The notes below the pieces were generated by a model, which had not been told where the DNA came from, searched no databases, and saw only the letters and a list, made by a program, of their open reading frames with translations. The translations under genes were made by a program, and so were the position numbers. Of a DNA stretch of 64,000 bases, positions 1-64,000 are shown in pieces. Every line of letters begins with the position of its first letter. Positions within the stretch are counted from its first letter, which is position 1. Origin of the DNA: an uncultured Spirochaetaceae bacterium (GTDB lineage: Bacteria; Spirochaetota; Spirochaetia; SZUA-6; Bin103); the NCBI GenBank assembly GCA_964618015.1, contig CAZTZA010000004.1, positions 1,440-65,439 of the forward strand, written 5' to 3'.

Positions 1-668
1 AGACAGCGGTAGCATCTCTTTGTGCTGCTGGAGTTAGCAATACCTTAATCCAGCAAGTGGCACCTGTTACTCACGAGCGCTTTCGCAATGCACTACAACG
101 GGAGGAGGCACGGAGACGACTAAGTCTTAGTCCTGTTGCACCGGTGGTGCTCTATGGTCTCGGTGGGGCCGGCATTGGTGAGGCGCAGGCGTTTATAGCA
201 GCTTGTAGGCGTGCCGTGCCCGAGGCAGTGATATTGGTCGCTACGGGCCACAACACTGCGCTGAGACAACGGTTGGCTACTCGTTTTACTGAATCTCAGG
301 TGGTTCCTCTATCTTTTCGAGATGATATGGAGGTTTTACTGGCAGCAGCTGACCTCGCCGCGGGAAAATGCGGGACGCTGTTTACTCTGGAAGTGATAGC
401 TTCTCGGCGCCCGTTTGTGATATCGCAGATCGGTGCGCCTTATGAGCGGTATAATCGAGTCTTCATCGTACGTAATGGTTATGGATGGTACGCTGCCTCG
501 CCGCGCGCATTTGCTACGACGGTGCGTCGTGCACTAGTTGGCCGAGAAATAGATGCGGTTCAGCGGACGTTGGAAGACGTGCCTGATCATGGAGGTGCGG
601 AAGAGGTGGCGGCGCGTGTGGCAGTGGCCGCTCGTCAGATGATATCCAAGTCATTGTCAGTAATATGA
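1..668 (+). CDS. Glycosyltransferase, MGDG/diglucosyl-diacylglycerol synthase-like (GT28 C-terminal domain); 5' partial, the reading frame is open to the window edge
   Basis: Frame 3 is open from nt 3 with no stop before the ATG at 57. The C-terminal GT-B Rossmann signature reads 'PVVLYGLGGAGIGE...DLAAGKCGTLFTLEVIASRRPFVI', typical of MurG/MGDG-synthase C-terminal domains. Confidence 0.55.
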   Translation, partial: TAVASLCAAGVSNTLIQQVAPVTHERFRNALQREEARRRLSLSPVAPVVLYGLGGAGIGEAQAFIAACRRAVPEAVILVATGHNTALRQRLATRFTESQVVPLSFRDDMEVLLAAADLAAGKCGTLFTLEVIASRRPFVISQIGAPYERYNRVFIVRNGYGWYAASPRAFATTVRRALVGREIDAVQRTLEDVPDHGGAEEVAARVAVAARQMISKSLSVI

Positions 669-1381
669 TTGGTCGTTCGCCGCGTCTTGATTCGCCGGCT
701 GTAGTCCTCACCGCTGCGATTGGACTGACTCTCTACGCCTTGATTCTTGCATCACCACAGGTTGTATCATTGGCTCAGCGAATCATAGGTGGAGCACAAG
801 AGTCTATTACCGCTTATGGTTTGCGTTTTGCTGCCTCTGCAGTACTACTCGGCTTAGCACCGGTCGTTGTACTACGGGCTAGTGGAGCTCGAAGTAGCGA
901 TATTGGATTACGCAAAGCCAGACGAATCCGCCCAACCTTGTTGTTGTTCGCCTGCGTGATTGCGGTGTCAGTAGGTGTGCTATCGAGTAGGAATACAGAA
1001 CTTGCCACTTTTTATCCATTTGGTCGTCCCGGCATTCTGGAAATTGCTCGGTCTCCTCTCTGGATTTTCGGACATAGTCTATCGTACTTGGTGTTCTACT
1101 ATCTTCCGTGGGAAATTACCTTTCGCGGCGTTTTGCTTTTCCCGCTGATACCGCGCCGCGGTGCTGGGGCAAGTGGCGTTTTGCTTGCGGTCACGCCCCA
1201 GGCAATCGCGTCAACGCTTCTACATATCGGCCATCCATCGATGGAAATAGCTGCGGCGTTGCCTTTCGGCTTGGCCCTGGGACTACTAGCGGTGCGAACT
1301 GGATCTATCCTGCCGGGACTGTTGATTCACGCTGGTGTTGGCATCGCTCTTGACGTGGCGATCATGGTTACGTCTTTCTGA
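665..1381 (+). CDS. CPBP family intramembrane glutamic metalloprotease (CAAX protease / Abi domain)
   Basis: Multi-TM protein with motif 1 'WEITFRG' (EExxxR), motif 2 'LHIGH' (FxxxH) and motif 3 'HAGVGIALD'. Overlaps the upstream gene by 4 nt (ATGA). Confidence 0.7.
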   Translation: MIGRSPRLDSPAVVLTAAIGLTLYALILASPQVVSLAQRIIGGAQESITAYGLRFAASAVLLGLAPVVVLRASGARSSDIGLRKARRIRPTLLLFACVIAVSVGVLSSRNTELATFYPFGRPGILEIARSPLWIFGHSLSYLVFYYLPWEITFRGVLLFPLIPRRGAGASGVLLAVTPQAIASTLLHIGHPSMEIAAALPFGLALGLLAVRTGSILPGLLIHAGVGIALDVAIMVTSF

Positions 1382-1520
1382 AGAAACTGTTGCCGAACTT
1401 TTTATGTATCTGTATCTCGTGATTTAATAATACTCGTCTGATCATCAATTACGAGGTCAACGATCAGATGATATTTCTCAGGGTAATAGTCGCTGTGTTC
1501 CGAGGGAAGCAAGTTGCTTC

Positions 1521-2588
1521 TTGCCGCACTGCCTGCAACCGAGACACTCTGTTCGCATCGGTAGTTTCAGTAGCACGTCAGCGGTCGACACGGCCGTGAC
1601 CGGTGCGTCTGGGTTTATAGGTTCCGCTCTTGCAGTACATCTTGCTGTTACCGGTCGGCGCGTACGGGGGATCTACCACCGTGGCGGCCCTGAAGCACGC
1701 ATGCGGGGTTTGGTGGATGCCGGAGTAAACCTTGAACGCCATGATTTGACTACGGAAAAGGGCGCTTGTGTGGCACTGCGCGGGTGTTCCACGGTCGTGC
1801 ATTGTGCTGCCGCAGTAGGTGACTGGGGTGTTCAATCTAAATTCCAACGCCAGAATGTGGAGATGTCTCGGATCGTAACCAGCGCTGCCGCTGTTGCCGG
1901 GTGCCACCGTTTTGTGCATGCAAGTTCGGCAGCAGTTCATGGCTTCGGTCCACATGTCTGCTCGACAGAAGACGGACCATTCTATGCCCCTGTCAGCCAT
2001 TATCAGAAAAGTAAGTTAGCGGCCGAGCGGATAGTGCGAAGGATCTCGCCAGATTCGGTGATTCTTCGACTTGGCAATGTATACGGTCCAGATGATACCA
2101 CTAGTTTCTATCGCATCCTTCAGGCTATTGATCGAGGGTTACCTGCCTTTATCGACGGTGGCCGACATTTGACCTGCCCGGTCTATATCGAAGATGTAGT
2201 TCACGCCTTTGAGCTGTCACTTCAGGTCGAGGCAGCAGAGGGAAAGGTATTTCTGATCACTAGTGGCGAGGAGGTTCGCTGGAGGGAGCTTTTATTCTAT
2301 GCCGCGCAGCAGCTGGATTGTAATCCGCCACGCAGGTCTCTGCCGGCGTGGCTGGCGTTACCAGCCGCACGTTTGGTTGAACAGATATACAACAGGCTAT
2401 CTCTGGTCAGTGAACCGCCTCTGACCGTGTATCGCGTAGCTCAGGTGGCGCACGACTATCACTTCTCTATCAACCAAGCACGAATATTATTGGGATTTGT
2501 GCCCTCGGTAGGTTTCCAGCAAGGGGTCGACCGGACAGTCAGATCCTATCGTGAAATTCATCGAAAAGGAGCTTGTTGTTCTCGGTAG
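1521..2588 (+). CDS. NAD-dependent epimerase/dehydratase (extended SDR family)
   Basis: Rossmann motif 'VTGASGFIGSALAVHL' and catalytic 'YQKSK' (YxxxK). The start is uncertain: the N-terminal 25 aa lie before the Rossmann fold, and a GTG at 1596 is an alternative. Confidence 0.7.
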   Translation: MPHCLQPRHSVRIGSFSSTSAVDTAVTGASGFIGSALAVHLAVTGRRVRGIYHRGGPEARMRGLVDAGVNLERHDLTTEKGACVALRGCSTVVHCAAAVGDWGVQSKFQRQNVEMSRIVTSAAAVAGCHRFVHASSAAVHGFGPHVCSTEDGPFYAPVSHYQKSKLAAERIVRRISPDSVILRLGNVYGPDDTTSFYRILQAIDRGLPAFIDGGRHLTCPVYIEDVVHAFELSLQVEAAEGKVFLITSGEEVRWRELLFYAAQQLDCNPPRRSLPAWLALPAARLVEQIYNRLSLVSEPPLTVYRVAQVAHDYHFSINQARILLGFVPSVGFQQGVDRTVRSYREIHRKGACCSR

Positions 2589-2929
2589 TTTTTTAAAGCA
2601 TCGTTCACTAGCTTGAATGCCCGCTCATCTACCACCGGTCCCAAGGGGCTCGAAACCTTGTTGAAGTAACCGCCACTTAGCTGCTTGCTTCGGAGTAATT
2701 TTGTGGATAGTCAGGCCAGAGCGTCGGATAAGTTTAATCGCTGCTTTGTCAGCTGCGCGTGTCGCTTTGAAAGCAACTTGTTCAGCTTCTCCTTGGCCAC
2801 CGCAAGAAGCTGTGGCCGAAGATCGGTCGGAATTTGGCGCTAGGAGCGGGTTGAGATTATCAAGGTTCTGTAGAACGGTGAGACTCGCGCTGTATATCAA
2901 TCTTGGTCAGACGGCTACCATACGTAGTC

Positions 2930-3697
2930 ATGAAGTCTGAAGCTTTTCGACTTGACGGCAAGGTAGCGCTGGTCACTGGATCGACCTCTGGGATAGGCGC
3001 AGCTCTAGCGCGGGGGCTTGGCGAGGCTGGAGCCCGCGTTCTCGTAAATGGTCGCCGCCTTGATCGCATAGATCAAGTCATTGATGCTCTACGTGCTGAT
3101 GGTATCGATGCTACCGGTTGTTCCTTTGACACTCGCGATGAACAAGCCGCAAACGTCGCAATTGGCGTTGCGGAGCAGTCGGTAGGACCGATCGACATTT
3201 TGGTTAACAACGCGGGCATGACGAAACGCGGAACAATTTTGGAACTAGACTCCGCTGATTGGAAGGAAGTTATAGATACTGATCTTACTGCACCTTTTTT
3301 AGTCGCACGGTGCGTTGCGCCCGGGATGGTCGAGCGTGGCAGCGGAAAAATCATCAACACCTGCTCGCTGATGAGCGAAAGAGCACGCTATGGAACCTCA
3401 GCTTATGCGGCGGCAAAAGGCGGCTTGCAATTACTAACGCGTGCAATGGCGGTGGAATGGGGCCGGCACGGCGTTCAGTGCAACGGTATCGGACCGGGGT
3501 ACTTCGCAACTGAAATGACTCAGTCGCTCAAGGATGATCCGGACTTCGATGCTTGGGTGAAGGAACGTACTCCGGCAGGCCGCTGGGGTGATACCGTGGA
3601 GCTAGTAGGGCCGACAGTGTTTCTTGCGTCCGATGCATCAAGCTTCGTCAACGGACACGTACTCTACGTCGATGGCGGTTTTCTAGCTTTGTTATGA
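2930..3697 (+). CDS. SDR family oxidoreductase, gluconate 5-dehydrogenase/KduD-like
   Basis: 'GKVALVTGSTSGIGAALA', 'NNAGM', catalytic 'YAAAKGG' (YxxxK) and 'IGPGYFAT'. ATG at 2930 chosen within the longer ORF that begins at 2903. Confidence 0.8.
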   Translation: MKSEAFRLDGKVALVTGSTSGIGAALARGLGEAGARVLVNGRRLDRIDQVIDALRADGIDATGCSFDTRDEQAANVAIGVAEQSVGPIDILVNNAGMTKRGTILELDSADWKEVIDTDLTAPFLVARCVAPGMVERGSGKIINTCSLMSERARYGTSAYAAAKGGLQLLTRAMAVEWGRHGVQCNGIGPGYFATEMTQSLKDDPDFDAWVKERTPAGRWGDTVELVGPTVFLASDASSFVNGHVLYVDGGFLALL

Positions 3698-3922
3698 ACC
3701 TAGTGTACATAACAAAGGCATCAATTTGGTTGGGTGCCCGTTCGAGCACTGAACAGATCTTTTCAATGCGCTACAAAGATTTCTGATTCATGCAAATATC
3801 TGCTTCGCCGGATAAGTTGGATAGTTCCTATGACGATCATCTAACCTCAGCTCGAATGGCTAAGCTTGAAGACGCGGCGGGGTCAGGGAATACTCTGATA
3901 ACTATCGTTGAGGAGGGAAGCA

Positions 3923-4513
3923 ATGGCTTTCACGTTGCAAATCGGCGCGCGCGCGCCAGACTTTTCGCTACCTGCTGTCGACGGCAAGCGCTACACACTG
4001 GGTGATTTTGCCCTAAGTCCAGCCATAGTTGTAGTATTCTCTTGTAATCACTGCCCTTATGTGATTGGAAGCCAGGATCGGATGAATGCGTTTGCTGAGG
4101 CCTATGCGGAAAAAGGTGTGAGCATGATTGCAATCAACTCCAATGAGACTGAAAACCATCCCGAAGATTCGTTTGAGCATATGGTCACATACGCTGCGGA
4201 AAAACAATTTCGGTTTGTATACGCCCGTGATGATGATCAAAGTGTTGCGCTCGCATATGGTGCGCTGAGAACTCCGCATTACTATCTGTTCGATGACAAC
4301 CTGCAACTGCGTTACACGGGACGTATGGATAACGATCCGCGTGACTCAGCCAACGCGAGGACGCACGAGCTGAGAGACGCAGTGGATGCAGTGCTCTCAG
4401 GGATTCCAGTACCGGTACAGATGACTAATCCAATAGGTTGCAACGTGAAATGGGCAGGGCAGGATGGACACTGGATGCCCGCGGAAGCCTGCGACTTGGT
4501 CCCGGTATCGTGA
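3923..4513 (+). CDS. Thioredoxin-fold redoxin (thiol-disulfide oxidoreductase, AhpC/TSA-like)
   Basis: CxxC active site 'SCNHCPYV' in a thioredoxin-like context 'FSLPAVDGKRYTLGDF...IVVVF'. A GGAGG RBS sits 7 nt upstream of the ATG at 3923. Confidence 0.65.
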   Translation: MAFTLQIGARAPDFSLPAVDGKRYTLGDFALSPAIVVVFSCNHCPYVIGSQDRMNAFAEAYAEKGVSMIAINSNETENHPEDSFEHMVTYAAEKQFRFVYARDDDQSVALAYGALRTPHYYLFDDNLQLRYTGRMDNDPRDSANARTHELRDAVDAVLSGIPVPVQMTNPIGCNVKWAGQDGHWMPAEACDLVPVS

Positions 4514-4543
4514 AGGACCGGTCTGTCGTGCCGCGGGTCTGGC

Positions 4544-5938
4544 GTGATTGACACCTATCTCGATCCATCTGGTACACCGCCGGAGCGGCCTCAACTTGCC
4601 TCAATGGATCCTTCGACTCGTGATTTACATGACGGCATAGACGCAGCCATTCGTCGCAGTGGTGTTCCCTACCTTCATCCGGAAGGGGAGACGGTCCAAA
4701 TCGATCTTCTAGGAAGTGAGCCGATGGTTCGTTGGCAGGAGCGCAAGGCAGAGTTGATGTTTCTCAGCTCGGAATGCTGGTCAGATATGCCTCAGATCTA
4801 TGCACGGTATGGAACTGTTTCGTCTCGCAAGCTCTTGTCTTGGGTGCGGGAGATAGAAGGAGCCGCCGCCGCAGTACTCACCGACTCCGGTATGCAGGCA
4901 TGTGCGCTGCTGTTCGACACTCTTTTGGAGCCCGGCGATCATGTTGTATGTGCAAGGGGAATATATAATAAGACTAAAGCGTATCTGGGAAGGCTCACGA
5001 TGCTCTTGGGTGGCGAGATGACTCTGGTAGACGACCTAACCTACGAAGCGCTTTCGGCTGCTCTCCGGCCGGAAACCCGACTGCTCTTTGTTGAGACTTT
5101 TACGAATCCAATGATGCGTGCCGTGGATCCCGAAGCGCTATTGCGGGCCGTTGGTGAAATACGTGCAGTGAACAATTCTCGATTGGTGGTAGCACTCGAC
5201 ACCACTATCGCTACACCCTGGGGCCTTGTTTCACCTGGGCTACGCTGGGAAGGCGTTGATGTAGTAGTGACTTCCGGCACGAAGGCCTTGGCTGGTCAAG
5301 ATCGGGATCTCTGGGGCTACCTGGTTTCGGACGATATCAGGTTGCTCAACAGCGTGATGGATCTACAGGCAATGCGTGGCGGTATACTCGATTGGCGTCG
5401 CGCGACAGCAATTCTGTCTGGCGTGGACAATGCGGAGTCTCTCTACCGGCGGCGTTGTGATGCAGCACAAACCGTCACCTCGTTTCTGGCTGCCCATCCG
5501 TTAGTGGAGGAGGTTTTTCATCCGTCGGCACCCGGTCATCCGGACGCGGCAATTATCGCCGCACACTACACTGCTTCAGGCTCGATGGTGAGCTTTCGGT
5601 TAGTTGATGCCGATGAGGGTGAGACTTGTCACTTCTGTGACGTCTTAGCAACGTGCGGCGTATTACGCTACGCACTTAGCTTTGACGGACTTGCTACCAA
5701 ACTGAACCACCATCGATCTGTCTCGGAGTATTTCACTTCTGAAGAAGACGTTAGGAGTATCGGAGTAGATAGGCTTGTGCGGCTGGGCATCGGCGTAGAA
5801 CACCCTGAAGATCTGATTGCATGTTTAAACTGGGCTCTCTGGCACCAGCGAGAGGTCACTAGGGATGAAGTAGAGGCATGGCAGGCATCACGCATTAAAA
5901 TGCTTGGCGTATCCTGCGATTCGGACCATTTAAATTAG
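4544..5938 (+). CDS. PLP-dependent enzyme of the Cys/Met metabolism family (cystathionine γ-synthase/γ-lyase-like), divergent and carrying an N-terminal extension
   Basis: 'VLTDSGMQACALLFDTLLEPGDHVV' matches the 'AFASGMAA...GDHVV' motif. The putative PLP-lysine context is 'VVTSGTKALAG'. The protein is about 464 aa against the typical ~390. Confidence 0.55.
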   Translation: MIDTYLDPSGTPPERPQLASMDPSTRDLHDGIDAAIRRSGVPYLHPEGETVQIDLLGSEPMVRWQERKAELMFLSSECWSDMPQIYARYGTVSSRKLLSWVREIEGAAAAVLTDSGMQACALLFDTLLEPGDHVVCARGIYNKTKAYLGRLTMLLGGEMTLVDDLTYEALSAALRPETRLLFVETFTNPMMRAVDPEALLRAVGEIRAVNNSRLVVALDTTIATPWGLVSPGLRWEGVDVVVTSGTKALAGQDRDLWGYLVSDDIRLLNSVMDLQAMRGGILDWRRATAILSGVDNAESLYRRRCDAAQTVTSFLAAHPLVEEVFHPSAPGHPDAAIIAAHYTASGSMVSFRLVDADEGETCHFCDVLATCGVLRYALSFDGLATKLNHHRSVSEYFTSEEDVRSIGVDRLVRLGIGVEHPEDLIACLNWALWHQREVTRDEVEAWQASRIKMLGVSCDSDHLN

Positions 5939-6032
5939 TGTAGATGAAGACAGCGCGCTCCTCCGGTAGGGTATTAATTCGCACGTTCCTATCGTACACT
6001 TCCCAGGAAGTATCTTTAGAGGAGTTAATAAG

Positions 6033-7991
6033 GTGCAAATTAGAAGAAGTATCTGTTTATCGGGTAGTATTTTACTAGCTATTGGTTTTTTGCTAGTAGC
6101 TTCGTTTGCTGCTGCAGACACAAACGCCTCAGTCTTCCAGCTTAGTGACTGGGAGCAGAGCCGTGGGCCAATCACGACTTTCAGTGAGGCGCCTATGTTG
6201 TCCAATATGGTCGATGCGGGTGTGTTACCCGCCCTATCGGAGAGGCTTCCTGCTAACCCGTTAGTTGTTCTACCTGTTGAAGCAATAGGTCATTACGGAG
6301 GTTCCTTGAGAAACCTTCGTCCCGAGAATGGTTCAATTAACAGTAACCATTGGGTTTGGGAATATGCAGCCGCCTATTCTCCAGACATGAGCTCGATTTT
6401 CCCCAACGTTTTAGCGGGCTGGGAGTGGAGTTCAGACAATAAGAGCATAACCCTCTTTCTACGTGAAGGGATGAAGTGGAGTGACGGAAAGCCGTTTCTA
6501 GCTGAAGATTTTATCTTCTACTGGAATGACATCGGCCTTAACGAGGAACTGAACCCTTCACCACCTTCGCAAATGCGGTTTGGTGGTAATGCCGGGACAA
6601 TGCTCAAGGCCTCAGATACTTCCGTAACCATCACTTGGGATGCGCCTGCTGGTATGTTCGTGGAGTTTATGGCTCGTTGGCGACCTGCAAACTACGCGCA
6701 TTCGGAGTTCTTGAAGGGCTTTCATGCCGACTATGCTTCGGCTGCCAGTCTCGAGGCTTCGATGAAGGAAAACGGCTTTGATTCCTGGACCGATCAGTTT
6801 CAATCAGTTTGGAACCCAGAAAGCAGCGCATTGGTTCCTGTTGTTGGACCCTGGAAGCTTAGAGAAGGGACCAAGAATACCGATCAAGTAATCGTTATGA
6901 ATCGGAATCCCTACTACTGGAAGATTGATACGGCTGGAAATCAGCTCCCTTATATTGATCACATCGAAACGACTGGTGTGCCGCCAGGGGAAGCTGAGCT
7001 GTTGAAAATCCTTGCCGGCGACGCTGACCTTGCTCCACCAGGTGCTTGGGGCGGTATCGCAAACTTGGCTGTGGTACGGCAGAATGCCCATCCGGGGAAT
7101 GGCAACTATCGTCAAATACAGTATTGGTGGCCAGGTGGCGAGCAGGGCCTAATCCTTTTCAACTTTGCTCACGAGGATCCTGTCCTGAATGAGCTACAAA
7201 ACGACAAGCGATTCCGTATCGCATTGTCTCATGCCATAGATCGGGATGAGATTAACCAAACTTTCTACAAGGGTCTCGGAGTGCCTTCGCAGCCGACAGT
7301 TCAGGCAGGTCCTCCCTACCACGGCGAGAATTTGTTTAAAGTCTATTTAGAGCACGATCCGGATCATGCCAATAGTATTCTCGATGAAATAGGGCTGTCC
7401 AAGCGTGACAAGGATGGGTTCCGACTGCGTTCTGATGGCGAACGCTTGCGCATACAGATCTATGTAATGCCGGGGGGACAAAGTAACGAAATTGCTGAAC
7501 TCTACAAGGATTACTGGGGCGAGGTCGGCATAGAGATCGTTAACCGGGCAGGGAGTTGGGATTCATTCGGTGGAATCTACAATTCGAATAACTTCGACTT
7601 GATCATGTTCCCGTTTGGTCTGGCTGGTCGTCCCATGAATCCTCTCGTCAGAGGAGAGGTAGTTCCGGTAGGTACCTGGTTCTCACCGGGTAGGACTTGG
7701 GCTGTATGGCTGAATTCGGGAGGAACCGAAGGTGACGAGCCCCCTGAAGCTCTGAAGAGGGTAGCAGCGCTGCGTGAGAGTGCGGTAACCATCGGAGATG
7801 AAGGAGAACGCAACCGCCTTACGATGGAGATCTTTTCTATTCTTGAGGAGGAGCTGTACATGATCGCCGCAGTGCGGCCTCCGACACAGGACTACTATGG
7901 TATTGCTAGCGTTGACCTCGGCAACATTCCTGATCCTATTATTGCCGAGCATGTTCACGAGGTGCCTGCACAGTTTTACTTTAAATCGTAG
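6033..7991 (+). CDS. ABC transporter substrate-binding protein, family 5 (oligopeptide/oligosaccharide-type), secreted
   Basis: N-terminal signal peptide 'LSGSILLAIGFLLVASFAAADT', size ~650 aa and family-5 SBP architecture. GTG start with a GGAGGAG RBS. Confidence 0.75.
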   Translation: MQIRRSICLSGSILLAIGFLLVASFAAADTNASVFQLSDWEQSRGPITTFSEAPMLSNMVDAGVLPALSERLPANPLVVLPVEAIGHYGGSLRNLRPENGSINSNHWVWEYAAAYSPDMSSIFPNVLAGWEWSSDNKSITLFLREGMKWSDGKPFLAEDFIFYWNDIGLNEELNPSPPSQMRFGGNAGTMLKASDTSVTITWDAPAGMFVEFMARWRPANYAHSEFLKGFHADYASAASLEASMKENGFDSWTDQFQSVWNPESSALVPVVGPWKLREGTKNTDQVIVMNRNPYYWKIDTAGNQLPYIDHIETTGVPPGEAELLKILAGDADLAPPGAWGGIANLAVVRQNAHPGNGNYRQIQYWWPGGEQGLILFNFAHEDPVLNELQNDKRFRIALSHAIDRDEINQTFYKGLGVPSQPTVQAGPPYHGENLFKVYLEHDPDHANSILDEIGLSKRDKDGFRLRSDGERLRIQIYVMPGGQSNEIAELYKDYWGEVGIEIVNRAGSWDSFGGIYNSNNFDLIMFPFGLAGRPMNPLVRGEVVPVGTWFSPGRTWAVWLNSGGTEGDEPPEALKRVAALRESAVTIGDEGERNRLTMEIFSILEEELYMIAAVRPPTQDYYGIASVDLGNIPDPIIAEHVHEVPAQFYFKS

Positions 7992-8052
7992 ATGTAGTCG
8001 GACGAGGATCTGCAAATAAAGCAGAACCAGAAAAAGAGCAGGCGAGGAGGGA

Positions 8053-8088
8053 TTATCCTTTCTCGCCTGTTTTTTTGTAGTACAGAAT
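8053..8088. terminator. Rho-independent terminator, bidirectional hairpin between the convergent binding-protein and permease genes
   Basis: 11-bp stem GGCGAGGAGGG / CCTTTCTCGCC with two G·U pairs, loop ATTAT, followed by TGTTTTTTT. The complementary strand also shows a C/T-rich run after the hairpin. Confidence 0.7.
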
Positions 8089-8104
8089 CGAGGAGATAGA
8101 AATT

Positions 8105-9235
8105 TTAAGTAGAGGTGTACGGGTCCGCGGCGTCGCGTAGGCCGTCTCCTAAAAAGTTGAAGGCTAAAACCGTCGCTGCGACGAACGCGCCAGGGATCAG
8201 TAACCATGGTGATCCTGCCAGCACGTGGATGCGTTGTGCTTCTTGCAGTAGTACTCCCCAGCTAATTGCGGGCGGCTGAAGGCCCAGCCCAATAAAGCTG
8301 AGTGCAGTTTCTCCTAGAATCATCCCTGGAACCGAAAGCGTAAGCGATGCGATCAGGTAGCTGCCGAATGATGGTAAGAGGTGCCGGATGAGAATACGTT
8401 TTGTGCTGGCACCACTAACCACGGCGGCGATGATGAATTCCTCTTCACGGACTGACATAAACTTTCCACGGACTACCCGCGCAATGGAGGTCCAGCCGAC
8501 TAGCGAAAGAATGATCACGATTCCGAAGTAGACTTGTTCAGCCGTCCAGAACCTCGGTAGCGCCACGCTAAGTGCCATCCACAGTGGCAAGTCAGGAATA
8601 GAGCGGAGAAACTCTACTAGTCGCTGGATAAGTACATCGACAGTCCCACCGAAGTAGCCAGAGATACCCCCTATGATAATTCCGAGGAGAAAGCTGATGG
8701 CTATGCCTACTAGTCCGATTGAAAGTGAAATGCGCCCCCCATAGACAATCCTCGAGAAAAGGTCGCGCCCCATATTGTCTGTGCCGAACAGATACGCTCG
8801 ATTTCCATTCGATACACCAAACAGGTGTACGTTCGAAGGAACCAAGCCCCAGAGCTCGTAGGGATCACCACGTACAAAAAGGGATAAATAGTGCTTGGTT
8901 TCGGTGTCAGTTTCGTATTTGTAACGGAAGGTTTCTAAATCGAGTTCTGCCTTAAGGGCGTATACGAACGGGAACGTCAGACGACCGTTGTCGAATAGAC
9001 GAATGCGTTGCGGAGGAGAGTATTGCTGTTCTGCATTGCGCTGTCGAGGATCATACGGGGAAACAAATTCGGAGAAGACTACCCCGAAGTAAAAGACCCC
9101 GAGCAGTGCGAACGAGGCAACTGCCATCTTGTGTCGGAAGAAACGGATGCGGATCAGTCTCCATTGGGAGGAGACCTGTTCTCGCTCTGCTTGCGCAGAC
9201 ACCACAGGTGAGCTGCCGAAGGCGTTGGTTGCCAC
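8105..9235 (-). CDS. ABC transporter permease, OppC/DppC-like
   Basis: N-terminal extension then the characteristic 'VSPYDP' region and an EAA-like loop; six TM segments. Confidence 0.8.
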   Translation of the reverse strand: MATNAFGSSPVVSAQAEREQVSSQWRLIRIRFFRHKMAVASFALLGVFYFGVVFSEFVSPYDPRQRNAEQQYSPPQRIRLFDNGRLTFPFVYALKAELDLETFRYKYETDTETKHYLSLFVRGDPYELWGLVPSNVHLFGVSNGNRAYLFGTDNMGRDLFSRIVYGGRISLSIGLVGIAISFLLGIIIGGISGYFGGTVDVLIQRLVEFLRSIPDLPLWMALSVALPRFWTAEQVYFGIVIILSLVGWTSIARVVRGKFMSVREEEFIIAAVVSGASTKRILIRHLLPSFGSYLIASLTLSVPGMILGETALSFIGLGLQPPAISWGVLLQEAQRIHVLAGSPWLLIPGAFVAATVLAFNFLGDGLRDAADPYTST

Positions 9236-10222
9236 TCAGACCGCCTCGCGAATGCGAGGGTCAGTCATTACAAGCAGGATGTCAGAGATCAGGGTACCGA
9301 GTACGGTTAGGCTGCTAAGCACCATCACAATGCTTCCGGCTAGAAACATGTCCTGGCTAAGCAGTGCTTCTACGAACAGCGGCGCCACCGTGGGCAGGCC
9401 CATGACTAGCGATACCAGAAGTTCGCCTGACACCAACGCTGGCAATGTCCAGCCGATTGTGCTGATTATCGGGTTGAGTGCGATCCGTACCGGATATCGA
9501 AACAGAAGGCGTTGTTCTGATACGCCTTTAGCTCTGGCAACAGTAACGTAGAGCTTACGCAGTTCATCAAGCAAACTGGCGCGTACTACCCTGATTAGCG
9601 CTGCTGTTCCAGCAGTGGCAACGATTAAAGCGGGCATCCAAAGGTGTTTTATTAGGTCAATTAGCTTAGCAAGGCTCCACGGTTCCATGGCGTACTCAGG
9701 GGAGAACAGGCCGATTGCTGCGTTACCGGTAGCCGCGAAAGTTAACCATAGGAGTATCAGTGCGAAGAGGAAATTGGGGATCGCTAATCCTAGGAAGCCG
9801 ATAAAGGTAAATAGATAGTCACCCGGCGAGTACTGGCGAGTAGCAGAATAAATGCCAATAGGCAGCCCTATCAGATAGACTAGAACAAGTGAACTGATCG
9901 AGATCGCAAGACTCAGTGGTAGTCTATCTCCGATCAGTTCGGTGACCCTCATATTGTGGGCCATGGATCGTCCGAAATCACCCTGTAGGACACCCCAGAT
10001 CCACTTAAGGTATTGCGCATACACTGGGCGTTGCAGGCCGTAACGGACTTCCAGCGCTTCTATTCTAGCGTCGTCAAGTGCATCACCCCGCTGGCGCAGT
10101 TGTTCGATATAGTTGTCCAGGTAGTCGCCGGGAGGGAGTTGGATTATCAAGAATGAGAGGATCGAGATACCAAAGAGCGTTATGATCATGAGCCTTACTC
10201 GGCGAAAGATAGCTCGAATCAT
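9236..10222 (-). CDS. ABC transporter permease, OppB/DppB-like
   Basis: 'MIRAIFRRVRLMIITLFGISILSFLIIQLPPGDY' is the classic OppB N-terminus. Its stop abuts the start of the downstream permease. Confidence 0.8.
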   Translation of the reverse strand: MIRAIFRRVRLMIITLFGISILSFLIIQLPPGDYLDNYIEQLRQRGDALDDARIEALEVRYGLQRPVYAQYLKWIWGVLQGDFGRSMAHNMRVTELIGDRLPLSLAISISSLVLVYLIGLPIGIYSATRQYSPGDYLFTFIGFLGLAIPNFLFALILLWLTFAATGNAAIGLFSPEYAMEPWSLAKLIDLIKHLWMPALIVATAGTAALIRVVRASLLDELRKLYVTVARAKGVSEQRLLFRYPVRIALNPIISTIGWTLPALVSGELLVSLVMGLPTVAPLFVEALLSQDMFLAGSIVMVLSSLTVLGTLISDILLVMTDPRIREAV

Positions 10223-10572
10223 TGTTCTATAAGCCCGATAGAACCGATCATGTCATAGTTCATAGCATGGCTGTTGACATCGCATCGACCCCGTTGCTGC
10301 CTTGATTGGAACCTTCAATTCTGGGAATCTGGACAATATACTTCAAACAAAGGTCATCGTCAGGGGCTATCTCAATTTTCCGATAAGGTACGGTTGGTGA
10401 CCGTAATTCATGATTATCTATGAGGCTCAGGATAGCTGAGCTCGTTATATAGGGTTGGCGTCTTCTCGTAAGTTTAGAGTTATCACCAAGATGAATCCGG
10501 TATGTTTCTATTCGATTGAAGTGTTCTACTCCCGGTGGTGCAAGAAGCTTCCACCAGCTAAAGTTGAATTCC

Positions 10573-12009
10573 ATGAACATTGGTAACCGTAAACAGCTGC
10601 TTGTAGATAATTATGTGGTCGAAGATACGTGGAATCTTAAAAGGGTTGTCACAAGGCCGGTTAAGCACCACAAAAACCCGGTACTGTTAGCAGATCAGCC
10701 GTGGGAGGATTACAGTCGCCCTGGTCATCGGAGCAATAACAAGAGTCTGCATGCTACCGCTGTGCTGTACGATCAAGACGAAGGGTTATTTAAGCTTTGG
10801 TATAATTCTTCTCATTTTGTGCACTGGAACAGTCCTGAGGACAACACTTTTACTTATTGGATTGGCTACGCGACCTCTCAAGATGGGCTGGTATGGGAGA
10901 AGCCTAACGTTGGCTTGTTTGATTTTAACGGATCTAAGGAAAACAATGTTGTCCTTACAGGTGAATGGTGGGCGACTGGCGGTACGGTGCTTAAGGAGAA
11001 TCATGAGACTGATCCATCACGACGCTATAAACTGCTTTACACTGATATTTTTGGGGTTCAATCCCCAGAACGACTAGTTGAAGACGCGAAGGCTCACAAG
11101 CTGCGTCCCGGGATTTGTATTGCTTACTCGCCTGATGGAGTCCATTGGACTCCTCATGGAACTAATCCTGTAATCGAGGGTGAGTCCGATACGATGAACA
11201 CCATGTTCTGGGATGAACAACTTGAACGCTATGTCCTCTTCATGCGCCCACCCGTTTATGCCGGGCGTTGGAAGCGTCGTGTGGCACGTGCAGAGAGCCC
11301 TGATCTCATCAGATGGAGCTTCCCCGAGACGGTGGTAACACCCGATGAGCTTGATCCAGTCGAGATGTATGGAATGCCAGTGTTTCCTTACGAAGGGATC
11401 TATTTCGGGTTGTTGCAGATGTACTATTCTGACACTTCGATGACCATCGATACGCAATTGACTTTCAGTCGTGACGGAATTCTGTGGGATCGTTTGCCGA
11501 CACGTGAGACCTTTATGGAGCGAGGGATCGAACACGGTCAAGCGCGAGAATTTGATCGTGGGATGTTGTTTCCATTGCCTCCGGTCACTGTTGGAGATGA
11601 GTTGTGGTTTTACTACACTGGCCATAATGTCCTCCACAATGAGAAATCCGGATCTAATGAAAGTTCTGTTGGTTTAGCCATACTCAAACGCGATCGCTTT
11701 ATTGCCCGGACGCCTGTTCGTCCAAATGATGGGGTCTTGGTGACCAAGTCGTTTCCGTGTGAAGGGGACGAACTTTCAATAAACGCGTCAGCGTCGAATG
11801 GGCAAATTCAGGTAGAAGTGCTTACTGAAGCTGGAGAGGTCGTTGAAGGATTCGGCCGTGACGAGTGTCAACCATTCAAGAGCGATTCGTTCTCTCACTC
11901 TGTGCAGTGGAAGCGGGGAGCTCTGTCCTCCATTCGTGGCACAAGGATTCGGTTTAAATTTTTTCTAAACGAGGCTAGCTTGTACGCGTTCCAAGTCATG
12001 GAGCGGTAG
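10573..12009 (+). CDS. Putative glycoside hydrolase, five-bladed β-propeller fold (GH43/GH32-clan-like) with a C-terminal β-sandwich
   Basis: Repeated 'W..dG..W' blade-like motifs, acidic residues in the 'LLVDNYVVED' N-terminal blade, and the overall ~480 aa architecture. Family not resolved from sequence alone. Confidence 0.4.
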   Translation: MNIGNRKQLLVDNYVVEDTWNLKRVVTRPVKHHKNPVLLADQPWEDYSRPGHRSNNKSLHATAVLYDQDEGLFKLWYNSSHFVHWNSPEDNTFTYWIGYATSQDGLVWEKPNVGLFDFNGSKENNVVLTGEWWATGGTVLKENHETDPSRRYKLLYTDIFGVQSPERLVEDAKAHKLRPGICIAYSPDGVHWTPHGTNPVIEGESDTMNTMFWDEQLERYVLFMRPPVYAGRWKRRVARAESPDLIRWSFPETVVTPDELDPVEMYGMPVFPYEGIYFGLLQMYYSDTSMTIDTQLTFSRDGILWDRLPTRETFMERGIEHGQAREFDRGMLFPLPPVTVGDELWFYYTGHNVLHNEKSGSNESSVGLAILKRDRFIARTPVRPNDGVLVTKSFPCEGDELSINASASNGQIQVEVLTEAGEVVEGFGRDECQPFKSDSFSHSVQWKRGALSSIRGTRIRFKFFLNEASLYAFQVMER

Positions 12010-12042
12010 TAGCGCTTTCTATCTGATCCCGGCTGGATTTGA

Positions 12043-13095
12043 TTAGATTCTCCTGCGTTCCATGAGCCGCGTGAAAGACGCGGTAGCTGGGATATTTGCT
12101 AACACGATTCGTAATGCGGCGGTCATCGGTATCGCTAGTAGGGCTCCAGTTACTCCCCATAGCCATCCCCAGAAGAAGAGGGAGATGAATACTACCAGTA
12201 GGGATAAGTTCAAGGCGTCGCCGAGTAGTTTTGGCTCAAGGATGGTGCCAGTTAGGATCTGGGCGGCTGTTACACAAGCAACTACAGCAAAGGGGGTTAT
12301 CCCGCCGCCGAATTGGGCAAAGGAGAACAACGACACAGCGGCAACAGCACCAATAGATCCGATACTAGGAATGAAGTTGAGCAGGAAGGTGAGCAATCCC
12401 CAGACCACTGCAAATTGGACACCAAAGGCGAGCAAGATCAGGGTAGTTGTCGTGCCGATCGCAAGGCTGATCAATGTCTTAACGCTGATAAATCGGCGTA
12501 GTGATCGATCAATATCATGTAGCATTGCTGGTACCAGGCTGTCTGGCTTCGGAAAGGCATCATTTATTCTGCGTGCCAGCCGGTGTTTCGCGGATAAAAA
12601 TAGCAGTGCGAATAGGAATACCAGGAGAAACGAGGTCAAGCCTCGGAAGACTGATCGCACAGCACCGAGTGCCAACGACGAAAGTGAAGAGTTGCGCAGC
12701 GCCTGGCGTAGCTCGTGTAGAGGATCAAAGGAGTGTTCGACACCAGTGATACTTGCCACAGTCGTGACTAGGCCGCCACTTAAATTGTCGATTATTTCTA
12801 TAATGCGTGGCTGATAGTCTGGAAAGCCACGACTGAACTCAACCAGGCTTGCGTAGATGATCACGCCGATACTTCCGATTATGGATAGTGACAATATTCC
12901 CGCGAGAGGTACTGCCGCCCATAAAGGCAGGCCTATATGGGTACGCATAACCATAAGAAGTGGGTCAATTAGATAAGCTAACAATAATGCCACGAGGAAG
13001 AGAGTGAGGACCGGCTGTAACAGGTCCAACGCCACCCCTAAAGTTATAACGACAACGATGAACAAGAGAATGTTTATAGTGCGGATTTGGCTCAC
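12043..13095 (-). CDS. AI-2E family transporter (PerM/UPF0118 permease)
   Basis: Eight-TM protein with the typical N-terminal 'ILLFIVVVITLGVAL' region and a C-terminal 'PLLVVFISLFFWGWLWGVTGALLAIPMTAAL'-type segment. Confidence 0.75.
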   Translation of the reverse strand: MSQIRTINILLFIVVVITLGVALDLLQPVLTLFLVALLLAYLIDPLLMVMRTHIGLPLWAAVPLAGILSLSIIGSIGVIIYASLVEFSRGFPDYQPRIIEIIDNLSGGLVTTVASITGVEHSFDPLHELRQALRNSSLSSLALGAVRSVFRGLTSFLLVFLFALLFLSAKHRLARRINDAFPKPDSLVPAMLHDIDRSLRRFISVKTLISLAIGTTTTLILLAFGVQFAVVWGLLTFLLNFIPSIGSIGAVAAVSLFSFAQFGGGITPFAVVACVTAAQILTGTILEPKLLGDALNLSLLVVFISLFFWGWLWGVTGALLAIPMTAALRIVLANIPATASFTRLMERRRI

Positions 13096-13142
13096 GGATA
13101 GGTAGCATATCCTGCTAATCGTTCGGGTTACACTCTATTCTT

Positions 13143-13541
13143 ATGGGTAGTGTCTTTAGTCGTATAATTTCTGGGGAATTTCCTGCACATTTTGTGTGGA
13201 AGGATGAACGGTGTGTGGCCTTCCTGTCGATTAACCCTCTTGGCCCAGGCCATACGTTGGTCGTACCTCGTACTGAGGTTGACCACTGGATCGACCTTGA
13301 CGGTCAGACGTTGAAAGTACTAATGCAGGTGTCACAGACTGTAGCCCGTGCTTTACAGGTTGCATTCAATCCCACCAAAGTCGGGTTAATGATTGCTGGG
13401 CTCGAGGTGCCGCACGTTCATGTTCATCTCTGCCCTATCGACGGGCCCCATGATCTTGATTTGGCAAAAGCAGGGTCGAATCCGGGAGATACTGTCTTGG
13501 CAGAAATAGCTGCGCGGATCTCTGCTGAACTTCCTCAGTAG
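13143..13541 (+). CDS. HIT family (histidine triad) nucleotide hydrolase
   Basis: Histidine triad 'VPHVHVHLCP' and upstream 'PLGPGHTLVVPR'. Confidence 0.85.
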   Translation: MGSVFSRIISGEFPAHFVWKDERCVAFLSINPLGPGHTLVVPRTEVDHWIDLDGQTLKVLMQVSQTVARALQVAFNPTKVGLMIAGLEVPHVHVHLCPIDGPHDLDLAKAGSNPGDTVLAEIAARISAELPQ

Positions 13542-13560
13542 TCAACTGGAGTTAGATTAG

Positions 13561-14259
13561 ATGAATTTTCTAGGAACTCTTTCTGATGGATCTTATCGAG
13601 GACGCGGATTAGCGTTGGGTTTGGCGCCAGACGGTGAGCAATTAGCAATTGTCTACTGGATAACGGGTCGGAGTGCACGTAGCCGCAATCGACGGTTGGT
13701 AGAATTGACCAATGGTACTTTGTGCACAGAATTCATTGATACTACTCGTCGTGACAATCCAGCGTTAGTAGTTTACCCGCTACTGATGAATCTTGGAGTC
13801 ACTTACGCGATCAGTAATGGAGAACATACCAAGCCAATTTTGGAGGCTGTGAATTCCGGAGACACTCTGGAGCGCGCGATCCAGGAGTGGACAGTCGAGC
13901 CTGATGAACTCAACACGCCGCGGATCGTAGGGACTGCATCTGACAAATCGCCCGATTCATGCCGTATCGGGTTGGTGCGCACGAGTGTTAGTACTGTGAG
14001 AACAGAGACGGAGCGCTGTGTGTTTTGCTACAGCTGTCTGTTGCCAGGATCTGGGCGCTGCATTTCTACCTATGCCGGTGGTTCTATGGAGCCTACACCT
14101 TTTGTGGGGGATCCTTTGAGTGTGACTTTCGAGGGCAACGTGGATGCGACCTGTGCGCGATTTCGGGACGCTTTGGCCGGTCCTCTATTGGTTAGCGTTG
14201 CTGCTCGTTTCGTTGGGCACGGCAAATGCTATACCGCTATAGCTAACCTGCAGGAGTGA
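13561..14259 (+). CDS. purO: IMP cyclohydrolase, archaeal PurO-type (IMP_cyclohyd family)
   Basis: 'AISNGEHT' corresponds to PurO 'VVSNGSHT', and 'EPDELNTPRIVGTA' to PurO 'EKDELNTPRIAAA'. Length ~230 aa. This rests on my recollection of archaeal PurO sequences. Confidence 0.55.
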   Translation: MNFLGTLSDGSYRGRGLALGLAPDGEQLAIVYWITGRSARSRNRRLVELTNGTLCTEFIDTTRRDNPALVVYPLLMNLGVTYAISNGEHTKPILEAVNSGDTLERAIQEWTVEPDELNTPRIVGTASDKSPDSCRIGLVRTSVSTVRTETERCVFCYSCLLPGSGRCISTYAGGSMEPTPFVGDPLSVTFEGNVDATCARFRDALAGPLLVSVAARFVGHGKCYTAIANLQE

Positions 14260-14265
14260 GTTCCG

Positions 14266-15243
14266 TTGATAGCAGTTATTGTTGACAACGATAAGAATAA
14301 AACGCTCCTTTGTAAGGAAATAGATGACCCTATTCAGCCCTCGGATGGCTACGTTCTAGTTGATGTAGCAGCCACTGCGGTAAATCGTGCTGATCTTTTA
14401 CAACGAGCTGGTCGGTATCCACCGCCTCTGGGGGCTCCTGAAACCTTAGGCTTAGAGATTGCTGGTCGAATCAGTCAGATTGGTGAGGCCGTAACTGGCT
14501 GGTCAGTTGGTGACCGAGTCTGCGCAATCGTTACTGGGGGCGGCTACGCAGAACGTTGTTGGGTCCATGCTGGTAGTCTGATGATGGTTCCGGAGCCTCT
14601 CTCACTATTAGAGGCTGCTGCAGTGCCGGAGGCATTTTTGACCGCGTTCGTGAACCTCTTCGAAGAGGCTCAGTTGAACCCGGGCGAGTCGGTCTTAATC
14701 CATGGAGGCGCTAGCGGAGTGGGTACGGCAGCGATCCAGCTTGCGGTAGCTTCTGGTTGCCGTGTAGCGGTAACGGCGCGGGATGAACGCAAGCTCGAAG
14801 CGTGCCGCAGTTTAGGTGCGGAGCTTACTATCGACCATACCAGACAGAATTTTGCCGCTGTAATTGAGGAGACTTGGGGAGGCGTTGATGTGATTCTCGA
14901 CATAGTCGGCGCTGACTACGTAGCACGTAATCTAAGTTCGCTCAGGACTCAAGGTCGGATGGTGCTAATAGCAACTTTGAGCGGCGGTGTAGCTACCGTT
15001 GACTTGACAAAAATGATGCAAAACCGATTGCGCTTGGTAGGCTCTGTTTTACGTGCACGATCGGATTCGGAAAAAGCAAAAATCACAGCCGGATTCACGA
15101 GTCATTTTCTTCCAATGTTCTGCAAAGGTCAGCTGAAGCCCGTTATTGATCGCACGTTTCCAATCCGCGCGGTGCAAGAAGCTCACACAGTTGTAGAGCA
15201 CTTCCAAAATGTGGGTAAAGTTGTTATGTCGGTCCTGGGGTAG
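14266..15243 (+). CDS. NAD(P)H:quinone oxidoreductase, MDR family (Qor/PIG3-like)
   Basis: 'GYVLVDVAATAVNRADLLQRAGRYPPP' and the NADPH-binding 'LIHGGASGVGTAAIQLA'. Confidence 0.8.
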   Translation: MIAVIVDNDKNKTLLCKEIDDPIQPSDGYVLVDVAATAVNRADLLQRAGRYPPPLGAPETLGLEIAGRISQIGEAVTGWSVGDRVCAIVTGGGYAERCWVHAGSLMMVPEPLSLLEAAAVPEAFLTAFVNLFEEAQLNPGESVLIHGGASGVGTAAIQLAVASGCRVAVTARDERKLEACRSLGAELTIDHTRQNFAAVIEETWGGVDVILDIVGADYVARNLSSLRTQGRMVLIATLSGGVATVDLTKMMQNRLRLVGSVLRARSDSEKAKITAGFTSHFLPMFCKGQLKPVIDRTFPIRAVQEAHTVVEHFQNVGKVVMSVLG

Positions 15244-15257
15244 AATCACGTCTGGTT

Positions 15258-15680
15258 ATGGCACTAGTGAAAGCAAGCGGTGCAGTTATCTTTCGGCAGA
15301 CTGACAGTAATTTGGAGTTTCTTATAGTGGAATCTCGGCTACGGGCTGGTTCCTGGGGATTGGTCAAGGGAAAAATAGAGGAGGGGGAGACTGAATATCA
15401 GGCGGCTCAGAGGGAGATCGTTGAGGAGGTCGGGCTGAGTTCTCTCATATTTTTAACTGGATTTCGAGAGGAAGTACGCTACACTTTACCTTCAGGCGAT
15501 GAGAAGGTAGTGGTCTATTTCCTTTCAGAAGCACATGAGCTGGAAATTACCCTCCAAGAAGAGGAGCTGTCTGACTATCGTTGGATCTCTTATCCTATTA
15601 TTTGTAAGGCATTAAGTTTTCCAGACACATGTCGCGTGGTCAAGAATGCAGTCTCCTACTTAGATAGGATATGCCCGTGA
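15258..15680 (+). CDS. NUDIX hydrolase
   Basis: Nudix box 'GKIEEGETEYQAAQREIVEEVGL' (GX5EX7REUXEEXGU). Confidence 0.8.
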   Translation: MALVKASGAVIFRQTDSNLEFLIVESRLRAGSWGLVKGKIEEGETEYQAAQREIVEEVGLSSLIFLTGFREEVRYTLPSGDEKVVVYFLSEAHELEITLQEEELSDYRWISYPIICKALSFPDTCRVVKNAVSYLDRICP

Positions 15681-16660
15681 GCAAGATATCTGATCACTCA
15701 CTTCAGCGCCCACAGGCCGAGGAGCTCGACAAGATTCTGGGCCATCGACTACAGGTGCTGGATGATGGATTTATCCGAGTTGTTGACTATCTCGGTAACG
15801 ACAGCGCGATCGTTCAAGCGGCTCGAGTCTCTTACGGTGAGGGGACTCGTCGCGTAAGTGATGACCGTGGTCTGTTTCGTTACCTGATGCGTCACCACCA
15901 CACTACGCCGTTTGAAATGTGCGAGGTGAAGCTACACGTTCGGGTTCCGATGGATGCGTGGAGACAGTGGATTCGCCACCGGACAGCGTCGGTCAACGAA
16001 ATTTCGACGCGCTATTCTATTGCAATCGATGCTGCTCAGATTACGCAGCCTACTGAGTGGCGCACACAAGCAGTTGGTAATCGGCAGGGATCAGGTGGTC
16101 CGGTGGACGAATCAATGGGGTTGCGACTTACTGCGACGGAAGCAGAGATACAACGGCAGGCACGTGCAGTTTATCAGGAGCGCTTGGAATTGGGCGTGGC
16201 ACGGGAGCAAGCGCGCAAAGATCTTCCACTTTCCACTTATACCGAGGCTTACTGGAAGATTGACTTGCACAATCTGGTCCATTTTTTAGCGCTTCGTATG
16301 CATGATCATGCTCAGTACGAAATTCGCAGCTATGCACATCTTATCGGCTTTCAGGTGGTTGCACGCTGGTGTCCGTTAGCGTGGGAGGCGTTCTGTGATT
16401 ACCGGCTTCATGCGACAGGATGGAGCCGCATAGAGACAGATATCCTCGCTCGCTTAGTTGTAGGCGACGTACAGGGTTCCCTTGCGATAGCACGCGAAGC
16501 GGGTTGGTTGAGGGCGCAACGTGGAGAGACGGGGACTAGTCGTCTGGCGCGTAATCGAGAACGGGCTGAAGCGGAAGTAAAGTTACGAGGGTTAGGTCTA
16601 CAAGTGCCGTGGGATCACCCTGCTTCGGGTCACGACATAGCTGATGAAGGTTCTGGCTAA
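15671..16660 (+). CDS. thyX: FAD-dependent thymidylate synthase ThyX
   Basis: ThyX signature 'RHRTASVNEISTRYS' (RHRxxSxxExSxRY) and 'HHTTPFEMCEVKLHV'. Confidence 0.9.
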   Translation: MPVSKISDHSLQRPQAEELDKILGHRLQVLDDGFIRVVDYLGNDSAIVQAARVSYGEGTRRVSDDRGLFRYLMRHHHTTPFEMCEVKLHVRVPMDAWRQWIRHRTASVNEISTRYSIAIDAAQITQPTEWRTQAVGNRQGSGGPVDESMGLRLTATEAEIQRQARAVYQERLELGVAREQARKDLPLSTYTEAYWKIDLHNLVHFLALRMHDHAQYEIRSYAHLIGFQVVARWCPLAWEAFCDYRLHATGWSRIETDILARLVVGDVQGSLAIAREAGWLRAQRGETGTSRLARNRERAEAEVKLRGLGLQVPWDHPASGHDIADEGSG

Positions 16661-16668
16661 GAGCAAAG

Positions 16669-17235
16669 ATGGACTGGCCACGATGGAATGCGGTTTGGAT
16701 GTTGGCGAGTGTGGCCATTTTGATTGCCGCTATGGGTTGTAGCAACAATAAAAACGACAAGAGCCTTATGCAAGACAACCTACCGATGGCTCCGGATTTT
16801 GTATTTGAGGCCTATCAGGGCGAAGACGAGCTTGGCGGCAAGGAACTTAGTCTAAGCGACGTTATCACTTTGGTTAAACCGATCATCCTTAATTTCTGGG
16901 CAGCTCGTTGCCCTCCCTGTCAGATAGAGATGCCCGAGTTTCAGGAATACTACAATAAGCACCTCAAGAAGGTGCTTATGATCGGGATTGACGTAGGATA
17001 CTTGACCGGCCTAGGTCTACAGGAGGAGGCGATGGCGTTGTTGCAAGTGCTTGAGATCTCCTACCCGAATGTAACTACCGCTGATACCGATATCGCAGAG
17101 GCATATGAGCTCTTGGGATTACCAGCTACCTTTTTCATTAATTCTTCTGGACGCATTGTAGAATCCTGGACCGGCTTACTCACCAAGGAAAAGCTATGGG
17201 AGCTAGCGGGTATGTTGATCGACTCAGAACGGTAG
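16669..17235 (+). CDS. TlpA/ResA-like thiol:disulfide oxidoreductase, probable lipoprotein
   Basis: Thioredoxin-fold 'NFWAARCPPCQIEMPEF' (CxxC) and a lipobox-like 'IAAMGC'. The start could instead be the internal ATG at 16699. Confidence 0.75.
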   Translation: MDWPRWNAVWMLASVAILIAAMGCSNNKNDKSLMQDNLPMAPDFVFEAYQGEDELGGKELSLSDVITLVKPIILNFWAARCPPCQIEMPEFQEYYNKHLKKVLMIGIDVGYLTGLGLQEEAMALLQVLEISYPNVTTADTDIAEAYELLGLPATFFINSSGRIVESWTGLLTKEKLWELAGMLIDSER

Positions 17236-17239
17236 GAAG

Positions 17240-18094
17240 GTGGAAAGTGTAACGAGCGGCGGGCAAGGTGGATCCGGTCAAATTACTTGGTGGTTGGTGA
17301 TCTGGTACTACGTAGTACCGGTGGCAGGAGTTATAGCCGTTGTGTATATACTCACTCTCCTGCAGGCACGAGCGGAAAATGCCGCCACGGAGTTTGCACG
17401 CTCAGTTCAGCTTGGGACAGCGTTCGGAGCGGGCATAGTTGCGAGCGTCAATCCATGCGGCTTCATTATGTTACCTACATACCTGTCGTTGCAGTTAGGC
17501 ACACAGGAGTCAGGGGGCACTAATGAACCTTGGCTTCACCGGGTGGTATCGGTGGTACGCATTTCTGTCGCTACTACGATGGGTTTTATTGGCGTAGTAG
17601 CCCCAGTGGGAGTATTGGTAGCGTTAGCAGGACAGGCGCTTTCGCCAATTTTGCCGTATGCAGCGGTGACGGTAGGATCCGGAATGGTCGGGCTGGCTTT
17701 ATGGCTCCTGGTCTCCGGCCGCAAGCTTGGCATTGCCGCCGCCAGCCGTGTTCATGTAACGCCTAGTCGCAACACAGTGAATGCATTACTGTTTCGCATG
17801 ACGTATTCCATCGCATCGTTGAGCTGCGCTTTGCCAATTTTCCTGTTGGTGGTATCGACCGCACTGACTTCCGGCGGTTTTCTGTCCACGATTGCGCAGT
17901 TCGTGAGCTACGCTCTTGGAATGGGAACGGTAATCACAGTGGTCACTGTCGCTGCTGCAGCACTCCGTAACTCACTATCCCAACATTTGCGCGTGTTAAT
18001 GCCGGTCGCCAACCATGTCGGCGTACTGTTCCTCCTTGGGGCAGGAGCTTATTTGATCTACTATTGGGTATTGATAGCTCCGAACGCCTTTTAG
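17240..18094 (+). CDS. ccdA: Cytochrome c-type biogenesis protein CcdA (DsbD-like transmembrane thiol transfer)
   Basis: Multi-TM protein with the first conserved Cys in 'VNPCGFIMLPTYL' and the second in 'LSCALPIFLL'. GTG start. Confidence 0.7.
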   Translation: MESVTSGGQGGSGQITWWLVIWYYVVPVAGVIAVVYILTLLQARAENAATEFARSVQLGTAFGAGIVASVNPCGFIMLPTYLSLQLGTQESGGTNEPWLHRVVSVVRISVATTMGFIGVVAPVGVLVALAGQALSPILPYAAVTVGSGMVGLALWLLVSGRKLGIAAASRVHVTPSRNTVNALLFRMTYSIASLSCALPIFLLVVSTALTSGGFLSTIAQFVSYALGMGTVITVVTVAAAALRNSLSQHLRVLMPVANHVGVLFLLGAGAYLIYYWVLIAPNAF

Positions 18095-18149
18095 AATCCA
18101 ATGGAGATTAACCGGGCATTTGGAATCTTCCAAAGGTAATCTATTCCTG

Positions 18150-19064
18150 ATGCTATTCCTGCCTGTATCTGAAATCGAAGTTTTGCTTCCTGGATTGGTC
18201 CTGTTGGGAGGAATTGTCGGCGTTCTTACTGGTCTGTTTGGCGTGGGTGGTGGTTTTCTGCTTACGCCATCTCTCAAGTCTCTCTTTGGGGTGCCGTACC
18301 CCATCGCTGTGGGCAGCGATTTGGTGCAGATCTTTTTAACTAGCACCGTGTCTACATATCAGCATCTGCGTGCTGGAAACGTCGATCTGCGTCTCGGTTT
18401 GATACTATCAATCGGGGCAGTCGCTGGGGTTGAGGTTGGCGTGAATAGTCTTGGTGCCCTTCGTTCAATCGGGCCGGTGGCGGTTAATGGCATCAGAACA
18501 TCCTTTTTGGACTTAGCGCTGAACGGATTGTTTCTGTTCTTGTTATTGTCGGTCGCAATTATTATATGGAGAGAAGTCAAATTCTCTGGTGGCGCTACTA
18601 CGGAAACGGACACACGTGCAGCTCAATTACTTCGCAGGATAAGGTTGGGGCCCCAGATTTCATTTTCGCATTCAGAATCGGATAGCATTTCCGTTTGGGC
18701 TCCTCTTATCATCGGCTTCGGGGTTGGCATTTTGACTGGCCTGATGGGCATAGGGGGTGGAATTTTAAATTTTCCGTTGTTGATCTATGTCATAGGCCTG
18801 CCAACACGCATCGCTATCGGGACTAGTTCGCTACAGGTCGTGATTGCTTCGGGTTATGGTGCGATCCGCCACTTCATGGCAGGAAACGTTGAGTTGGTTT
18901 TAGTTCTTATTCTTTTTGTGGGATCAGTTGTAGGTGTCCAAATAGGTGTAAAATTTTCTCAACGCTTCCAGAGTCTGCGTATTCGTCGCTTGGTTGCAAG
19001 CGTACTTATACTTGCTATTGGACTAATTATATGGGATGTGAGCAAGCAGGTTTTCTCAGGTTAA
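18150..19064 (+). CDS. TauE/SafE (TSUP, DUF81) family anion exporter
   Basis: Duplicated 4-TM halves each with the 'G(x)GGG' motif ('LFGVGGGFLLTPSL', 'LMGIGGGILNFPLLIYV'). A longer ORF begins at a TTG at 18120. Confidence 0.7.
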   Translation: MLFLPVSEIEVLLPGLVLLGGIVGVLTGLFGVGGGFLLTPSLKSLFGVPYPIAVGSDLVQIFLTSTVSTYQHLRAGNVDLRLGLILSIGAVAGVEVGVNSLGALRSIGPVAVNGIRTSFLDLALNGLFLFLLLSVAIIIWREVKFSGGATTETDTRAAQLLRRIRLGPQISFSHSESDSISVWAPLIIGFGVGILTGLMGIGGGILNFPLLIYVIGLPTRIAIGTSSLQVVIASGYGAIRHFMAGNVELVLVLILFVGSVVGVQIGVKFSQRFQSLRIRRLVASVLILAIGLIIWDVSKQVFSG

Positions 19065-19369
19065 GATATGTGTTGACTATACAAGTGTCGGCGATGAAGA
19101 TTCCTGAAAGTTTTTTATCTTTTGTGATCTCCGAATCGCACAGAAGATGGATGAGGGGTTCTGCTGCATCTATCTTATGAACTGTTCGCCCTGCTACTCT
19201 CTGAGTGGGAGGGATATAATGGAAGTTCTCACTGAACTTCTTTCCAGGATTCAATCAAATGTAATCAGTAGTAGTGCTGAGTAATCACGAAGAGCCGGTC
19301 GGGATATCTATATGGCTATCTAACTCGCACTAGTGGACAAGAATTTTGGCAAATTAACGAGGAGACACT

Positions 19370-20407
19370 ATGAGCACAGGGATTAGGGTCGGCGTGATAG
19401 GGGCCGGGGCCAACACACGGAGTATGCACATTCCGCGGCTGCAGGCGATCGACGGTGTTACGGTGATGAGTGTTTGTAATCGATCTCACGAGTCTGGCGC
19501 GAAAGTAGCCGCCCAGTTTGGAATTCCGGAAGTACTTCCTTCCTGGCGATCTGTGGTAGATGCGGACGACGTGGATGCGATCGTGATAGGGACCTGGCCT
19601 TATCTGCACAAAACGGTTTCGATCGCTGCACTGGAGTCTGGAAAGCATGTGCTGTGCGAGGCTCGTATGGCGTGCGATGCTGCGGATGCACAGCTGATGC
19701 TCAGAAGCTCGCGTGAACAACCAGAGTTGGTTGCGCAGCTTGTACCGTCACCGATGACTCTGCGAGTCGATCGCACTATTCAGCGACTGATTGGCGATGA
19801 ATTCCTGGGAGACCTGCTGGCCGTGGAAGCGCGGATTTATAGTGGATTTCTTGATCGCACGGCCCCCCTGCACTGGCGTCAGGACGCTGAGTTGTCCGGC
19901 CGCAATATCATGACCATGGGTATTTGGTATGAAGCAATGATGCGTTGGGTAGGTACAGCTAGTCACGTTTCTGCTATGGGAAAGACTTTCGTGTCGCGCC
20001 GTCTTGATGCGTCCGGAATATTACGGGATGCAATAGTACCAGAGCATATTGACGTCACTGGCGAACTGCACTGCGGTGCACAGCTCCATATGCAAATTTC
20101 AGCCGTGGCGGGGCTTTCAGGATCCTCAGAGGTATTCCTGTTTGGATCTGACGGCACAATTCGCTACGATGGTGGCACCGACACGGTCTGGGTCGGAAGC
20201 CGTGAGGAAAAGGCGCTCACGGAGGAGGAGGTGCGTCCTGGTGAAGCGCTTTCCTGGCGGGTAGAGGAAGAATTCGTTGCCGCCATCCGTGGTGAGGAAC
20301 AGGTTGTGCTGACACCATTTAGCGTTGGATTGCAGTATATGGAATTCACCGACGCCGTGGCGCGTAGTATCGCTCAACGGCAGGTAGTCCCGGTGGGACT
20401 TGCATAG
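19370..20407 (+). CDS. Gfo/Idh/MocA family NAD(P)-dependent sugar oxidoreductase
   Basis: 'IRVGVIGAGANTRSMHIPRL' Rossmann N-terminus and the 'EKP' -> 'ESGKHVLCE' motif. Confidence 0.8.
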   Translation: MSTGIRVGVIGAGANTRSMHIPRLQAIDGVTVMSVCNRSHESGAKVAAQFGIPEVLPSWRSVVDADDVDAIVIGTWPYLHKTVSIAALESGKHVLCEARMACDAADAQLMLRSSREQPELVAQLVPSPMTLRVDRTIQRLIGDEFLGDLLAVEARIYSGFLDRTAPLHWRQDAELSGRNIMTMGIWYEAMMRWVGTASHVSAMGKTFVSRRLDASGILRDAIVPEHIDVTGELHCGAQLHMQISAVAGLSGSSEVFLFGSDGTIRYDGGTDTVWVGSREEKALTEEEVRPGEALSWRVEEEFVAAIRGEEQVVLTPFSVGLQYMEFTDAVARSIAQRQVVPVGLA

Positions 20408-20432
20408 CACAGTATCCTAAGTTTAGACGGTC

Positions 20433-21212
20433 ATGGATTTTTTTGCGCTCGCTTTACTAATGATTGTTGGTGTTATGGGCGGCTTCTTGAATACGGTGGC
20501 TGGCGGTGGCAGTGCACTAACCATGCCGATGCTGATCTTCTTAGGATTGCCGTCCACCGTGGCCAATGGCACGGCACGGGTAGCGATTATGTTTCAGAAC
20601 ATAACTGCTGTTGCTAGTTTTAAAGGAAAGGGGCACTTCGAGCCGGTGCTTAGTCTTCAACTGGGAATACCGGCTCTATTGGGAGCTTTAGTTGGCTCAC
20701 GGATTGCAATTCAACTCCCCGATTCGGTATTTAACACCGTCCTATCCGGTGTAATGGTTCTGGTTCTGATTTCAATCTTTTTTAAGCCTAACCGGATCGT
20801 TGCAGAACCTGACACTTCGCACTCAGGTCTTACTCGAGAACGGCGCTTCGGGATCATGGCGATTTTCTTTGTCATTGGCGTATACGGAGGATTTATCCAG
20901 GCAGGGGTCGGTTTTTTGATCATGAGTTCGCTGATTTTTCTTAGTAGCTACAATCTAGTGCGTATCAATGCAATAAAAGTGTCTGTGATTTTAGTTTTTA
21001 CTGTAGCAGCGCTTATTGTTTTCCTGCTGAATGGAAAAGTGGCATGGGGCCCAGGACTAATACTAGCCTTAGGCAACGCCGCTGGCGCTTGGTTGGGAGC
21101 ACGCTTTTCAGTAGCGGGCGGCGAGTCATGGATCCGAGTGTTCCTTGTGGTTGCCGTTCTTGTGATGGCAGTAAGAGTTTCTGGGCTACTGGAGTTGCTG
21201 GGCATCGTATAG
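20433..21212 (+). CDS. TauE/SafE (TSUP) family anion exporter, second copy
   Basis: 'LLMIVGVMGGFLNTVAGGGSALTMPMLIFLGL', 8 TM. Sits 26 nt after the oxidoreductase. Confidence 0.7.
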   Translation: MDFFALALLMIVGVMGGFLNTVAGGGSALTMPMLIFLGLPSTVANGTARVAIMFQNITAVASFKGKGHFEPVLSLQLGIPALLGALVGSRIAIQLPDSVFNTVLSGVMVLVLISIFFKPNRIVAEPDTSHSGLTRERRFGIMAIFFVIGVYGGFIQAGVGFLIMSSLIFLSSYNLVRINAIKVSVILVFTVAALIVFLLNGKVAWGPGLILALGNAAGAWLGARFSVAGGESWIRVFLVVAVLVMAVRVSGLLELLGIV

Positions 21213-21228
21213 CTTGGTGCGTTGGGGT

Positions 21229-22023
21229 ATGGTCCATTTGATTATGCCTGTAAAAGAAAACGCGGTAGTGCGTAAGCTTGCGGCTGGTGAGGTTCCGATT
21301 GGGGTGCTCGGGACCGACGCGGTTCATGAGTCCCATATAGAGCTCTTGCAGGAAGCTGGTTATGACTTTCTTATGTTTGATGGCGAGCACGGCGATTTCC
21401 CATCTGATCGTATCTCTTCGATTTGTCGCATTGGACGTCTAACCGGGTTCCCGGTGATTCTGCGAACGTTTTGCACTTATGAGCACATTCGCCGTGCATT
21501 GGATCTTGGCTCGCTCGGTGTGATCTTGCCAATGGTTGATACCGCTGAGCAAGTTGACACAATACGTCGTGCAGCTTTTATGCCTCCAATTGGTGAGAGG
21601 GGCCCAGGGGGTCACGGTAATCATCATGTTAGCGACTATCGTCGCGAGACCTGGGCGGAGCTGGAGGAGCAGTTGGCTATCATTCCGATGATAGAGACGC
21701 CGGGTGCTCTCCAAAATTTATCGATATTTGATCAACCTTGGGTAACTGCTTGCTTGGTTGGGCCGTACGATTTTTTGATGTCTCATGGCATGGATTTGAC
21801 CAATTTCTATCAGCCCGGAGGTTCACATGAATCGATAGTGCGTCGCGCTATCGATGGATGTGTGGCAATAGGAAAACCGTGTGGCACAGTAGTCGCCAAC
21901 GCAAAGATGGCGGTACGCTGGATAGGTATGGGTGCGAAGCTTATCGTCTGTGGTGAGTTGAATAGGATGATAGTTGATGCAGCAGTTCATAACATTAAAG
22001 TCATCAAGCACGAGACCGGCTAA
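21229..22023 (+). CDS. HpcH/HpaI family aldolase (2-keto-3-deoxy-sugar-acid aldolase, class II pyruvate aldolase)
   Basis: 'GVLGTDAVHESHIELLQEAGYDFLMFDGEHGDF' and 'ILPMVDTAEQVDTIRRAA' match HpcH/HpaI/YfaU (KDR aldolase). A TTG at 21214 directly follows the TauE stop; the ATG is at 21229. Confidence 0.7.
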   Translation: MVHLIMPVKENAVVRKLAAGEVPIGVLGTDAVHESHIELLQEAGYDFLMFDGEHGDFPSDRISSICRIGRLTGFPVILRTFCTYEHIRRALDLGSLGVILPMVDTAEQVDTIRRAAFMPPIGERGPGGHGNHHVSDYRRETWAELEEQLAIIPMIETPGALQNLSIFDQPWVTACLVGPYDFLMSHGMDLTNFYQPGGSHESIVRRAIDGCVAIGKPCGTVVANAKMAVRWIGMGAKLIVCGELNRMIVDAAVHNIKVIKHETG

Positions 22024-22033
22024 CGTTTAGCCC

Positions 22034-23062
22034 ATGGCGGATCACCCCCTGTACCCAACCGAACTTATAGGCAGCTATGCTTTGCCTGGCTGGCTAATTG
22101 CCTTCGAAGAACGAGCTGCTGCAGAAGATCTCGGCGATTCAGATATCGGCGAGGCACTTGATGACGCAGTTAACGTGGCATTATTTGATCAGGAGCGCGC
22201 TGGCGTAGACGTAGTCACCGATGGTGAGATGCGACGTCGCGACTTTATTCAGGGATTTTACGGTCGCATTACCGGCCTAACATCTCTGCCACCCAAGCGT
22301 TTGTTAGGGGCTGCTGGTTACGACCAAAACCCGCGTTACCGGGTTGACGGACAGCTTTGCGCCACAGGCGGCCTTGGTATTTGCGCCGAGGTGGATTATC
22401 TGCGCCATCTTACTGATAAACCGATCAAGGTTTGTGTGCCAGGCCCGGTTACCATGTCATTACCACTTTTACTTCCGGATGGCGGACGAAGTCGCGATGC
22501 AGTGCTGGCTGATATGATTTCCATTATTAACGCCGAGATGCAATCTCTAGTAGCTGCCGGCGTTACCTATTTGCAGATCGATGAGCCGCGGTATGCTACC
22601 AGCCACGCTGCCGGAGAAGAGTTAGTAGAGGTATTGAATGCAACTTACGATGGAGTGAAGGCCCGGGTCGGCGTGCACTTGTGTTTCGGCAATTTCAAAG
22701 GTCGCTCACGAGATCGTCGAGACTACCGATACCTTTTCCCAGCACTTAAAAAGGTGCGCTGTAGTCAACTCAATTTCGAGTTTGCTAACCGCGAGCTATC
22801 ACAGATTGAATTGTTGGCAGAAGTACCAGCGTCGATCGATGTGGGCGTTGGGGTGATAGACGTGAAGTCCTACTACGTGGAGCGGGCTGAAGAAGTGGCC
22901 ACTGCCCTGGAGAAGGCCGCCCTCCATATTGACGCTACCCGAATAGTCGCTGTCCCAGACTGTGGACTTAATCACTGTCCACGTCATATTGCCCGTGCCA
23001 AACTACGGGCGCTGACTGCCGGTGCGCAGATAGCTCGGCAGCGAGAAGGAGTGGGCCCATGA
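22034..23062 (+). CDS. MetE C-terminal-domain-like Zn-dependent thiol methyltransferase (cobalamin-independent methionine synthase family, stand-alone ~340 aa)
   Basis: URO-D/CIMS-like C-terminal domain with the Zn-ligand motifs 'HLCFGNF' (HxC) and 'PDCGLNHCPRH' (Cys). The N-terminal region 'PTELIGSYALPGW' corresponds to MetE 'TTTIGSFPR'. Confidence 0.6.
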   Translation: MADHPLYPTELIGSYALPGWLIAFEERAAAEDLGDSDIGEALDDAVNVALFDQERAGVDVVTDGEMRRRDFIQGFYGRITGLTSLPPKRLLGAAGYDQNPRYRVDGQLCATGGLGICAEVDYLRHLTDKPIKVCVPGPVTMSLPLLLPDGGRSRDAVLADMISIINAEMQSLVAAGVTYLQIDEPRYATSHAAGEELVEVLNATYDGVKARVGVHLCFGNFKGRSRDRRDYRYLFPALKKVRCSQLNFEFANRELSQIELLAEVPASIDVGVGVIDVKSYYVERAEEVATALEKAALHIDATRIVAVPDCGLNHCPRHIARAKLRALTAGAQIARQREGVGP

Positions 23063-23397
23063 AACGATACGGATCAATCATAGGCGTGCGGCAAGAAAAG
23101 CTCGAGGAGTACGTACAGTTGCATAGTGCTGTATGGCCGGAAGTGTTGGATTGTATCCATCGGTGTAATCTCCGCAATTACTCAATTTTCCTGCGTAAAA
23201 TGCCCGACGGAAAGCATTATTTATTCTCCTACTTTGAATACGTCGGGACCGATTTCGCTGCTGATATGGCAGCAATGGGACGGGATCCTAAGACGAAGGA
23301 ATGGTGGAAACTAACCGACCCATGTCAGGAGGCGCTGCCAGACCGCGCAGAGGGTGAATGGTGGTCAATGGCTAAAGAAGTGTTCCACGTCGATTAG
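23059..23397 (+). CDS. rhaM: L-rhamnose mutarotase-like (RhaM family, ~110 aa)
   Basis: 'HSAVWPEVLDCIHRCNLRNYSIFL' matches RhaM '[24 protein letters not shown]', and 'WWKLTD' matches 'WWKYMTD'. Its start overlaps the upstream stop (ATGA). Confidence 0.75.
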   Translation: MKRYGSIIGVRQEKLEEYVQLHSAVWPEVLDCIHRCNLRNYSIFLRKMPDGKHYLFSYFEYVGTDFAADMAAMGRDPKTKEWWKLTDPCQEALPDRAEGEWWSMAKEVFHVD

Positions 23398-24121
23398 AAA
23401 GCCAACAAGCCCGGAGAAGAGAAATATCGTCGCTATAGGTGGTGGCGGATTTGCGGCAGATGGTGACCTGAAAATAGAGAACTACATTCTGAAGATGACT
23501 CGTGTTCATCGTCCCTCAATAGGTTTTATCCCGACTGCAACAGGTGATGCAACTGAATATATAATAAGATTCTACGACGTCTGTTCTCGTCTATCCTGCC
23601 GACCAACCCATCTTGGGATGTTTGCGCGGACGCCTGATCTGCGAGAGTGGGTGTTTGCGCAGCATGTAATCTTTGTCGGTGGTGGCAATACGAAGAGCAT
23701 GCTGGGGGTATGGCGAGAGTGGGCGCTTGACGAGGTTCTGCGAGATGCATGGGAGAGCGGTGTTATCCTGTCGGGCGTCAGTGCTGGGGCAATCTGTTGG
23801 TTTGAGCAGGGCAGTACGGACTCTTATGCTAACTGCCTTACGTCGCTCGACTGCCTTGGGTTTTTATCTGGGAGCTGCTGTCCTCACTATGATGCTGAGG
23901 AAGAGCGACGTCCGACGTTCCAACGGATGCTGAGGGAAAGAAAGATCAGTTCCGGTATTGCGTTGGACAACGACTCGGCTGCTCATTTTGTTGGTACGAA
24001 TCTGCATCAAGTTGTGTCTGCGCGGCCTGGATCCCAGGGGTATAGGGTCTATGTTCTCGATGGAGAAGTGCAGGAGGTGCCTCTGAAAACCGTTTATCTT
24101 ACCTCTTCTAAATGCACTTAA
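23354..24121 (+). CDS. Peptidase S51 (dipeptidase E/cyanophycinase-like, class-I glutamine-amidotransferase fold)
   Basis: 'IVAIGGGGF', 'VIFVGGGNT' and the nucleophile elbow 'GVSAGAICW'. The start is unresolved and overlaps the rhaM 3' end. Confidence 0.55.
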   Translation: MNGGQWLKKCSTSIRKPTSPEKRNIVAIGGGGFAADGDLKIENYILKMTRVHRPSIGFIPTATGDATEYIIRFYDVCSRLSCRPTHLGMFARTPDLREWVFAQHVIFVGGGNTKSMLGVWREWALDEVLRDAWESGVILSGVSAGAICWFEQGSTDSYANCLTSLDCLGFLSGSCCPHYDAEEERRPTFQRMLRERKISSGIALDNDSAAHFVGTNLHQVVSARPGSQGYRVYVLDGEVQEVPLKTVYLTSSKCT

Positions 24122-24161
24122 GTGATCAACTTTACGGTCCATTTGTTGTAGGAGTAATAAC

Positions 24162-25088
24162 GTGATTCATCGATTTCTCATTGGTATCTCATCTAGCAAC
24201 GGCACGCCGCGCGCTCAGGTTGACTTGGACGGCGCGGGTAAGCGTCACCTTGGCATTCAGCGGTTCGTGCTATCCGACGGTACTGATGCCGTCTTGCCCG
24301 ATCATCCTACTTGGGATTGTCGCGAGTGGCAGTGGTGGGCTGGTTATGACGGCTCGACGGAGATGAGGCCGCGCACAGAATCTGCAGTATGCGGAGGTTC
24401 TGAACGTGACGATGTAGCCGAGGTTTGGAGCGAGTATCTTTGTGACGGCGTACGGACGCGACACGTATGGACTGTTCCTACTGTTCAAGAGCCACCGAGT
24501 CTTGGTTACGATTGTTTCATCACTGTCACTAATGAAACGGGGACTGACCTTAGAGAGTATGGTCAGTTCTTCGCCTGCTACACTAGTCTCAACCGGACCA
24601 TGGGTAAAAGGCCTGCTCGGTCGGATGCAATAGGCTGCTGGTTCTGGGATGGATCAGGAAGTTTAGTCAATTTCCTCGCGATCGGTGGTTACCATATAGA
24701 TCGCCTAATCGTTGACCCAGAAAGTGTCTATTCGAAGATAGGCATGGTTCCCCATTGCCCGCGTGGAGATGGTCGCGTCGGCGGGGTTTGGACGCACCCA
24801 GTAATAGTTTCTCATCCAGCTCCAGGTGGTGAGCGTCATATTATCCTTCTCGAGCCAGGAACTACCGCAGCAGTGTGTATGGGTATGGGAGGACTAGCGA
24901 TGGACTACATTGTCTTTCCAGGGTCTCTCGTGTTCGCTGCTGGAAGCAGCAGTAGGACCAGGGTTAGGCACTATGTCATGCCCCTTCCAGAAGGCAAAGA
25001 GATCGAACGTTTAAGCGAGCTCTGGGCAGAATTCGAAATAGACCTCCATCAGCCATGGCCGACTATCGGTCCAACGCAGGCTAAATAG
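24162..25088 (+). CDS. Hypothetical protein, 308 aa, Trp/Cys/Gly-rich, no recognisable family
   Basis: Long ORF with a GTG start 40 nt after the upstream gene, co-oriented with the operon. I recognise no motif. Confidence 0.45.
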   Translation: MIHRFLIGISSSNGTPRAQVDLDGAGKRHLGIQRFVLSDGTDAVLPDHPTWDCREWQWWAGYDGSTEMRPRTESAVCGGSERDDVAEVWSEYLCDGVRTRHVWTVPTVQEPPSLGYDCFITVTNETGTDLREYGQFFACYTSLNRTMGKRPARSDAIGCWFWDGSGSLVNFLAIGGYHIDRLIVDPESVYSKIGMVPHCPRGDGRVGGVWTHPVIVSHPAPGGERHIILLEPGTTAAVCMGMGGLAMDYIVFPGSLVFAAGSSSRTRVRHYVMPLPEGKEIERLSELWAEFEIDLHQPWPTIGPTQAK

Positions 25089-25119
25089 TAGAGGTTTTAT
25101 AGGAGTTCCATCCCATTGA

Positions 25120-25137
25120 CACTGCTATTTAGCAGTG
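25120..25137. promoter_or_regulatory. Perfect 8-2-8 inverted repeat CACTGCTA-TT-TAGCAGTG overlapping a TTGACA -35-like hexamer (25116–25121), upstream of the sugar ABC transporter genes
   Basis: Palindrome read directly from the sequence, 107 nt upstream of the permease ATG at 25244. Confidence 0.5.
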
Positions 25138-25243
25138 AGATGCTGGGGGATCTGCCTAACTCTGGGGACGGATTTGATTACTAATCTTTGTTTTACGAAA
25201 ATTTTTTATAGTGGTTTAACTTTGAGTGAGTTGGGTTTAGCTG

Positions 25244-26248
25244 ATGTCTGACGGCTCTACTGCACCAGCTAGTCTTACTGGTGACGCCCAAGTGGGCGAT
25301 TCTCTGCAAAAGGGGAAAGCTGGTCGACGGTCGATTGGTTCTCGCTGGGCGGAAAATATTGACTTAATACGTCGATATCCTGCCCGTCACATCATGCTCG
25401 CTATCGCCCTAGTGTGGCTGATTATATTCCACTACATCCCAATTTGGGGCATTACATTTGCCTTTAAAAGATTCAGCCCAATCGAGGGGTTCTTCGGTGG
25501 TGATTGGGTGGGGCTCAAGTATTTCGGGCAATTTGTCACGGACCCCAACACACTCCGGCTGATACGTAACACAGCCATATTAGGATTCCAGCAGCTTTTA
25601 TTCGGATTCCCAGCGCCAATAATGTTCGCGATCTTGCTCAACGAGCTGGCGAATGGGCGTTTTAAAAATTGGATGCAGTCCTTTACCTACCTGCCACACT
25701 TCGTTTCTCAGGTAGTGATTGTCGGACTGATGTTCCAGCTCGTAAATTTTGAAGGATTTATCACGAGGATCATTGCAGATATAACCGGCTCAGCGCCCGT
25801 AATCCTTTCTGATCCAGGTGCCTTCCGGCCGATGTATATTATTTCTGGACTTTGGCAAAACCTAGGCTGGGGGTCGATTCTCTACCTGGCGGCGATGACT
25901 GGGATCAACCCAGAGCTATACGAGGCAGCGGATATCGATGGAGCTGGTCGATTCCAAAAGATATGGCGTGTGACGTTGCCTGCCATTCTACCGACAATTC
26001 TGGTGCTTCTTATTCTCAATACCCGGTCGCTAATTGATGTCGGGTTCGAGAAGGCTCTCCTAATTCAAAATCCTGCTACTTACGAGACATCAGACATAAT
26101 TCAGACGTACGTTTATCGTCGGGGTATCCAAAATGGTCAATATGGTTATGCGACTGCTGTCGGTTTGCTGAACTCTATTATCTCGTTCTCCATCGTTTAC
26201 GCGACCAATAGGATTGTGCGAAAAGTCCGGGGTCAAGGGCTCTGGTAA
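25244..26248 (+). CDS. Carbohydrate ABC transporter permease, LplB/YtcP-like (MalF-type)
   Basis: 6-TM protein with an EAA-like loop 'LYEAADIDGAGRFQKIWRVTLPAI'. The long N-terminal cytoplasmic region is typical of LplB. Confidence 0.8.
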   Translation: MSDGSTAPASLTGDAQVGDSLQKGKAGRRSIGSRWAENIDLIRRYPARHIMLAIALVWLIIFHYIPIWGITFAFKRFSPIEGFFGGDWVGLKYFGQFVTDPNTLRLIRNTAILGFQQLLFGFPAPIMFAILLNELANGRFKNWMQSFTYLPHFVSQVVIVGLMFQLVNFEGFITRIIADITGSAPVILSDPGAFRPMYIISGLWQNLGWGSILYLAAMTGINPELYEAADIDGAGRFQKIWRVTLPAILPTILVLLILNTRSLIDVGFEKALLIQNPATYETSDIIQTYVYRRGIQNGQYGYATAVGLLNSIISFSIVYATNRIVRKVRGQGLW

Positions 26249-26250
26249 CG

Positions 26251-27201
26251 ATGGTACACGCGCATCACAAGTCATTTGGATCTAGGCTTTTTGACATTGC
26301 CAATTCATTCTTTATTCTTACCATTGGTCTAACAGCGCTGTACCCATTTCTCCATATGGCAGCGATATCTACGAGCGATTTCTTTGCTGTCGGATTTGGT
26401 AAAGTAAGTATACTTCCTGTTGACTTCAGCCTAGATATCTATACTTACCTGTTTCAGTATAATCCATTTATCGGTCGTGCTTACTTTAATTCTATTCTAT
26501 ATACTGTTTTAAACACTTTCCTCACGGTCTTGCTGTGCGCTATGGCCGGCTTTGCCCTTGCGCAACGTAGATTAGCATTTCGCGGATTCTCGGGAACCCT
26601 ATTGTTGGTCTCAATGTTCTTTGGGGGTGGCCTGATCCCGACCTTTCTGTGGATTAGAGAGCTCGGTATGTTGAATTCAATATGGTCAATCGTGCTGCCG
26701 AACGCGGTGGCGGCCTACTATGTATTTCTATTTCGGGTTTATATCCACAGTAACGTTAGTGAGGAGATTCTGGAGTCCGTTTACATCGATGGTGGCGGGG
26801 ATTTTCGAGTTTTCTTCAAGATTGTAATGCCCCTTATCAAGCCGATGATAGCAACGATTGGGTTATTTGCGGCCGTAGCCATGTGGAATTCTTTTTTCAG
26901 TGCTCTAATATATTTAAGCGACCGTAACAAGTACCCGCTAACGCTTTTCTTGAGGGAAGTAGCCGTGATCGGTGGCTTTGGAGGATCCAGTGTAGGTGGC
27001 CCTGATGCGGGTGCGGAGCAGCTCACTGCCTATGAGATGGAGGGACAGTTCGACGCTTCTCTTGAAGTATGGCAGGGCGGTTATTTGAAGGCAACGCAGA
27101 TGGCATTCACGCTGATCACTGTAATTCCGGTTCTCTTTGTGTACCCATTTGCACAGCGATATTTTGTTAAAGGTATCACAATAGGGTCTGTAAAAGGATA
27201 A
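26251..27201 (+). CDS. Carbohydrate ABC transporter permease, LplC/YtcQ-like (MalG-type)
   Basis: 'ESVYIDGGGDFRVFFKIVMPLIKPMIATIG' EAA region. Starts 2 nt after the upstream permease. Confidence 0.8.
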   Translation: MVHAHHKSFGSRLFDIANSFFILTIGLTALYPFLHMAAISTSDFFAVGFGKVSILPVDFSLDIYTYLFQYNPFIGRAYFNSILYTVLNTFLTVLLCAMAGFALAQRRLAFRGFSGTLLLVSMFFGGGLIPTFLWIRELGMLNSIWSIVLPNAVAAYYVFLFRVYIHSNVSEEILESVYIDGGGDFRVFFKIVMPLIKPMIATIGLFAAVAMWNSFFSALIYLSDRNKYPLTLFLREVAVIGGFGGSSVGGPDAGAEQLTAYEMEGQFDASLEVWQGGYLKATQMAFTLITVIPVLFVYPFAQRYFVKGITIGSVKG

Positions 27202-27295
27202 CGTGCTTGAGTTGCATTTGCACTGTTTGCTAAACTGCGTTGTTACGATAAGCTGATTATTTGCAGTTTAATAGAAACGTAAGGAGGCATTCGTT

Positions 27296-29014
27296 ATGAA
27301 ACAACGGCTTTTCCGTTGGGTGGTACTCTTAGCAGGTCTGATGATCGTATCAGCCGGCGCGTGGTCTGAGGGAAGCTCTGACGCGGCGTCAGGTGAGCCA
27401 CCGGTGATTGTTTGGTCGGGGTTCTATGAGTTTAATAAAAACGCTACCCCAGAAACCTTGGTGATGCAGTGGATTGGAGAGGCTACTGGTTCCGTTCTCC
27501 AGCCGATGCATGTCGAACAAGGAGATAGGGCTACCTGGTGGAGCACCACCTTGGCATCCTTGGATTTCCCAGACGTGATGGAATACTGGGGTCAAATGGG
27601 CGATGATCCAAATATTTACGGCCCACAAGGTCTATTTGTTCCTCTATCTGAGGAGCGAGCAGAAGGGCGCATGCCCAACTTCGATCGGGTGATGACACAC
27701 TGGGATGCAGATAACTTTCAACGTTTTGCACCAGATGGGCACGTTTACATAGCCACTAAGATAGAAGGGCGGTTTATTCAGCCAAAGGTACCGGGATTCG
27801 TACTTCGCAGTGACCTAATGGATGCAGCAGGGTATGACACCAGTATCCCTAATCAGTTCACGACTATCGACCAGGTGCAGCATGCGCTTATCGCTATGAA
27901 GCCGCATTGGGACGCTATGTTTGGTGGACCGACTCCTGGTATGCATACCCGCGGTGACCGTGGTATTCGCAACAGTGGTCAGCTGCCTCGTGTTATCTAT
28001 AAGGACGAGTTCGCTGCTGATACCGCGATGCAGCTAGAGCCAGATAACGTCTGGCGGTTTGGTCCTCTTAGCCCTCGCTTCAAGCGTGCTACTGAGTTTC
28101 TCAGGGCGATGCACGAAGCTGGTATTCTGCACCCCGATTACCTGACGATGGCTGAAAAAGATCAGCGTCGACTTGACTGGGATGAAGGCAAGACCATGTA
28201 CTGGTGGGGTACTTGGGCTAGTAGTATCGAGCCTACTCAGGCTGAGAGATATTGTAGCCAAGGTACGGGCGGCGATGCATTCTGCGGTTTTTCTTCCTAT
28301 CCGGTTGTTGCTCCGACGGTAGATGGAGATGACCCCTGGATCCGGCAGCGCTCGATTGCAAGTTCGCGCGCGGTACTATCCGCTGACGGAGATAACGTTG
28401 CGAGCGCAGTAGCTATGCTCGACTTCCTTTACAGTGATGAGGGCGCTACGATTGCGTCATATGGTCCTGAGGGCTATGCCTGGGAATTCGATGATACTCC
28501 AGGAAACGACTGGAATCGCCGATGGACTTTGTGTTGGAGCGGTTCATATCCGGCACTAGAGTGCCAGGAGAACGATCCAGATCGCTCTAAGACTCGCGGT
28601 GAGATGATCGGCGAGGGCCCGCAGGTATTAATACAGGGCGGACCATCTGATACATGGGGGATGGACTGGACCAATTATTATTGGGATCCAGCTGACCTCG
28701 AAGGCAAGAAGGCTGATCGGGCCGTCACCCTACAGACTTGGAGCGATTGGCGCGCAGCCGGTAGTTGGGCTCTTGATCCCGTACCTGCCTTTGGCTTTGA
28801 GCCTGACGAGTTAGACGAGAAGGCTCAATTGGAGCAGCAGTTGCACACCTATGTTGATGAGCAGATCGCACGATTTATCAACGGTCAGAACAATATGCAC
28901 AGCGACTACAGAGCTTTTACGAGTCGTCTCAATGATCTAGGCGCAGCTCGGTTGGCAGAGATCTACAATACGGCGATGAATCGGTACCTGGACGCTGCGG
29001 GTATCTCACTTTAA
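27296..29014 (+). CDS. Extracellular solute-binding protein, family 1, large LplA-like (~570 aa), secreted
   Basis: Signal peptide 'VVLLAGLMIVSAGAWS', AGGAGG RBS, and the size and Trp-rich composition typical of LplA-type polysaccharide-fragment binding proteins. Confidence 0.7.
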   Translation: MKQRLFRWVVLLAGLMIVSAGAWSEGSSDAASGEPPVIVWSGFYEFNKNATPETLVMQWIGEATGSVLQPMHVEQGDRATWWSTTLASLDFPDVMEYWGQMGDDPNIYGPQGLFVPLSEERAEGRMPNFDRVMTHWDADNFQRFAPDGHVYIATKIEGRFIQPKVPGFVLRSDLMDAAGYDTSIPNQFTTIDQVQHALIAMKPHWDAMFGGPTPGMHTRGDRGIRNSGQLPRVIYKDEFAADTAMQLEPDNVWRFGPLSPRFKRATEFLRAMHEAGILHPDYLTMAEKDQRRLDWDEGKTMYWWGTWASSIEPTQAERYCSQGTGGDAFCGFSSYPVVAPTVDGDDPWIRQRSIASSRAVLSADGDNVASAVAMLDFLYSDEGATIASYGPEGYAWEFDDTPGNDWNRRWTLCWSGSYPALECQENDPDRSKTRGEMIGEGPQVLIQGGPSDTWGMDWTNYYWDPADLEGKKADRAVTLQTWSDWRAAGSWALDPVPAFGFEPDELDEKAQLEQQLHTYVDEQIARFINGQNNMHSDYRAFTSRLNDLGAARLAEIYNTAMNRYLDAAGISL

Positions 29015-29042
29015 GCGCCAGGTCTCTTGACGAGGCTGATGA

Positions 29043-29085
29043 CGGTCGGACTGGGGCGGATGCTTCAGTCTGACCGTTTTTTTTT
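29043..29085 (+). terminator. Rho-independent terminator after the binding-protein gene
   Basis: 11-bp stem CGGTCGGACTG / CAGTCTGACCG with one G·U pair, a 12-nt loop, then T9. Confidence 0.7.
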
Positions 29086-30732
29086 ATGTTCTCTTTAGTC
29101 TGCAAATGGCGACGTCAGTTCGCTATTACTGTGGTCGCCCTTTGGGGGGTTCTCATTGGTTCTGCTTATGCTGATGGGGTACCAGCCCAGGTTACTGTCC
29201 AGATAAGTGAGCTTGCCCCTCGTACAGGTTGTGAGACGGAATTTAGGGTTCATGAGTTAGACCACCGGACGCTGCCTTCTGGATACCCGATTCAACTATT
29301 CGACAGTCATGGCACCGGGATAGCTGCTGGCGATCTCGATAGCGATGGTGACCTTGACTTGGTGCTTACTAATCTCGAGGGGCCTGCTTCGATACTATGG
29401 AACGAGGGTAAACTGAAATTTCGGCACGAGATGCTCCCGATCAGACATTCTCGAGCTGTCACCATTATTGATGCTGACGGGGATGGCATCCTCGATATAG
29501 CTTTGACGAAAAGTACAGGTCCAATAGAGATTTGGAGCAGGGACACTCTAGAGGAAAATTTTAAACGGCTTCTACAGCCGATGCCTAGAGAAATAGCTTT
29601 TACGATGGCTTGGGGTGACCTGGATAGAGACGGTGATCTTGACCTTGTTACGGCTACTTACGACGCTGAGATTGTGAAGAATTTTGGCTTCGGGCATGAG
29701 TCGGGAGGTGTCTTTTACCATGAAAGATCCGGGGATCAGTTGCTAAGTAATCGACTATCTGATCGTGCTGAAGCCTTAGCGCTTTTATTAGTTGATCTTA
29801 ATGATGATGGTCAGCTAGACATTCATGTCGGAAACGACTTCGCTTTAATTGATGAGGTCTGGTTACGTGTCGAAGACGGCTGGTCGAAGGCTATGCCATT
29901 TGCGGCGATTAGCCGTAACACGATGAGCCTAGATGCGGGTGACGTGGATGGGGACGGTAGAGAAGAGTTATTTGTAGCCGACATGAGCCCGTATAGTTTG
30001 GAGCTAGCCCGGCACTATCTCACGGTGATGATGAGGATGGCAGAGTTTCCGGGCGAGCAGGCAGACCAACAAGTGATTGCTAACGTTCTCCTCTTCCGTG
30101 GTGCGGATGGAATCTATCAGAACAGGGCATTGAGTGCAGGGGTAGGTTCGAGTGGATGGAGCTGGTCTTCGAAATTTGGTGATCTAGATCACGATGGGAC
30201 TCTAGATCTCTATATTGTTAATGGCATGGTCGGGAGCGAACAGTTTCCGTATTTACCAGGGGGAGAACTAATTGAGGAGAATCAAGCATTCCGAAATATT
30301 GGTGACGGTAAATTTGAACCGGTTCCACAATGGGGACTTGGTTCCAAGAGAAGTGGTCGTGGTATGGGCATGATTGATCTCGACCTGGACGGCGACCTGG
30401 ATATCGTTGTCAATAATTTAGCGTCCCGGGCACAGTTGTTTGAGAATAGAACCTGTGAGGGTACATCCGTTCAGGTTGACCTGCATCAGTCGGGGGGAAA
30501 CACGCGTGCAATTGGAGCAGTCGTTCTACTACACACTAGCGATGGTATCCAGCGACGAGATATCCGTTCGGCGAGTGGATATCTATTTGGAGACCCTCAA
30601 CGCGTTCACTTCGGTTCGTCTCACGACACACTTCTTCAGGCTCTGGAAGTGCGATGGCCTGATGGTGCTGTTTCAACAATTCAAGATCCCCCAACCGATG
30701 CACTTGTTTCGGTATATCGCCTTCGCGGATAG
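29086..30732 (+). CDS. CRTAC1-family protein: FG-GAP/VCBS β-propeller repeats plus a C-terminal ASPIC/UnbV domain, secreted
   Basis: Signal peptide; repeated 'DLDSDGDLDLV', 'DADGDGILDIAL', 'DLDRDGDLDLVTA' and 'DLDHDGTLDLYIVNG'. The C-terminus 'RRDIRSASGYLFGDPQRVHFGSS...VRWPDG' is UnbV_ASPIC-like. Confidence 0.7.
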   Translation: MFSLVCKWRRQFAITVVALWGVLIGSAYADGVPAQVTVQISELAPRTGCETEFRVHELDHRTLPSGYPIQLFDSHGTGIAAGDLDSDGDLDLVLTNLEGPASILWNEGKLKFRHEMLPIRHSRAVTIIDADGDGILDIALTKSTGPIEIWSRDTLEENFKRLLQPMPREIAFTMAWGDLDRDGDLDLVTATYDAEIVKNFGFGHESGGVFYHERSGDQLLSNRLSDRAEALALLLVDLNDDGQLDIHVGNDFALIDEVWLRVEDGWSKAMPFAAISRNTMSLDAGDVDGDGREELFVADMSPYSLELARHYLTVMMRMAEFPGEQADQQVIANVLLFRGADGIYQNRALSAGVGSSGWSWSSKFGDLDHDGTLDLYIVNGMVGSEQFPYLPGGELIEENQAFRNIGDGKFEPVPQWGLGSKRSGRGMGMIDLDLDGDLDIVVNNLASRAQLFENRTCEGTSVQVDLHQSGGNTRAIGAVVLLHTSDGIQRRDIRSASGYLFGDPQRVHFGSSHDTLLQALEVRWPDGAVSTIQDPPTDALVSVYRLRG

Positions 30733-30789
30733 AAAGTTGTTTTCTCTGCTATCAATAAGATAGACAGAGCTACGGATATTCTAAGAGAA

Positions 30790-32328
30790 ATGGCTAATCG
30801 AGAGGGTTCTCCAGCTTTTCGGGGATGGGCAATTCTGATTGCAGCTGGAGTATTGACAGTAGTGATCGGATTCGTTGTTTTCTTTCGTGGGGCTGACGGA
30901 GTTGAACCTAACGCTTGGCGCTCACTTCCTGATGTCCCAGAGGTTGTAGTAGTGAGCTGTGCCGGCTGTCATGATCCCCCCAACCCGGACGAACTTGCAC
31001 GGGCTGATTGGTTCCGTTCGCTGGCACGAATGAGATCGATCATGGCGGAGCAGGCAGGGGTTCAGCTTACAGACTACGATTATTTTCAGGTTTGGAAGTA
31101 TTTTCGTAATCATTCGCCCGACACCCTACCTATATTGGCTCAAGATCCAGTTGATTCACCGATCTTATTCGTTGCGGATTCTATTGCTCCCCCTGAGGGG
31201 GTTCCTCCACTAATTACTTCTGTCCAAGCGGTTGATTTTGATGCTGACGGTACTATCGAAATCTTGGTCAGTGACGCTCGGCGTAATACAGTTTCAATGA
31301 TGTCTATGGCAGATGATCGGTGGAAGGAAAAGGTGATTGGTCATATAGCAGCGCCAGCACGTGCGGAAGTGCACGACCTTGACGGAGACGGAGATCAGGA
31401 CATTGTAGTTGCATCTCTTGGGATCTTGCCGCCTACCGATGAGTTGGTCGGCAGTGTTGTTTTGTTAAGGTCGATCTCTGATGGATACCGGACGGAAGTG
31501 TTATTAAGTGACGTTGGTCGCGTAGCTGACGTTCGTGTCGGTGATATAGACGCTGATGGTGACATGGATCTGGCGGTTGCTATATTCGGTCATATCTCCA
31601 CTGGAGCGATCGTATGGATGGAGCAGGTTGACGGCGGTACCTTCCGATATCATGAACTTGAAGCTGTATCCGGGGCTAGCCATGTGCCAATCGTTGACCT
31701 CGATGGCGATGGTCTATTGGATATAGTCGCTCTAATATCACAGGCGAGTGAAAAGATCGACGTGTTCATGAATCATGGGTTTGGCGTCTTTAAGAAGCGA
31801 ACGTTATTTCGAGCGCCACCGCCCCTATTTGGATCCTCCGGCATTTCGCCGGTCGACCTTGATCAAGATGGGGATATAGACTTCATCTATAGCAACGGTG
31901 ACGCCTTCGATGTACCTGCGGCTCAGTCAACATCCATGTTACGTCCGTACCATGGGGTCCAATGGTTGGAGAACCGAGGTCGACGAGGTTTTGTAAGCCA
32001 TGATTTGCTCCGCTATTACGGTGCATTCAGTCCAATTCCAGCCGACCTTGATGAAGACGGAGATACTGATATCGTTGTCACTAGCTTGGTGAATGATTGG
32101 GCTGATGAGTCTCGTCGCAGCTTGATCTGGCTGGAGAACGACGGATCCCAGCAATTTACCGCGCATGGCATCGCGAGTTCTCCGACGCATCTGGTTTCAG
32201 CTGATGTTGCTGATATAGACGGAAACGGTCGCTTGGACATAGTAGCTGGTGGTTTGCATATGTTCCCGCCGTACAATCGGCTGGGACGTGTGACGGTTTG
32301 GGCTAATCAAGGTTCACTAGGCCAATAA
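30790..32328 (+). CDS. FG-GAP repeat protein with an N-terminal membrane anchor and a CxxCH motif
   Basis: TM helix 'WAILIAAGVLTVVIGFVVFF'; 'SCAGCHD' at nt 30958–30972; at least seven 'D.D.DG..D(I/L)' repeats. Confidence 0.65.
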   Translation: MANREGSPAFRGWAILIAAGVLTVVIGFVVFFRGADGVEPNAWRSLPDVPEVVVVSCAGCHDPPNPDELARADWFRSLARMRSIMAEQAGVQLTDYDYFQVWKYFRNHSPDTLPILAQDPVDSPILFVADSIAPPEGVPPLITSVQAVDFDADGTIEILVSDARRNTVSMMSMADDRWKEKVIGHIAAPARAEVHDLDGDGDQDIVVASLGILPPTDELVGSVVLLRSISDGYRTEVLLSDVGRVADVRVGDIDADGDMDLAVAIFGHISTGAIVWMEQVDGGTFRYHELEAVSGASHVPIVDLDGDGLLDIVALISQASEKIDVFMNHGFGVFKKRTLFRAPPPLFGSSGISPVDLDQDGDIDFIYSNGDAFDVPAAQSTSMLRPYHGVQWLENRGRRGFVSHDLLRYYGAFSPIPADLDEDGDTDIVVTSLVNDWADESRRSLIWLENDGSQQFTAHGIASSPTHLVSADVADIDGNGRLDIVAGGLHMFPPYNRLGRVTVWANQGSLGQ

Positions 32329-32598
32329 TAGTTTTGATATAGTTTTTTCCTTGAGAAAATCCATGAACTGGACTGCGAGTAGCAGCTTACCTCTCTTAGG
32401 GATTGAGACTGGCGATGAGGCCAATTTTTTTAAATTGATTCAGCGTCAACAGGCATTTCTTGAGATGTTTGATCATACTCTTCAGACTCAGAGAATAATA
32501 TTTTGAGCTGATTCGTTTTAAGCGTCCTGAATAATTCTGGATTCTTGTGCAGACTAAGGGCCTGAGATTATGGTTGAATCACTGACGGAGACAGTCCT

Positions 32599-33171
32599 AT
32601 GAGTTGGCAGGAATTCAGAGCAGGTGCGATTCGATATTTCACAGTGCTAGGGGTAATCACCGCGATCATTGTAATAGTCGCCCTGTTTTCACTACGAACA
32701 AAAGTCGCAAGTAAGTTGTATGAGCATCGTGCAGGGCGTAGTGTTGTTGGAGTATGGGAGGGCGAGCGTGAGTCGGGAACGCTCAAAGACATTCCGTTGA
32801 TCCGAGCTCGATGGGTGTTCACAGAAAGTAGCTTTACGTTAAATACTGACTACTATTATGAGGATTCCGGTGCGTGGCAGCGTGTCCACGAGATGCAGGG
32901 TGATTATGAATATATTCGGAAAGGTGGTCTAAGACCTTCAAAGGTGTCGTTGAGCAGCGTAACTGTGCGGAGGGCCAGCAGCTCCAAAAGTACAGACCCA
33001 ATTAATCTACGGTATGCGTTACGGCTGGATCCAGTAGATGACACAATGGATAAGTGGAATTCTCCAAGGATTGAATACCCGGATTTAACCGTTCGTTATT
33101 CAAAGGACAGCAAAACCCTGAGCATTGGCACGAATTTGATTGGGGTGGCCAGTTATGAAAAGGTCGAATGA
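32599..33171 (+). CDS. Hypothetical single-pass membrane protein (190 aa)
   Basis: One TM ('FTVLGVITAIIVIVALF') followed by a Tyr-rich soluble domain; no known motif. Confidence 0.4.
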   Translation: MSWQEFRAGAIRYFTVLGVITAIIVIVALFSLRTKVASKLYEHRAGRSVVGVWEGERESGTLKDIPLIRARWVFTESSFTLNTDYYYEDSGAWQRVHEMQGDYEYIRKGGLRPSKVSLSSVTVRRASSSKSTDPINLRYALRLDPVDDTMDKWNSPRIEYPDLTVRYSKDSKTLSIGTNLIGVASYEKVE

Positions 33172-33240
33172 TCAGAAAATTCTACCTTAGATCGTTGGAT
33201 TATAGAGACCTTTGTAGCTTTCTATGGTTATTAAAGCTCG

Positions 33241-34227
33241 TCAACGGATCGTTGTTGGTCTGATCGGAGTTCCGAGCTCGGACGAACGAATGGCGGCTAG
33301 CGCGACCTGCAGTGATTCACGTCCTTCGGTAGCACCAATACTCGGTTGGCGGCCTGTAGTAATTCCTTGCAGGAAGTCGGTAATTTCTTCACCGATCGCG
33401 TGTCCAAAGCTAGACTTTTCGTAACGACCTTCGTTCACGCAAACTCCCAGTCCCTGATCGGATAGGTCTATTCGTGCAGTTCCTCCAGTGCCAATTATCT
33501 CTAATTTTATATCTGCACTAGGAATCTCTAATGGCAGTGACCAGCCACTTTCCACACAGGCTATCGTACCTTTTTCTAGTCGTGCCACCGTAAAGGCGAC
33601 ATCTTCGACATGGTAGCCCTTTGCGACGAGCATGCCACTTCGTGCTTCCGTGTGTACCCTCAGGAACTCTTGTCCCGTTAGCCAGCGAATAGTGTCGTAG
33701 TCGTGGATACCGAGAAAGAGCTGTGCAGAAACGCGGCCGCGCAGGTTTTCCTGTGATGCCCTACTGGTGATTCGGCGTGCATGTAGACTGATAGGATCAC
33801 CTAATTTACCGTCATCCAACAGTTGCTTGACGCGTACGTATCGTGGATCGAATCGGACAATATGAGCTACCATCAGTTGTCCAGGAGCGTTCTTTGCTGC
33901 CGTGACAATCCGGTCGGCATCCCGAATAGTAGTCGCAATCGGTTTCTCCAATAGCACGTGTTTCCCAGCATCAAGAGCGATCAAAGTTGGTTCGACATGG
34001 TTTGCATCAGGGGTGCAAACGCTTACCGCTTCCACTTCCGGACGGCTGAGTAAATCATCAATGCTATTGAACATAGCGGTGCCGACTTCCGATGCAATGG
34101 ACTGTGCTGAATCAGCGTTCGTGTCGAATACTCCGATCAGTCTTGCGCGAGGTTCTGCGGCGTAAGCACGGGCATGAATAGCGCCCATATAGCCAACACC
34201 GATGACACCGACTCCCACTTTAGACAT
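33241..34227 (-). CDS. Gfo/Idh/MocA family oxidoreductase
   Basis: 'VGVGVIGVGYMGAIHARAY' N-terminus and 'EKP' in 'VLLEKPIA'. Confidence 0.8.
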   Translation of the reverse strand: MSKVGVGVIGVGYMGAIHARAYAAEPRARLIGVFDTNADSAQSIASEVGTAMFNSIDDLLSRPEVEAVSVCTPDANHVEPTLIALDAGKHVLLEKPIATTIRDADRIVTAAKNAPGQLMVAHIVRFDPRYVRVKQLLDDGKLGDPISLHARRITSRASQENLRGRVSAQLFLGIHDYDTIRWLTGQEFLRVHTEARSGMLVAKGYHVEDVAFTVARLEKGTIACVESGWSLPLEIPSADIKLEIIGTGGTARIDLSDQGLGVCVNEGRYEKSSFGHAIGEEITDFLQGITTGRQPSIGATEGRESLQVALAAIRSSELGTPIRPTTIR

Positions 34228-34240
34228 CTATTTTTTACTC

Positions 34241-36097
34241 TTATCCGGGTGATACACCGTGCATATTCCAGTCACCAAGGGTCAAGAGCGGCTGGATTGC
34301 CCTATTTTCTTCTAATATTTCTGGTCTCACGTCACGCAGTCGGGCGCATTGTTCTTTAAGTTCACGCTCGGACAGAGGAGTACCCAACGAAGGTTTTCCG
34401 GCTGCGTGCCACCGTTCGATTTCGTCGCGATGGCCTAAGCGGCGTAGTGCGTTCCAGTAGCCTCGATGGTGGTCTCGCTGGTAACTATCCCAAAAGAATA
34501 GGCTTTCGCTACCAGCGTCATAGAGCATCTTAGCCATGCGACGAAACTCTTCTGGTGGCATAAACCGTGGCATAACGTTCATAGCCAACCGGCAATTGGT
34601 CCCAGATACGGCGTCTGTAAACGGTTGCACTTGCTCTGGTCCACTCCAGGTATCTGTTGGGACTGGCAGTGCGTACGGTGCATTACTATATGGCATCAGC
34701 GTATCTACCAAGCCTTCTCGGGCCCAAGTTTCTACGTCGATACCAAAAAACAGATTATCTTCAATCGAACCAAGAATGCAGGCTGAGATTTCAATTGGCT
34801 GTCCTCGCGTAATAGCGGCAGCGTTCATCGCTTCGCGAACGCGACGCATAAATATTGTGAGCATGCTGGCGCGGTAACGCAGCCATTCAGGGTCATCCGG
34901 AGGCACGTCGAATGGACTTTTGCCGGCTGATGTTTTGAACCCTTCTACCAATGGCTCCTCGTAATCCAGGTAAGGTGGTCGGCGATTGTATAATAGAGTA
35001 ATGCCGTCAACCGAGTAGGATAAGGCCACCTCCTGTAGTACGGATATACAGAAATCCTGAACTTCTGAGAACGCGTAAGAAAGCCGGGTTTGATCTCGAC
35101 CGTCTCGGTCTTTACAACGCCACTCTGGGTGGCGATCGTATAGTCCGTTTGCGAACGCGTAGTCGAGCAACGGCGGCGGATAGGTCCAGCCAGCCAGACG
35201 ATAAGCAGCGTGAAATCCAAGTCCCATACTGTGCGCATAGGCAACCGCCTCGCCAAACGGATCTATGCCGGCTGCAATCATACGGTTCCACCCTTCGTGC
35301 AAATAGCGGTCGTACTTGCGGCCGTAGTCTGGAGGAGTAATTTGGTCAAAGGTGCGGCCGATTTTACTAGGATAGTTGAGTAGATCTCCTGATCCGGCCT
35401 CCCAATGGATTCGCTCAAAATCACTATCGCGGTACGATTCGAGTTCTTCCCAGATCGACTCGATAGTGCCGGCCCTTAGTACGTTGCTGATATCCGTATG
35501 ACCCTGTAGTCGCTTGTTAGATTGATTCGCTCGGTCAGCCTCAAAGAGCAAGGCCTCTTGATCGGTGAGAGGTACGAGCTTGATGTAGGCAATCCGCGCC
35601 GGAGAATGGTCTCCAAGCTCCGGATGGTCGTTGGTACCTTCGCGCAAGCTGAATTGGGAGAACGTGATATGCTGCCCAGTTAGGTCTGCAACCTTCCAGA
35701 AAATCTCCTCAAGGCGTCGTCGTTTGAGGTGCCCGCCGGGATCCCATTCGAGGACCACAAACGAAGGATCGTCAGTCAATTTTGCTCTGAGCCAAACTAC
35801 GTCACCACTCGAATTGTGCCAGTCAATCTGACCAATGTCGCTCGGGTGGATACCGATCGAGATAGCGTGCAGACCATGTAAATCCAGTGGATAAGTCACA
35901 TCTGGGGCTCCGGTCTCCGGGTTGACCATAATCATAGTTCCGCAGAACTGGGGGGTCTCATATTCGAGAGTACGCCACGCTCCTCGTTGGGAACGTGAGG
36001 TTAGGGCTGTTGGTGGTTTGCAACGGTCCATATCTGAAACATAGATCGGGGACGAAGCAAACGCGCGATCGCCGAGCAGGTCAGGTTGAGGAAGCAT
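34241..36097 (-). CDS. Hypothetical protein, 618 aa; possibly a TIM-barrel glycoside-hydrolase-like domain (very tentative)
   Basis: Long ORF with consistent coding composition, 13 nt upstream of the oxidoreductase on the same strand. No motif identified with confidence. Confidence 0.45.
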   Translation of the reverse strand: MLPQPDLLGDRAFASSPIYVSDMDRCKPPTALTSRSQRGAWRTLEYETPQFCGTMIMVNPETGAPDVTYPLDLHGLHAISIGIHPSDIGQIDWHNSSGDVVWLRAKLTDDPSFVVLEWDPGGHLKRRRLEEIFWKVADLTGQHITFSQFSLREGTNDHPELGDHSPARIAYIKLVPLTDQEALLFEADRANQSNKRLQGHTDISNVLRAGTIESIWEELESYRDSDFERIHWEAGSGDLLNYPSKIGRTFDQITPPDYGRKYDRYLHEGWNRMIAAGIDPFGEAVAYAHSMGLGFHAAYRLAGWTYPPPLLDYAFANGLYDRHPEWRCKDRDGRDQTRLSYAFSEVQDFCISVLQEVALSYSVDGITLLYNRRPPYLDYEEPLVEGFKTSAGKSPFDVPPDDPEWLRYRASMLTIFMRRVREAMNAAAITRGQPIEISACILGSIEDNLFFGIDVETWAREGLVDTLMPYSNAPYALPVPTDTWSGPEQVQPFTDAVSGTNCRLAMNVMPRFMPPEEFRRMAKMLYDAGSESLFFWDSYQRDHHRGYWNALRRLGHRDEIERWHAAGKPSLGTPLSERELKEQCARLRDVRPEILEENRAIQPLLTLGDWNMHGVSPG

Positions 36098-36517
36098 AGC
36101 AATAGTCTATGTTCGATCACTGGGCGATAAAAGGGCAGGAATAACTCTTTCTTTACAAATTCTACACCTTGCTTATCCTGGCAATCCCACTTTCAGACTA
36201 CTATCGAGCAGAATCTGGTATGTAGTACCTGTCTATGAATTACTAGCATATGGCAAGTCGCTTTAGGTAGAGATTATCTCTACAAGTAAGTATCAAAAAT
36301 TAAAACGGCATAGTCCTATAAATTGAGCAGCACCAAGCCTACTCCTATCAAACATTTGGTACTGCAGGGACTTTTCTGAGGTTGGCTCTTATTGTTATAC
36401 ACCATCTGGTATCGAAGCGTTTATAGGATAAGAGTCAGGGAAAATGCCTACAGATTATTATAAATCGATCCAAGCTCTTTAAAAATCTTTCCTCGAGGGG
36501 AGAGAGAACGTCTAGTG

Positions 36518-37621
36518 TTACTCTCGATCATCACTTGCCAATCGTTCTATCAAAGGTTCGTTCCATTCAAGACCCAAGCCAGGCCGATCAGACATCTTTA
36601 TCATACCATCACGGAAGTCAGGCGGAGAGACCAGGTCATCCATCAACAATGCTGGACCCATCTCTACAGTCAAACCATTTATGACCGATGCCACTGCTAC
36701 TGCGCCTAGATGAGCATCACCATGCGGAGCCATCGGTAGGTGGTGGGCGCCGGCATATGCAGCAATCTTTAGCCATTCGGTGAATCCTCCGCAAACGTTT
36801 GGATCCGCCTGGATGAAATGCGCTCCTCGCATGTCGATTAGATCGCGGAATCCCCAGCGGGTAAACTCGTTCTCACCGGTCGCGATTGGGATTGGCTGTG
36901 CTTTCGACAGTGCGGCACTGCCTCGGATGTCGTCAGCCGGAACAGGTTCCTCAAACCAGAAGGGCTCGTACCGTTCTACCATCCGAGCGAAGCTCAGTGC
37001 GGTGGCAAAGTCCCAGCTGTTGTTAGCATCGAGCATGAGGTCGATCTCTGTCCCAACCGCCTCACGCACAGAACGGACTCGTGCGACATCTTGGCGGAGA
37101 GTTACTCCCGACCAGCCGACTTTCATTTTCACTGCTCTAAAACCCAGTTCTACAGCATGTAATGCCTCTGTAGCTAATTCGGGTAATCCTTTACCTTCCT
37201 GATAGTAACCACCAGCTGCGTATGCAGGAAGATCATGTTGCGCGCCCCCCAAGAGCTTCCATGTTGGCTGTCCGGCTACAATACCGCGTAGGTCCCAGAG
37301 GGCGTTATCAATGGCGCTCATGGCTCTTATATGATCGCCCTTGGCTACCGGCTTACGCCAATTTCCCTGGTACATTCGCTGCCAGATCTTTTCCGGAGCT
37401 AAAGGGTCCTGGCCAACAACAACTGAAGATAATTGCTGGATCAGTGCTGGATTAGTGCCGGGTGCTGGCGCCATCCCAACTGCTCCTTCATCTGTGGCAA
37501 CCGTAAGCCGAGCGAATCCTTTTCGTCTCGGCTTAGGCGGGTAACCGATAATCCCGTTCCAGATCCCTGGCTCCTGCTCGCCATAGGTAAAGGAAGTGAG
37601 AATGATGTCGGTGATCCGCAT
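36518..37621 (-). CDS. Enolase-superfamily enzyme, mandelate racemase/muconate-lactonizing (MR/MLE) subgroup, sugar-acid dehydratase-like
   Basis: N-terminal capping domain 'MRITDIILTSFTYGE', and barrel-domain metal ligands in 'IDLMLDANNSW', 'FWFEEP' and 'IATGENEF'. Confidence 0.8.
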   Translation of the reverse strand: MRITDIILTSFTYGEQEPGIWNGIIGYPPKPRRKGFARLTVATDEGAVGMAPAPGTNPALIQQLSSVVVGQDPLAPEKIWQRMYQGNWRKPVAKGDHIRAMSAIDNALWDLRGIVAGQPTWKLLGGAQHDLPAYAAGGYYQEGKGLPELATEALHAVELGFRAVKMKVGWSGVTLRQDVARVRSVREAVGTEIDLMLDANNSWDFATALSFARMVERYEPFWFEEPVPADDIRGSAALSKAQPIPIATGENEFTRWGFRDLIDMRGAHFIQADPNVCGGFTEWLKIAAYAGAHHLPMAPHGDAHLGAVAVASVINGLTVEMGPALLMDDLVSPPDFRDGMIKMSDRPGLGLEWNEPLIERLASDDRE

Positions 37622-37706
37622 ATGGACACTCTATCGTTTACCGCTGTCAGACTGAAACCCTCACACCGATGGTTTTCACCAATGAGTTGAGGTATCGAGG
37701 TCTATT

Positions 37707-40046
37707 TCAACGGACTAATCGCTTAAATCCTTCCTCCGGCAGCGGGCCGCGCATTCGATCCACGATGTCACCTTTGCGAATAGCATCGGCTAATTCGGCC
37801 ATTACTTGCTCCATCGCCACTGCGTGCTTATTTAATACCTCTTCGGTATGTGCCATCGAGCAGTAGATTGAAGGGGGTGCCAAGAAGCCGCGCTCAAGCA
37901 TGAGATGGGTATATAGGTTGCTGAGTTCACGTCCTTGCTCGTGATCGAAGCTGGCGCTGGCAAAACACGGATAGTTGTCAGAAACCACCATTGGTATTCC
38001 TGCCGCTTCGGAGTGCTTGCGCCAGTCCTCTTTGACGCGATTTCCGACCTTAGCCACGAAAGCGGGTACATCTAGTTGTTGCGTCATCTTCTTAACTGCT
38101 GCTACTGCTGCCGCGGGTCCCACTCCCTCAGTCCAATAGCTTGAGGAGATAAAGGAGCGTTCAGCTCCCTCCATTGCAGAGGCAGTTCCAATAACTGCGC
38201 CAATTGGGTGGCCATTACCGAGGCTTTTGCCAAATGCTGCTATATCAGGATTGACGCCGAAAAGTGCATGAGATCCAGCTGTTGCCAATCGGAAACCTAT
38301 GGAGGTCTCATCAAAGATGAGGAGTGCTCCAACGCGATGTGCTTCGTCTCTAATGTGCTCCAGATATCCTGGCTCCGGGTCCTTTCCTCGGCAAGGTTCC
38401 ATCACTACCGCCGCAAGCCTATCGCCGTATTCGGCAATTATGCGGTCAAATCCAGATGCATCTCCCTGCTCAAAGACATGGGCAGTGCCTCGCAATTCAC
38501 GCGGTACGCCCAGTGGTTCCAGACCGGGCATCAGATTCCCAGCGAGTGCTTCTTCTTCACCTAGATTGGCAGCTAGATACCAATCATGCCAGCCATGATA
38601 GCCACTGACAGCTACTACCGAGCGGTCCGTGGTAGCACGAGCGATGCGGACTGCTACAGTCATGGTTTCTCCCCCAGTACGCGCCAAACGAACACGCTCC
38701 GCCCAAGGGTGAAGTCCACACATCAATTCAGCTAGCTCAATCTCCTCGCGTGGGTTTAGTTGGCAACAACTCCCCAGGCTGACTCGTCTTACTACTGCAC
38801 GCGTTACGTCTGGGTCTCGGTAGCCCAAAATGGTGGCGCCGACAGCGTGTGAACTGCAATCAAAAAAGTGTCTGCCTGCCTCGTCCCACACTTCGCAGCC
38901 TCGAGCCTCACGAAAATAGGGAGGCCAAACATCGGGAGCGAAACGGTCAGGATTCTTACTAAGTAAATGATTTCCGCGTGGGATGATAGTGAGCGCATGC
39001 TCATAACTCTTTTGACCAAGCTGGGGATCTACTTCACGCAGGCCGAGTAGTCGCTCGGCGTTATCACAGAAGATATCCTGTAGGTCGAGGTCGTTCAGTC
39101 CAAATCGGTCGCCTGCTTGAAAAATAGCCCGTAGTTCTTCGAGGCCAACTTGGATAGGTTGACCGAAGAAAGCCTGCTCATTCCAATCCAACTGATCAGT
39201 GGTAATCCAGGCGAAGCCACTGCCCAAGGTCATGTGTCGGCCGCGTTGGTGCGAGACTGGAAAGTCTGATCCGTACATCAGTTGCCGTGGCCCAAACTCC
39301 TCCAGGATCGCAATCATCGGCTCTGCCTCGCAGATTGCGGAAGTGTCAAACCAGATATTCTGCAACCCACGTAAGGAGCCGATTGCCTTGGTAGTATTAG
39401 GTCCGTGAAACCCTCGTGCCGCGTGCGCCAGAATTAGCTGCGCATTTGGGAAGCGTTCACATTTCTCACGGATCTGACGTTGGTTCTCCGGATCGTCTAG
39501 TGCAGGGTCTCGGACGATGTGTAACATGATGAACCAGCCTCGGGCATCTGCAACCTTCCAGGTCCATTCCGGCAGGAATTCGTCAATGTATGACTGTTGC
39601 GTGTCAGAGCGGTCACTGTAGCAATGGTAGCATTTAAAACCGCCTATTCCCTCGCCTTCGAGATGTTCTTCAACGTCAGAAAGTTCCGTGTGCGCATCGA
39701 CCAAATAGGCTCTAATATTCCTTGGTTGGCCTGAAACCTCTGCTTCCACAAAATCGTTTTTTGGGCCGATTGGCAAATCAGCTGAAGGGAAAGGCAGTAC
39801 TAGTGAGCCGACCATGCGGTCCTGGCCACCAAGCTGTCTGCCTACCAGTTTACGCCAGTCATCTAGTCTTACTTGCTCCGGTCCCCAATTAATCATTGTT
39901 CCGACCTGCGGGAAATGTGCTCTATCGTATAAATGCATGTGAGCGTCAAAAATGCGTTCTGGAACGCGTTTGGATAACTCTTCCGTTGCCTCCTGATCAG
40001 CGTTGGTTGTTTTCCATCCGGTCGCGAACTGTTCGTTCATCTGCAT
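37707..40046 (-). CDS. Bifunctional fusion: N-terminal amidohydrolase_2 (metal-dependent TIM-barrel hydrolase) plus C-terminal class-III (ω-type) PLP aminotransferase
   Basis: N-terminal half has 'FDAHMHLYD' (HxH metal motif), 'LILAHAARG' and 'MYGSDFP'. C-terminal half has 'GNHLLSKNP...EVWDEAGRHFFD' and the PLP-lysine context 'LIFDETSIGFRL...NPDIAAFGKSLGNGHPIGAV'. Single 779-aa frame. Confidence 0.7.
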   Translation of the reverse strand: MQMNEQFATGWKTTNADQEATEELSKRVPERIFDAHMHLYDRAHFPQVGTMINWGPEQVRLDDWRKLVGRQLGGQDRMVGSLVLPFPSADLPIGPKNDFVEAEVSGQPRNIRAYLVDAHTELSDVEEHLEGEGIGGFKCYHCYSDRSDTQQSYIDEFLPEWTWKVADARGWFIMLHIVRDPALDDPENQRQIREKCERFPNAQLILAHAARGFHGPNTTKAIGSLRGLQNIWFDTSAICEAEPMIAILEEFGPRQLMYGSDFPVSHQRGRHMTLGSGFAWITTDQLDWNEQAFFGQPIQVGLEELRAIFQAGDRFGLNDLDLQDIFCDNAERLLGLREVDPQLGQKSYEHALTIIPRGNHLLSKNPDRFAPDVWPPYFREARGCEVWDEAGRHFFDCSSHAVGATILGYRDPDVTRAVVRRVSLGSCCQLNPREEIELAELMCGLHPWAERVRLARTGGETMTVAVRIARATTDRSVVAVSGYHGWHDWYLAANLGEEEALAGNLMPGLEPLGVPRELRGTAHVFEQGDASGFDRIIAEYGDRLAAVVMEPCRGKDPEPGYLEHIRDEAHRVGALLIFDETSIGFRLATAGSHALFGVNPDIAAFGKSLGNGHPIGAVIGTASAMEGAERSFISSSYWTEGVGPAAAVAAVKKMTQQLDVPAFVAKVGNRVKEDWRKHSEAAGIPMVVSDNYPCFASASFDHEQGRELSNLYTHLMLERGFLAPPSIYCSMAHTEEVLNKHAVAMEQVMAELADAIRKGDIVDRMRGPLPEEGFKRLVR

Positions 40047-40124
40047 AGCACCCTCCTGCCTTTGTCAGGCATGATATCACGGCGGGTTGCCCAAGATGGA
40101 GTAATCTGAGAGTGTTTATGGATC

Positions 40125-40838
40125 ATGAAATTCATGGCAGCTTTTCTGACTGTTGCGCTCGTCGGTACGGTTGCTTGGTCCAAGACCGGTAGCTTTGACT
40201 ACGACGATGGGTCGTCTTACGTAGGCGAGTTCGAATCCGGTAAGGTCCACGGCCTAGGTACTTATACATGGGCTGACGGGACAGTTTATTCTGGGGCGTT
40301 TGACACTGGCCGTCCACATGGGGAAGGCATTCTTACTTGGTCCACCGGTGCATCCTACGTTGGGCCATTTGCAGCTGGTACGATGAAAGGAACCGGCACA
40401 ATTATGTGGGCGAGCGGTGCAGAGTACGAGGGAAATTTTACGGCTGGTCATATCAACGGATATGGCACTTTGAAGTGGCCTGACGGCACTGTATATATAG
40501 GACAATTTGTTTCTGAACGGATTGAAGGTGCTGGTACGCTGACGTGGCCTAACGGTTCCCGTTATCAGGGAAACTTTGTCGGTGGAAAAATTCAAGGTCC
40601 TGGCATCATGTCCTGGCCCAACGGTGATCGTTACCAGGGTGAGTTCTCATCTGGAGCTGCGCATGGTGAAGGCACCTATACCTGGTCTAGCGGCTCCCGC
40701 TACGAGGGTACTTACAGTTTGGGTATGGCCTCAGGCGGAATTTTTTATGTTACCGATAGTGACGGAAGAGATTGGCACTTTATAGCTTTACAAGACTCGA
40801 ATGGGGACTGGAAGGTTGAGCATCCGGAAAGCCAATAG
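40125..40838 (+). CDS. MORN-repeat protein, secreted
   Basis: Signal peptide 'FMAAFLTVALVGTVAWS' followed by about eight tandem 23-aa 'YxGxFxxGxxHGxGTxTWxxG' MORN units. Confidence 0.7.
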   Translation: MKFMAAFLTVALVGTVAWSKTGSFDYDDGSSYVGEFESGKVHGLGTYTWADGTVYSGAFDTGRPHGEGILTWSTGASYVGPFAAGTMKGTGTIMWASGAEYEGNFTAGHINGYGTLKWPDGTVYIGQFVSERIEGAGTLTWPNGSRYQGNFVGGKIQGPGIMSWPNGDRYQGEFSSGAAHGEGTYTWSSGSRYEGTYSLGMASGGIFYVTDSDGRDWHFIALQDSNGDWKVEHPESQ

Positions 40839-41043
40839 CTGTGCTCTTTGCAGAGGTTTTTCTTCCGCTAAATGAGTTCGGGGGTCGCGGACAATAACGA
40901 GAGATGGGATCGATCTATGATTGAGGCCGGCTTTCGTCCAGCGTTGGTCAGTCGGGAGAGCGCATTTGGTGTGCTTGATCGCGGTAGCTGCCCTTTCTCG
41001 TGCTAACGTTGTGATCAAGCTTTTGTGGGAGGAGGCTGTTCTA

Positions 41044-42078
41044 TCAGTTTGACGTGCTGGGGCAAGGCGGGTCATGGGGGAGGCGTCTGTACTCTGACAG
41101 CGCCTGATCCATTACTAAGTTCGTCCGTGCAGCGCTCTCACCGGTACTAGGGCATGAGCCTTCATTGCGGAGTTGATTAACGATTGATTGGATCATTGGC
41201 TGCTGCACGTGCTCAGGATGCGGTATCTTCATGAACTTAGTGCCAGAGCTAGTGGAGATCTCGAAAGGGGCTTCACCGAAAGTCGAATAACGGATCAGGC
41301 CATTGCTGCCCGCAATTTCCACTTGATCGACGCTTTCTTGAGAGGTGAACGAAAAACGGGCAGCACCAATAACGCCATCACGAAAGCGCATAGCGAAAGT
41401 TACGGCATCCTCTGCCTCATAAGCGTTGAGCTGGTTAACGGCGAATCCTCGCACCTCAGCGATTGGTCCGAGCAGGTAGTCCAGCAGGTCAAGCACGTGC
41501 GATCCCATGTCAGCGAATAAGCCGCCGCCAGCGATCTCGGGATTATAACGCCATGGCAAATCTCCGGTACTGAGTTTTGGATCAGGTGGGTTTGCGTACG
41601 TCACGGTTACCGTTCGAGGCGTTCCGATAGCGCCTTCAAACAAGGCCTTACGAATGGCAATAAAACGAGGTAGTGTTCGCCGATAGTAGGCGACGAACAG
41701 AGGCACGCTCGCTAATGCGGCGGCGTCATTCATCGATACACAGTCAGCATAGCTGCAAGCCATTGGTTTCTCCACGTAGACTGGTTTTCCTGCAGCAAGT
41801 GCTTGCAATGTATGGTCATGATGCGATGAAGGAGGTGTGGCCACATACACCGCGTCGACTTCAGCGTCAGAGATCAAAGCATCAGCGTCGTCATAAGCTC
41901 TAGGTACTCCATGTCGATGTGCATAGTCGTGGGCGGCAGCACTATTACGTCGCATTACTGCCACCAGTTGAGATCCTTGTGCCTTGCGGAATCCTGGACC
42001 GCTCTTGACCTCGGTAACGTTACCACAACCGATAATCCCCCAACGGATTAGAGATGAATTACTTGTTAACATCTTCAT
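41044..42078 (-). CDS. Gfo/Idh/MocA family oxidoreductase
   Basis: 'IRWGIIGCGNVTEVK' and 'EKP' in 'VYVEKPMA'. Confidence 0.8.
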   Translation of the reverse strand: MKMLTSNSSLIRWGIIGCGNVTEVKSGPGFRKAQGSQLVAVMRRNSAAAHDYAHRHGVPRAYDDADALISDAEVDAVYVATPPSSHHDHTLQALAAGKPVYVEKPMACSYADCVSMNDAAALASVPLFVAYYRRTLPRFIAIRKALFEGAIGTPRTVTVTYANPPDPKLSTGDLPWRYNPEIAGGGLFADMGSHVLDLLDYLLGPIAEVRGFAVNQLNAYEAEDAVTFAMRFRDGVIGAARFSFTSQESVDQVEIAGSNGLIRYSTFGEAPFEISTSSGTKFMKIPHPEHVQQPMIQSIVNQLRNEGSCPSTGESAARTNLVMDQALSEYRRLPHDPPCPSTSN

Positions 42079-42611
42079 GGACCAAGTAATGCACGCAAAG
42101 CAGGGGATTGAATACGTGGCTCGGCTGCTCGGCGTAGTTCGCTAGCTGCAACAGTCCCGGCTTTCGAATAGATGTCTGCTAGTAACGCCATGTCGAGAAT
42201 GTCTATGTCCTTCACCAGTTGGCCCTCCGGGGTTCGCCGCTCGGTATAGTCTAACCACGCATCCATCAATGTCCCGTCTTGATCGATTTTTCCCAGGATT
42301 TTTCGTGCCGCCTGTTCCTCTTTTTGATGTTTTTCGTGGAGAGACACACCGTCAGCAGGGGTCAAGTCTCCGGTGAGCGCTTCGGCTATATCATGGATAA
42401 TAGCGATGAGCACCGCTCGTGCCGGGTCGACACCGATTACTGAGGCGGCAATTGCTGCCAGGGCAGCGACACCGAACGAATGCGCTGCTACTGACTCCGG
42501 ACAACGGACACCGCGTTCAACCCAACCTTTGCGTTTTAATTGCTTAAGTTCAGCAATATATGCGAAGAACTCGGTGAGATCTTCGGACGTTAAATTTCCC
42601 GCATTTTTCAC
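42075..42611 (-). CDS. HD-domain phosphohydrolase, YfbR-like 5'-deoxynucleotidase
   Basis: 'HSFGVAALA...IIHDIAEALTGDLTP' (H...HD...D metal motifs). 4-nt overlap with the downstream gene. Confidence 0.75.
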   Translation of the reverse strand: MKNAGNLTSEDLTEFFAYIAELKQLKRKGWVERGVRCPESVAAHSFGVAALAAIAASVIGVDPARAVLIAIIHDIAEALTGDLTPADGVSLHEKHQKEEQAARKILGKIDQDGTLMDAWLDYTERRTPEGQLVKDIDILDMALLADIYSKAGTVAASELRRAAEPRIQSPALRALLGP

Positions 42612-42666
42612 TACGAGAGGGTAGTCTGATAGGAACCTCCTCTACTACCGTAGAAGAAGTAACAAT

Positions 42667-43350
42667 ATGGCAGGTACTGTGGGCCCAGTTCAGTTATTTA
42701 TTCAGGAGGATGAGATAGAGCTTGCTGACTATGCCGAGTGCGCTAAGGTTGGCGACTTGATTGAGTCCTTGGGAAGGATGCGGCTGCGTCCTGGTCTAGC
42801 TACGGTCGGTTGTGCAGGTTGCGGGCTATGCTGCCGTGACCGCGTGCCAATACTCGGTTCCGACCTGAAGCTACTTGAAGGGGCTCTGGGGATCAGTCGT
42901 GCACAATTAATCAGGGATCATCTGGACTTGCCAGCGCAACCGGATCCTGAAGAACGAGCTGTCCAGATCGCCGACCTTGCTCGACAGATGAGCGTCTCAA
43001 TAACTGAAGCAACGTTTCTCTACGAATGGAATACCGGTGATCCGGTTGTTCCCAAACGGGCGCTCAACAGTTTTTGTCACTGGCTCCGAGATCGTCGTTG
43101 TTCGATCTATCCTAGCCGCCCGCTGATTTGCTCGTTCTATCTGTGCAACTTCGGTAATCGACTGTCTGGGCTGTTCGATTCGATCGTACGTCAGGGTATA
43201 TGGCACAGCTATGTCATTCTAGGATGGATCGACTGTCATGTTGTATCGCATAATCCATTCTTGGCCTCTGATGACCCGACACAAGCCCTACTTGCTGATT
43301 TTGATATCAAAGTTGGTCCGCTTCTGAGTAAGATTGCCGAGGTTTGGTAG
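42667..43350 (+). CDS. YkgJ/UPF0153 family Cys-cluster (putative Zn/Fe-chelating) protein
   Basis: 'CAGCGLCC' (CxxCxxCC) and a second Cys group 'CSIYPSRPLICSFYLCNFG'. Confidence 0.5.
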   Translation: MAGTVGPVQLFIQEDEIELADYAECAKVGDLIESLGRMRLRPGLATVGCAGCGLCCRDRVPILGSDLKLLEGALGISRAQLIRDHLDLPAQPDPEERAVQIADLARQMSVSITEATFLYEWNTGDPVVPKRALNSFCHWLRDRRCSIYPSRPLICSFYLCNFGNRLSGLFDSIVRQGIWHSYVILGWIDCHVVSHNPFLASDDPTQALLADFDIKVGPLLSKIAEVW

Positions 43351-43405
43351 TGCAAGATAGGTTAATCCATACGCGGACCGAGTTGTTAGATCGGTTCTTG
43401 GCATC

Positions 43406-45301
43406 ATGAATGACCATAAGTCGATGATTCAATCTCGAGATCCCTCTACGGTCTGGGCTGGCATGGGCCCTGTACTGCGTATCCTCCGTATGGGTTTTGG
43501 TTTTCCGGTACGTATGACGATTGCAATAGCCAGTACCATCATGGCTGCTGGGCTCCAACTTTTATTACCTCAGTATCTCGGTAAAGCAGTCGACACGGTA
43601 CACACGATTCTCTCCAAAGTTACTGATCAAGAGGCAGCCAAGCGTGAACTGCTGCAATTGGCAGGGCTAATTCTATTGGCCGGTATTTTGCGCGGCCTAG
43701 CGATGATGATACACAGCCAGCAGGCGGAAGTAGTTGGTCAGAGTGTTGGCTATCGGCTGCGCATGGATTTCTACGACAAAATCCAGCGGCTAAGCTATGG
43801 ATTCCATGACAGCGTACACACTGGGGAGTTGATCACCCGCGGTATGCTTGACGTGGAGTCAGTGGCTAGTTCGTTTAACCGAGGTTTTATTAAGTCTATA
43901 TGGATATTTATATTGATTAGCTGGGGCACTTTCCTGTTAATCCGTACAGATCCAGTTCTGACTATAGCGGCGCTGAGTTTTATTCCGCTGGTTATCTGGC
44001 GTGCTATTGTGGCTCGCCTTCGACTCCGCGTTGCATGGAACCGCCTGCAGCAATGTTTGGGTTGGCTAACCAAGGTTATGGAGGAAAACCTAGGAGGCAT
44101 TCGCGTAGTACGAGCATTTGCTGCTCGCAACCATGAACTCGCCAAGTTCGACTCCGTCTCCGATCAGGCTATGCGTCACACCGATCGCACGATCAAGATT
44201 CGCGTGCTCAATGTTAGTTTTATGACCCTATCATTTTACTCTGCGATGGCTTTGATGCTCTGGGTCGGAGGCACCCGCGTGTTGAATGGGTACATTACTA
44301 TCGGCGAGATCACCGAATTCCTAGTCTTCATGCTTATCCTACAGATGCCAATCCGGACTTTCGGTATGGTTGTGAGCTCACTCGCACGCGCCTCGACTTC
44401 AGGAGGCCGCCTGTTCGAGATTTTAGATTTAGAGCTTGATATCAAGAATCAGATAGGTGCGCGCGATCTCGAGGTTCACCGGGGTGTTCTGCGGTTCGAT
44501 TCAGTAACTTTTTCCTACGGTAGTGCTGGGGAACAGCGTACTAAGACCAACGTATTAGAAGATATAAGTTTTGAGGTTACCCCTGGGAAAACGCTCGGTA
44601 TCGTTGGACCACCGGGGTCAGGAAAATCCACAATCGCCCTGCTGGCAGCTCGTTATTATGACGTCGACGATGGTTGTATCACAATTGATAATAAGGATAT
44701 AAGAACGATAACTCTGCAATCTTTACGATCGGCAGTGGGAGTGATCCACCAAGACAATTTCATGTTTACTACCAGTTTGGAAAGTAATGTGGGATATGCT
44801 GATCCTTGGGCTAGTGACAAGAGAATCACTCAAGCTAGCTCCTTGGCACAGCTACATGACTGGGTGACCAGCTTACCAGATCAGTATCAAACGTTAGTAG
44901 GTGAGAGGGGCGTATCGCTATCCGGCGGACAGCGACAACGACTTTCGATTGCTCGTAGCATTCTATCCAACCCAGCGATCATCATCTTTGATGATGCCAC
45001 GGCTTCTATAGACGCCGGTACTGAGCAGCGCATTCGCACTGGTCTGGGCACTCTGATGGAAGATAAAGCTACTCTTATCGTTTCGCATCGGTTGAGCTCG
45101 TTGATAGGTGCTGATGAGATCATTTTTTTAGACCAAGGAAAAATCGTCGAACGAGGTTCTCATGCAGAATTGATAGAGTTGGGTGGTCGTTATCGCGCTT
45201 TGTACGAATTACAGACGGATCCATTAAAGTCGTTGGAACCGGACATTAGTAGCACTACCCCTGATACAACACAAACCTCGGAGGTGGCTGATGCCAAATA
45301 G
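43406..45301 (+). CDS. ABC exporter, fused transmembrane and ATP-binding domains (MsbA/type-I exporter), subunit 1
   Basis: Six TM segments, then Walker A 'GPPGSGKST', signature 'LSGGQRQR' and Walker B 'IIIFDDATAS'. Confidence 0.85.
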   Translation: MNDHKSMIQSRDPSTVWAGMGPVLRILRMGFGFPVRMTIAIASTIMAAGLQLLLPQYLGKAVDTVHTILSKVTDQEAAKRELLQLAGLILLAGILRGLAMMIHSQQAEVVGQSVGYRLRMDFYDKIQRLSYGFHDSVHTGELITRGMLDVESVASSFNRGFIKSIWIFILISWGTFLLIRTDPVLTIAALSFIPLVIWRAIVARLRLRVAWNRLQQCLGWLTKVMEENLGGIRVVRAFAARNHELAKFDSVSDQAMRHTDRTIKIRVLNVSFMTLSFYSAMALMLWVGGTRVLNGYITIGEITEFLVFMLILQMPIRTFGMVVSSLARASTSGGRLFEILDLELDIKNQIGARDLEVHRGVLRFDSVTFSYGSAGEQRTKTNVLEDISFEVTPGKTLGIVGPPGSGKSTIALLAARYYDVDDGCITIDNKDIRTITLQSLRSAVGVIHQDNFMFTTSLESNVGYADPWASDKRITQASSLAQLHDWVTSLPDQYQTLVGERGVSLSGGQRQRLSIARSILSNPAIIIFDDATASIDAGTEQRIRTGLGTLMEDKATLIVSHRLSSLIGADEIIFLDQGKIVERGSHAELIELGGRYRALYELQTDPLKSLEPDISSTTPDTTQTSEVADAK

Positions 45302-47198
45302 GCTTTGGAGCGACAGAAGAAAGGCCAAGGTTAACATCGCAAAAGCAGATATCCGGCCTCGCTTAGCCTCTATAGGATCTACGACTAATGAGGAAGAAGT
45401 TATATTCGGCGCTGCTTTTGACGGCAGGATAGTGCGTCGTTTTATGCAATTTGTAATTCCATATAGGAAAAGGTTATTTGTAGGCCTTGCATTTGTGATG
45501 CTCTTCACGGCTACACAACTCTCGATTCCTTTGATCGTGAGTAATACGTTCCAGTACTTGGCGGGCTTCGGAGAATCTGCTTTCGATCTGCTGAAAGTTG
45601 TTGTGCTCGTGTTCTTAGGCGTGATTGCCTTGAATTTTGTCGCTAACGTCATGCAGGAGGGAGTGGTTGCGCGCGCGGGCGAACGAGTATTGTTCGACCT
45701 GCGACGCTCTATGTATCGTCATCTACAGCGCGTGGCCTTATCCTTTATGGATCGCACCGAGTCGGGTCGGCTGATGTCGCGGTTGCAGGGTGACGTCTAT
45801 GCGCTTCAAGAATTTCTAGAATCATCAGTATTCGCAGTAGGAGATTTAGTTCTGCTACTTGGTATCATGACAGTGCTGGTAGTTATGGACTGGCAACTTG
45901 GTCTATTGGCGTTGGCAGTGGTACCAGCGCTAGTCATCCTTCGTTTGGTATGGCTGCCCTACGCGAAACGAGCGTTTTTAAAGGCGCGTCAAACTTCGTC
46001 CATCACCAATGGAGCAATAGCTGAGGCGATTAACGGTGTGCGCACCGTGCAGGAGACAAGCCGAGAGGAAATCAACTTAGAACTTTTTCGCGAAAAGGCT
46101 CGCGACAATCTCACCGCCCATGGTCGAGCAGTATTAATCGCACAGATGAGTGTGCCAATCGTTGATACTGTCACCGGGATAGCCACCGGGATCATCGTCT
46201 ATGTGGGAGGATCCATGGTATTTGGTAAAGGGCTTGATCTGGGCATACTGATTGCATTTTTGATCTACATCCAACAGTTTTTCCAACCGATCCGCTCGGT
46301 GACCCTGCAGCTTAGCGTGATGCAAAGGGCTATGGCGGCTGGGCAACGGATCTTCGAGGTATTGGACGTACCGATCGACATTCAGGATAAGCCTGGTGCG
46401 CTTGATCTAGGTGTCGGCGATGCATCAATCGAGTTCTGTGGCGTCACTTTTGGATACCGGTCCGATCAACCGGTACTTCGGGATATTAATTTTCTTGCTC
46501 GTCCAGGGGAGACGGTTGCGCTGGTCGGGCCAACTGGCTCAGGAAAAACTAGCATTACTGCACTAGCACATCGATTCTATGATGTGTGGGAGGGCAAGGT
46601 GTTGGTGGGGGGGCACGACGTCAGAAATGTGACCCAGGATTCGCTTGGTCGTCAAATTGGCATGGTCCTGCAGGATCCGTTCCTATTTTCTGGCACCATC
46701 GAAGAAAATATTCGCTACAATAAGTCTAACGTCACGCACGATCAGATCCGAGAGGCAGCGTGTAACGTTGGCGCGCACGGATTCATTATGCGCTTGCCTG
46801 CGGGTTACGAGACTGAGGTTGAAGAGCGAGGCGGGAACCTTTCGCTTGGGCAGCGGCAACTTATTAGCATTGCTCGTGCCTTGGTAGCTGACACCGAGAT
46901 ACTAGTACTCGACGAAGCGACAGCTAATATAGACAGCTACACTGAAATGATGATTCAGAAAGCTTTATCCCGACTGCTTTTGGGCCGGACTGGACTCGTA
47001 ATTGCTCATCGTTTAGCTACTATCCGTGGTGCCGACCGCATTTTGGTTTTACAGGAAGGTAAGATTGTCGAGCGAGGCACTCATCCCGAGTTAATGGAGC
47101 AAGGAGGGCTCTATGCCCGGCTTTATTCTTTCAACTATTCGTCGTTTGATGATATCCCTGATCATTTAGTCGACGCGGCTATCAAATCCACAACGTAA
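45291..47198 (+). CDS. ABC exporter, fused transmembrane and ATP-binding domains, subunit 2 (heterodimer partner)
   Basis: Walker A 'GPTGSGKTS', signature 'LSLGQRQL' and Walker B 'ILVLDEATAN'. 11-nt overlap with subunit 1. Confidence 0.85.
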   Translation: MPNRLWSDRRKAKVNIAKADIRPRLASIGSTTNEEEVIFGAAFDGRIVRRFMQFVIPYRKRLFVGLAFVMLFTATQLSIPLIVSNTFQYLAGFGESAFDLLKVVVLVFLGVIALNFVANVMQEGVVARAGERVLFDLRRSMYRHLQRVALSFMDRTESGRLMSRLQGDVYALQEFLESSVFAVGDLVLLLGIMTVLVVMDWQLGLLALAVVPALVILRLVWLPYAKRAFLKARQTSSITNGAIAEAINGVRTVQETSREEINLELFREKARDNLTAHGRAVLIAQMSVPIVDTVTGIATGIIVYVGGSMVFGKGLDLGILIAFLIYIQQFFQPIRSVTLQLSVMQRAMAAGQRIFEVLDVPIDIQDKPGALDLGVGDASIEFCGVTFGYRSDQPVLRDINFLARPGETVALVGPTGSGKTSITALAHRFYDVWEGKVLVGGHDVRNVTQDSLGRQIGMVLQDPFLFSGTIEENIRYNKSNVTHDQIREAACNVGAHGFIMRLPAGYETEVEERGGNLSLGQRQLISIARALVADTEILVLDEATANIDSYTEMMIQKALSRLLLGRTGLVIAHRLATIRGADRILVLQEGKIVERGTHPELMEQGGLYARLYSFNYSSFDDIPDHLVDAAIKSTT

Positions 47199-47309
47199 GC
47201 TGAATGTCTGCCGACTCGGGATGGTGGCTGAATTTAAATATACAGCACTATATCAATTTTCATCTTGGAGGCGGTAATTGGTAGAGCCATTGATAGTTAT
47301 CTTGGGCTA

Positions 47310-47897
47310 TTATCCGTTATCTCTTTTGATTATGTCCGCAATAACACGCCAGTAGAGGTCATGCTCGACGGCGGTAGCACGTCGTTGCAGTGACTCCGCA
47401 GTATCGTCTACCCGAACTTTTACCTTTCGAGAGGCTATAACCGGTCCCTGATCGTAGTCGGCAGTGACGTAGTGGACGCAGACCTTACTCGACTGAAGGC
47501 CCGCAGCAAGCACTGCTCGGTGAGGCTCAAGGCCGTACATCCCGCTTCCTCCAAATTTAGGCAACGGAGCTGGATGAATGTTGACGATAGAGCCGCGAAA
47601 ACGCTGGATGATCCGATCTGGGATTAACTTCAAGAATCCAGCTAATACAATCAGCTTTATTTCATGGTTTTCGAGATGGGTGAGCATTGTCTTGCAGTAG
47701 GCATCCGGATCGGGATGAGTTACTGATGACAGGTGTATCACTGGGATTCTGTGTTGGCTTGCGACATTAATTGCGCCGCTGTCACTATTATTGGTAAGGA
47801 CGAAGGCGATTCGAGCCGGCAGCTCGCCATCATCTATGCGTGAAGCGATAATATCTAAATTACTACCACGTCCCGAAGCGAACACTGCTAAGTTCAT
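47310..47897 (-). CDS. purN: Phosphoribosylglycinamide formyltransferase PurN
   Basis: 'LAVFASGRGSNLDIIA' matches PurN 'VVLISGNGSNLQAII', plus the formyl-transferase 'HPAPLP' region. Confidence 0.85.
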   Translation of the reverse strand: MNLAVFASGRGSNLDIIASRIDDGELPARIAFVLTNNSDSGAINVASQHRIPVIHLSSVTHPDPDAYCKTMLTHLENHEIKLIVLAGFLKLIPDRIIQRFRGSIVNIHPAPLPKFGGSGMYGLEPHRAVLAAGLQSSKVCVHYVTADYDQGPVIASRKVKVRVDDTAESLQRRATAVEHDLYWRVIADIIKRDNG

Positions 47898-48643
47898 GTA
47901 ATTTTATAAGATGACACGGACAGCTTCCAGGTTCATCTTACCGATGAGGAGCAGTCGGTATGCAGCGTTCAATAGATTTTGATGGCAGGTGGTTGAGCGA
48001 AAGGTGAACTTGTGATGCCCATTTGTGCCGGGCACTGAATGACGAAAGGGGCTCCACGCTGCGTGACGGAGCAGTTGATCAATGTAGTGCCCGAATTGTG
48101 CCGACTGCGAGTACTGTACTCTCAAAGTAGTGACCATAATGATACACTTTCTATGCATTATCCGGTGTTAGAACATATAGAGTAGGTTCGGCCACAAATA
48201 GTATCTTCTCCTAGACGACTGATACATATTTTGTTATTGACTGTATCAAGTATTAGAGAGATTGTGACTCGCTCTCCACATTACGGTTTCTAATTACCAT
48301 GCCACGCTAAACTATTTATCACATATAGCTTTTCAGATAGGAGTTAATTGTTCTAACAGTATTTAACTTTGATGAGAACATTTATTAAGCGACCGTTGCG
48401 ACCGTGTCGTGTGAGAAGAAATCTATTCCATGATCGAGGAGACCGTAGACTAGTCCAGATGGATAGGGTAAGGAGTTGTTTGGACATGAACTATAGGCCA
48501 GAGATAATTAGGGTGAGCCGTATTGGGAGCACGATTGACGACAAGAAAGGGCCTTGGTCGAAGAATCAGCTTTCTGCCGCTCATATCTCGACCGACCGGG
48601 ATATCTCTTGTCTCCCTTGCGTAGCCAGCTGTAGCTTGAGTTG

Positions 48644-49657
48644 ATGCCGCATTCGCTGACAACAATCCGACCGCGCCGTAATCGAAAAAATGACGGTATT
48701 AGACGACTAGTTCGACAGACTGTTGTCCAGCCTGATGATCTGGTCCTGCCGTTGTTCGTCGTCGAGGGCTCGGTAGTTCGCGATCCGATCGCAGCCATGC
48801 CAGGCCAGTATCGCTTTTCGATCGACATGCTGATTGTGGAAGCAGGTAAGGCATTCTCTGCTGGTATTCCTGCGGTAGCTTTATTCCCAGCCGTTTCACA
48901 TAAACAGAAGGACCCTCTTGCTCGTGAAGGCCTTAACCCGAACGGACTAGTGCCGCGAGCTATTCGTGCTTTAAAGCATGCTCATCCGGAACTTTTGGTA
49001 ATAACCGATGTAGCGATGGATCCCTACTCTAGCGATGGTCACGATGGGGTGTTGATTGATGGGCGTGTAGACAACGATCAGACGTTGCCGATCTTATCTG
49101 AGATGGCGCTCTGCCAGGCGGAATCTGGCGCTGATATAGTGGCGCCATCAGACATGATGGACGGGCGTGTTCATTATATCCGTGATGCCTTAGACCGTGC
49201 CGGCCATACGGAAGTTGGAATTCTCTCTTACTCGGCCAAATATGCTTCATGTTTCTATGGACCTTTTCGCTCAGCGCTGGACTCCGCTCCCCGTTCTGGT
49301 GACAAGAAGACTTATCAGGTTGATCCGGCCAACAGCCGGGACGCGTTGCGTGAAGTGATTCTAGACGTCGAGGAGGGCGCGGATATCGTCATGGTCAAGC
49401 CAGCGATGCCCTACCTTGATGTAGTTGCAGCAGTCCGAAGTACCGTTGAGGTACCAGTAGCTGCGTACCAGGTTTCGGGTGAATACGCAATGATTACAGC
49501 TGCCGCAGCTGCTGGTTGGATCGACGGTGAGAAGGCGATGGTTGAATCAATTACTTCGATCAAACGAGCTGGAGCGGATATCGTTCTGACTTACTTCGCA
49601 GTCAAGATGGCTCGTTATTGTCAGGATAATCCAGGGATGGGGCAGAACGATGGCTGA
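48644..49657 (+). CDS. hemB: Porphobilinogen synthase (δ-aminolevulinate dehydratase) HemB
   Basis: 'RPRRNRK' N-terminal motif, and active-site lysine regions 'VMVKPAMPYLD' and 'AYQVSGEY'. Confidence 0.9.
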   Translation: MPHSLTTIRPRRNRKNDGIRRLVRQTVVQPDDLVLPLFVVEGSVVRDPIAAMPGQYRFSIDMLIVEAGKAFSAGIPAVALFPAVSHKQKDPLAREGLNPNGLVPRAIRALKHAHPELLVITDVAMDPYSSDGHDGVLIDGRVDNDQTLPILSEMALCQAESGADIVAPSDMMDGRVHYIRDALDRAGHTEVGILSYSAKYASCFYGPFRSALDSAPRSGDKKTYQVDPANSRDALREVILDVEEGADIVMVKPAMPYLDVVAAVRSTVEVPVAAYQVSGEYAMITAAAAAGWIDGEKAMVESITSIKRAGADIVLTYFAVKMARYCQDNPGMGQNDG

Positions 49658-50273
49658 GCTTCTGCCACTATTCCCACTCAATACAGTGCTATTCCCGCAC
49701 GCGGCTCTACCTCTCCATATTTTCGAGGAGCGTTACAAGGAGATGATAGGAGAAGTAATCACGGGCAAAAGCGAGTTCGGCGTGCTTTGTGATGATGCCG
49801 ACACGGTCCCCAAAGTTGGGTGTACCGCCAAAGTGGTGAAGGAGATTCAACGTTACGATGATGGTCGAATGAACATCCTCACCGTCGGCCTCCGCCGCTT
49901 CCAGATTATCCGTCTTCAGCAAGATAAAACCTACCTGCAGGGTGAGGTTCATTTCTTCATGGACGAGCCTATTGACGAACGGCAAGAGCTCAAAGCTCGG
50001 TGTCTGCAACTATTTCAGGATTTGTATGAGTCGACGCCTGGACATATACCATTTGCAGATCTGGAGACAGTATCCACTGAGGAGGTATCTTTTTTTATCG
50101 CCTATTACAGTGATTTTCCTCTGGAAAAGAAACAGCGTTTACTTGAGCTTACCAATGCTGAGGAGCGCCTAGTTGTTGAGGAGGAAGCGCTGCATGAACG
50201 CTTGGATGGGCAGCGTGAGCAGCGCGGGAGACGTCAAATTCTTGAAAGCAACGGCCATTTCCCCCGAACGTAG
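49650..50273 (+). CDS. Lon N-terminal (LON substrate-binding, PUA-like) domain protein, stand-alone
   Basis: 'LPLFPLNTVLFPHAALPLHIFEERYKEMI' is the canonical Lon N-domain start. Overlaps the hemB stop by 8 nt. Confidence 0.7.
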   Translation: MAELLPLFPLNTVLFPHAALPLHIFEERYKEMIGEVITGKSEFGVLCDDADTVPKVGCTAKVVKEIQRYDDGRMNILTVGLRRFQIIRLQQDKTYLQGEVHFFMDEPIDERQELKARCLQLFQDLYESTPGHIPFADLETVSTEEVSFFIAYYSDFPLEKKQRLLELTNAEERLVVEEEALHERLDGQREQRGRRQILESNGHFPRT

Positions 50274-50384
50274 GTAGCAAAACTGACTTGGTCTTCAATC
50301 ATGTCGGAAGCATAACTTCTATCCCATAGAGATGAATTCTATTTACGTAATACTGATCAGAGTTTGCCGTGCTACCGTAGTGTC

Positions 50385-51404
50385 ATGACTGATAAACACA
50401 TTGCTAATCAGTACCGTAGTTCGATCATTATTGATGCCTTGAACGTCAGCAACTGGGATAGTGATTTGGTGTTCACTGATCTGTCTGCAGGTGGGCTAAC
50501 CGCCACCAGTGCTACAGTTGCAACTTGGGAAGGGTTCAAAGAGACTGTTGACGCCCTGACCATCTGGTACGATCGCTTTCGTCAGCGCTCAGAGCAGATT
50601 CGCCCTGTGCGGTCGGTCTCAGACATTCATTCCGCTAAAAACGAGGGTCGAGTTGGGATCATCCTGAGCTTTCAGAACGCCAGCCCGATCGAGAATGACT
50701 TGCGCCGGCTTGAATTATTCGCTGACTTAGGAGTTCGCATTATTCAAGTTACCTATCATGAACAGAATCTCCTTGGTGCCGGCTGTTACGAGGCCCATGA
50801 CGCCGGGCTGACTAACTTCGGTCGTGATGCGATACGCGAAATGAACCGACTCGGGATTCTAGCTGACTTGTCCCATGTCGGCCCACAAACTACCCTTGAT
50901 GTGATCGAGCACTCGGAACAGCCAGTGGCGATTACCCATGCTAACTGTCGCAGTTACTACGATGTACCGCGTAATAAGACCGACGAAGCTGTGCGTGCGT
51001 GTGCAGCACGAGGAGGAGTAATTGGTGCTACGGCTATAACCAGTTTTCTGTCTACAGGTGAGGACTCGACTGTCGACGACCTGGTAGACGCGATCGATGA
51101 TTTAGTGGAACGGGTTGGCATCGATCATGTTGGCTTTGGATCGGACTTTACTCAAGATCAGTCACAAGAGTTTTGGCATTACATTTCTTCTCAGCAGGGG
51201 ACAAAATTCCCTTCAACATTTGCAAATGCCGACATGAATTTCATGGAAATGCAGATGTATCCGCAAGGGCTTGAGACTCCGCGAGAGCTGGGTAATCTTG
51301 CCAGGTGCTTAGCTGGGCGAGGCTACGCTGATACGGATATATCCAAGGTGCTTGGCGGCAACTGGATGAATTTATTTGAGGAGGTGTGGAATGGAGACAC
51401 GTAA
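50385..51404 (+). CDS. Membrane dipeptidase, peptidase family M19
   Basis: 'IIDALN' N-terminal motif, and 'DHVGFGSDF' and 'ADLSHVG' metal-binding regions. ATG at 50385 within the longer TTG-initiated ORF from 50364. Confidence 0.75.
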   Translation: MTDKHIANQYRSSIIIDALNVSNWDSDLVFTDLSAGGLTATSATVATWEGFKETVDALTIWYDRFRQRSEQIRPVRSVSDIHSAKNEGRVGIILSFQNASPIENDLRRLELFADLGVRIIQVTYHEQNLLGAGCYEAHDAGLTNFGRDAIREMNRLGILADLSHVGPQTTLDVIEHSEQPVAITHANCRSYYDVPRNKTDEAVRACAARGGVIGATAITSFLSTGEDSTVDDLVDAIDDLVERVGIDHVGFGSDFTQDQSQEFWHYISSQQGTKFPSTFANADMNFMEMQMYPQGLETPRELGNLARCLAGRGYADTDISKVLGGNWMNLFEEVWNGDT

Positions 51405-52290
51405 ACTCGGGACCACTGATCTGACGGTAAGCCGCCTTGGTTTCGGATTGTTCGAGATTAGCACACTCGAATCTGATACAGATGCGGCTGTGTTGCTTCA
51501 TGCAGCGCTCGATTCTGGAATAAATTTTCTAGATACCGCTGCCTGCTATGGAGATAGCGAAGAGAAGATAGGAAAAGCGGTGTCAGAAAGGCGTAATGAA
51601 TTCGTGCTTGCTTCTAAGTGTGGCCACGAGGTGGGTGATGCAAAATATGGCACTTGGACGACCTCGACTATCACCGCAAGTATCGAGCAGAGTCTTCGTC
51701 GGCTAAAAACAGATCACTTGGACTTGCTTCAGCTACACTCCTGTTCGCTAGAGATACTGGAACAAGGAGATGCAATTCAGGCGATGGAGGCAGCGCAGCG
51801 GTCGGGGAAGACTCGTTATATCGGCTACTCCGGCGACAACGAGGCAGCGATGTGGGCAGTCGAAAGTGGTCGGTTCTGCACTCTGCAGACCAGCTTCAAC
51901 GTTGTCGAGCAGCGAGCCCGGACTAGCGGACTGTTAGCGGCTGCCAGGGCACGTGGCATGGGTGTTATAGCTAAACGACCGATCGCGAATGGCAGTTTCG
52001 GTACGGATATTAGCCCTCTCCCATATGCTGATACTTATTTCAAGCGTGGGCGTATGGTGCTACATGAGGGTGATCTGCCAGACGCTCCGCCGGATCGCAT
52101 CGAGTTGTGTTTAGCTTTTACCTTAGGGCAGCCGGAGATTGATGTTGCCATCGCTGGGACATGTAACGTGGACCACATGCGCTCTAATAGTGCCTTGGTA
52201 CGAAACGGACTTTCACTATCAGGCAACCTCAGATCTGAGCTCCAACGTCGTTTTGAGCTTCTGGATGACGACTGGTTTCAACAGCTGTAG
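51391..52290 (+). CDS. Aldo/keto reductase
   Basis: 'RKLGTTDLTVSRLGFG' AKR N-terminus and 'IGYSG' motifs. GAGGAGG RBS upstream of the ATG at 51391. Confidence 0.8.
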   Translation: METRKLGTTDLTVSRLGFGLFEISTLESDTDAAVLLHAALDSGINFLDTAACYGDSEEKIGKAVSERRNEFVLASKCGHEVGDAKYGTWTTSTITASIEQSLRRLKTDHLDLLQLHSCSLEILEQGDAIQAMEAAQRSGKTRYIGYSGDNEAAMWAVESGRFCTLQTSFNVVEQRARTSGLLAAARARGMGVIAKRPIANGSFGTDISPLPYADTYFKRGRMVLHEGDLPDAPPDRIELCLAFTLGQPEIDVAIAGTCNVDHMRSNSALVRNGLSLSGNLRSELQRRFELLDDDWFQQL

Positions 52291-52305
52291 GTTACGTTCG
52301 CTACG

Positions 52306-53472
52306 CTACAGTTCAGTCTCAAGGACCGTATATGTCTTAGACGGCAGTCCATTCATCATCTTAACCATATTCAGAACCGGGGTGTTGTTTTCCAGTACAT
52401 ATCCGATGTCGCAATATTCGTAACCCTGCTGTTGCGTGTAGAGCTTCTGCTTCCAGAGTAGTAGCCCTTCCAATCCACGGTTGCGAAACTTTTTCTTCAC
52501 GCCAAGGTAGCCGAGTCGAAGTCCTTTAATTCTATGCTTGGTCAGAAGCATTCGTGCTGCTCGGCATAGTTCAAAGCGCGGCCAAAGTCGTGATGGATGC
52601 ATCTGGTCAAGGATGTTTGGCACCCCTCCAAAGAAGGCAGCAGCTTCGCCTTCCCAATAGGCGATAGAGAATTGGCCCCGATCAACGATGAGCTTCTCGG
52701 CCTCCACTACTTTGTAGAATTCCTCAGCGCGATACGGCACGAAGCCCCAGTTGTCGTTCCAGGCATCGTTGTAAATTTCGAGCATCTCTCGCTTGCGTTC
52801 CTCAAGAGGGCGCTCGCTCCAGGTCTCAAAGACTACATTTCCACGTTTCTGCACGATTTCGGCTACTCGCTGGAGCTTAGCCTCCATCGGGACGTGCACC
52901 TGGACTTCCCAAGAAAGCATTTTTTTCACTGGATGCATCCCAGCGGCTATCAATAGATCATGATAATACGGCTTATTGTAATGATAGTAGATGACTGGAC
53001 GCGAATCGAATCCATCGGTCAGCACCCCTGGTGTAGCCTGGTTCACAGGCAAGTTTTGAGGTCCGCGCATAGTATTCATGCCGTGTTCGCGTAACCAGTC
53101 ACCTGCTGCGCGTAGCAGGCCGGCAGAGACTTCTTCGTTCTCGATTGACTCGAAACAGCCGAAGAAACCAGTTTGCTCTTTCCAGTGCTGGTTATGGTCC
53201 TCATTAATGAAGGCGATGCAGCGTCCAACTATCTGTTCTTGATCGTCATGCGCTAGAAAGAAGGCTATGGTGGCATGCTCTAGAAAAAGCGATCGGGCTT
53301 CAAAATAGCCGTCAATGCCCAACAATCGAAACCCCAAGTATTCGTAATCTAGTAGCGGAATATACTGTTGATCATCGCGGTAATGGCTCCAGTGGAAGCC
53401 GACGAAGGCGCGTAGTTTGGAGCGCACGTCCTTATCCTCGTGGGAGAACCGCGTAACTTTTATCCTGCTCAC
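52306..53472 (-). CDS. GNAT-fold acyltransferase-like protein (long, ~388 aa)
   Basis: C-terminal CoA-binding motif 'LGVKKKFRNRGLEGLLL' (Q/RxxGxG/A). Confidence 0.5.
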   Translation of the reverse strand: MSRIKVTRFSHEDKDVRSKLRAFVGFHWSHYRDDQQYIPLLDYEYLGFRLLGIDGYFEARSLFLEHATIAFFLAHDDQEQIVGRCIAFINEDHNQHWKEQTGFFGCFESIENEEVSAGLLRAAGDWLREHGMNTMRGPQNLPVNQATPGVLTDGFDSRPVIYYHYNKPYYHDLLIAAGMHPVKKMLSWEVQVHVPMEAKLQRVAEIVQKRGNVVFETWSERPLEERKREMLEIYNDAWNDNWGFVPYRAEEFYKVVEAEKLIVDRGQFSIAYWEGEAAAFFGGVPNILDQMHPSRLWPRFELCRAARMLLTKHRIKGLRLGYLGVKKKFRNRGLEGLLLWKQKLYTQQQGYEYCDIGYVLENNTPVLNMVKMMNGLPSKTYTVLETEL

Positions 53473-53530
53473 CCGTCGGATCGTTATAGGCGAATGGCTG
53501 GCACTAGTTCAAGTCGTTATCATCATTGAT

Positions 53531-54571
53531 ATGTTCCGAGTTGCCGTTGCAAAGGATCTTACTCTTTCAGATGGTAGTCGATTAAAGATCGATCTATTGT
53601 ACCGCCCGGTTGCGCCTCCTGACCGGCTACGGGTGACTGATTTGTTAGGTGCCGAATGGGAACGGACTGATGCTGACTGGATTGCATCGCTACGTGGAAT
53701 TTACGCAGACAGTCTTTCTTCGGTGACTGCCGTTGCTCGCTGTGGAGACTATGACGTGGGGACTGCTACAACCTCCTTTTCGGTGGATCATCCAGAGATT
53801 GCTGTTATTGAAAACGTCACTACCGTCACCAAGTATCGGAGGAGAGGGATAGCTGCAGCGCTTACGGAGACATTGGTGCATCTTGCTTTTGATGCTGGTT
53901 GTCGTTTGTGCTTCCTAGGTAACGCTAACCGTTTGGGCAGACAATCCGTATACGAACGAATTGGATTCTCGCGGCTACGATCAAGTTCAATTCTGCGTCG
54001 CGCAGCTCAAGGATTTGAGGATTATGAGAAGGACCTTTATGGCACAGGGCAGCAGACTTCGGTTCGGCTGGCACGCTGGGGTGACCTGCCTGGAGTGGCA
54101 GCACTGGTGGCCCAGCCACTCGACACTTTTATGGCCGACTATCAGCGTGGTATTGGGAGTATCACGTTTGTTGAGCCAACTCGGTGCGTTTCTGCTTTTA
54201 CTTCAATCTGGTATGACACGCAGGCTAGAGGCGGTATTATGCGCGTGCTAACTGGTGACACAACAAGCCGTGTACTCGGTTTTGGCACAGTCGCTCCGGG
54301 ACCGGCGCCGCTGAGGCACTCCGTCGTTGTCATCGACTTAGTCACTCACGATACCTACTCTGAAGATTCTGTCATGCTATTGGCTTCGTTAACTGATGAC
54401 GGCCATCGGTTGGGTGCTCAGCGAGCTGTGGCGTACTTGGCAGTGCGCGACAGGGTCAAACGAGAGCTGTTCCTATCTAACGGCTATCGGGTGATAGGAT
54501 CTTTGCCGCAGGAATTAACAATGGGTAGCAACCAAATAGACGTAGATATTTTGGAGTATTCCTATGGCTGA
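53531..54571 (+). CDS. GNAT family N-acetyltransferase, two-domain (MshD/Eis-like architecture)
   Basis: Motif A 'YRRRGIAAALTETLVHLAFDAGC' in the N-terminal half and a second GNAT-like half. ATG at 53531 chosen because the longer ORF overlaps the divergent gene. Confidence 0.55.
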   Translation: MFRVAVAKDLTLSDGSRLKIDLLYRPVAPPDRLRVTDLLGAEWERTDADWIASLRGIYADSLSSVTAVARCGDYDVGTATTSFSVDHPEIAVIENVTTVTKYRRRGIAAALTETLVHLAFDAGCRLCFLGNANRLGRQSVYERIGFSRLRSSSILRRAAQGFEDYEKDLYGTGQQTSVRLARWGDLPGVAALVAQPLDTFMADYQRGIGSITFVEPTRCVSAFTSIWYDTQARGGIMRVLTGDTTSRVLGFGTVAPGPAPLRHSVVVIDLVTHDTYSEDSVMLLASLTDDGHRLGAQRAVAYLAVRDRVKRELFLSNGYRVIGSLPQELTMGSNQIDVDILEYSYG

Positions 54572-55973
54572 ACCATTTATTGGTCCTGACTTTCTACTTC
54601 CGACACAAGCGGCACGTCGCCTCTACCACGAGTACGCTGCTGACCAGCCGATTTTTGATTACCACTGCCACCTGCCGGTTCAGGAGATTGCTTCCAATCG
54701 AGGATTTTCGACTATTACCGAAATGTGGCTCGGCGGAGATCATTATAAGTGGCGTGCAATGCGAACTCTAGGGATCGACGAGAATTTTATTACTGGCAGA
54801 GCTAGTAGTTATGAAAAATTTTTCGCATGGGCAGAGGCGGTGCCGTATACCATAAGGAATCCTCTCTATCACTGGACACATATGGAGTTACGAAATCCAT
54901 TTGGCGTGCATGATCTGTTGTCTCCTGCTACGGCAGAGTCGATTTATCATGCTTGTAATGAACGGTTGAACGAACCAGATCTTTGTACCCATGGCCTGCT
55001 GAAAATGATGAACGTTAAGGTTGTATGTACCACCGATGATCCGGCAGACAGTCTTGAGTACCATGAGATCATCCGGGAGGAAGGGGGACCGTGCACAGTG
55101 GTGCCTGGTTTTCGTGCTGACCATGCCCTCGCTGTCGACGATCCATTACGGCTGAACGGATGGTTAACCAAACTCGGGGAACGTGTTGGTCTTGAGATCA
55201 CCAGCTATAGTGAAATGCTGGCTGCATTAACTGAAAGGCATACAGCATTCCACGTTGCCGGTTGTCGTCTATCCGATCACGGGTTAGAGGATTTGGATGC
55301 GGAACCCTATACAGCGGTAGAGGTGGATCGGATTTTTCAAAAGGCGTTGAGTGGGCAGGCAGTGGATCTGCATGAAACGCGCATCTATCGATCGGCTGTG
55401 CTTTATGAGCTCGCATGCATGGATGCAGACGCTGGTTGGGTGCAGCAGTTCCATCTGGGAGCCCTGCGAAACACCAACCGACGTGGTTTCGAGGAGCTTG
55501 GGCGTGATGTTGGTTACGATTCGATTGGTGATCCGCCGTCAGCTCAGTCTATGGCACGTTTTTTTGACCGGCTGGAGCAATCTGATAAGTTGGCCAAGAC
55601 TATCATCTACATTCTTGATCCGGCCCAGAATGATTTATTTGCAGCAATGATTGGGAACTTCCAGGGTGATGGGGTCCGCGGTCGCATGCAGTTCGGTACA
55701 GCGTGGTGGTACAATGATCAACTCGATGGCATGCGAAGGCAGATGGACGCTTTGTCAAATAGCGGACTGCTTTCTTGTTTTGTTGGGATGGTGACTGATT
55801 CTCGCAGTTTTTTGTCTTACCCGAGGCATGACTACTTCCGTCGTCTATTATGCGGAATTATGGGTGATGAGATGGAGCGAGGGTTGTTACCTACTGACTT
55901 CAATCTTCTGGGCGGAATCGTCGCTGATATCTGCTACGGTAATGCCCAGCGATACTTTGCAATAGAGATCTGA
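54564..55973 (+). CDS. uxaC: Glucuronate (uronate) isomerase UxaC
   Basis: 'QPIFDYHCHLP' and 'GDHYKWRAMRT' are near-identical to the E. coli UxaC motifs. Confidence 0.85.
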   Translation: MAEPFIGPDFLLPTQAARRLYHEYAADQPIFDYHCHLPVQEIASNRGFSTITEMWLGGDHYKWRAMRTLGIDENFITGRASSYEKFFAWAEAVPYTIRNPLYHWTHMELRNPFGVHDLLSPATAESIYHACNERLNEPDLCTHGLLKMMNVKVVCTTDDPADSLEYHEIIREEGGPCTVVPGFRADHALAVDDPLRLNGWLTKLGERVGLEITSYSEMLAALTERHTAFHVAGCRLSDHGLEDLDAEPYTAVEVDRIFQKALSGQAVDLHETRIYRSAVLYELACMDADAGWVQQFHLGALRNTNRRGFEELGRDVGYDSIGDPPSAQSMARFFDRLEQSDKLAKTIIYILDPAQNDLFAAMIGNFQGDGVRGRMQFGTAWWYNDQLDGMRRQMDALSNSGLLSCFVGMVTDSRSFLSYPRHDYFRRLLCGIMGDEMERGLLPTDFNLLGGIVADICYGNAQRYFAIEI

Positions 55974-55974
55974 C

Positions 55975-56637
55975 GTGGCGTTAAGCAAGCGGCTGAGCTG
56001 TTATTCAGCAATACACGATACGGGTCTTGTTCCGCTGTACTATGAGCCGGACCCGGATTTGGCGACTCGGCTGGCTGTTGCCTGTATGGAAGGGGGTGCG
56101 CAGTTAGTAGAGATAACGGATCGTGGTCCGGGAGCACTCAGGGCCTTCAGCGTGGTCCATGAACAACTGCGCCACTCCCAAATATGGCTTGGGGCAGGTT
56201 CGATCATGGATGCTGCGACGGCCGCACAGTACATTGCCGCTGGTGCGAATTTTATTGTTAGCCCTTCACTAGATAAGGCTACTGCGAGACTTTGTAATCG
56301 GCGGAAGATTCCTTATCTGCCTGGCTGTATCACCCCGACGGAAATTAGCCAGGCTGAGGAGCTGGGAGTAGAAATCATTAAGGTCTTTCCCGGGACTGTT
56401 GGCGGGCCAGAGTTCGTCAGTGCGATCCGCGGGCCGATGCCATGGACAAGTATTTTGCCAACCGGTGGAGTATCGGTAAGTCAGGAAAGCATCGGCGCAT
56501 GGATCAGAGCGGGCGCCTGTGCGCTTGGTATAGGTAGTGCTCTCTTTCCCGAAACTGATCGACAGCAGAATAATTATGATCGCATTTCCGCTCGCGTTGC
56601 CGAAGCATTATCGTTTATCAGGACTGCGCGGGAATAA
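55975..56637 (+). CDS. eda: KDPG / 4-hydroxy-2-oxoglutarate aldolase (Eda family)
   Basis: 'GAQLVEIT', 'LGAGSIMDAATAAQYIAAGANFIVSP' and 'IKVFPG' contain the Schiff-base lysine. Confidence 0.8.
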   Translation: MALSKRLSCYSAIHDTGLVPLYYEPDPDLATRLAVACMEGGAQLVEITDRGPGALRAFSVVHEQLRHSQIWLGAGSIMDAATAAQYIAAGANFIVSPSLDKATARLCNRRKIPYLPGCITPTEISQAEELGVEIIKVFPGTVGGPEFVSAIRGPMPWTSILPTGGVSVSQESIGAWIRAGACALGIGSALFPETDRQQNNYDRISARVAEALSFIRTARE

Positions 56638-56673
56638 ATGAAATTACACAGAGACGTAACTTCTTCGGTCCAG

Positions 56674-57105
56674 TCAAGGGGGCAGAGGTTGTCGACCCGA
56701 ATAGCCATCCGTTACCCGGTGGAAGAAAGCAAGTGTAGGCTCGTCGCTTCTCCAGCAGAGGAATACTTGCTCACCGTCAATGATAGAAGGAAAATCGACC
56801 AGGCCTATCTCGAAGTTCCAGTCTTTGAAGAAGCATCCCATGGACTCTAATTCCTTCAAATACTCAAGCAGGGTGTCGCGGTACTGCATTGCTATAGGGT
56901 CGTCTTCGAATAAAGTATCGAAGTTAACTGGTTTAATGGAGGAAGATTTAGGGTTTGCGGGGGTTAATTGGCCTTTTTGCGGCGAGATCTTCTGTAGGTA
57001 GGACCGTAGATCTTGTCCAGTCTGAAGAATATCAGCAACGATGCGTCTGACCAGTGGTAGCGCATGCGACGCCTCATCTCGAGAAAAATATCGTTGGAAT
57101 TCCAT
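56674..57105 (-). CDS. DUF2203-like hypothetical protein
   Basis: 'YFSRDEASHALPLVRRIVADI' resembles the DUF2203 N-terminus. Start placed at the internal ATG. Confidence 0.4.
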   Translation of the reverse strand: MEFQRYFSRDEASHALPLVRRIVADILQTGQDLRSYLQKISPQKGQLTPANPKSSSIKPVNFDTLFEDDPIAMQYRDTLLEYLKELESMGCFFKDWNFEIGLVDFPSIIDGEQVFLCWRSDEPTLAFFHRVTDGYSGRQPLPP

Positions 57106-57186
57106 GTCGTTATGCTCCAGAGCGGTCGGAACCCTGCGGGAGCATCCCAGCGGGGTCAACTACGCTTCCCATGATATTCTAGAATC

Positions 57187-58515
57187 GTGACGAAAATACG
57201 GACGTTTATCTACTCAGAAGCTAAAGACCGCCGGGAGCTGGACGAGATGCTGCGTCGGCTTTCGGGTGCGATAGGAGGCAACGTTGCACTGAGTGCAGAG
57301 GTTGCGGGATTTATCGACGACGTTCGTCGAGACCGCGATACTGCCTTGGTAGCGCACATGAAAGCGTTCAGCGATCCAGATTTCGATGCATCAATGATCC
57401 GTGTATCGCCCCAGTTGATTCAATTGGCAGTTGACCGTGTTGATTCCGAGCTTCGTAATGCTCTTGAACGTGCGATTAACCATGTTCGGCGTTATCAGGA
57501 ACACATTGCTCCCCCGCTGTTGCCAGATACCAAGGTTGACGACGCCAGCCTGGGGTTGCGGTTTGAGCCGATTCAATCGGTCGGTTTGTTAGTGCCTGGA
57601 GGACGAGCTTCCTATCCGTCAACCCTTCTAATGTTGGCGGTTCCTGCGCAGGTAGCGGGTGTCGAGCGTATTTGCTTAGCAACCCCACCACCTGACCTCG
57701 ACCGGGGTCTGACTCCGCACGGTCCACAGATCGCTGACGAGGTATTGGCAACAGCATTTCTACTTGATATCGATGAGGTCTATTGCATAGGAGGAAGTCA
57801 TGCAGCAGCGGCGCTCGCTATGGGCACGCAGACCGTCCAGTCGGTTGACTTCATTGCTGGGCCAGGTAGCGTTTATGTGCAGGAAGCGAAGCGGCAGTTG
57901 TTCGGAATCGTAGGGGTAGATGGTCTTTACGGTCCGAGTGAAATAGCAATCCTGGCCGACGGAACAGCCAATCCATCCTGGGTCGCTGCTGATGTTCTGG
58001 CGCAGTTAGAGCATGATCCGGGTGCTGCTTTTGTCGTCTCGGAGCACATTGAGGTGTTAGAAGCGGTTCAGGCGCAACTTACCCAGCAACTGAGCGAACG
58101 AGGTCGGCAGGATGGGATTCAACGAGGCATAGAAAGGTCTGCAGCATTCGTGCTAGCTGCCAACCGAAACGAGGCTTGTACTATTATGAACCGTCTTGCA
58201 GCAGAGCATGCAGTACTAGCTGTCTCTGATCCGCACAAGCTACTTGAAAGCCTAAAGAGCTCCGGTGCATATTTTCTTGGGAGTGCACCAGTTGCCAGCG
58301 GCGATTACTATGCTGGGCCGAGCCACTGTTTGCCTACTGGATCAACTGGGCGGTTTTCTTCAGGTTGTAGTGTGTATACGTTCCTGCGCCGTGCTAGCGT
58401 AGAGGAGTATCCTCACGGGATGTCACACCAAACGATCCATGATATAGCAACAATTGCGCTGGCAGAGGGCCTAGACGCACACGCGGCTAGCGTTCGCATT
58501 AGGGAAGACTCTTAG
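57187..58515 (+). CDS. hisD: Histidinol dehydrogenase HisD
   Basis: 'LLVPGGRASYPSTLLMLAVPAQVAGV', 'AGPSHCLPT' and 'DFIAGPG' are HisD Zn/NAD motifs. Confidence 0.85.
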   Translation: MTKIRTFIYSEAKDRRELDEMLRRLSGAIGGNVALSAEVAGFIDDVRRDRDTALVAHMKAFSDPDFDASMIRVSPQLIQLAVDRVDSELRNALERAINHVRRYQEHIAPPLLPDTKVDDASLGLRFEPIQSVGLLVPGGRASYPSTLLMLAVPAQVAGVERICLATPPPDLDRGLTPHGPQIADEVLATAFLLDIDEVYCIGGSHAAAALAMGTQTVQSVDFIAGPGSVYVQEAKRQLFGIVGVDGLYGPSEIAILADGTANPSWVAADVLAQLEHDPGAAFVVSEHIEVLEAVQAQLTQQLSERGRQDGIQRGIERSAAFVLAANRNEACTIMNRLAAEHAVLAVSDPHKLLESLKSSGAYFLGSAPVASGDYYAGPSHCLPTGSTGRFSSGCSVYTFLRRASVEEYPHGMSHQTIHDIATIALAEGLDAHAASVRIREDS

Positions 58516-58523
58516 CTATACGG

Positions 58524-59204
58524 CTAAAATTTCTTCTGGTCCATAGGCTTGGCCAGTATTTTTGATGCTGCTTGAGTTCCAATAGTCACGGCCCCAAGTT
58601 CAGTTTGCAAGGTAATCGCGTCGGCGGCTCGATCCAGCAGTTCAACCGTGACGCTCTTACCGGGATGCAATTTGCTACGGTGTACGAATTGTAGAAACTC
58701 TGGATCTTGATCTGTGACACGCTTTATCTGAAGCTCGACCTGTGGCGGTTGCTCTATGAGACTATCAAAGACTGTTTGGTCAACCTGACCTCGGTGGGTC
58801 GGTATAGGGTCGCCGTGTGGATCTACTGACGGAAAGTCCAAGAGGGCGTCAATCCGCGATAGAACGAGGTCAGAGATGGCGTGTTCCAGGCTGTCAGCCT
58901 CGCCGTGTACCTCAGACCAGTCAAGTCCTACAACCTCAACCAGGAACAGCTCGACGAGTCTGTGGCGCCGAAGTACGTCCAGTGCCAGAGATTCTCCGGA
59001 ATCAGTTAAGCGACTACCGTTTCGTGGCTCGTAATTGATTAGGCCGAGTCCTGCTAATGTTTTCATCATAGAGGTGGCAGTCCCGGGGGATACGTCCATC
59101 GCGTCGGCGATCTGGCCCATCGGCAGGAACTTCTCTGGACGGTCACGGTGGCCCAAGTAGATCGCCTTGACATAGTTCTCGACCGTGCTTGAGTAGACGC
59201 TCAT
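58524..59204 (-). CDS. DtxR/MntR family metal-dependent transcriptional regulator with a C-terminal FeoA/SH3-like domain
   Basis: 'ENYVKAIY', the HTH 'LAGLGLINYEPRNGSRLTDSG' and the metal-site 'HRLVELFLVEVVG...EVHGEADSLEH'. Confidence 0.8.
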   Translation of the reverse strand: MSVYSSTVENYVKAIYLGHRDRPEKFLPMGQIADAMDVSPGTATSMMKTLAGLGLINYEPRNGSRLTDSGESLALDVLRRHRLVELFLVEVVGLDWSEVHGEADSLEHAISDLVLSRIDALLDFPSVDPHGDPIPTHRGQVDQTVFDSLIEQPPQVELQIKRVTDQDPEFLQFVHRSKLHPGKSVTVELLDRAADAITLQTELGAVTIGTQAASKILAKPMDQKKF

Positions 59205-59986
59205 GGCTTTGGGTCTGAGGCTCGTGCTGCGCCAGTACTCATTCCGCCATCTACTAGTAGTATCTGGCCAGTGACGTACGCGGATTCATCCGAGGCGAGA
59301 AATACTACAGCACCGTCCAAGTCAGACGGCATTCCGAGTCGTTTCAGCGGTATCCGGTCGATAATGTAGTCACGCCATTCAGCGTCTTCGAATAGTACCT
59401 CTGTTTGTGCGGTCCGGAACCAGCCGGGAGCTAGGCAGTTAACTGTGATTCCGTGAGAACCTAAAGTGTCGGATAGCGCACGTGACATTTGTAGCACACC
59501 GCCACGGCTCGCAACGTAAGGGACGATGGCGCCAAAGCCGAACACGCTGGTGACTGAGCCGATGTTAATTATCCGACCGTAACCATTTTTAATCATTGAA
59601 GGAGCAAGTACCTGCGTGACAAAAAAAGCTCCACGTAAATTGGTGTCTAGAACCTTGTTCCAGTCGTCCCATGTGGTTTCTTGGAATGGCTTGCGCACAT
59701 TGCAGCCGGCATTATTGACTAGAATGTTTACTGCTCCAATTTCTTCCGTTACTGCATGTCCAAAAGCGCGAATACTGGACTCTGATCGAATGTCTAGTGA
59801 GTATGCACGTGCCGTGCCACCCGACGAATCGATTTGATCAATAGTCTCGGCGCAGTCACGGGCATCACGTGCGGTAAGCACGAGCGAAGCCCCGGCGCGG
59901 GCTAACGCCCTACTCATGAAGTTACCAAGACCACGACTGGCCCCCGTTACTACTGCAGTGCGTCCGCTAAGGTCAAAGGAACTCAC
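59201..59986 (-). CDS. SDR family oxidoreductase
   Basis: 'RTAVVTGASRGLG', 'NNAG' and 'YVASRGG' (YxxxK-like; K replaced by R). Confidence 0.75.
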   Translation of the reverse strand: MSSFDLSGRTAVVTGASRGLGNFMSRALARAGASLVLTARDARDCAETIDQIDSSGGTARAYSLDIRSESSIRAFGHAVTEEIGAVNILVNNAGCNVRKPFQETTWDDWNKVLDTNLRGAFFVTQVLAPSMIKNGYGRIINIGSVTSVFGFGAIVPYVASRGGVLQMSRALSDTLGSHGITVNCLAPGWFRTAQTEVLFEDAEWRDYIIDRIPLKRLGMPSDLDGAVVFLASDESAYVTGQILLVDGGMSTGAARASDPKP

Positions 59987-60453
59987 GGGAAGTCTCTGAT
60001 CGTTGCCATCTCAAGGGCTGCTAGTGCAGCCTCGCACCCGCGATTCACCGTTCCTCCTGAACGAGCAATAGCCTGATGTCGGTCGTTGGCACTGACCACA
60101 CCCAGCAGGATTGGTACGTCAGTGCTAAGTCCGACCTGGGTAATACCCGTCGCTACTGCAGTTCCCACCAGTTCATCGTGGTTTGTTTCTCCCTTCATTA
60201 TGCATCCTACGCAGATAACGGCACTCACCTTTTCATACCGAGCTAGGTACTTGGCAGCAAATGGCAACTCGAATGAGCCTGGGACCCATAAGATGCGTAC
60301 ATCTCCTGCTTTGACGCCATGCTTGATGAGGGTCGTCAGTGCTCCGTCGACTAGGCGCTGGGTAATATCATAGTTGAATCTGCTAGCCGCAATAGCAAAT
60401 CGCTGACCTGTGCCTTCTAAAACCACTGGCGGAGGGGGTGTTGCTATTTTCAT
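59983..60453 (-). CDS. ribH: 6,7-dimethyl-8-ribityllumazine synthase RibH
   Basis: 'RFAIAASRFN', 'VPGSFELP' and 'VGCIMKGETNHDELV' lumazine-synthase motifs. Confidence 0.9.
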   Translation of the reverse strand: MKIATPPPPVVLEGTGQRFAIAASRFNYDITQRLVDGALTTLIKHGVKAGDVRILWVPGSFELPFAAKYLARYEKVSAVICVGCIMKGETNHDELVGTAVATGITQVGLSTDVPILLGVVSANDRHQAIARSGGTVNRGCEAALAALEMATIRDFP

Positions 60454-61682
60454 GAATATAGTTGCGCGACGTGCAACATTGGCAGGGCCATCCGGCGCGC
60501 TAGTATCCGAAGTTCTGCTCGTCGCGCCATATAACCGTCGTCATCAAGGACTGGGCAGATAGCGGCGGCTGGAGGTACTCCTGCACGAGAAGCTAGCTCG
60601 ACTGCTGCCTCAGTGTGTCCCTGGCGCGTGGATAGGCCTCCTGGATGGGCTGCAATGGGAAAGATATGCCCGGGTCTGGCGAAATCTCCAGGTGAGGCAT
60701 CTGGATCAGCCAAAGCACGTAATGTAATAGCTCGGTCATGCGCGGATTCTCCGCTGGTCGTTCCCTTAGTAGCGTCAATTGAAACGGTAAAGCGTGTACC
60801 ATGTAGAGCAGTGTTCAACGCTGTCATTGGAGCGAGTTGCAGTTGCTCCGCTCTATCCGGGGTGATTGCTGCACATAACACGCCGCTTGCTTGTCGTAGC
60901 ATGCGAGTTACTGTTTTTGATGTAATCAGGGCTGCGGCAGCTACAAGGTCACCTTCGTTTTCTCGATCCACGTCGTCAACTAGCAACACCATTTTCCCTC
61001 TAGCCATTGCGTCAGTTGCATCTTCAACAGTTGCCATCGTTGGAACTGCTGTGCTGGTCTCAGTGGAGACTGGGTTGTAGGTTGATGTGTCGCGGTTGCC
61101 GGCCAATCGTTCAACATACTTGGCGATCATGTCTACTTCTACATTGACTTGATCGCCGACGTGTCGGTCAGTGAGTGCGGTGGCATGGGCAGTGTGAGGA
61201 ATGATTGAAAATCCAAGCAGATCGTTTTCAAGACTCGCGACCGTGAGGCTTACACCGTCGATTGCGATTGAACCTTCCAGCACAACGTATGGGAGCAAGG
61301 TCTTCGGTAGTTGAATTGTGAGCCAGCGTGCAGTTCCAAGATCTTGCCAATGACAGATTGTGGCAGTGTCATTCACGTGGCCTTGCACTAGGTGTCCATC
61401 AACCCGGTTTCCGTAGGCTATAGGTCGCTCTAAATTAACACGTCGACCTGCGGAGAAGGATCCGAGGGTGGTCTTTTGTAGAGTCGCGCCAACGCTGTCG
61501 ATAAGCAGCGAATCGTCTTCAAGAGAAACGACGGTTTGACATACTCCGTCAACCGCGATCGAGGATCCGACTTCGGTGCCGTCGAGTACGGTGCTGGCCC
61601 TAATAGATATACGGGCCGCATCAGCATTGGAGTGATGAACCCCGGTGACAACACCGACTTCCTCTATGATACCGCTGAACAT
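60450..61682 (-). CDS. Fusion of riboflavin synthase (RibE, N-terminal) and 3,4-dihydroxy-2-butanone-4-phosphate synthase (RibB, C-terminal); no GTP cyclohydrolase II domain
   Basis: N-terminal 'MFSGIIEEVG', the internal repeat 'VDGHLVQGHVND' and 'KYVERL' mark RibE. After a Ser/Thr linker, 'ARGKMVLLVDDVDRENEGDLV' through '...HIFPIAAHPGG' is RibB. The protein ends without a RibA domain. Confidence 0.8.
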   Translation of the reverse strand: MFSGIIEEVGVVTGVHHSNADAARISIRASTVLDGTEVGSSIAVDGVCQTVVSLEDDSLLIDSVGATLQKTTLGSFSAGRRVNLERPIAYGNRVDGHLVQGHVNDTATICHWQDLGTARWLTIQLPKTLLPYVVLEGSIAIDGVSLTVASLENDLLGFSIIPHTAHATALTDRHVGDQVNVEVDMIAKYVERLAGNRDTSTYNPVSTETSTAVPTMATVEDATDAMARGKMVLLVDDVDRENEGDLVAAAALITSKTVTRMLRQASGVLCAAITPDRAEQLQLAPMTALNTALHGTRFTVSIDATKGTTSGESAHDRAITLRALADPDASPGDFARPGHIFPIAAHPGGLSTRQGHTEAAVELASRAGVPPAAAICPVLDDDGYMARRAELRILARRMALPMLHVAQLYS

Positions 61683-62833
61683 CCAGATTCCTGAGGCTGC
61701 ATTTTATTAGTCTGCCCGACCGTTGAGGCGATCGATCGGTAGCCAGAGATGACTGCCTGATCGTTAATCTGTTGATGGCTGACCCTTTCCAGACGCAGTG
61801 CATCGATCAGTTGAGAGATTCTCAGATCACCAACGGACTCAGTTCCGGTGCCGATGATTATCGGCGCCACGACTGCCACTAGCTTGTCAAACAGTCTTAG
61901 TCGGATGAATTCCGTATGGAGTGCTGCCCCGCCTTCTACCAGCAGTGAGGTCACGCCAGTTTCCGCTAGGGTAGTTAGTACCTGATCTAGGGAAACCTTG
62001 CCGTCTTTCGTGCTACCGACGACAGTGACCCGCGCGCCGGCATGCTCTAGGGCAGTACGCGCGTTTAGATCGTGTCGTTCGGTGGTAAACACTTGCGGCG
62101 GCCGCTCACCTGATAGCATACGAGAATTTTTTGGAAGTCGTAGGGTAGAGTCGATCACTATTGGCAACGGCGGACGGTCACGCAGAGGGGTAGCTAATCG
62201 CACCGTTAGCTCCGGATCATCGGTCAGAGCCGTCTCGATGCCAACCATAATTGCATCGTGGCATGCCCGGAGCTCATGAACCATCACTCGAGCTTCGTGG
62301 TCAGAGATCCAGCGAGAATCGCCCTCGTCGGTGGCGATCCGTCCATCAATGGATTGAGCGACCTTTAAAGTTACAAACGGTGTGCCAGCACGATGGAACT
62401 TGAAATGCACGGCATTTAATAGAACGGCCTCGGCTTCTAACACGCCTTCGATTACCTTGATACCGGCATCACGCAACATGCGCACGCCAGCTCCATCAAC
62501 CTTTGGATGGGGGTCAGAGGTGGCGATTACCACGCACCGCACCCGTTCGTGAATAATTTGTTGTGCGCATGGCGGTGTGTGCTTTTCGACACCAGTCCAG
62601 CAGCACGGCTCAAGATTGGTGTACAGGGTTGCACCCTCGGCACCACCGGAAGCCTTAGCTCGGGAAAGAGCTACTGATTCGGCGTGTTCCCCACGGTCGG
62701 AAAGGTAGCCTTCTCCGACGACGCTGCCGTCTCTGAGTACGAGGGCAGCAGTCAATGGGTTGGGCGACGTACGCCACTGCCCGTGGCTTGCCAAATCTAG
62801 CACCCTGCGCATCATCTGTTCGTGATCAGCCAT
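61664..62833 (-). CDS. ribD: Bifunctional diaminohydroxyphosphoribosylaminopyrimidine deaminase / 5-amino-6-(5-phosphoribosylamino)uracil reductase RibD
   Basis: Deaminase Zn motifs 'HAE' and 'LEPCC...PCA', and the reductase domain 'VTLKVAQSIDGRIA'. Start placed at the internal ATG ('MADHEQMMRRVLDLA'). Confidence 0.85.
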   Translation of the reverse strand: MADHEQMMRRVLDLASHGQWRTSPNPLTAALVLRDGSVVGEGYLSDRGEHAESVALSRAKASGGAEGATLYTNLEPCCWTGVEKHTPPCAQQIIHERVRCVVIATSDPHPKVDGAGVRMLRDAGIKVIEGVLEAEAVLLNAVHFKFHRAGTPFVTLKVAQSIDGRIATDEGDSRWISDHEARVMVHELRACHDAIMVGIETALTDDPELTVRLATPLRDRPPLPIVIDSTLRLPKNSRMLSGERPPQVFTTERHDLNARTALEHAGARVTVVGSTKDGKVSLDQVLTTLAETGVTSLLVEGGAALHTEFIRLRLFDKLVAVVAPIIIGTGTESVGDLRISQLIDALRLERVSHQQINDQAVISGYRSIASTVGQTNKMQPQESGCSAVS

Positions 62834-62921
62834 CGCCTTTGTTTCATCGCGGGGCTCTGGATCAGCGCAGAAGCAGCCGGCGCCCAACTCTCACATGGGA
62901 CGCACATGGGCCTACGCCCAA

Positions 62922-63080
62922 CCGAACTTCTCCTATCCGGACTTTACCGTCGGCACCGGAATTTCACCGGTTCCTACCCAATACTTACGAATCAGGCTCA
63001 CGGGCTATCACCGTCGGTCTGGAATAGGCGCCAGTCATGACGCCGCACCATGCCCCGAAGTTCTCTTCTAATGAACAGGC
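62922..63080 (-). promoter_or_regulatory. FMN riboswitch (RFN element) in the ribD leader
   Basis: The minus strand reads 'AGAAGAGAACTTCGGGGCATGGTGCGGCG...GACCGACGGTGATAGCCCGTGAGCC...CCGGTGAAATTCCGGTGCCGACGGTAAAGTCCGGATAGGAGAAG'. This matches the conserved RFN blocks (UCUUCGGGGCAGGGUGAAAUUCCC / GCCGACAGUAUAGUCUGGAUGGGAGAAG), including the P1 5'/3' complementarity. Confidence 0.8.
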
Positions 63081-63246
63081 TACCGGCTGGCTACCAACTC
63101 TGTCAAACGGACGGGTATCCTCTGCCAAGAGCAACGGTTCATTGAATCACCGGCTGGCAGGTTGGTTACATCGCATCAGATGTAGTTTCTCAAGATCAGC
63201 GCAGTGTTCTGCCGTCGGGTGCGGTACCGTAATGGAGAAGTAGTGA

Positions 63247-63969
63247 CTACAATACTGCTCGGCGACCAAATGTGAGAGTCATCGGATCTTCAACGGGCAC
63301 CGGTCCGCGCATCAAGTAAGGTTCTCCATATTCGACACCGATCAGCGATCCGTAATAACGGTTCCGGCCTTCCCAGGCATCTAGGAAGCTATCCGCTGAG
63401 ATGGCTGTCTCAGGCTCACCACGCGTTGGGTCATAAAGTTGGGAGCGGTAACATGCGACTGCCTTTCGCTTACGTTGCCAGTGGTCGCTAATGTCTACCA
63501 CTAGCGAAGGGCGGAATTGGTAACGTGCCATATAGTGAAGGATTGACTCGGGTCGATGTGGGGAACCAATACCAGCGTGCTTCCCAACACCCGCTAACCA
63601 CCATGCTTCCTGAGATTGAAGACTTGTGTTGGTGTGGTCGGGATGGTGATCTTCCCAGTAAGGTGCGATTATCAGTCGTGGCCGGTGAGCTCGGATTACC
63701 TCGATGAGTTTAATTCTATTCTCAATCGTACAGGTCACCGCACCGTCTGGGAGATCGAGGTTTATACGCTCATCCAATCCCAACACGAGCGCGGCTTCAG
63801 TAGCCTCCTGGTCTCTCTCAGCTGCAGTGCCCCTTGTACCTGCTTCGCCGTGGGTGAGATCGCATACCCCGATCGATGCGCCAGATGACTTGGCTCGCAA
63901 CAGCAATCCCGCACAATTCAGCTCGGCATCATCAGGGTGGGCGCAGAACGCCAGAACATCCAATGCCAT
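63247..63969 (-). CDS. PIG-L/LmbE family N-acetylglucosaminyl deacetylase (BshB1/MshB-like)
   Basis: 'LAFCAHPDDAEL', 'GVCDLTHGEAGTRG' and 'HPDH' metal-site motifs align with BshB1. Confidence 0.7.
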   Translation of the reverse strand: MALDVLAFCAHPDDAELNCAGLLLRAKSSGASIGVCDLTHGEAGTRGTAAERDQEATEAALVLGLDERINLDLPDGAVTCTIENRIKLIEVIRAHRPRLIIAPYWEDHHPDHTNTSLQSQEAWWLAGVGKHAGIGSPHRPESILHYMARYQFRPSLVVDISDHWQRKRKAVACYRSQLYDPTRGEPETAISADSFLDAWEGRNRYYGSLIGVEYGEPYLMRGPVPVEDPMTLTFGRRAVL

Positions 63970-64000
63970 GACATTGGATCATTCGTGGACGGACGGGGGA

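What the first reader, a model, noticed from the sequence alone, without database searches (positions are those of the whole stretch)
60450..61682. Riboflavin synthase fused to DHBP synthase; operon lacks a GTP cyclohydrolase II domain
The 410-aa protein reads as a complete RibE, with both pseudo-repeats 'MFSGIIEEVG' and 'VDGHLVQGHVND', followed by a Thr/Ser linker and a complete RibB ('VLLVDDVDRENEGDL'). The usual partner of RibB is RibA, and here the RibA domain is missing. The operon (FMN riboswitch – ribD – ribE::ribB – ribH) therefore lacks the first committed enzyme. That enzyme must be encoded elsewhere or replaced, for example by an archaeal-type GTP cyclohydrolase III, which would fit with the archaeal-type PurO in the same window.
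Basis: partly seen in the sequence, partly recalled or inferred. Interest (0 to 1): 0.6.

Follow-up and report, generated by a model that had tools for sequence, protein, structure and literature searches.

The report
Riboflavin synthase–RibB fusion, altered active site
This is a real fused gene for two riboflavin-pathway enzymes, found across a group of marine bacteria; the missing first enzyme is probably just encoded elsewhere, and the unexpected part is that the second half has lost a normally invariant catalytic glutamate and gained one at another active-site position.

Summary
Window 60450-61682 (-) encodes a 410-aa protein made of a canonical RibE (aa 1-193), a disordered Thr/Ser linker, and a full-length RibB domain (aa 216-410). 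It lies in an FMN-riboswitch operon, ribD–ribE::ribB–ribH, which continues into an SDR and an MntR/DtxR-like gene.

The fusion is not an artefact. The identical protein occurs on three independent metagenome contigs. About 115 protein clusters share the architecture, and the closest genomes are marine MAGs labelled Spirochaetia.

No GTP cyclohydrolase II was found in the 64-kb window or within ±10 kb of the fusion in 11 related loci. I could not search whole genomes, so an unlinked ribA, as in E. coli, remains the most likely but unproven answer. Nothing supports a GCH III replacement.

In the window's clade (41/41 sequences) the near-invariant Glu174 (E. coli numbering) is Pro. Position 109 is Glu instead of Ile/Val/Thr, and position 94 is Arg (98%). 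All three lie in active-site loops. The same Pro174/Glu109 pair appears in one unrelated RibBA out of about 410 others surveyed. The domain shows no accelerated decay, so I favour an active enzyme with a relocated carboxylate over a dead domain.

The parts
62921..63066 (-). FMN riboswitch aptamer (RFN element) upstream of ribD
   Evidence: Rfam RF00050, 93.4 bits against a gathering score of 66.2, E=3.3e-20, full model 1-138. No intrinsic terminator was found by the simple scan.
61664..62887 (-). ribD (deaminase + reductase). The real start is probably the ATG at 62834. Its 3' end overlaps the fusion gene by 19 nt.
   Evidence: Pfam dCMP_cyt_deam_1 + RibD_C; TIGR00326 at 264.7 bits (cutoff 156). 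Sequence read. Gene called as 389 aa on L001.
60450..61682 (-). ribE::ribB fusion gene (410 aa + stop)
   Evidence: A 100% identical protein occurs on 3 independent contigs. About 115 clusters share the architecture.
61104..61682 (-). RibE (riboflavin synthase) domain, aa 1-193: two lumazine-binding barrels, with Phe2, Ser41, Cys48 and His102 conserved
   Evidence: NF006767 at 206 bits, above the cutoff of 155. Invariant columns in alignment A1. PDB matches 9ryj, 4e0f, 1kzl and 1i8d. pLDDT mostly 85-95.
61038..61103 (-). Thr/Ser-rich interdomain linker, aa 194-215 (the predicted disordered stretch is aa 187-213)
   Evidence: AlphaFold2 pLDDT is below 50 for residues 187-213, and pTM is 0.53. 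Linker length varies among homologues, which are 404-447 aa long.
60453..61037 (-). RibB (DHBP synthase) domain, aa 216-410. Retained: R240, E241, E243, D245, C270, H339, R353, H356, T357.
   Evidence: PF00926 E=2.7e-69. TIGR00506 at 188.7 bits, above the cutoff of 177. PDB 1tks, 7uez, 4p6d and 1g57 at E around 1e-47 to 1e-52. Conservation analysis.
60552..60554 (-). Pro377 codon (CCA), at the position of the conserved Glu174 (E. coli RibB numbering; Glu175 in V. cholerae)
   Evidence: Pro in 41/41 clade-A sequences. Glu in 74/76 other fusions, 69/69 RibBA from loci, 146/147 50%-representatives and 119/119 further RibBA. Aligned to the Glu of 'ICE' in the solved structures. Codon checked.
60747..60749 (-). 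Glu312 codon (GAA) at position 109 of loop 4 (TTSGES), where other RibB have Ile/Val/Thr
   Evidence: Glu in 41/41 clade-A sequences. Otherwise Glu only in P0326, which is also the only other sequence with Pro174. Loop 4 (103'-111') lines the partner subunit's active site (PMC5228156).
60792..60794 (-). Arg297 codon at position 94 of loop 2, usually Ala
   Evidence: Arg in 98% of clade A. Ala in 74/76 clade B and 61/69 RibBA. Loop 2 (82-98) lines the active site (PMC5228156).
60753..60755 (-). Ser310 codon at the position of the conserved Thr107 (a peculiarity of this window; most of clade A keeps Thr)
   Evidence: Thr in 95% of clade A, 141/148 representatives and 119/119 RibBA. PMC5228156 reports that the Thr-to-Ser mutant of the M. 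jannaschii enzyme lost activity.
59983..60453 (-). ribH (lumazine synthase), 156 aa; its start overlaps the fusion's stop by 4 nt (ATGA)
   Evidence: PF00885 E=1.5e-46; TIGR00114 at 135.7 bits, above the cutoff of 84.6. Junction read.
59201..59986 (-). SDR oxidoreductase, translationally coupled to ribH by a 4-nt overlap (GTGA); specific function unknown
   Evidence: adh_short_C2 E=7e-59. Only generic NCBIfam matches. Conserved in this position in L004-L006. An aldo-keto reductase takes this place in L088.
58524..59204 (-). MntR/DtxR-family metal-dependent repressor with a FeoA-like domain; last gene of the co-directional string (4-nt overlap)
   Evidence: Fe_dep_repr_C, Fe_dep_repress and FeoA. 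MntR-like at 150 bits, below the cutoff. Conserved downstream of ribH in L004, L087, L088 and L091.

Best explanation
**What it is**
The ORF is a genuine gene fusion fixed across a lineage. A canonical riboflavin synthase (RibE) is tethered by a flexible Thr/Ser linker of about 25 residues to a full-length DHBP synthase (RibB) domain. It is expressed from an FMN-riboswitch-controlled, translationally coupled operon: ribD–ribE::ribB–ribH(–SDR–mntR-like). The carriers are marine bacteria whose nearest genomes are MAGs labelled Spirochaetia.

**How it likely works (inferred)**
The RibB half makes DHBP from ribulose-5-phosphate. RibH condenses DHBP with the pyrimidine to give lumazine. The RibE half dismutates two lumazines to riboflavin and returns one pyrimidine, which needs another DHBP. 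Tying RibB to RibE instead of to RibA places DHBP supply next to pyrimidine recycling. It also frees the 2:1 RibB:RibA flux ratio from a 1:1 fusion.

**GCH II**
GTP cyclohydrolase II is not part of this operon in any member examined. It is most probably an unlinked ribA gene, as in E. coli. This is inference, not shown.

**The remodelled active site**
In the window's clade the RibB active site has changed. The proposed general acid/base Glu174 is Pro. A Glu has appeared at position 109 in loop 4, which closes the partner subunit's active site. An Arg has appeared at position 94 in loop 2. I read this as relocation of the catalytic carboxylate in an enzyme that is still active.
For: **The fusion is real**
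- Domain calls are strong.
- The identical protein occurs on 3 independent assemblies.
- About 115 homologous clusters of 404-447 aa carry PF00677+PF00926 only.
- True single-ORF fusions occur in Spirochaetia MAGs L007, L008, L010, L011, L012 and L015.
- The AlphaFold2 model has two confident domains and a disordered linker.

**Operon**
- The riboswitch is confirmed.
- Gene overlaps are 19, 4, 4 and 4 nt.
- The ribD–fusion–ribH core is conserved in all 11 contexts.

**No GCH II nearby**
- None in the window, and none in the flanks held around the fusion (up to ±10 kb).

**Active-site remodelling**
- Of about 44 near-invariant RibB columns, clade A differs only at 168, 171 and 174.
- Pro174 and Glu109 are each 41/41 in clade A and essentially absent elsewhere.
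- The single other Pro174 sequence, P0326, also has Glu109, although its nearest relatives are canonical.
- Positions 94, 109 and 174 fall in loops 2, 4' and 3, which line one active site (PMC5228156).

**Still under selection**
- Within clade A the RibB domain is 86.5% identical, against 89.4% for RibE.
- Identity to outgroups is 45.5% for clade A and 46.5% for clade B.
- All metal and substrate ligands are retained.
Against: - Glu174 is proposed as a general acid/base. This is Liao et al. 2002, Biochemistry 41:1795, recalled from memory and not retrieved here. It is invariant in about 408 of 411 other RibB sequences, so its loss could mean loss of activity.
- The window protein also has Thr107 replaced by Ser. 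PMC5228156 reports that this change inactivated the M. jannaschii enzyme.
- I could not measure the distance between residue 109' and the substrate. No coordinates were available, and the site spans a dimer interface.
- The covariation rests on only two lineages, one of them a single orphan sequence.
- The presence of ribA elsewhere was not shown. My attempt to find it by matching contig lengths failed.
- Clade A sequences are closely related (about 87% identical), so '41/41' represents few independent events.
Confidence: 0.6

Rival explanations
1. The fused RibB domain of this clade is a catalytically dead or vestigial domain, kept for folding, assembly or ligand sensing. A canonical ribBA, or ribB plus ribA, elsewhere in the genome supplies both DHBP and GCH II activity.
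For: - The otherwise near-invariant Glu174 is lost in 41/41 clade-A sequences, and Thr107 is also changed to Ser in the window protein.
- PMC5228156 cites loss of activity for the Thr-to-Ser mutant in M. jannaschii.
- There is precedent for bipartite RIBA proteins with one inactive half: AtRIBA2 and AtRIBA3 (PMC3509567).
- PMC9305975 mentions 'vestigial, non-active' RibB forms.
- It would explain the Glu loss and the missing GCH II together.
Against: - All other catalytic and ligand residues are strictly kept: R37, E38, E40, D42, C67, H136, R150, H153, T154.
- The domain is as conserved as RibE and no more diverged from outgroups than clade B.
- The substitutions are specific and fixed. They include a new Glu and a new Arg in active-site loops, and the Pro174/Glu109 pair recurs in P0326. 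This looks like remodelling rather than decay.
- Clade B fusions have a canonical active site and also lack GCH II nearby.
Confidence: 0.25
2. The lineage has no GTP cyclohydrolase II at all. It makes the pyrimidine precursor by a non-orthologous route: an archaeal-type GCH III (ArfA) plus a formamidase (ArfB/BrbF).
For: - No GCH II lies in the window or in the flanks held around the fusion (up to ±10 kb) in 11 related loci.
- A GCH II-independent route with a creatininase-family formamidase exists in bacteria: BrbF in Sinorhizobium and Brucella (PMC9478397).
Against: - No GCH III or creatininase family was seen among 46 window ORFs scanned against Pfam, nor in the Pfam-annotated gene tables of the seven relatives fetched with the look-up of encoding contigs (L004, L087-L091 and L001).
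- An unlinked ribA is common and is the simplest explanation (PMC13151069, PMC3509567).
- The PurO-like gene, offered as an 'archaeal flavour', is a weak match and says nothing about riboflavin.
- 64 kb plus about 20 kb per relative is a small fraction of a 4-7 Mb genome.
Confidence: 0.1
3. The fusion is an artefact of a frameshift, a sequencing error or a chimeric assembly joining ribE to a truncated ribBA.
For: None found. Error-prone assemblies can split or join rib genes, as in the frameshifted ribBA of L092 and L093.
Against: - The identical 410-aa protein occurs on three contigs from different projects.
- More than 100 clusters at 43-77% identity share the architecture with variable linkers.
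- Complete long-read chromosomes carry it.
- ribH starts 4 nt before the stop codon, leaving no room for a lost GCH II domain.
Confidence: 0.01

Closest known systems
Bifunctional RibBA (DHBP synthase / GTP cyclohydrolase II; B. subtilis RibA, M. tuberculosis RibA2, plant RIBA1)
   Same: The RibB domain is of the RibBA type. The best NCBIfam matches are to the RibB half of RibBA models. It is 46-52% identical to the RibB domains of Calditrichota and Melioribacter RibBA. Both are fusions that include RibB, in an FMN-riboswitch rib operon.
   Different: The fusion partner is RibE at the N-terminus, not GCH II at the C-terminus. No PF00925 domain is present. Glu174 is replaced by Pro.
Stand-alone RibE (riboflavin synthase; E. 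coli RibC/RibE, PDB 1I8D; S. pombe 1KZL; Brucella 4E0F)
   Same: It has the two-barrel Lum_binding architecture, an N-terminal MF(S/T)GI motif, and conserved Ser41, Cys48 and His102. It scores above the NCBIfam equivalog cutoff.
   Different: It carries a C-terminal RibB domain of about 200 aa. Joining a trimer-forming enzyme to a dimer-forming one implies a different quaternary state. It probably could not be enclosed in a RibH capsid as in the Bacillus 'heavy riboflavin synthase'. Both points are inference.
Triple fusions RibE–RibB–RibA (P0112, P0114, P0118) and RibE::RibB followed by a separate ribA (L108-L110)
   Same: They share the N-terminal RibE–RibB order and are 40-47% identical to the window protein.
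   Different: They keep GCH II in cis or immediately downstream, and they keep Glu174.
Bipartite riboflavin proteins with one inactive half (Arabidopsis RIBA2 and RIBA3)
   Same: A conserved catalytic residue is replaced in a domain that otherwise looks intact (PMC3509567).
   Different: In those proteins several essential residues are lost and loss of activity has been shown. Here there is one loss, paired with a gain of Glu at a neighbouring active-site loop, and activity is untested.
P0326, an orphan RibBA-like protein (JGI Ga0315338_1000001)
   Same: It is the only other RibB found with the Pro174 + Glu109 pair.
   Different: It is not fused to RibE. It stands alone outside a rib operon. 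Its GCH II half has degenerate motifs. It is only 45% identical to the window's RibB domain.

Membership tests
Riboflavin synthase (RibE; NCBIfam NF006767 / TIGR00187) | Two tandem lumazine-binding barrels, scoring above the family cutoff | tested here: met
   PF00677 matches twice, E=1.2e-41. NF006767 scores 206 bits (cutoff 155) and TIGR00187 scores 181.5 bits (cutoff 156.6), over aa 1-193.
Riboflavin synthase (RibE; NCBIfam NF006767 / TIGR00187) | N-terminal MF(T/S)GI motif with Phe2, plus the conserved Ser41, Cys48 and His102 (roles recalled from the literature) | tested here: met
   M1, S41, C48 and H102 are invariant, and F2 nearly so, in the 33-sequence alignment A1. Codons checked.
Riboflavin synthase (RibE; NCBIfam NF006767 / TIGR00187) | Homotrimer that dismutates 6,7-dimethyl-8-ribityllumazine | not testable with these tools
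   Needs biochemistry or a multimer structure.
DHBP synthase (RibB; PF00926 / TIGR00506) | Full-length domain scoring above the curated cutoffs | tested here: met
   PF00926 scores 233 bits (cutoff 26.4) over profile positions 1-189 of 191. TIGR00506 scores 188.7 bits (cutoff 177.45).
DHBP synthase (RibB; PF00926 / TIGR00506) | Acidic loop DxxRENEGD with the metal ligand Glu38, the second metal ligand His153, and Asp42, Cys67, His136, Arg150 and Thr154 | tested here: met
   R240, E241, E243, D245, C270, H339, R353, H356 and T357 are all present and 100% conserved in clade A. Glu39 and His154 are the metal ligands in V. cholerae (PMC9305975).
DHBP synthase (RibB; PF00926 / TIGR00506) | Glu174 (E. 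coli / M. grisea numbering), the proposed general acid/base at the start of loop 3 | tested here: not met
   The window has Pro377. Clade A has Pro in 41/41. Glu occurs in 146/147 representatives, 119/119 and 69/69 RibBA, and 74/76 clade-B fusions.
DHBP synthase (RibB; PF00926 / TIGR00506) | Thr107 of loop 4 (Thr108 in V. cholerae), described as strictly conserved | tested here: not met
   The window has Ser310. Thr occurs in 95% of clade A, 141/148 representatives and 119/119 RibBA. PMC5228156 covers its conservation and the inactive Thr-to-Ser mutant.
DHBP synthase (RibB; PF00926 / TIGR00506) | Conversion of ribulose-5-phosphate to DHBP plus formate | not testable with these tools
   Needs an enzyme assay or ΔribB complementation.
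Bifunctional RibBA | C-terminal GTP cyclohydrolase II domain (PF00925) | tested here: not met
   There is no PF00925 hit. RibBA models match only positions 1 to about 200 and score far below their cutoffs. The stop codon is followed directly by ribH.
FMN riboswitch-regulated rib operon | RFN element upstream of co-directional rib genes | tested here: met
   RF00050 scores 93.4 bits against a gathering score of 66.2, at 62921-63066 (-), about 90 nt upstream of the ribD ATG.
Archaeal-type / GCH II-independent first step (ArfA GCH III + ArfB/BrbF formamidase) | Presence of a GCH III (PF05165) or creatininase-family (PF02633) gene | tested here: not met
   Neither family appears among 46 window ORFs scanned against Pfam, nor in the Pfam tables of the related loci. 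About 17 window ORFs (transporters, repeat proteins, short ORFs) were not scanned, and the rest of the genome is not testable here.

The most novel reading that the evidence does not exclude
These bacteria have no GTP cyclohydrolase II anywhere and start riboflavin synthesis with a non-orthologous enzyme, a still-unidentified bacterial route of the kind implied by BrbF. Their RibE-fused DHBP synthase works with its general acid/base moved from loop 3 in cis to loop 4 of the partner subunit. That rearrangement arose at least twice (clade A and P0326).
Probability: 0.08. Interest if true: 0.8.

Novelty: new variant of a known kind. Interest (0 to 1): 0.45.

Why it matters
- RibB chemistry is unusual and still debated: dehydration, a 1,2-shift and deformylation in one site (PMC9305975). 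A natural, conserved variant lacks the near-invariant Glu174 but has gained a Glu on the lid loop of the neighbouring subunit. This offers a ready-made test of which residue acts as the acid/base and whether it can act in trans.
- The fusion pairs the DHBP-producing enzyme with the last enzyme of the pathway instead of the first. This speaks to how flux (2 DHBP per GTP) and pyrimidine recycling are organised.
- For annotation: these proteins are currently named only 'DHBP synthase'. tblastn hits that look like fusions are mostly adjacent ribE and ribBA genes.
- If whole-genome searches show that ribA really is absent, the lineage would be a clean system for finding the missing bacterial GCH II-independent first step.

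Tried and rejected
1. **Finding the clade's ribA by contig-length matching.** I searched the 5.8-billion-protein set with the GCH II domain of the closest RibBA (Calditrichota, L009). I then looked for hits whose longest contig equals a contig that carries the fusion. None matched. The two stand-alone GCH II hits on long contigs are frameshifted ribBA of other organisms.

2. **Genome-contig scan with the fusion.** It gave the taxon labels. Most of the 80 'full-length' matches turned out to be separate ribE + ribBA genes.

3. **Metagenome-contig scan with alignment A1.** The derived patterns were too generic, and it returned mostly ordinary ribE/ribBA. It did reveal other fusion lineages (L108-110, L114-119).

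4. **P0326 as a partner gene.** I tested whether P0326, which has the Pro174/Glu109 pair, is the clade's second rib gene.

5. **Literature on RibE–RibB fusions and Glu174.** No paper describing the fusion was found. The role of Glu174 rests on my recollection of Liao et al. 2002. Islam et al. 2015 was not held.

6. **Neighbouring genes as GCH II substitutes.** The PIG-L gene upstream is BshB1, and the SDR is generic. Both were rejected as candidates.

7. **Artefact hypothesis.** Rejected.
Full report
**1. The observation**

Window 60450..61682 on the minus strand is one uninterrupted 410-aa ORF.
- Pfam finds two lumazine-binding repeats (PF00677, E=1.2e-41) and a complete DHBP synthase domain (PF00926, aa 220-409, E=2.7e-69). 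There is no GTP cyclohydrolase II domain.
- NCBIfam places aa 1-193 above the equivalog cutoff for riboflavin synthase: NF006767 at 206 bits (cutoff 155) and TIGR00187 at 181.5 bits (cutoff 156.6).
- It places aa 216-408 above the cutoff for ribB: TIGR00506 at 188.7 bits (cutoff 177.45).
- The bifunctional RibBA models match only through their first ~200 positions and stay far below their cutoffs.
- An AlphaFold2 model built from a 33-sequence alignment gives two confident domains and a disordered stretch at residues 187-213. The pTM of 0.53 indicates no fixed inter-domain orientation.

**2. The operon**

- An FMN riboswitch lies at 62921-63066 (-), at 93.4 bits against a gathering score of 66.2.
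- It is followed by ribD (61664-62887, probable ATG at 62834), the fusion gene, and ribH (59983-60453).
- The string continues into an SDR oxidoreductase (59201-59986) and an MntR/DtxR-family repressor (58524-59204).
- Successive genes overlap by 19, 4, 4 and 4 nt.
- ribH begins 4 nt before the fusion's stop codon, so there is no space for a lost C-terminal domain.

**3. The fusion is real**

- A 100% identical protein is encoded on three short contigs from different projects, including TARA Oceans assemblies.
- Of the best 120 homologous clusters, about 115 are 404-447 aa long and carry PF00677+PF00926 only. Three are triple fusions that also carry PF00925.
- These fall into two groups:
  - clade A: 68-77% identical to the window, sequences P0002-P0041;
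  - clade B: 43-52% identical.
- The nearest species-representative genomes are complete or near-complete MAGs labelled Spirochaetia or Spirochaetales. L007 (OZ244929.1) and L008 (OY759747.1) are 71-72% identical. L010, L011, L012 and L015 are about 48% identical.

A caution applies here. Most of the other 'full-length' tblastn hits in that scan are not fusions. When I translated the loci and ran domain HMMs, they resolved into separate ribE and ribBA genes. The architecture is therefore much narrower than the hit list suggests.

Other independent-looking RibE::RibB fusions do exist:
- L108-L110, with a separate ribA ORF immediately downstream;
- L114, L115, L117, L118 and L119. Four of the five carry REGEGD in place of RENEGD; no such motif was found in L119.

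I found no paper describing the fusion. [quoted passage not shown]

**4. The missing GTP cyclohydrolase II**

- A GCH II HMM built from the C-termini of the triple fusions finds nothing in a six-frame translation of the whole 64-kb window. The best E-value is 1.1.
- Pfam scans of 46 window ORFs show no GCH II, GCH III or creatininase family.
- In 11 loci holding up to ±10 kb around the fusion, the ribD–fusion–ribH core is conserved and no GCH II is present. These are L004, L007, L008, L010, L011, L015 and L087-L091.

Whether ribA lies elsewhere in the genome could not be tested.
- Matching the contig lengths of GCH II hits to contigs that carry the fusion found nothing.

Stand-alone ribA and ribB genes at unlinked loci are normal in many bacteria, with E. 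coli as the standard case (PMC13151069, PMC3509567). An unlinked ribA is therefore the default expectation, at about 0.8.

A bacterial GCH II-independent route is known in outline. The creatininase-family formamidase BrbF acts in Sinorhizobium and Brucella, and the ring-opening enzyme is still unidentified (PMC9478397). Nothing here points to that route.

The 'archaeal PurO' used as supporting colour is only IMP-cyclohydrolase-like. It scores 4e-25 against PF07826 but 43 bits against an NCBIfam cutoff of 150.

**5. The unexpected part: a remodelled RibB active site**

Reading the alignment around GHTEA, every clade-A sequence has AAICPVLDDDG where all others have ..ICEI... This Glu is Glu174 of E. 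coli RibB, which I counted on the E. coli sequence recalled from memory. The window's Pro377 aligns to the Glu of the 'ICE' motif in the solved C. albicans, V. cholerae and other structures.

A column-by-column comparison used 41 clade-A fusions, 76 clade-B and other fusions, and 69 RibBA RibB domains from the fetched loci.
- Of about 44 near-invariant columns, clade A departs only at 168, 171 and 174, all in one segment.
- Glu174 is replaced by Pro in 41/41. Elsewhere it is Glu in 74/76 and 69/69.
- Clade-A-specific gains include Glu at position 109 (41/41, against Ile/Thr/Val elsewhere) and Arg at position 94 (98%, against Ala elsewhere).
- The window protein also has Ser at the conserved Thr107.
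- The complete clade-A chromosomes carry the same motifs, and clade-B genomes carry the canonical ones.
- GAA/GAG to CCA needs two base changes, and the change is shared across assemblies, so it is not a sequencing error.

A full HMMER search of 1.84 billion cluster representatives with the RibB domain gave 148 diverse sequences.
- Glu174 is present in 146 of the 147 that have a residue there.
- The single exception, P0326, has Pro174. It is also the only one with Glu at 109.
- P0326 is a stand-alone RibBA-like gene on a 3.2-Mb contig, outside any rib operon.
- Its closest homologues are 50% identical. All 119 of them have Glu174 and Ile/Val109.
- The Pro174/Glu109 pair therefore occurs in two lineages whose relatives are canonical, and never singly.

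**6. Interpretation of the remodelling**

PMC5228156 describes each V. cholerae RibB active site as lined by five loops:
- loop 1 (34-41), loop 2 (82-98) and loop 3 (175-185) of one subunit;
- loop 4 (103'-111') and loop 5 (132'-138') of the other subunit, with loop 4 acting as a lid.

In that numbering the three clade-A changes are at 95 (loop 2), 110' (loop 4) and 175 (the first residue of loop 3). All three line the same cavity.

From memory, Liao et al. 2002 (Biochemistry 41:1795) proposed Asp41, Cys66 and Glu174, together with the Asp99-His136 dyad of the partner subunit, as general acid/base groups. I could not retrieve that paper.

The rest of the catalytic apparatus is intact in clade A: Arg37, Glu38, Glu40, Asp42, Cys67, His136, Arg150, His153 and Thr154. 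Glu39 and His154 are the metal ligands in V. cholerae (PMC9305975).

The domain is not decaying.
- Within-clade identity is 86.5% for RibB against 89.4% for RibE.
- Its distance to outgroup RibBs (45.5%) equals that of clade B (46.5%).

I therefore favour an active DHBP synthase whose carboxylate has moved to the lid loop of the partner subunit, at about 0.5. The alternatives are:
- a vestigial domain, with precedent in AtRIBA3 (PMC3509567), at about 0.25-0.3;
- altered chemistry, for the remainder.

The Thr107Ser change in this particular window protein counts against activity. The equivalent M. jannaschii mutant was reported inactive (PMC5228156). However, 7 of the 148 representatives also have Ser there.

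**7. How the fusion probably works (inferred)**

One riboflavin needs one GTP-derived pyrimidine and two DHBP. RibE returns one pyrimidine per turnover, and RibH must recombine it with a fresh DHBP.
- A RibE::RibB polypeptide places DHBP production next to that recycling step.
- It also uncouples RibB dosage from RibA, which a RibBA fusion fixes at 1:1 (the stoichiometric argument is in PMC3509567).
- RibE is a trimer and RibB a dimer in the solved structures (established knowledge). The fusion should therefore form a higher-order assembly. It could hardly be enclosed in an icosahedral RibH capsid as in Bacillus.
- None of this was tested.

**8. Comparison and novelty**

- The closest relatives of both halves outside the fusion clades are the ribE and ribBA genes of Calditrichota and Melioribacter, at 47-54% identity.
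- As a domain architecture, this is a new combination of two well-known enzymes. It is recurrent but narrowly distributed, and unremarked in the literature I could search.
- The missing ribA in the operon is ordinary until shown otherwise.
- The Pro174/Glu109/Arg94 active site is, as far as my survey of about 410 other RibB sequences goes, a new variant of DHBP synthase.

**Overall:** I rate this as a new variant of a known kind, of moderate interest.

Noticed in passing
L174 10001-11095 (protein P0326; JGI Ga0315338_1000001, 3.2 Mb): An orphan RibBA-like protein. It is the only other RibB found with Pro at Glu174, and it also has Glu at position 109. Its GCH II half has degenerate motifs (HAGC…, YIVRPEDTGSNIL). 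It stands alone, away from other rib genes.
   Followed up: partly
L108 9881-12078; L109 572-3015; L110 9848-12117: A different RibE::RibB fusion lineage, about 40% identical and actinobacteria-like in sequence. A separate GCH II ORF lies immediately downstream, so RibB is split from RibA and joined to RibE.
   Followed up: partly
L114 8006-9343; L115 9812-11218; L117 4453-5736; L118 1283-2725; L119 900-2276: A third RibE::RibB fusion group, 35-37% identical. In L114, L115, L117 and L118 the acidic loop reads REGEGD instead of RENEGD (no match found in L119), and no GCH II lies in the loci. Glu174 is kept.
   Followed up: no
L047 2429-3672; L048 2038-3221; L069 5153-6336: Freshwater Bacilli/Bacillota MAGs with adjacent ribE and a stand-alone ribB of about 204 aa, and no GCH II in the fetched locus. 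This is another rib cluster without ribA.
   Followed up: no
window 59201-59986 (-) and 58524-59204 (-); L088 11781-12668: An SDR and an MntR/DtxR-like repressor are translationally coupled to ribH by 4-nt overlaps. In a clade-B genome an aldo-keto reductase occupies the SDR's position. The repressor and a convergent hisD are conserved next to the rib genes in both clades. This may reflect a link between riboflavin and metal regulation, or dicarbonyl detoxification, but that is speculation.
   Followed up: partly
window 13561-14259 (+): The 'archaeal PurO' is IMP-cyclohydrolase-like only. It scores E=4.3e-25 against PF07826, but the NCBIfam IMP cyclohydrolase equivalog scores 43 bits against a cutoff of 150.
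   Followed up: partly
window 63247-63969 (-): The gene just upstream of the riboswitch is bacillithiol deacetylase BshB1 (TIGR04001, 254 bits against a cutoff of 182.5). That is unexpected for a lineage labelled Spirochaetia. It is conserved next to the rib operon in L001, L004 and L005.
   Followed up: no
window 37707-40046 (-): A 779-aa protein combining an Amidohydro_2 domain (aa 127-336) with a class-III aminotransferase domain (aa 378-673). This is an unusual fusion.
   Followed up: no
window 52306-53472 (-), 10516-12009 (+), 24162-25088 (+), 17240-18094 (+), 32599-33171 (+), 57-668 (+): Sizeable ORFs (190-497 aa) with no Pfam family at E<=1e-4 or 1e-5.
   Followed up: no
L092 8813-10693; L093 9316-10681: Apparent stand-alone ribB and ribA genes here are a ribBA split by frameshifts in error-prone long-read assemblies. 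The gene calls overlap or abut in different frames. This is a warning for domain-architecture counts from such data.
   Followed up: partly
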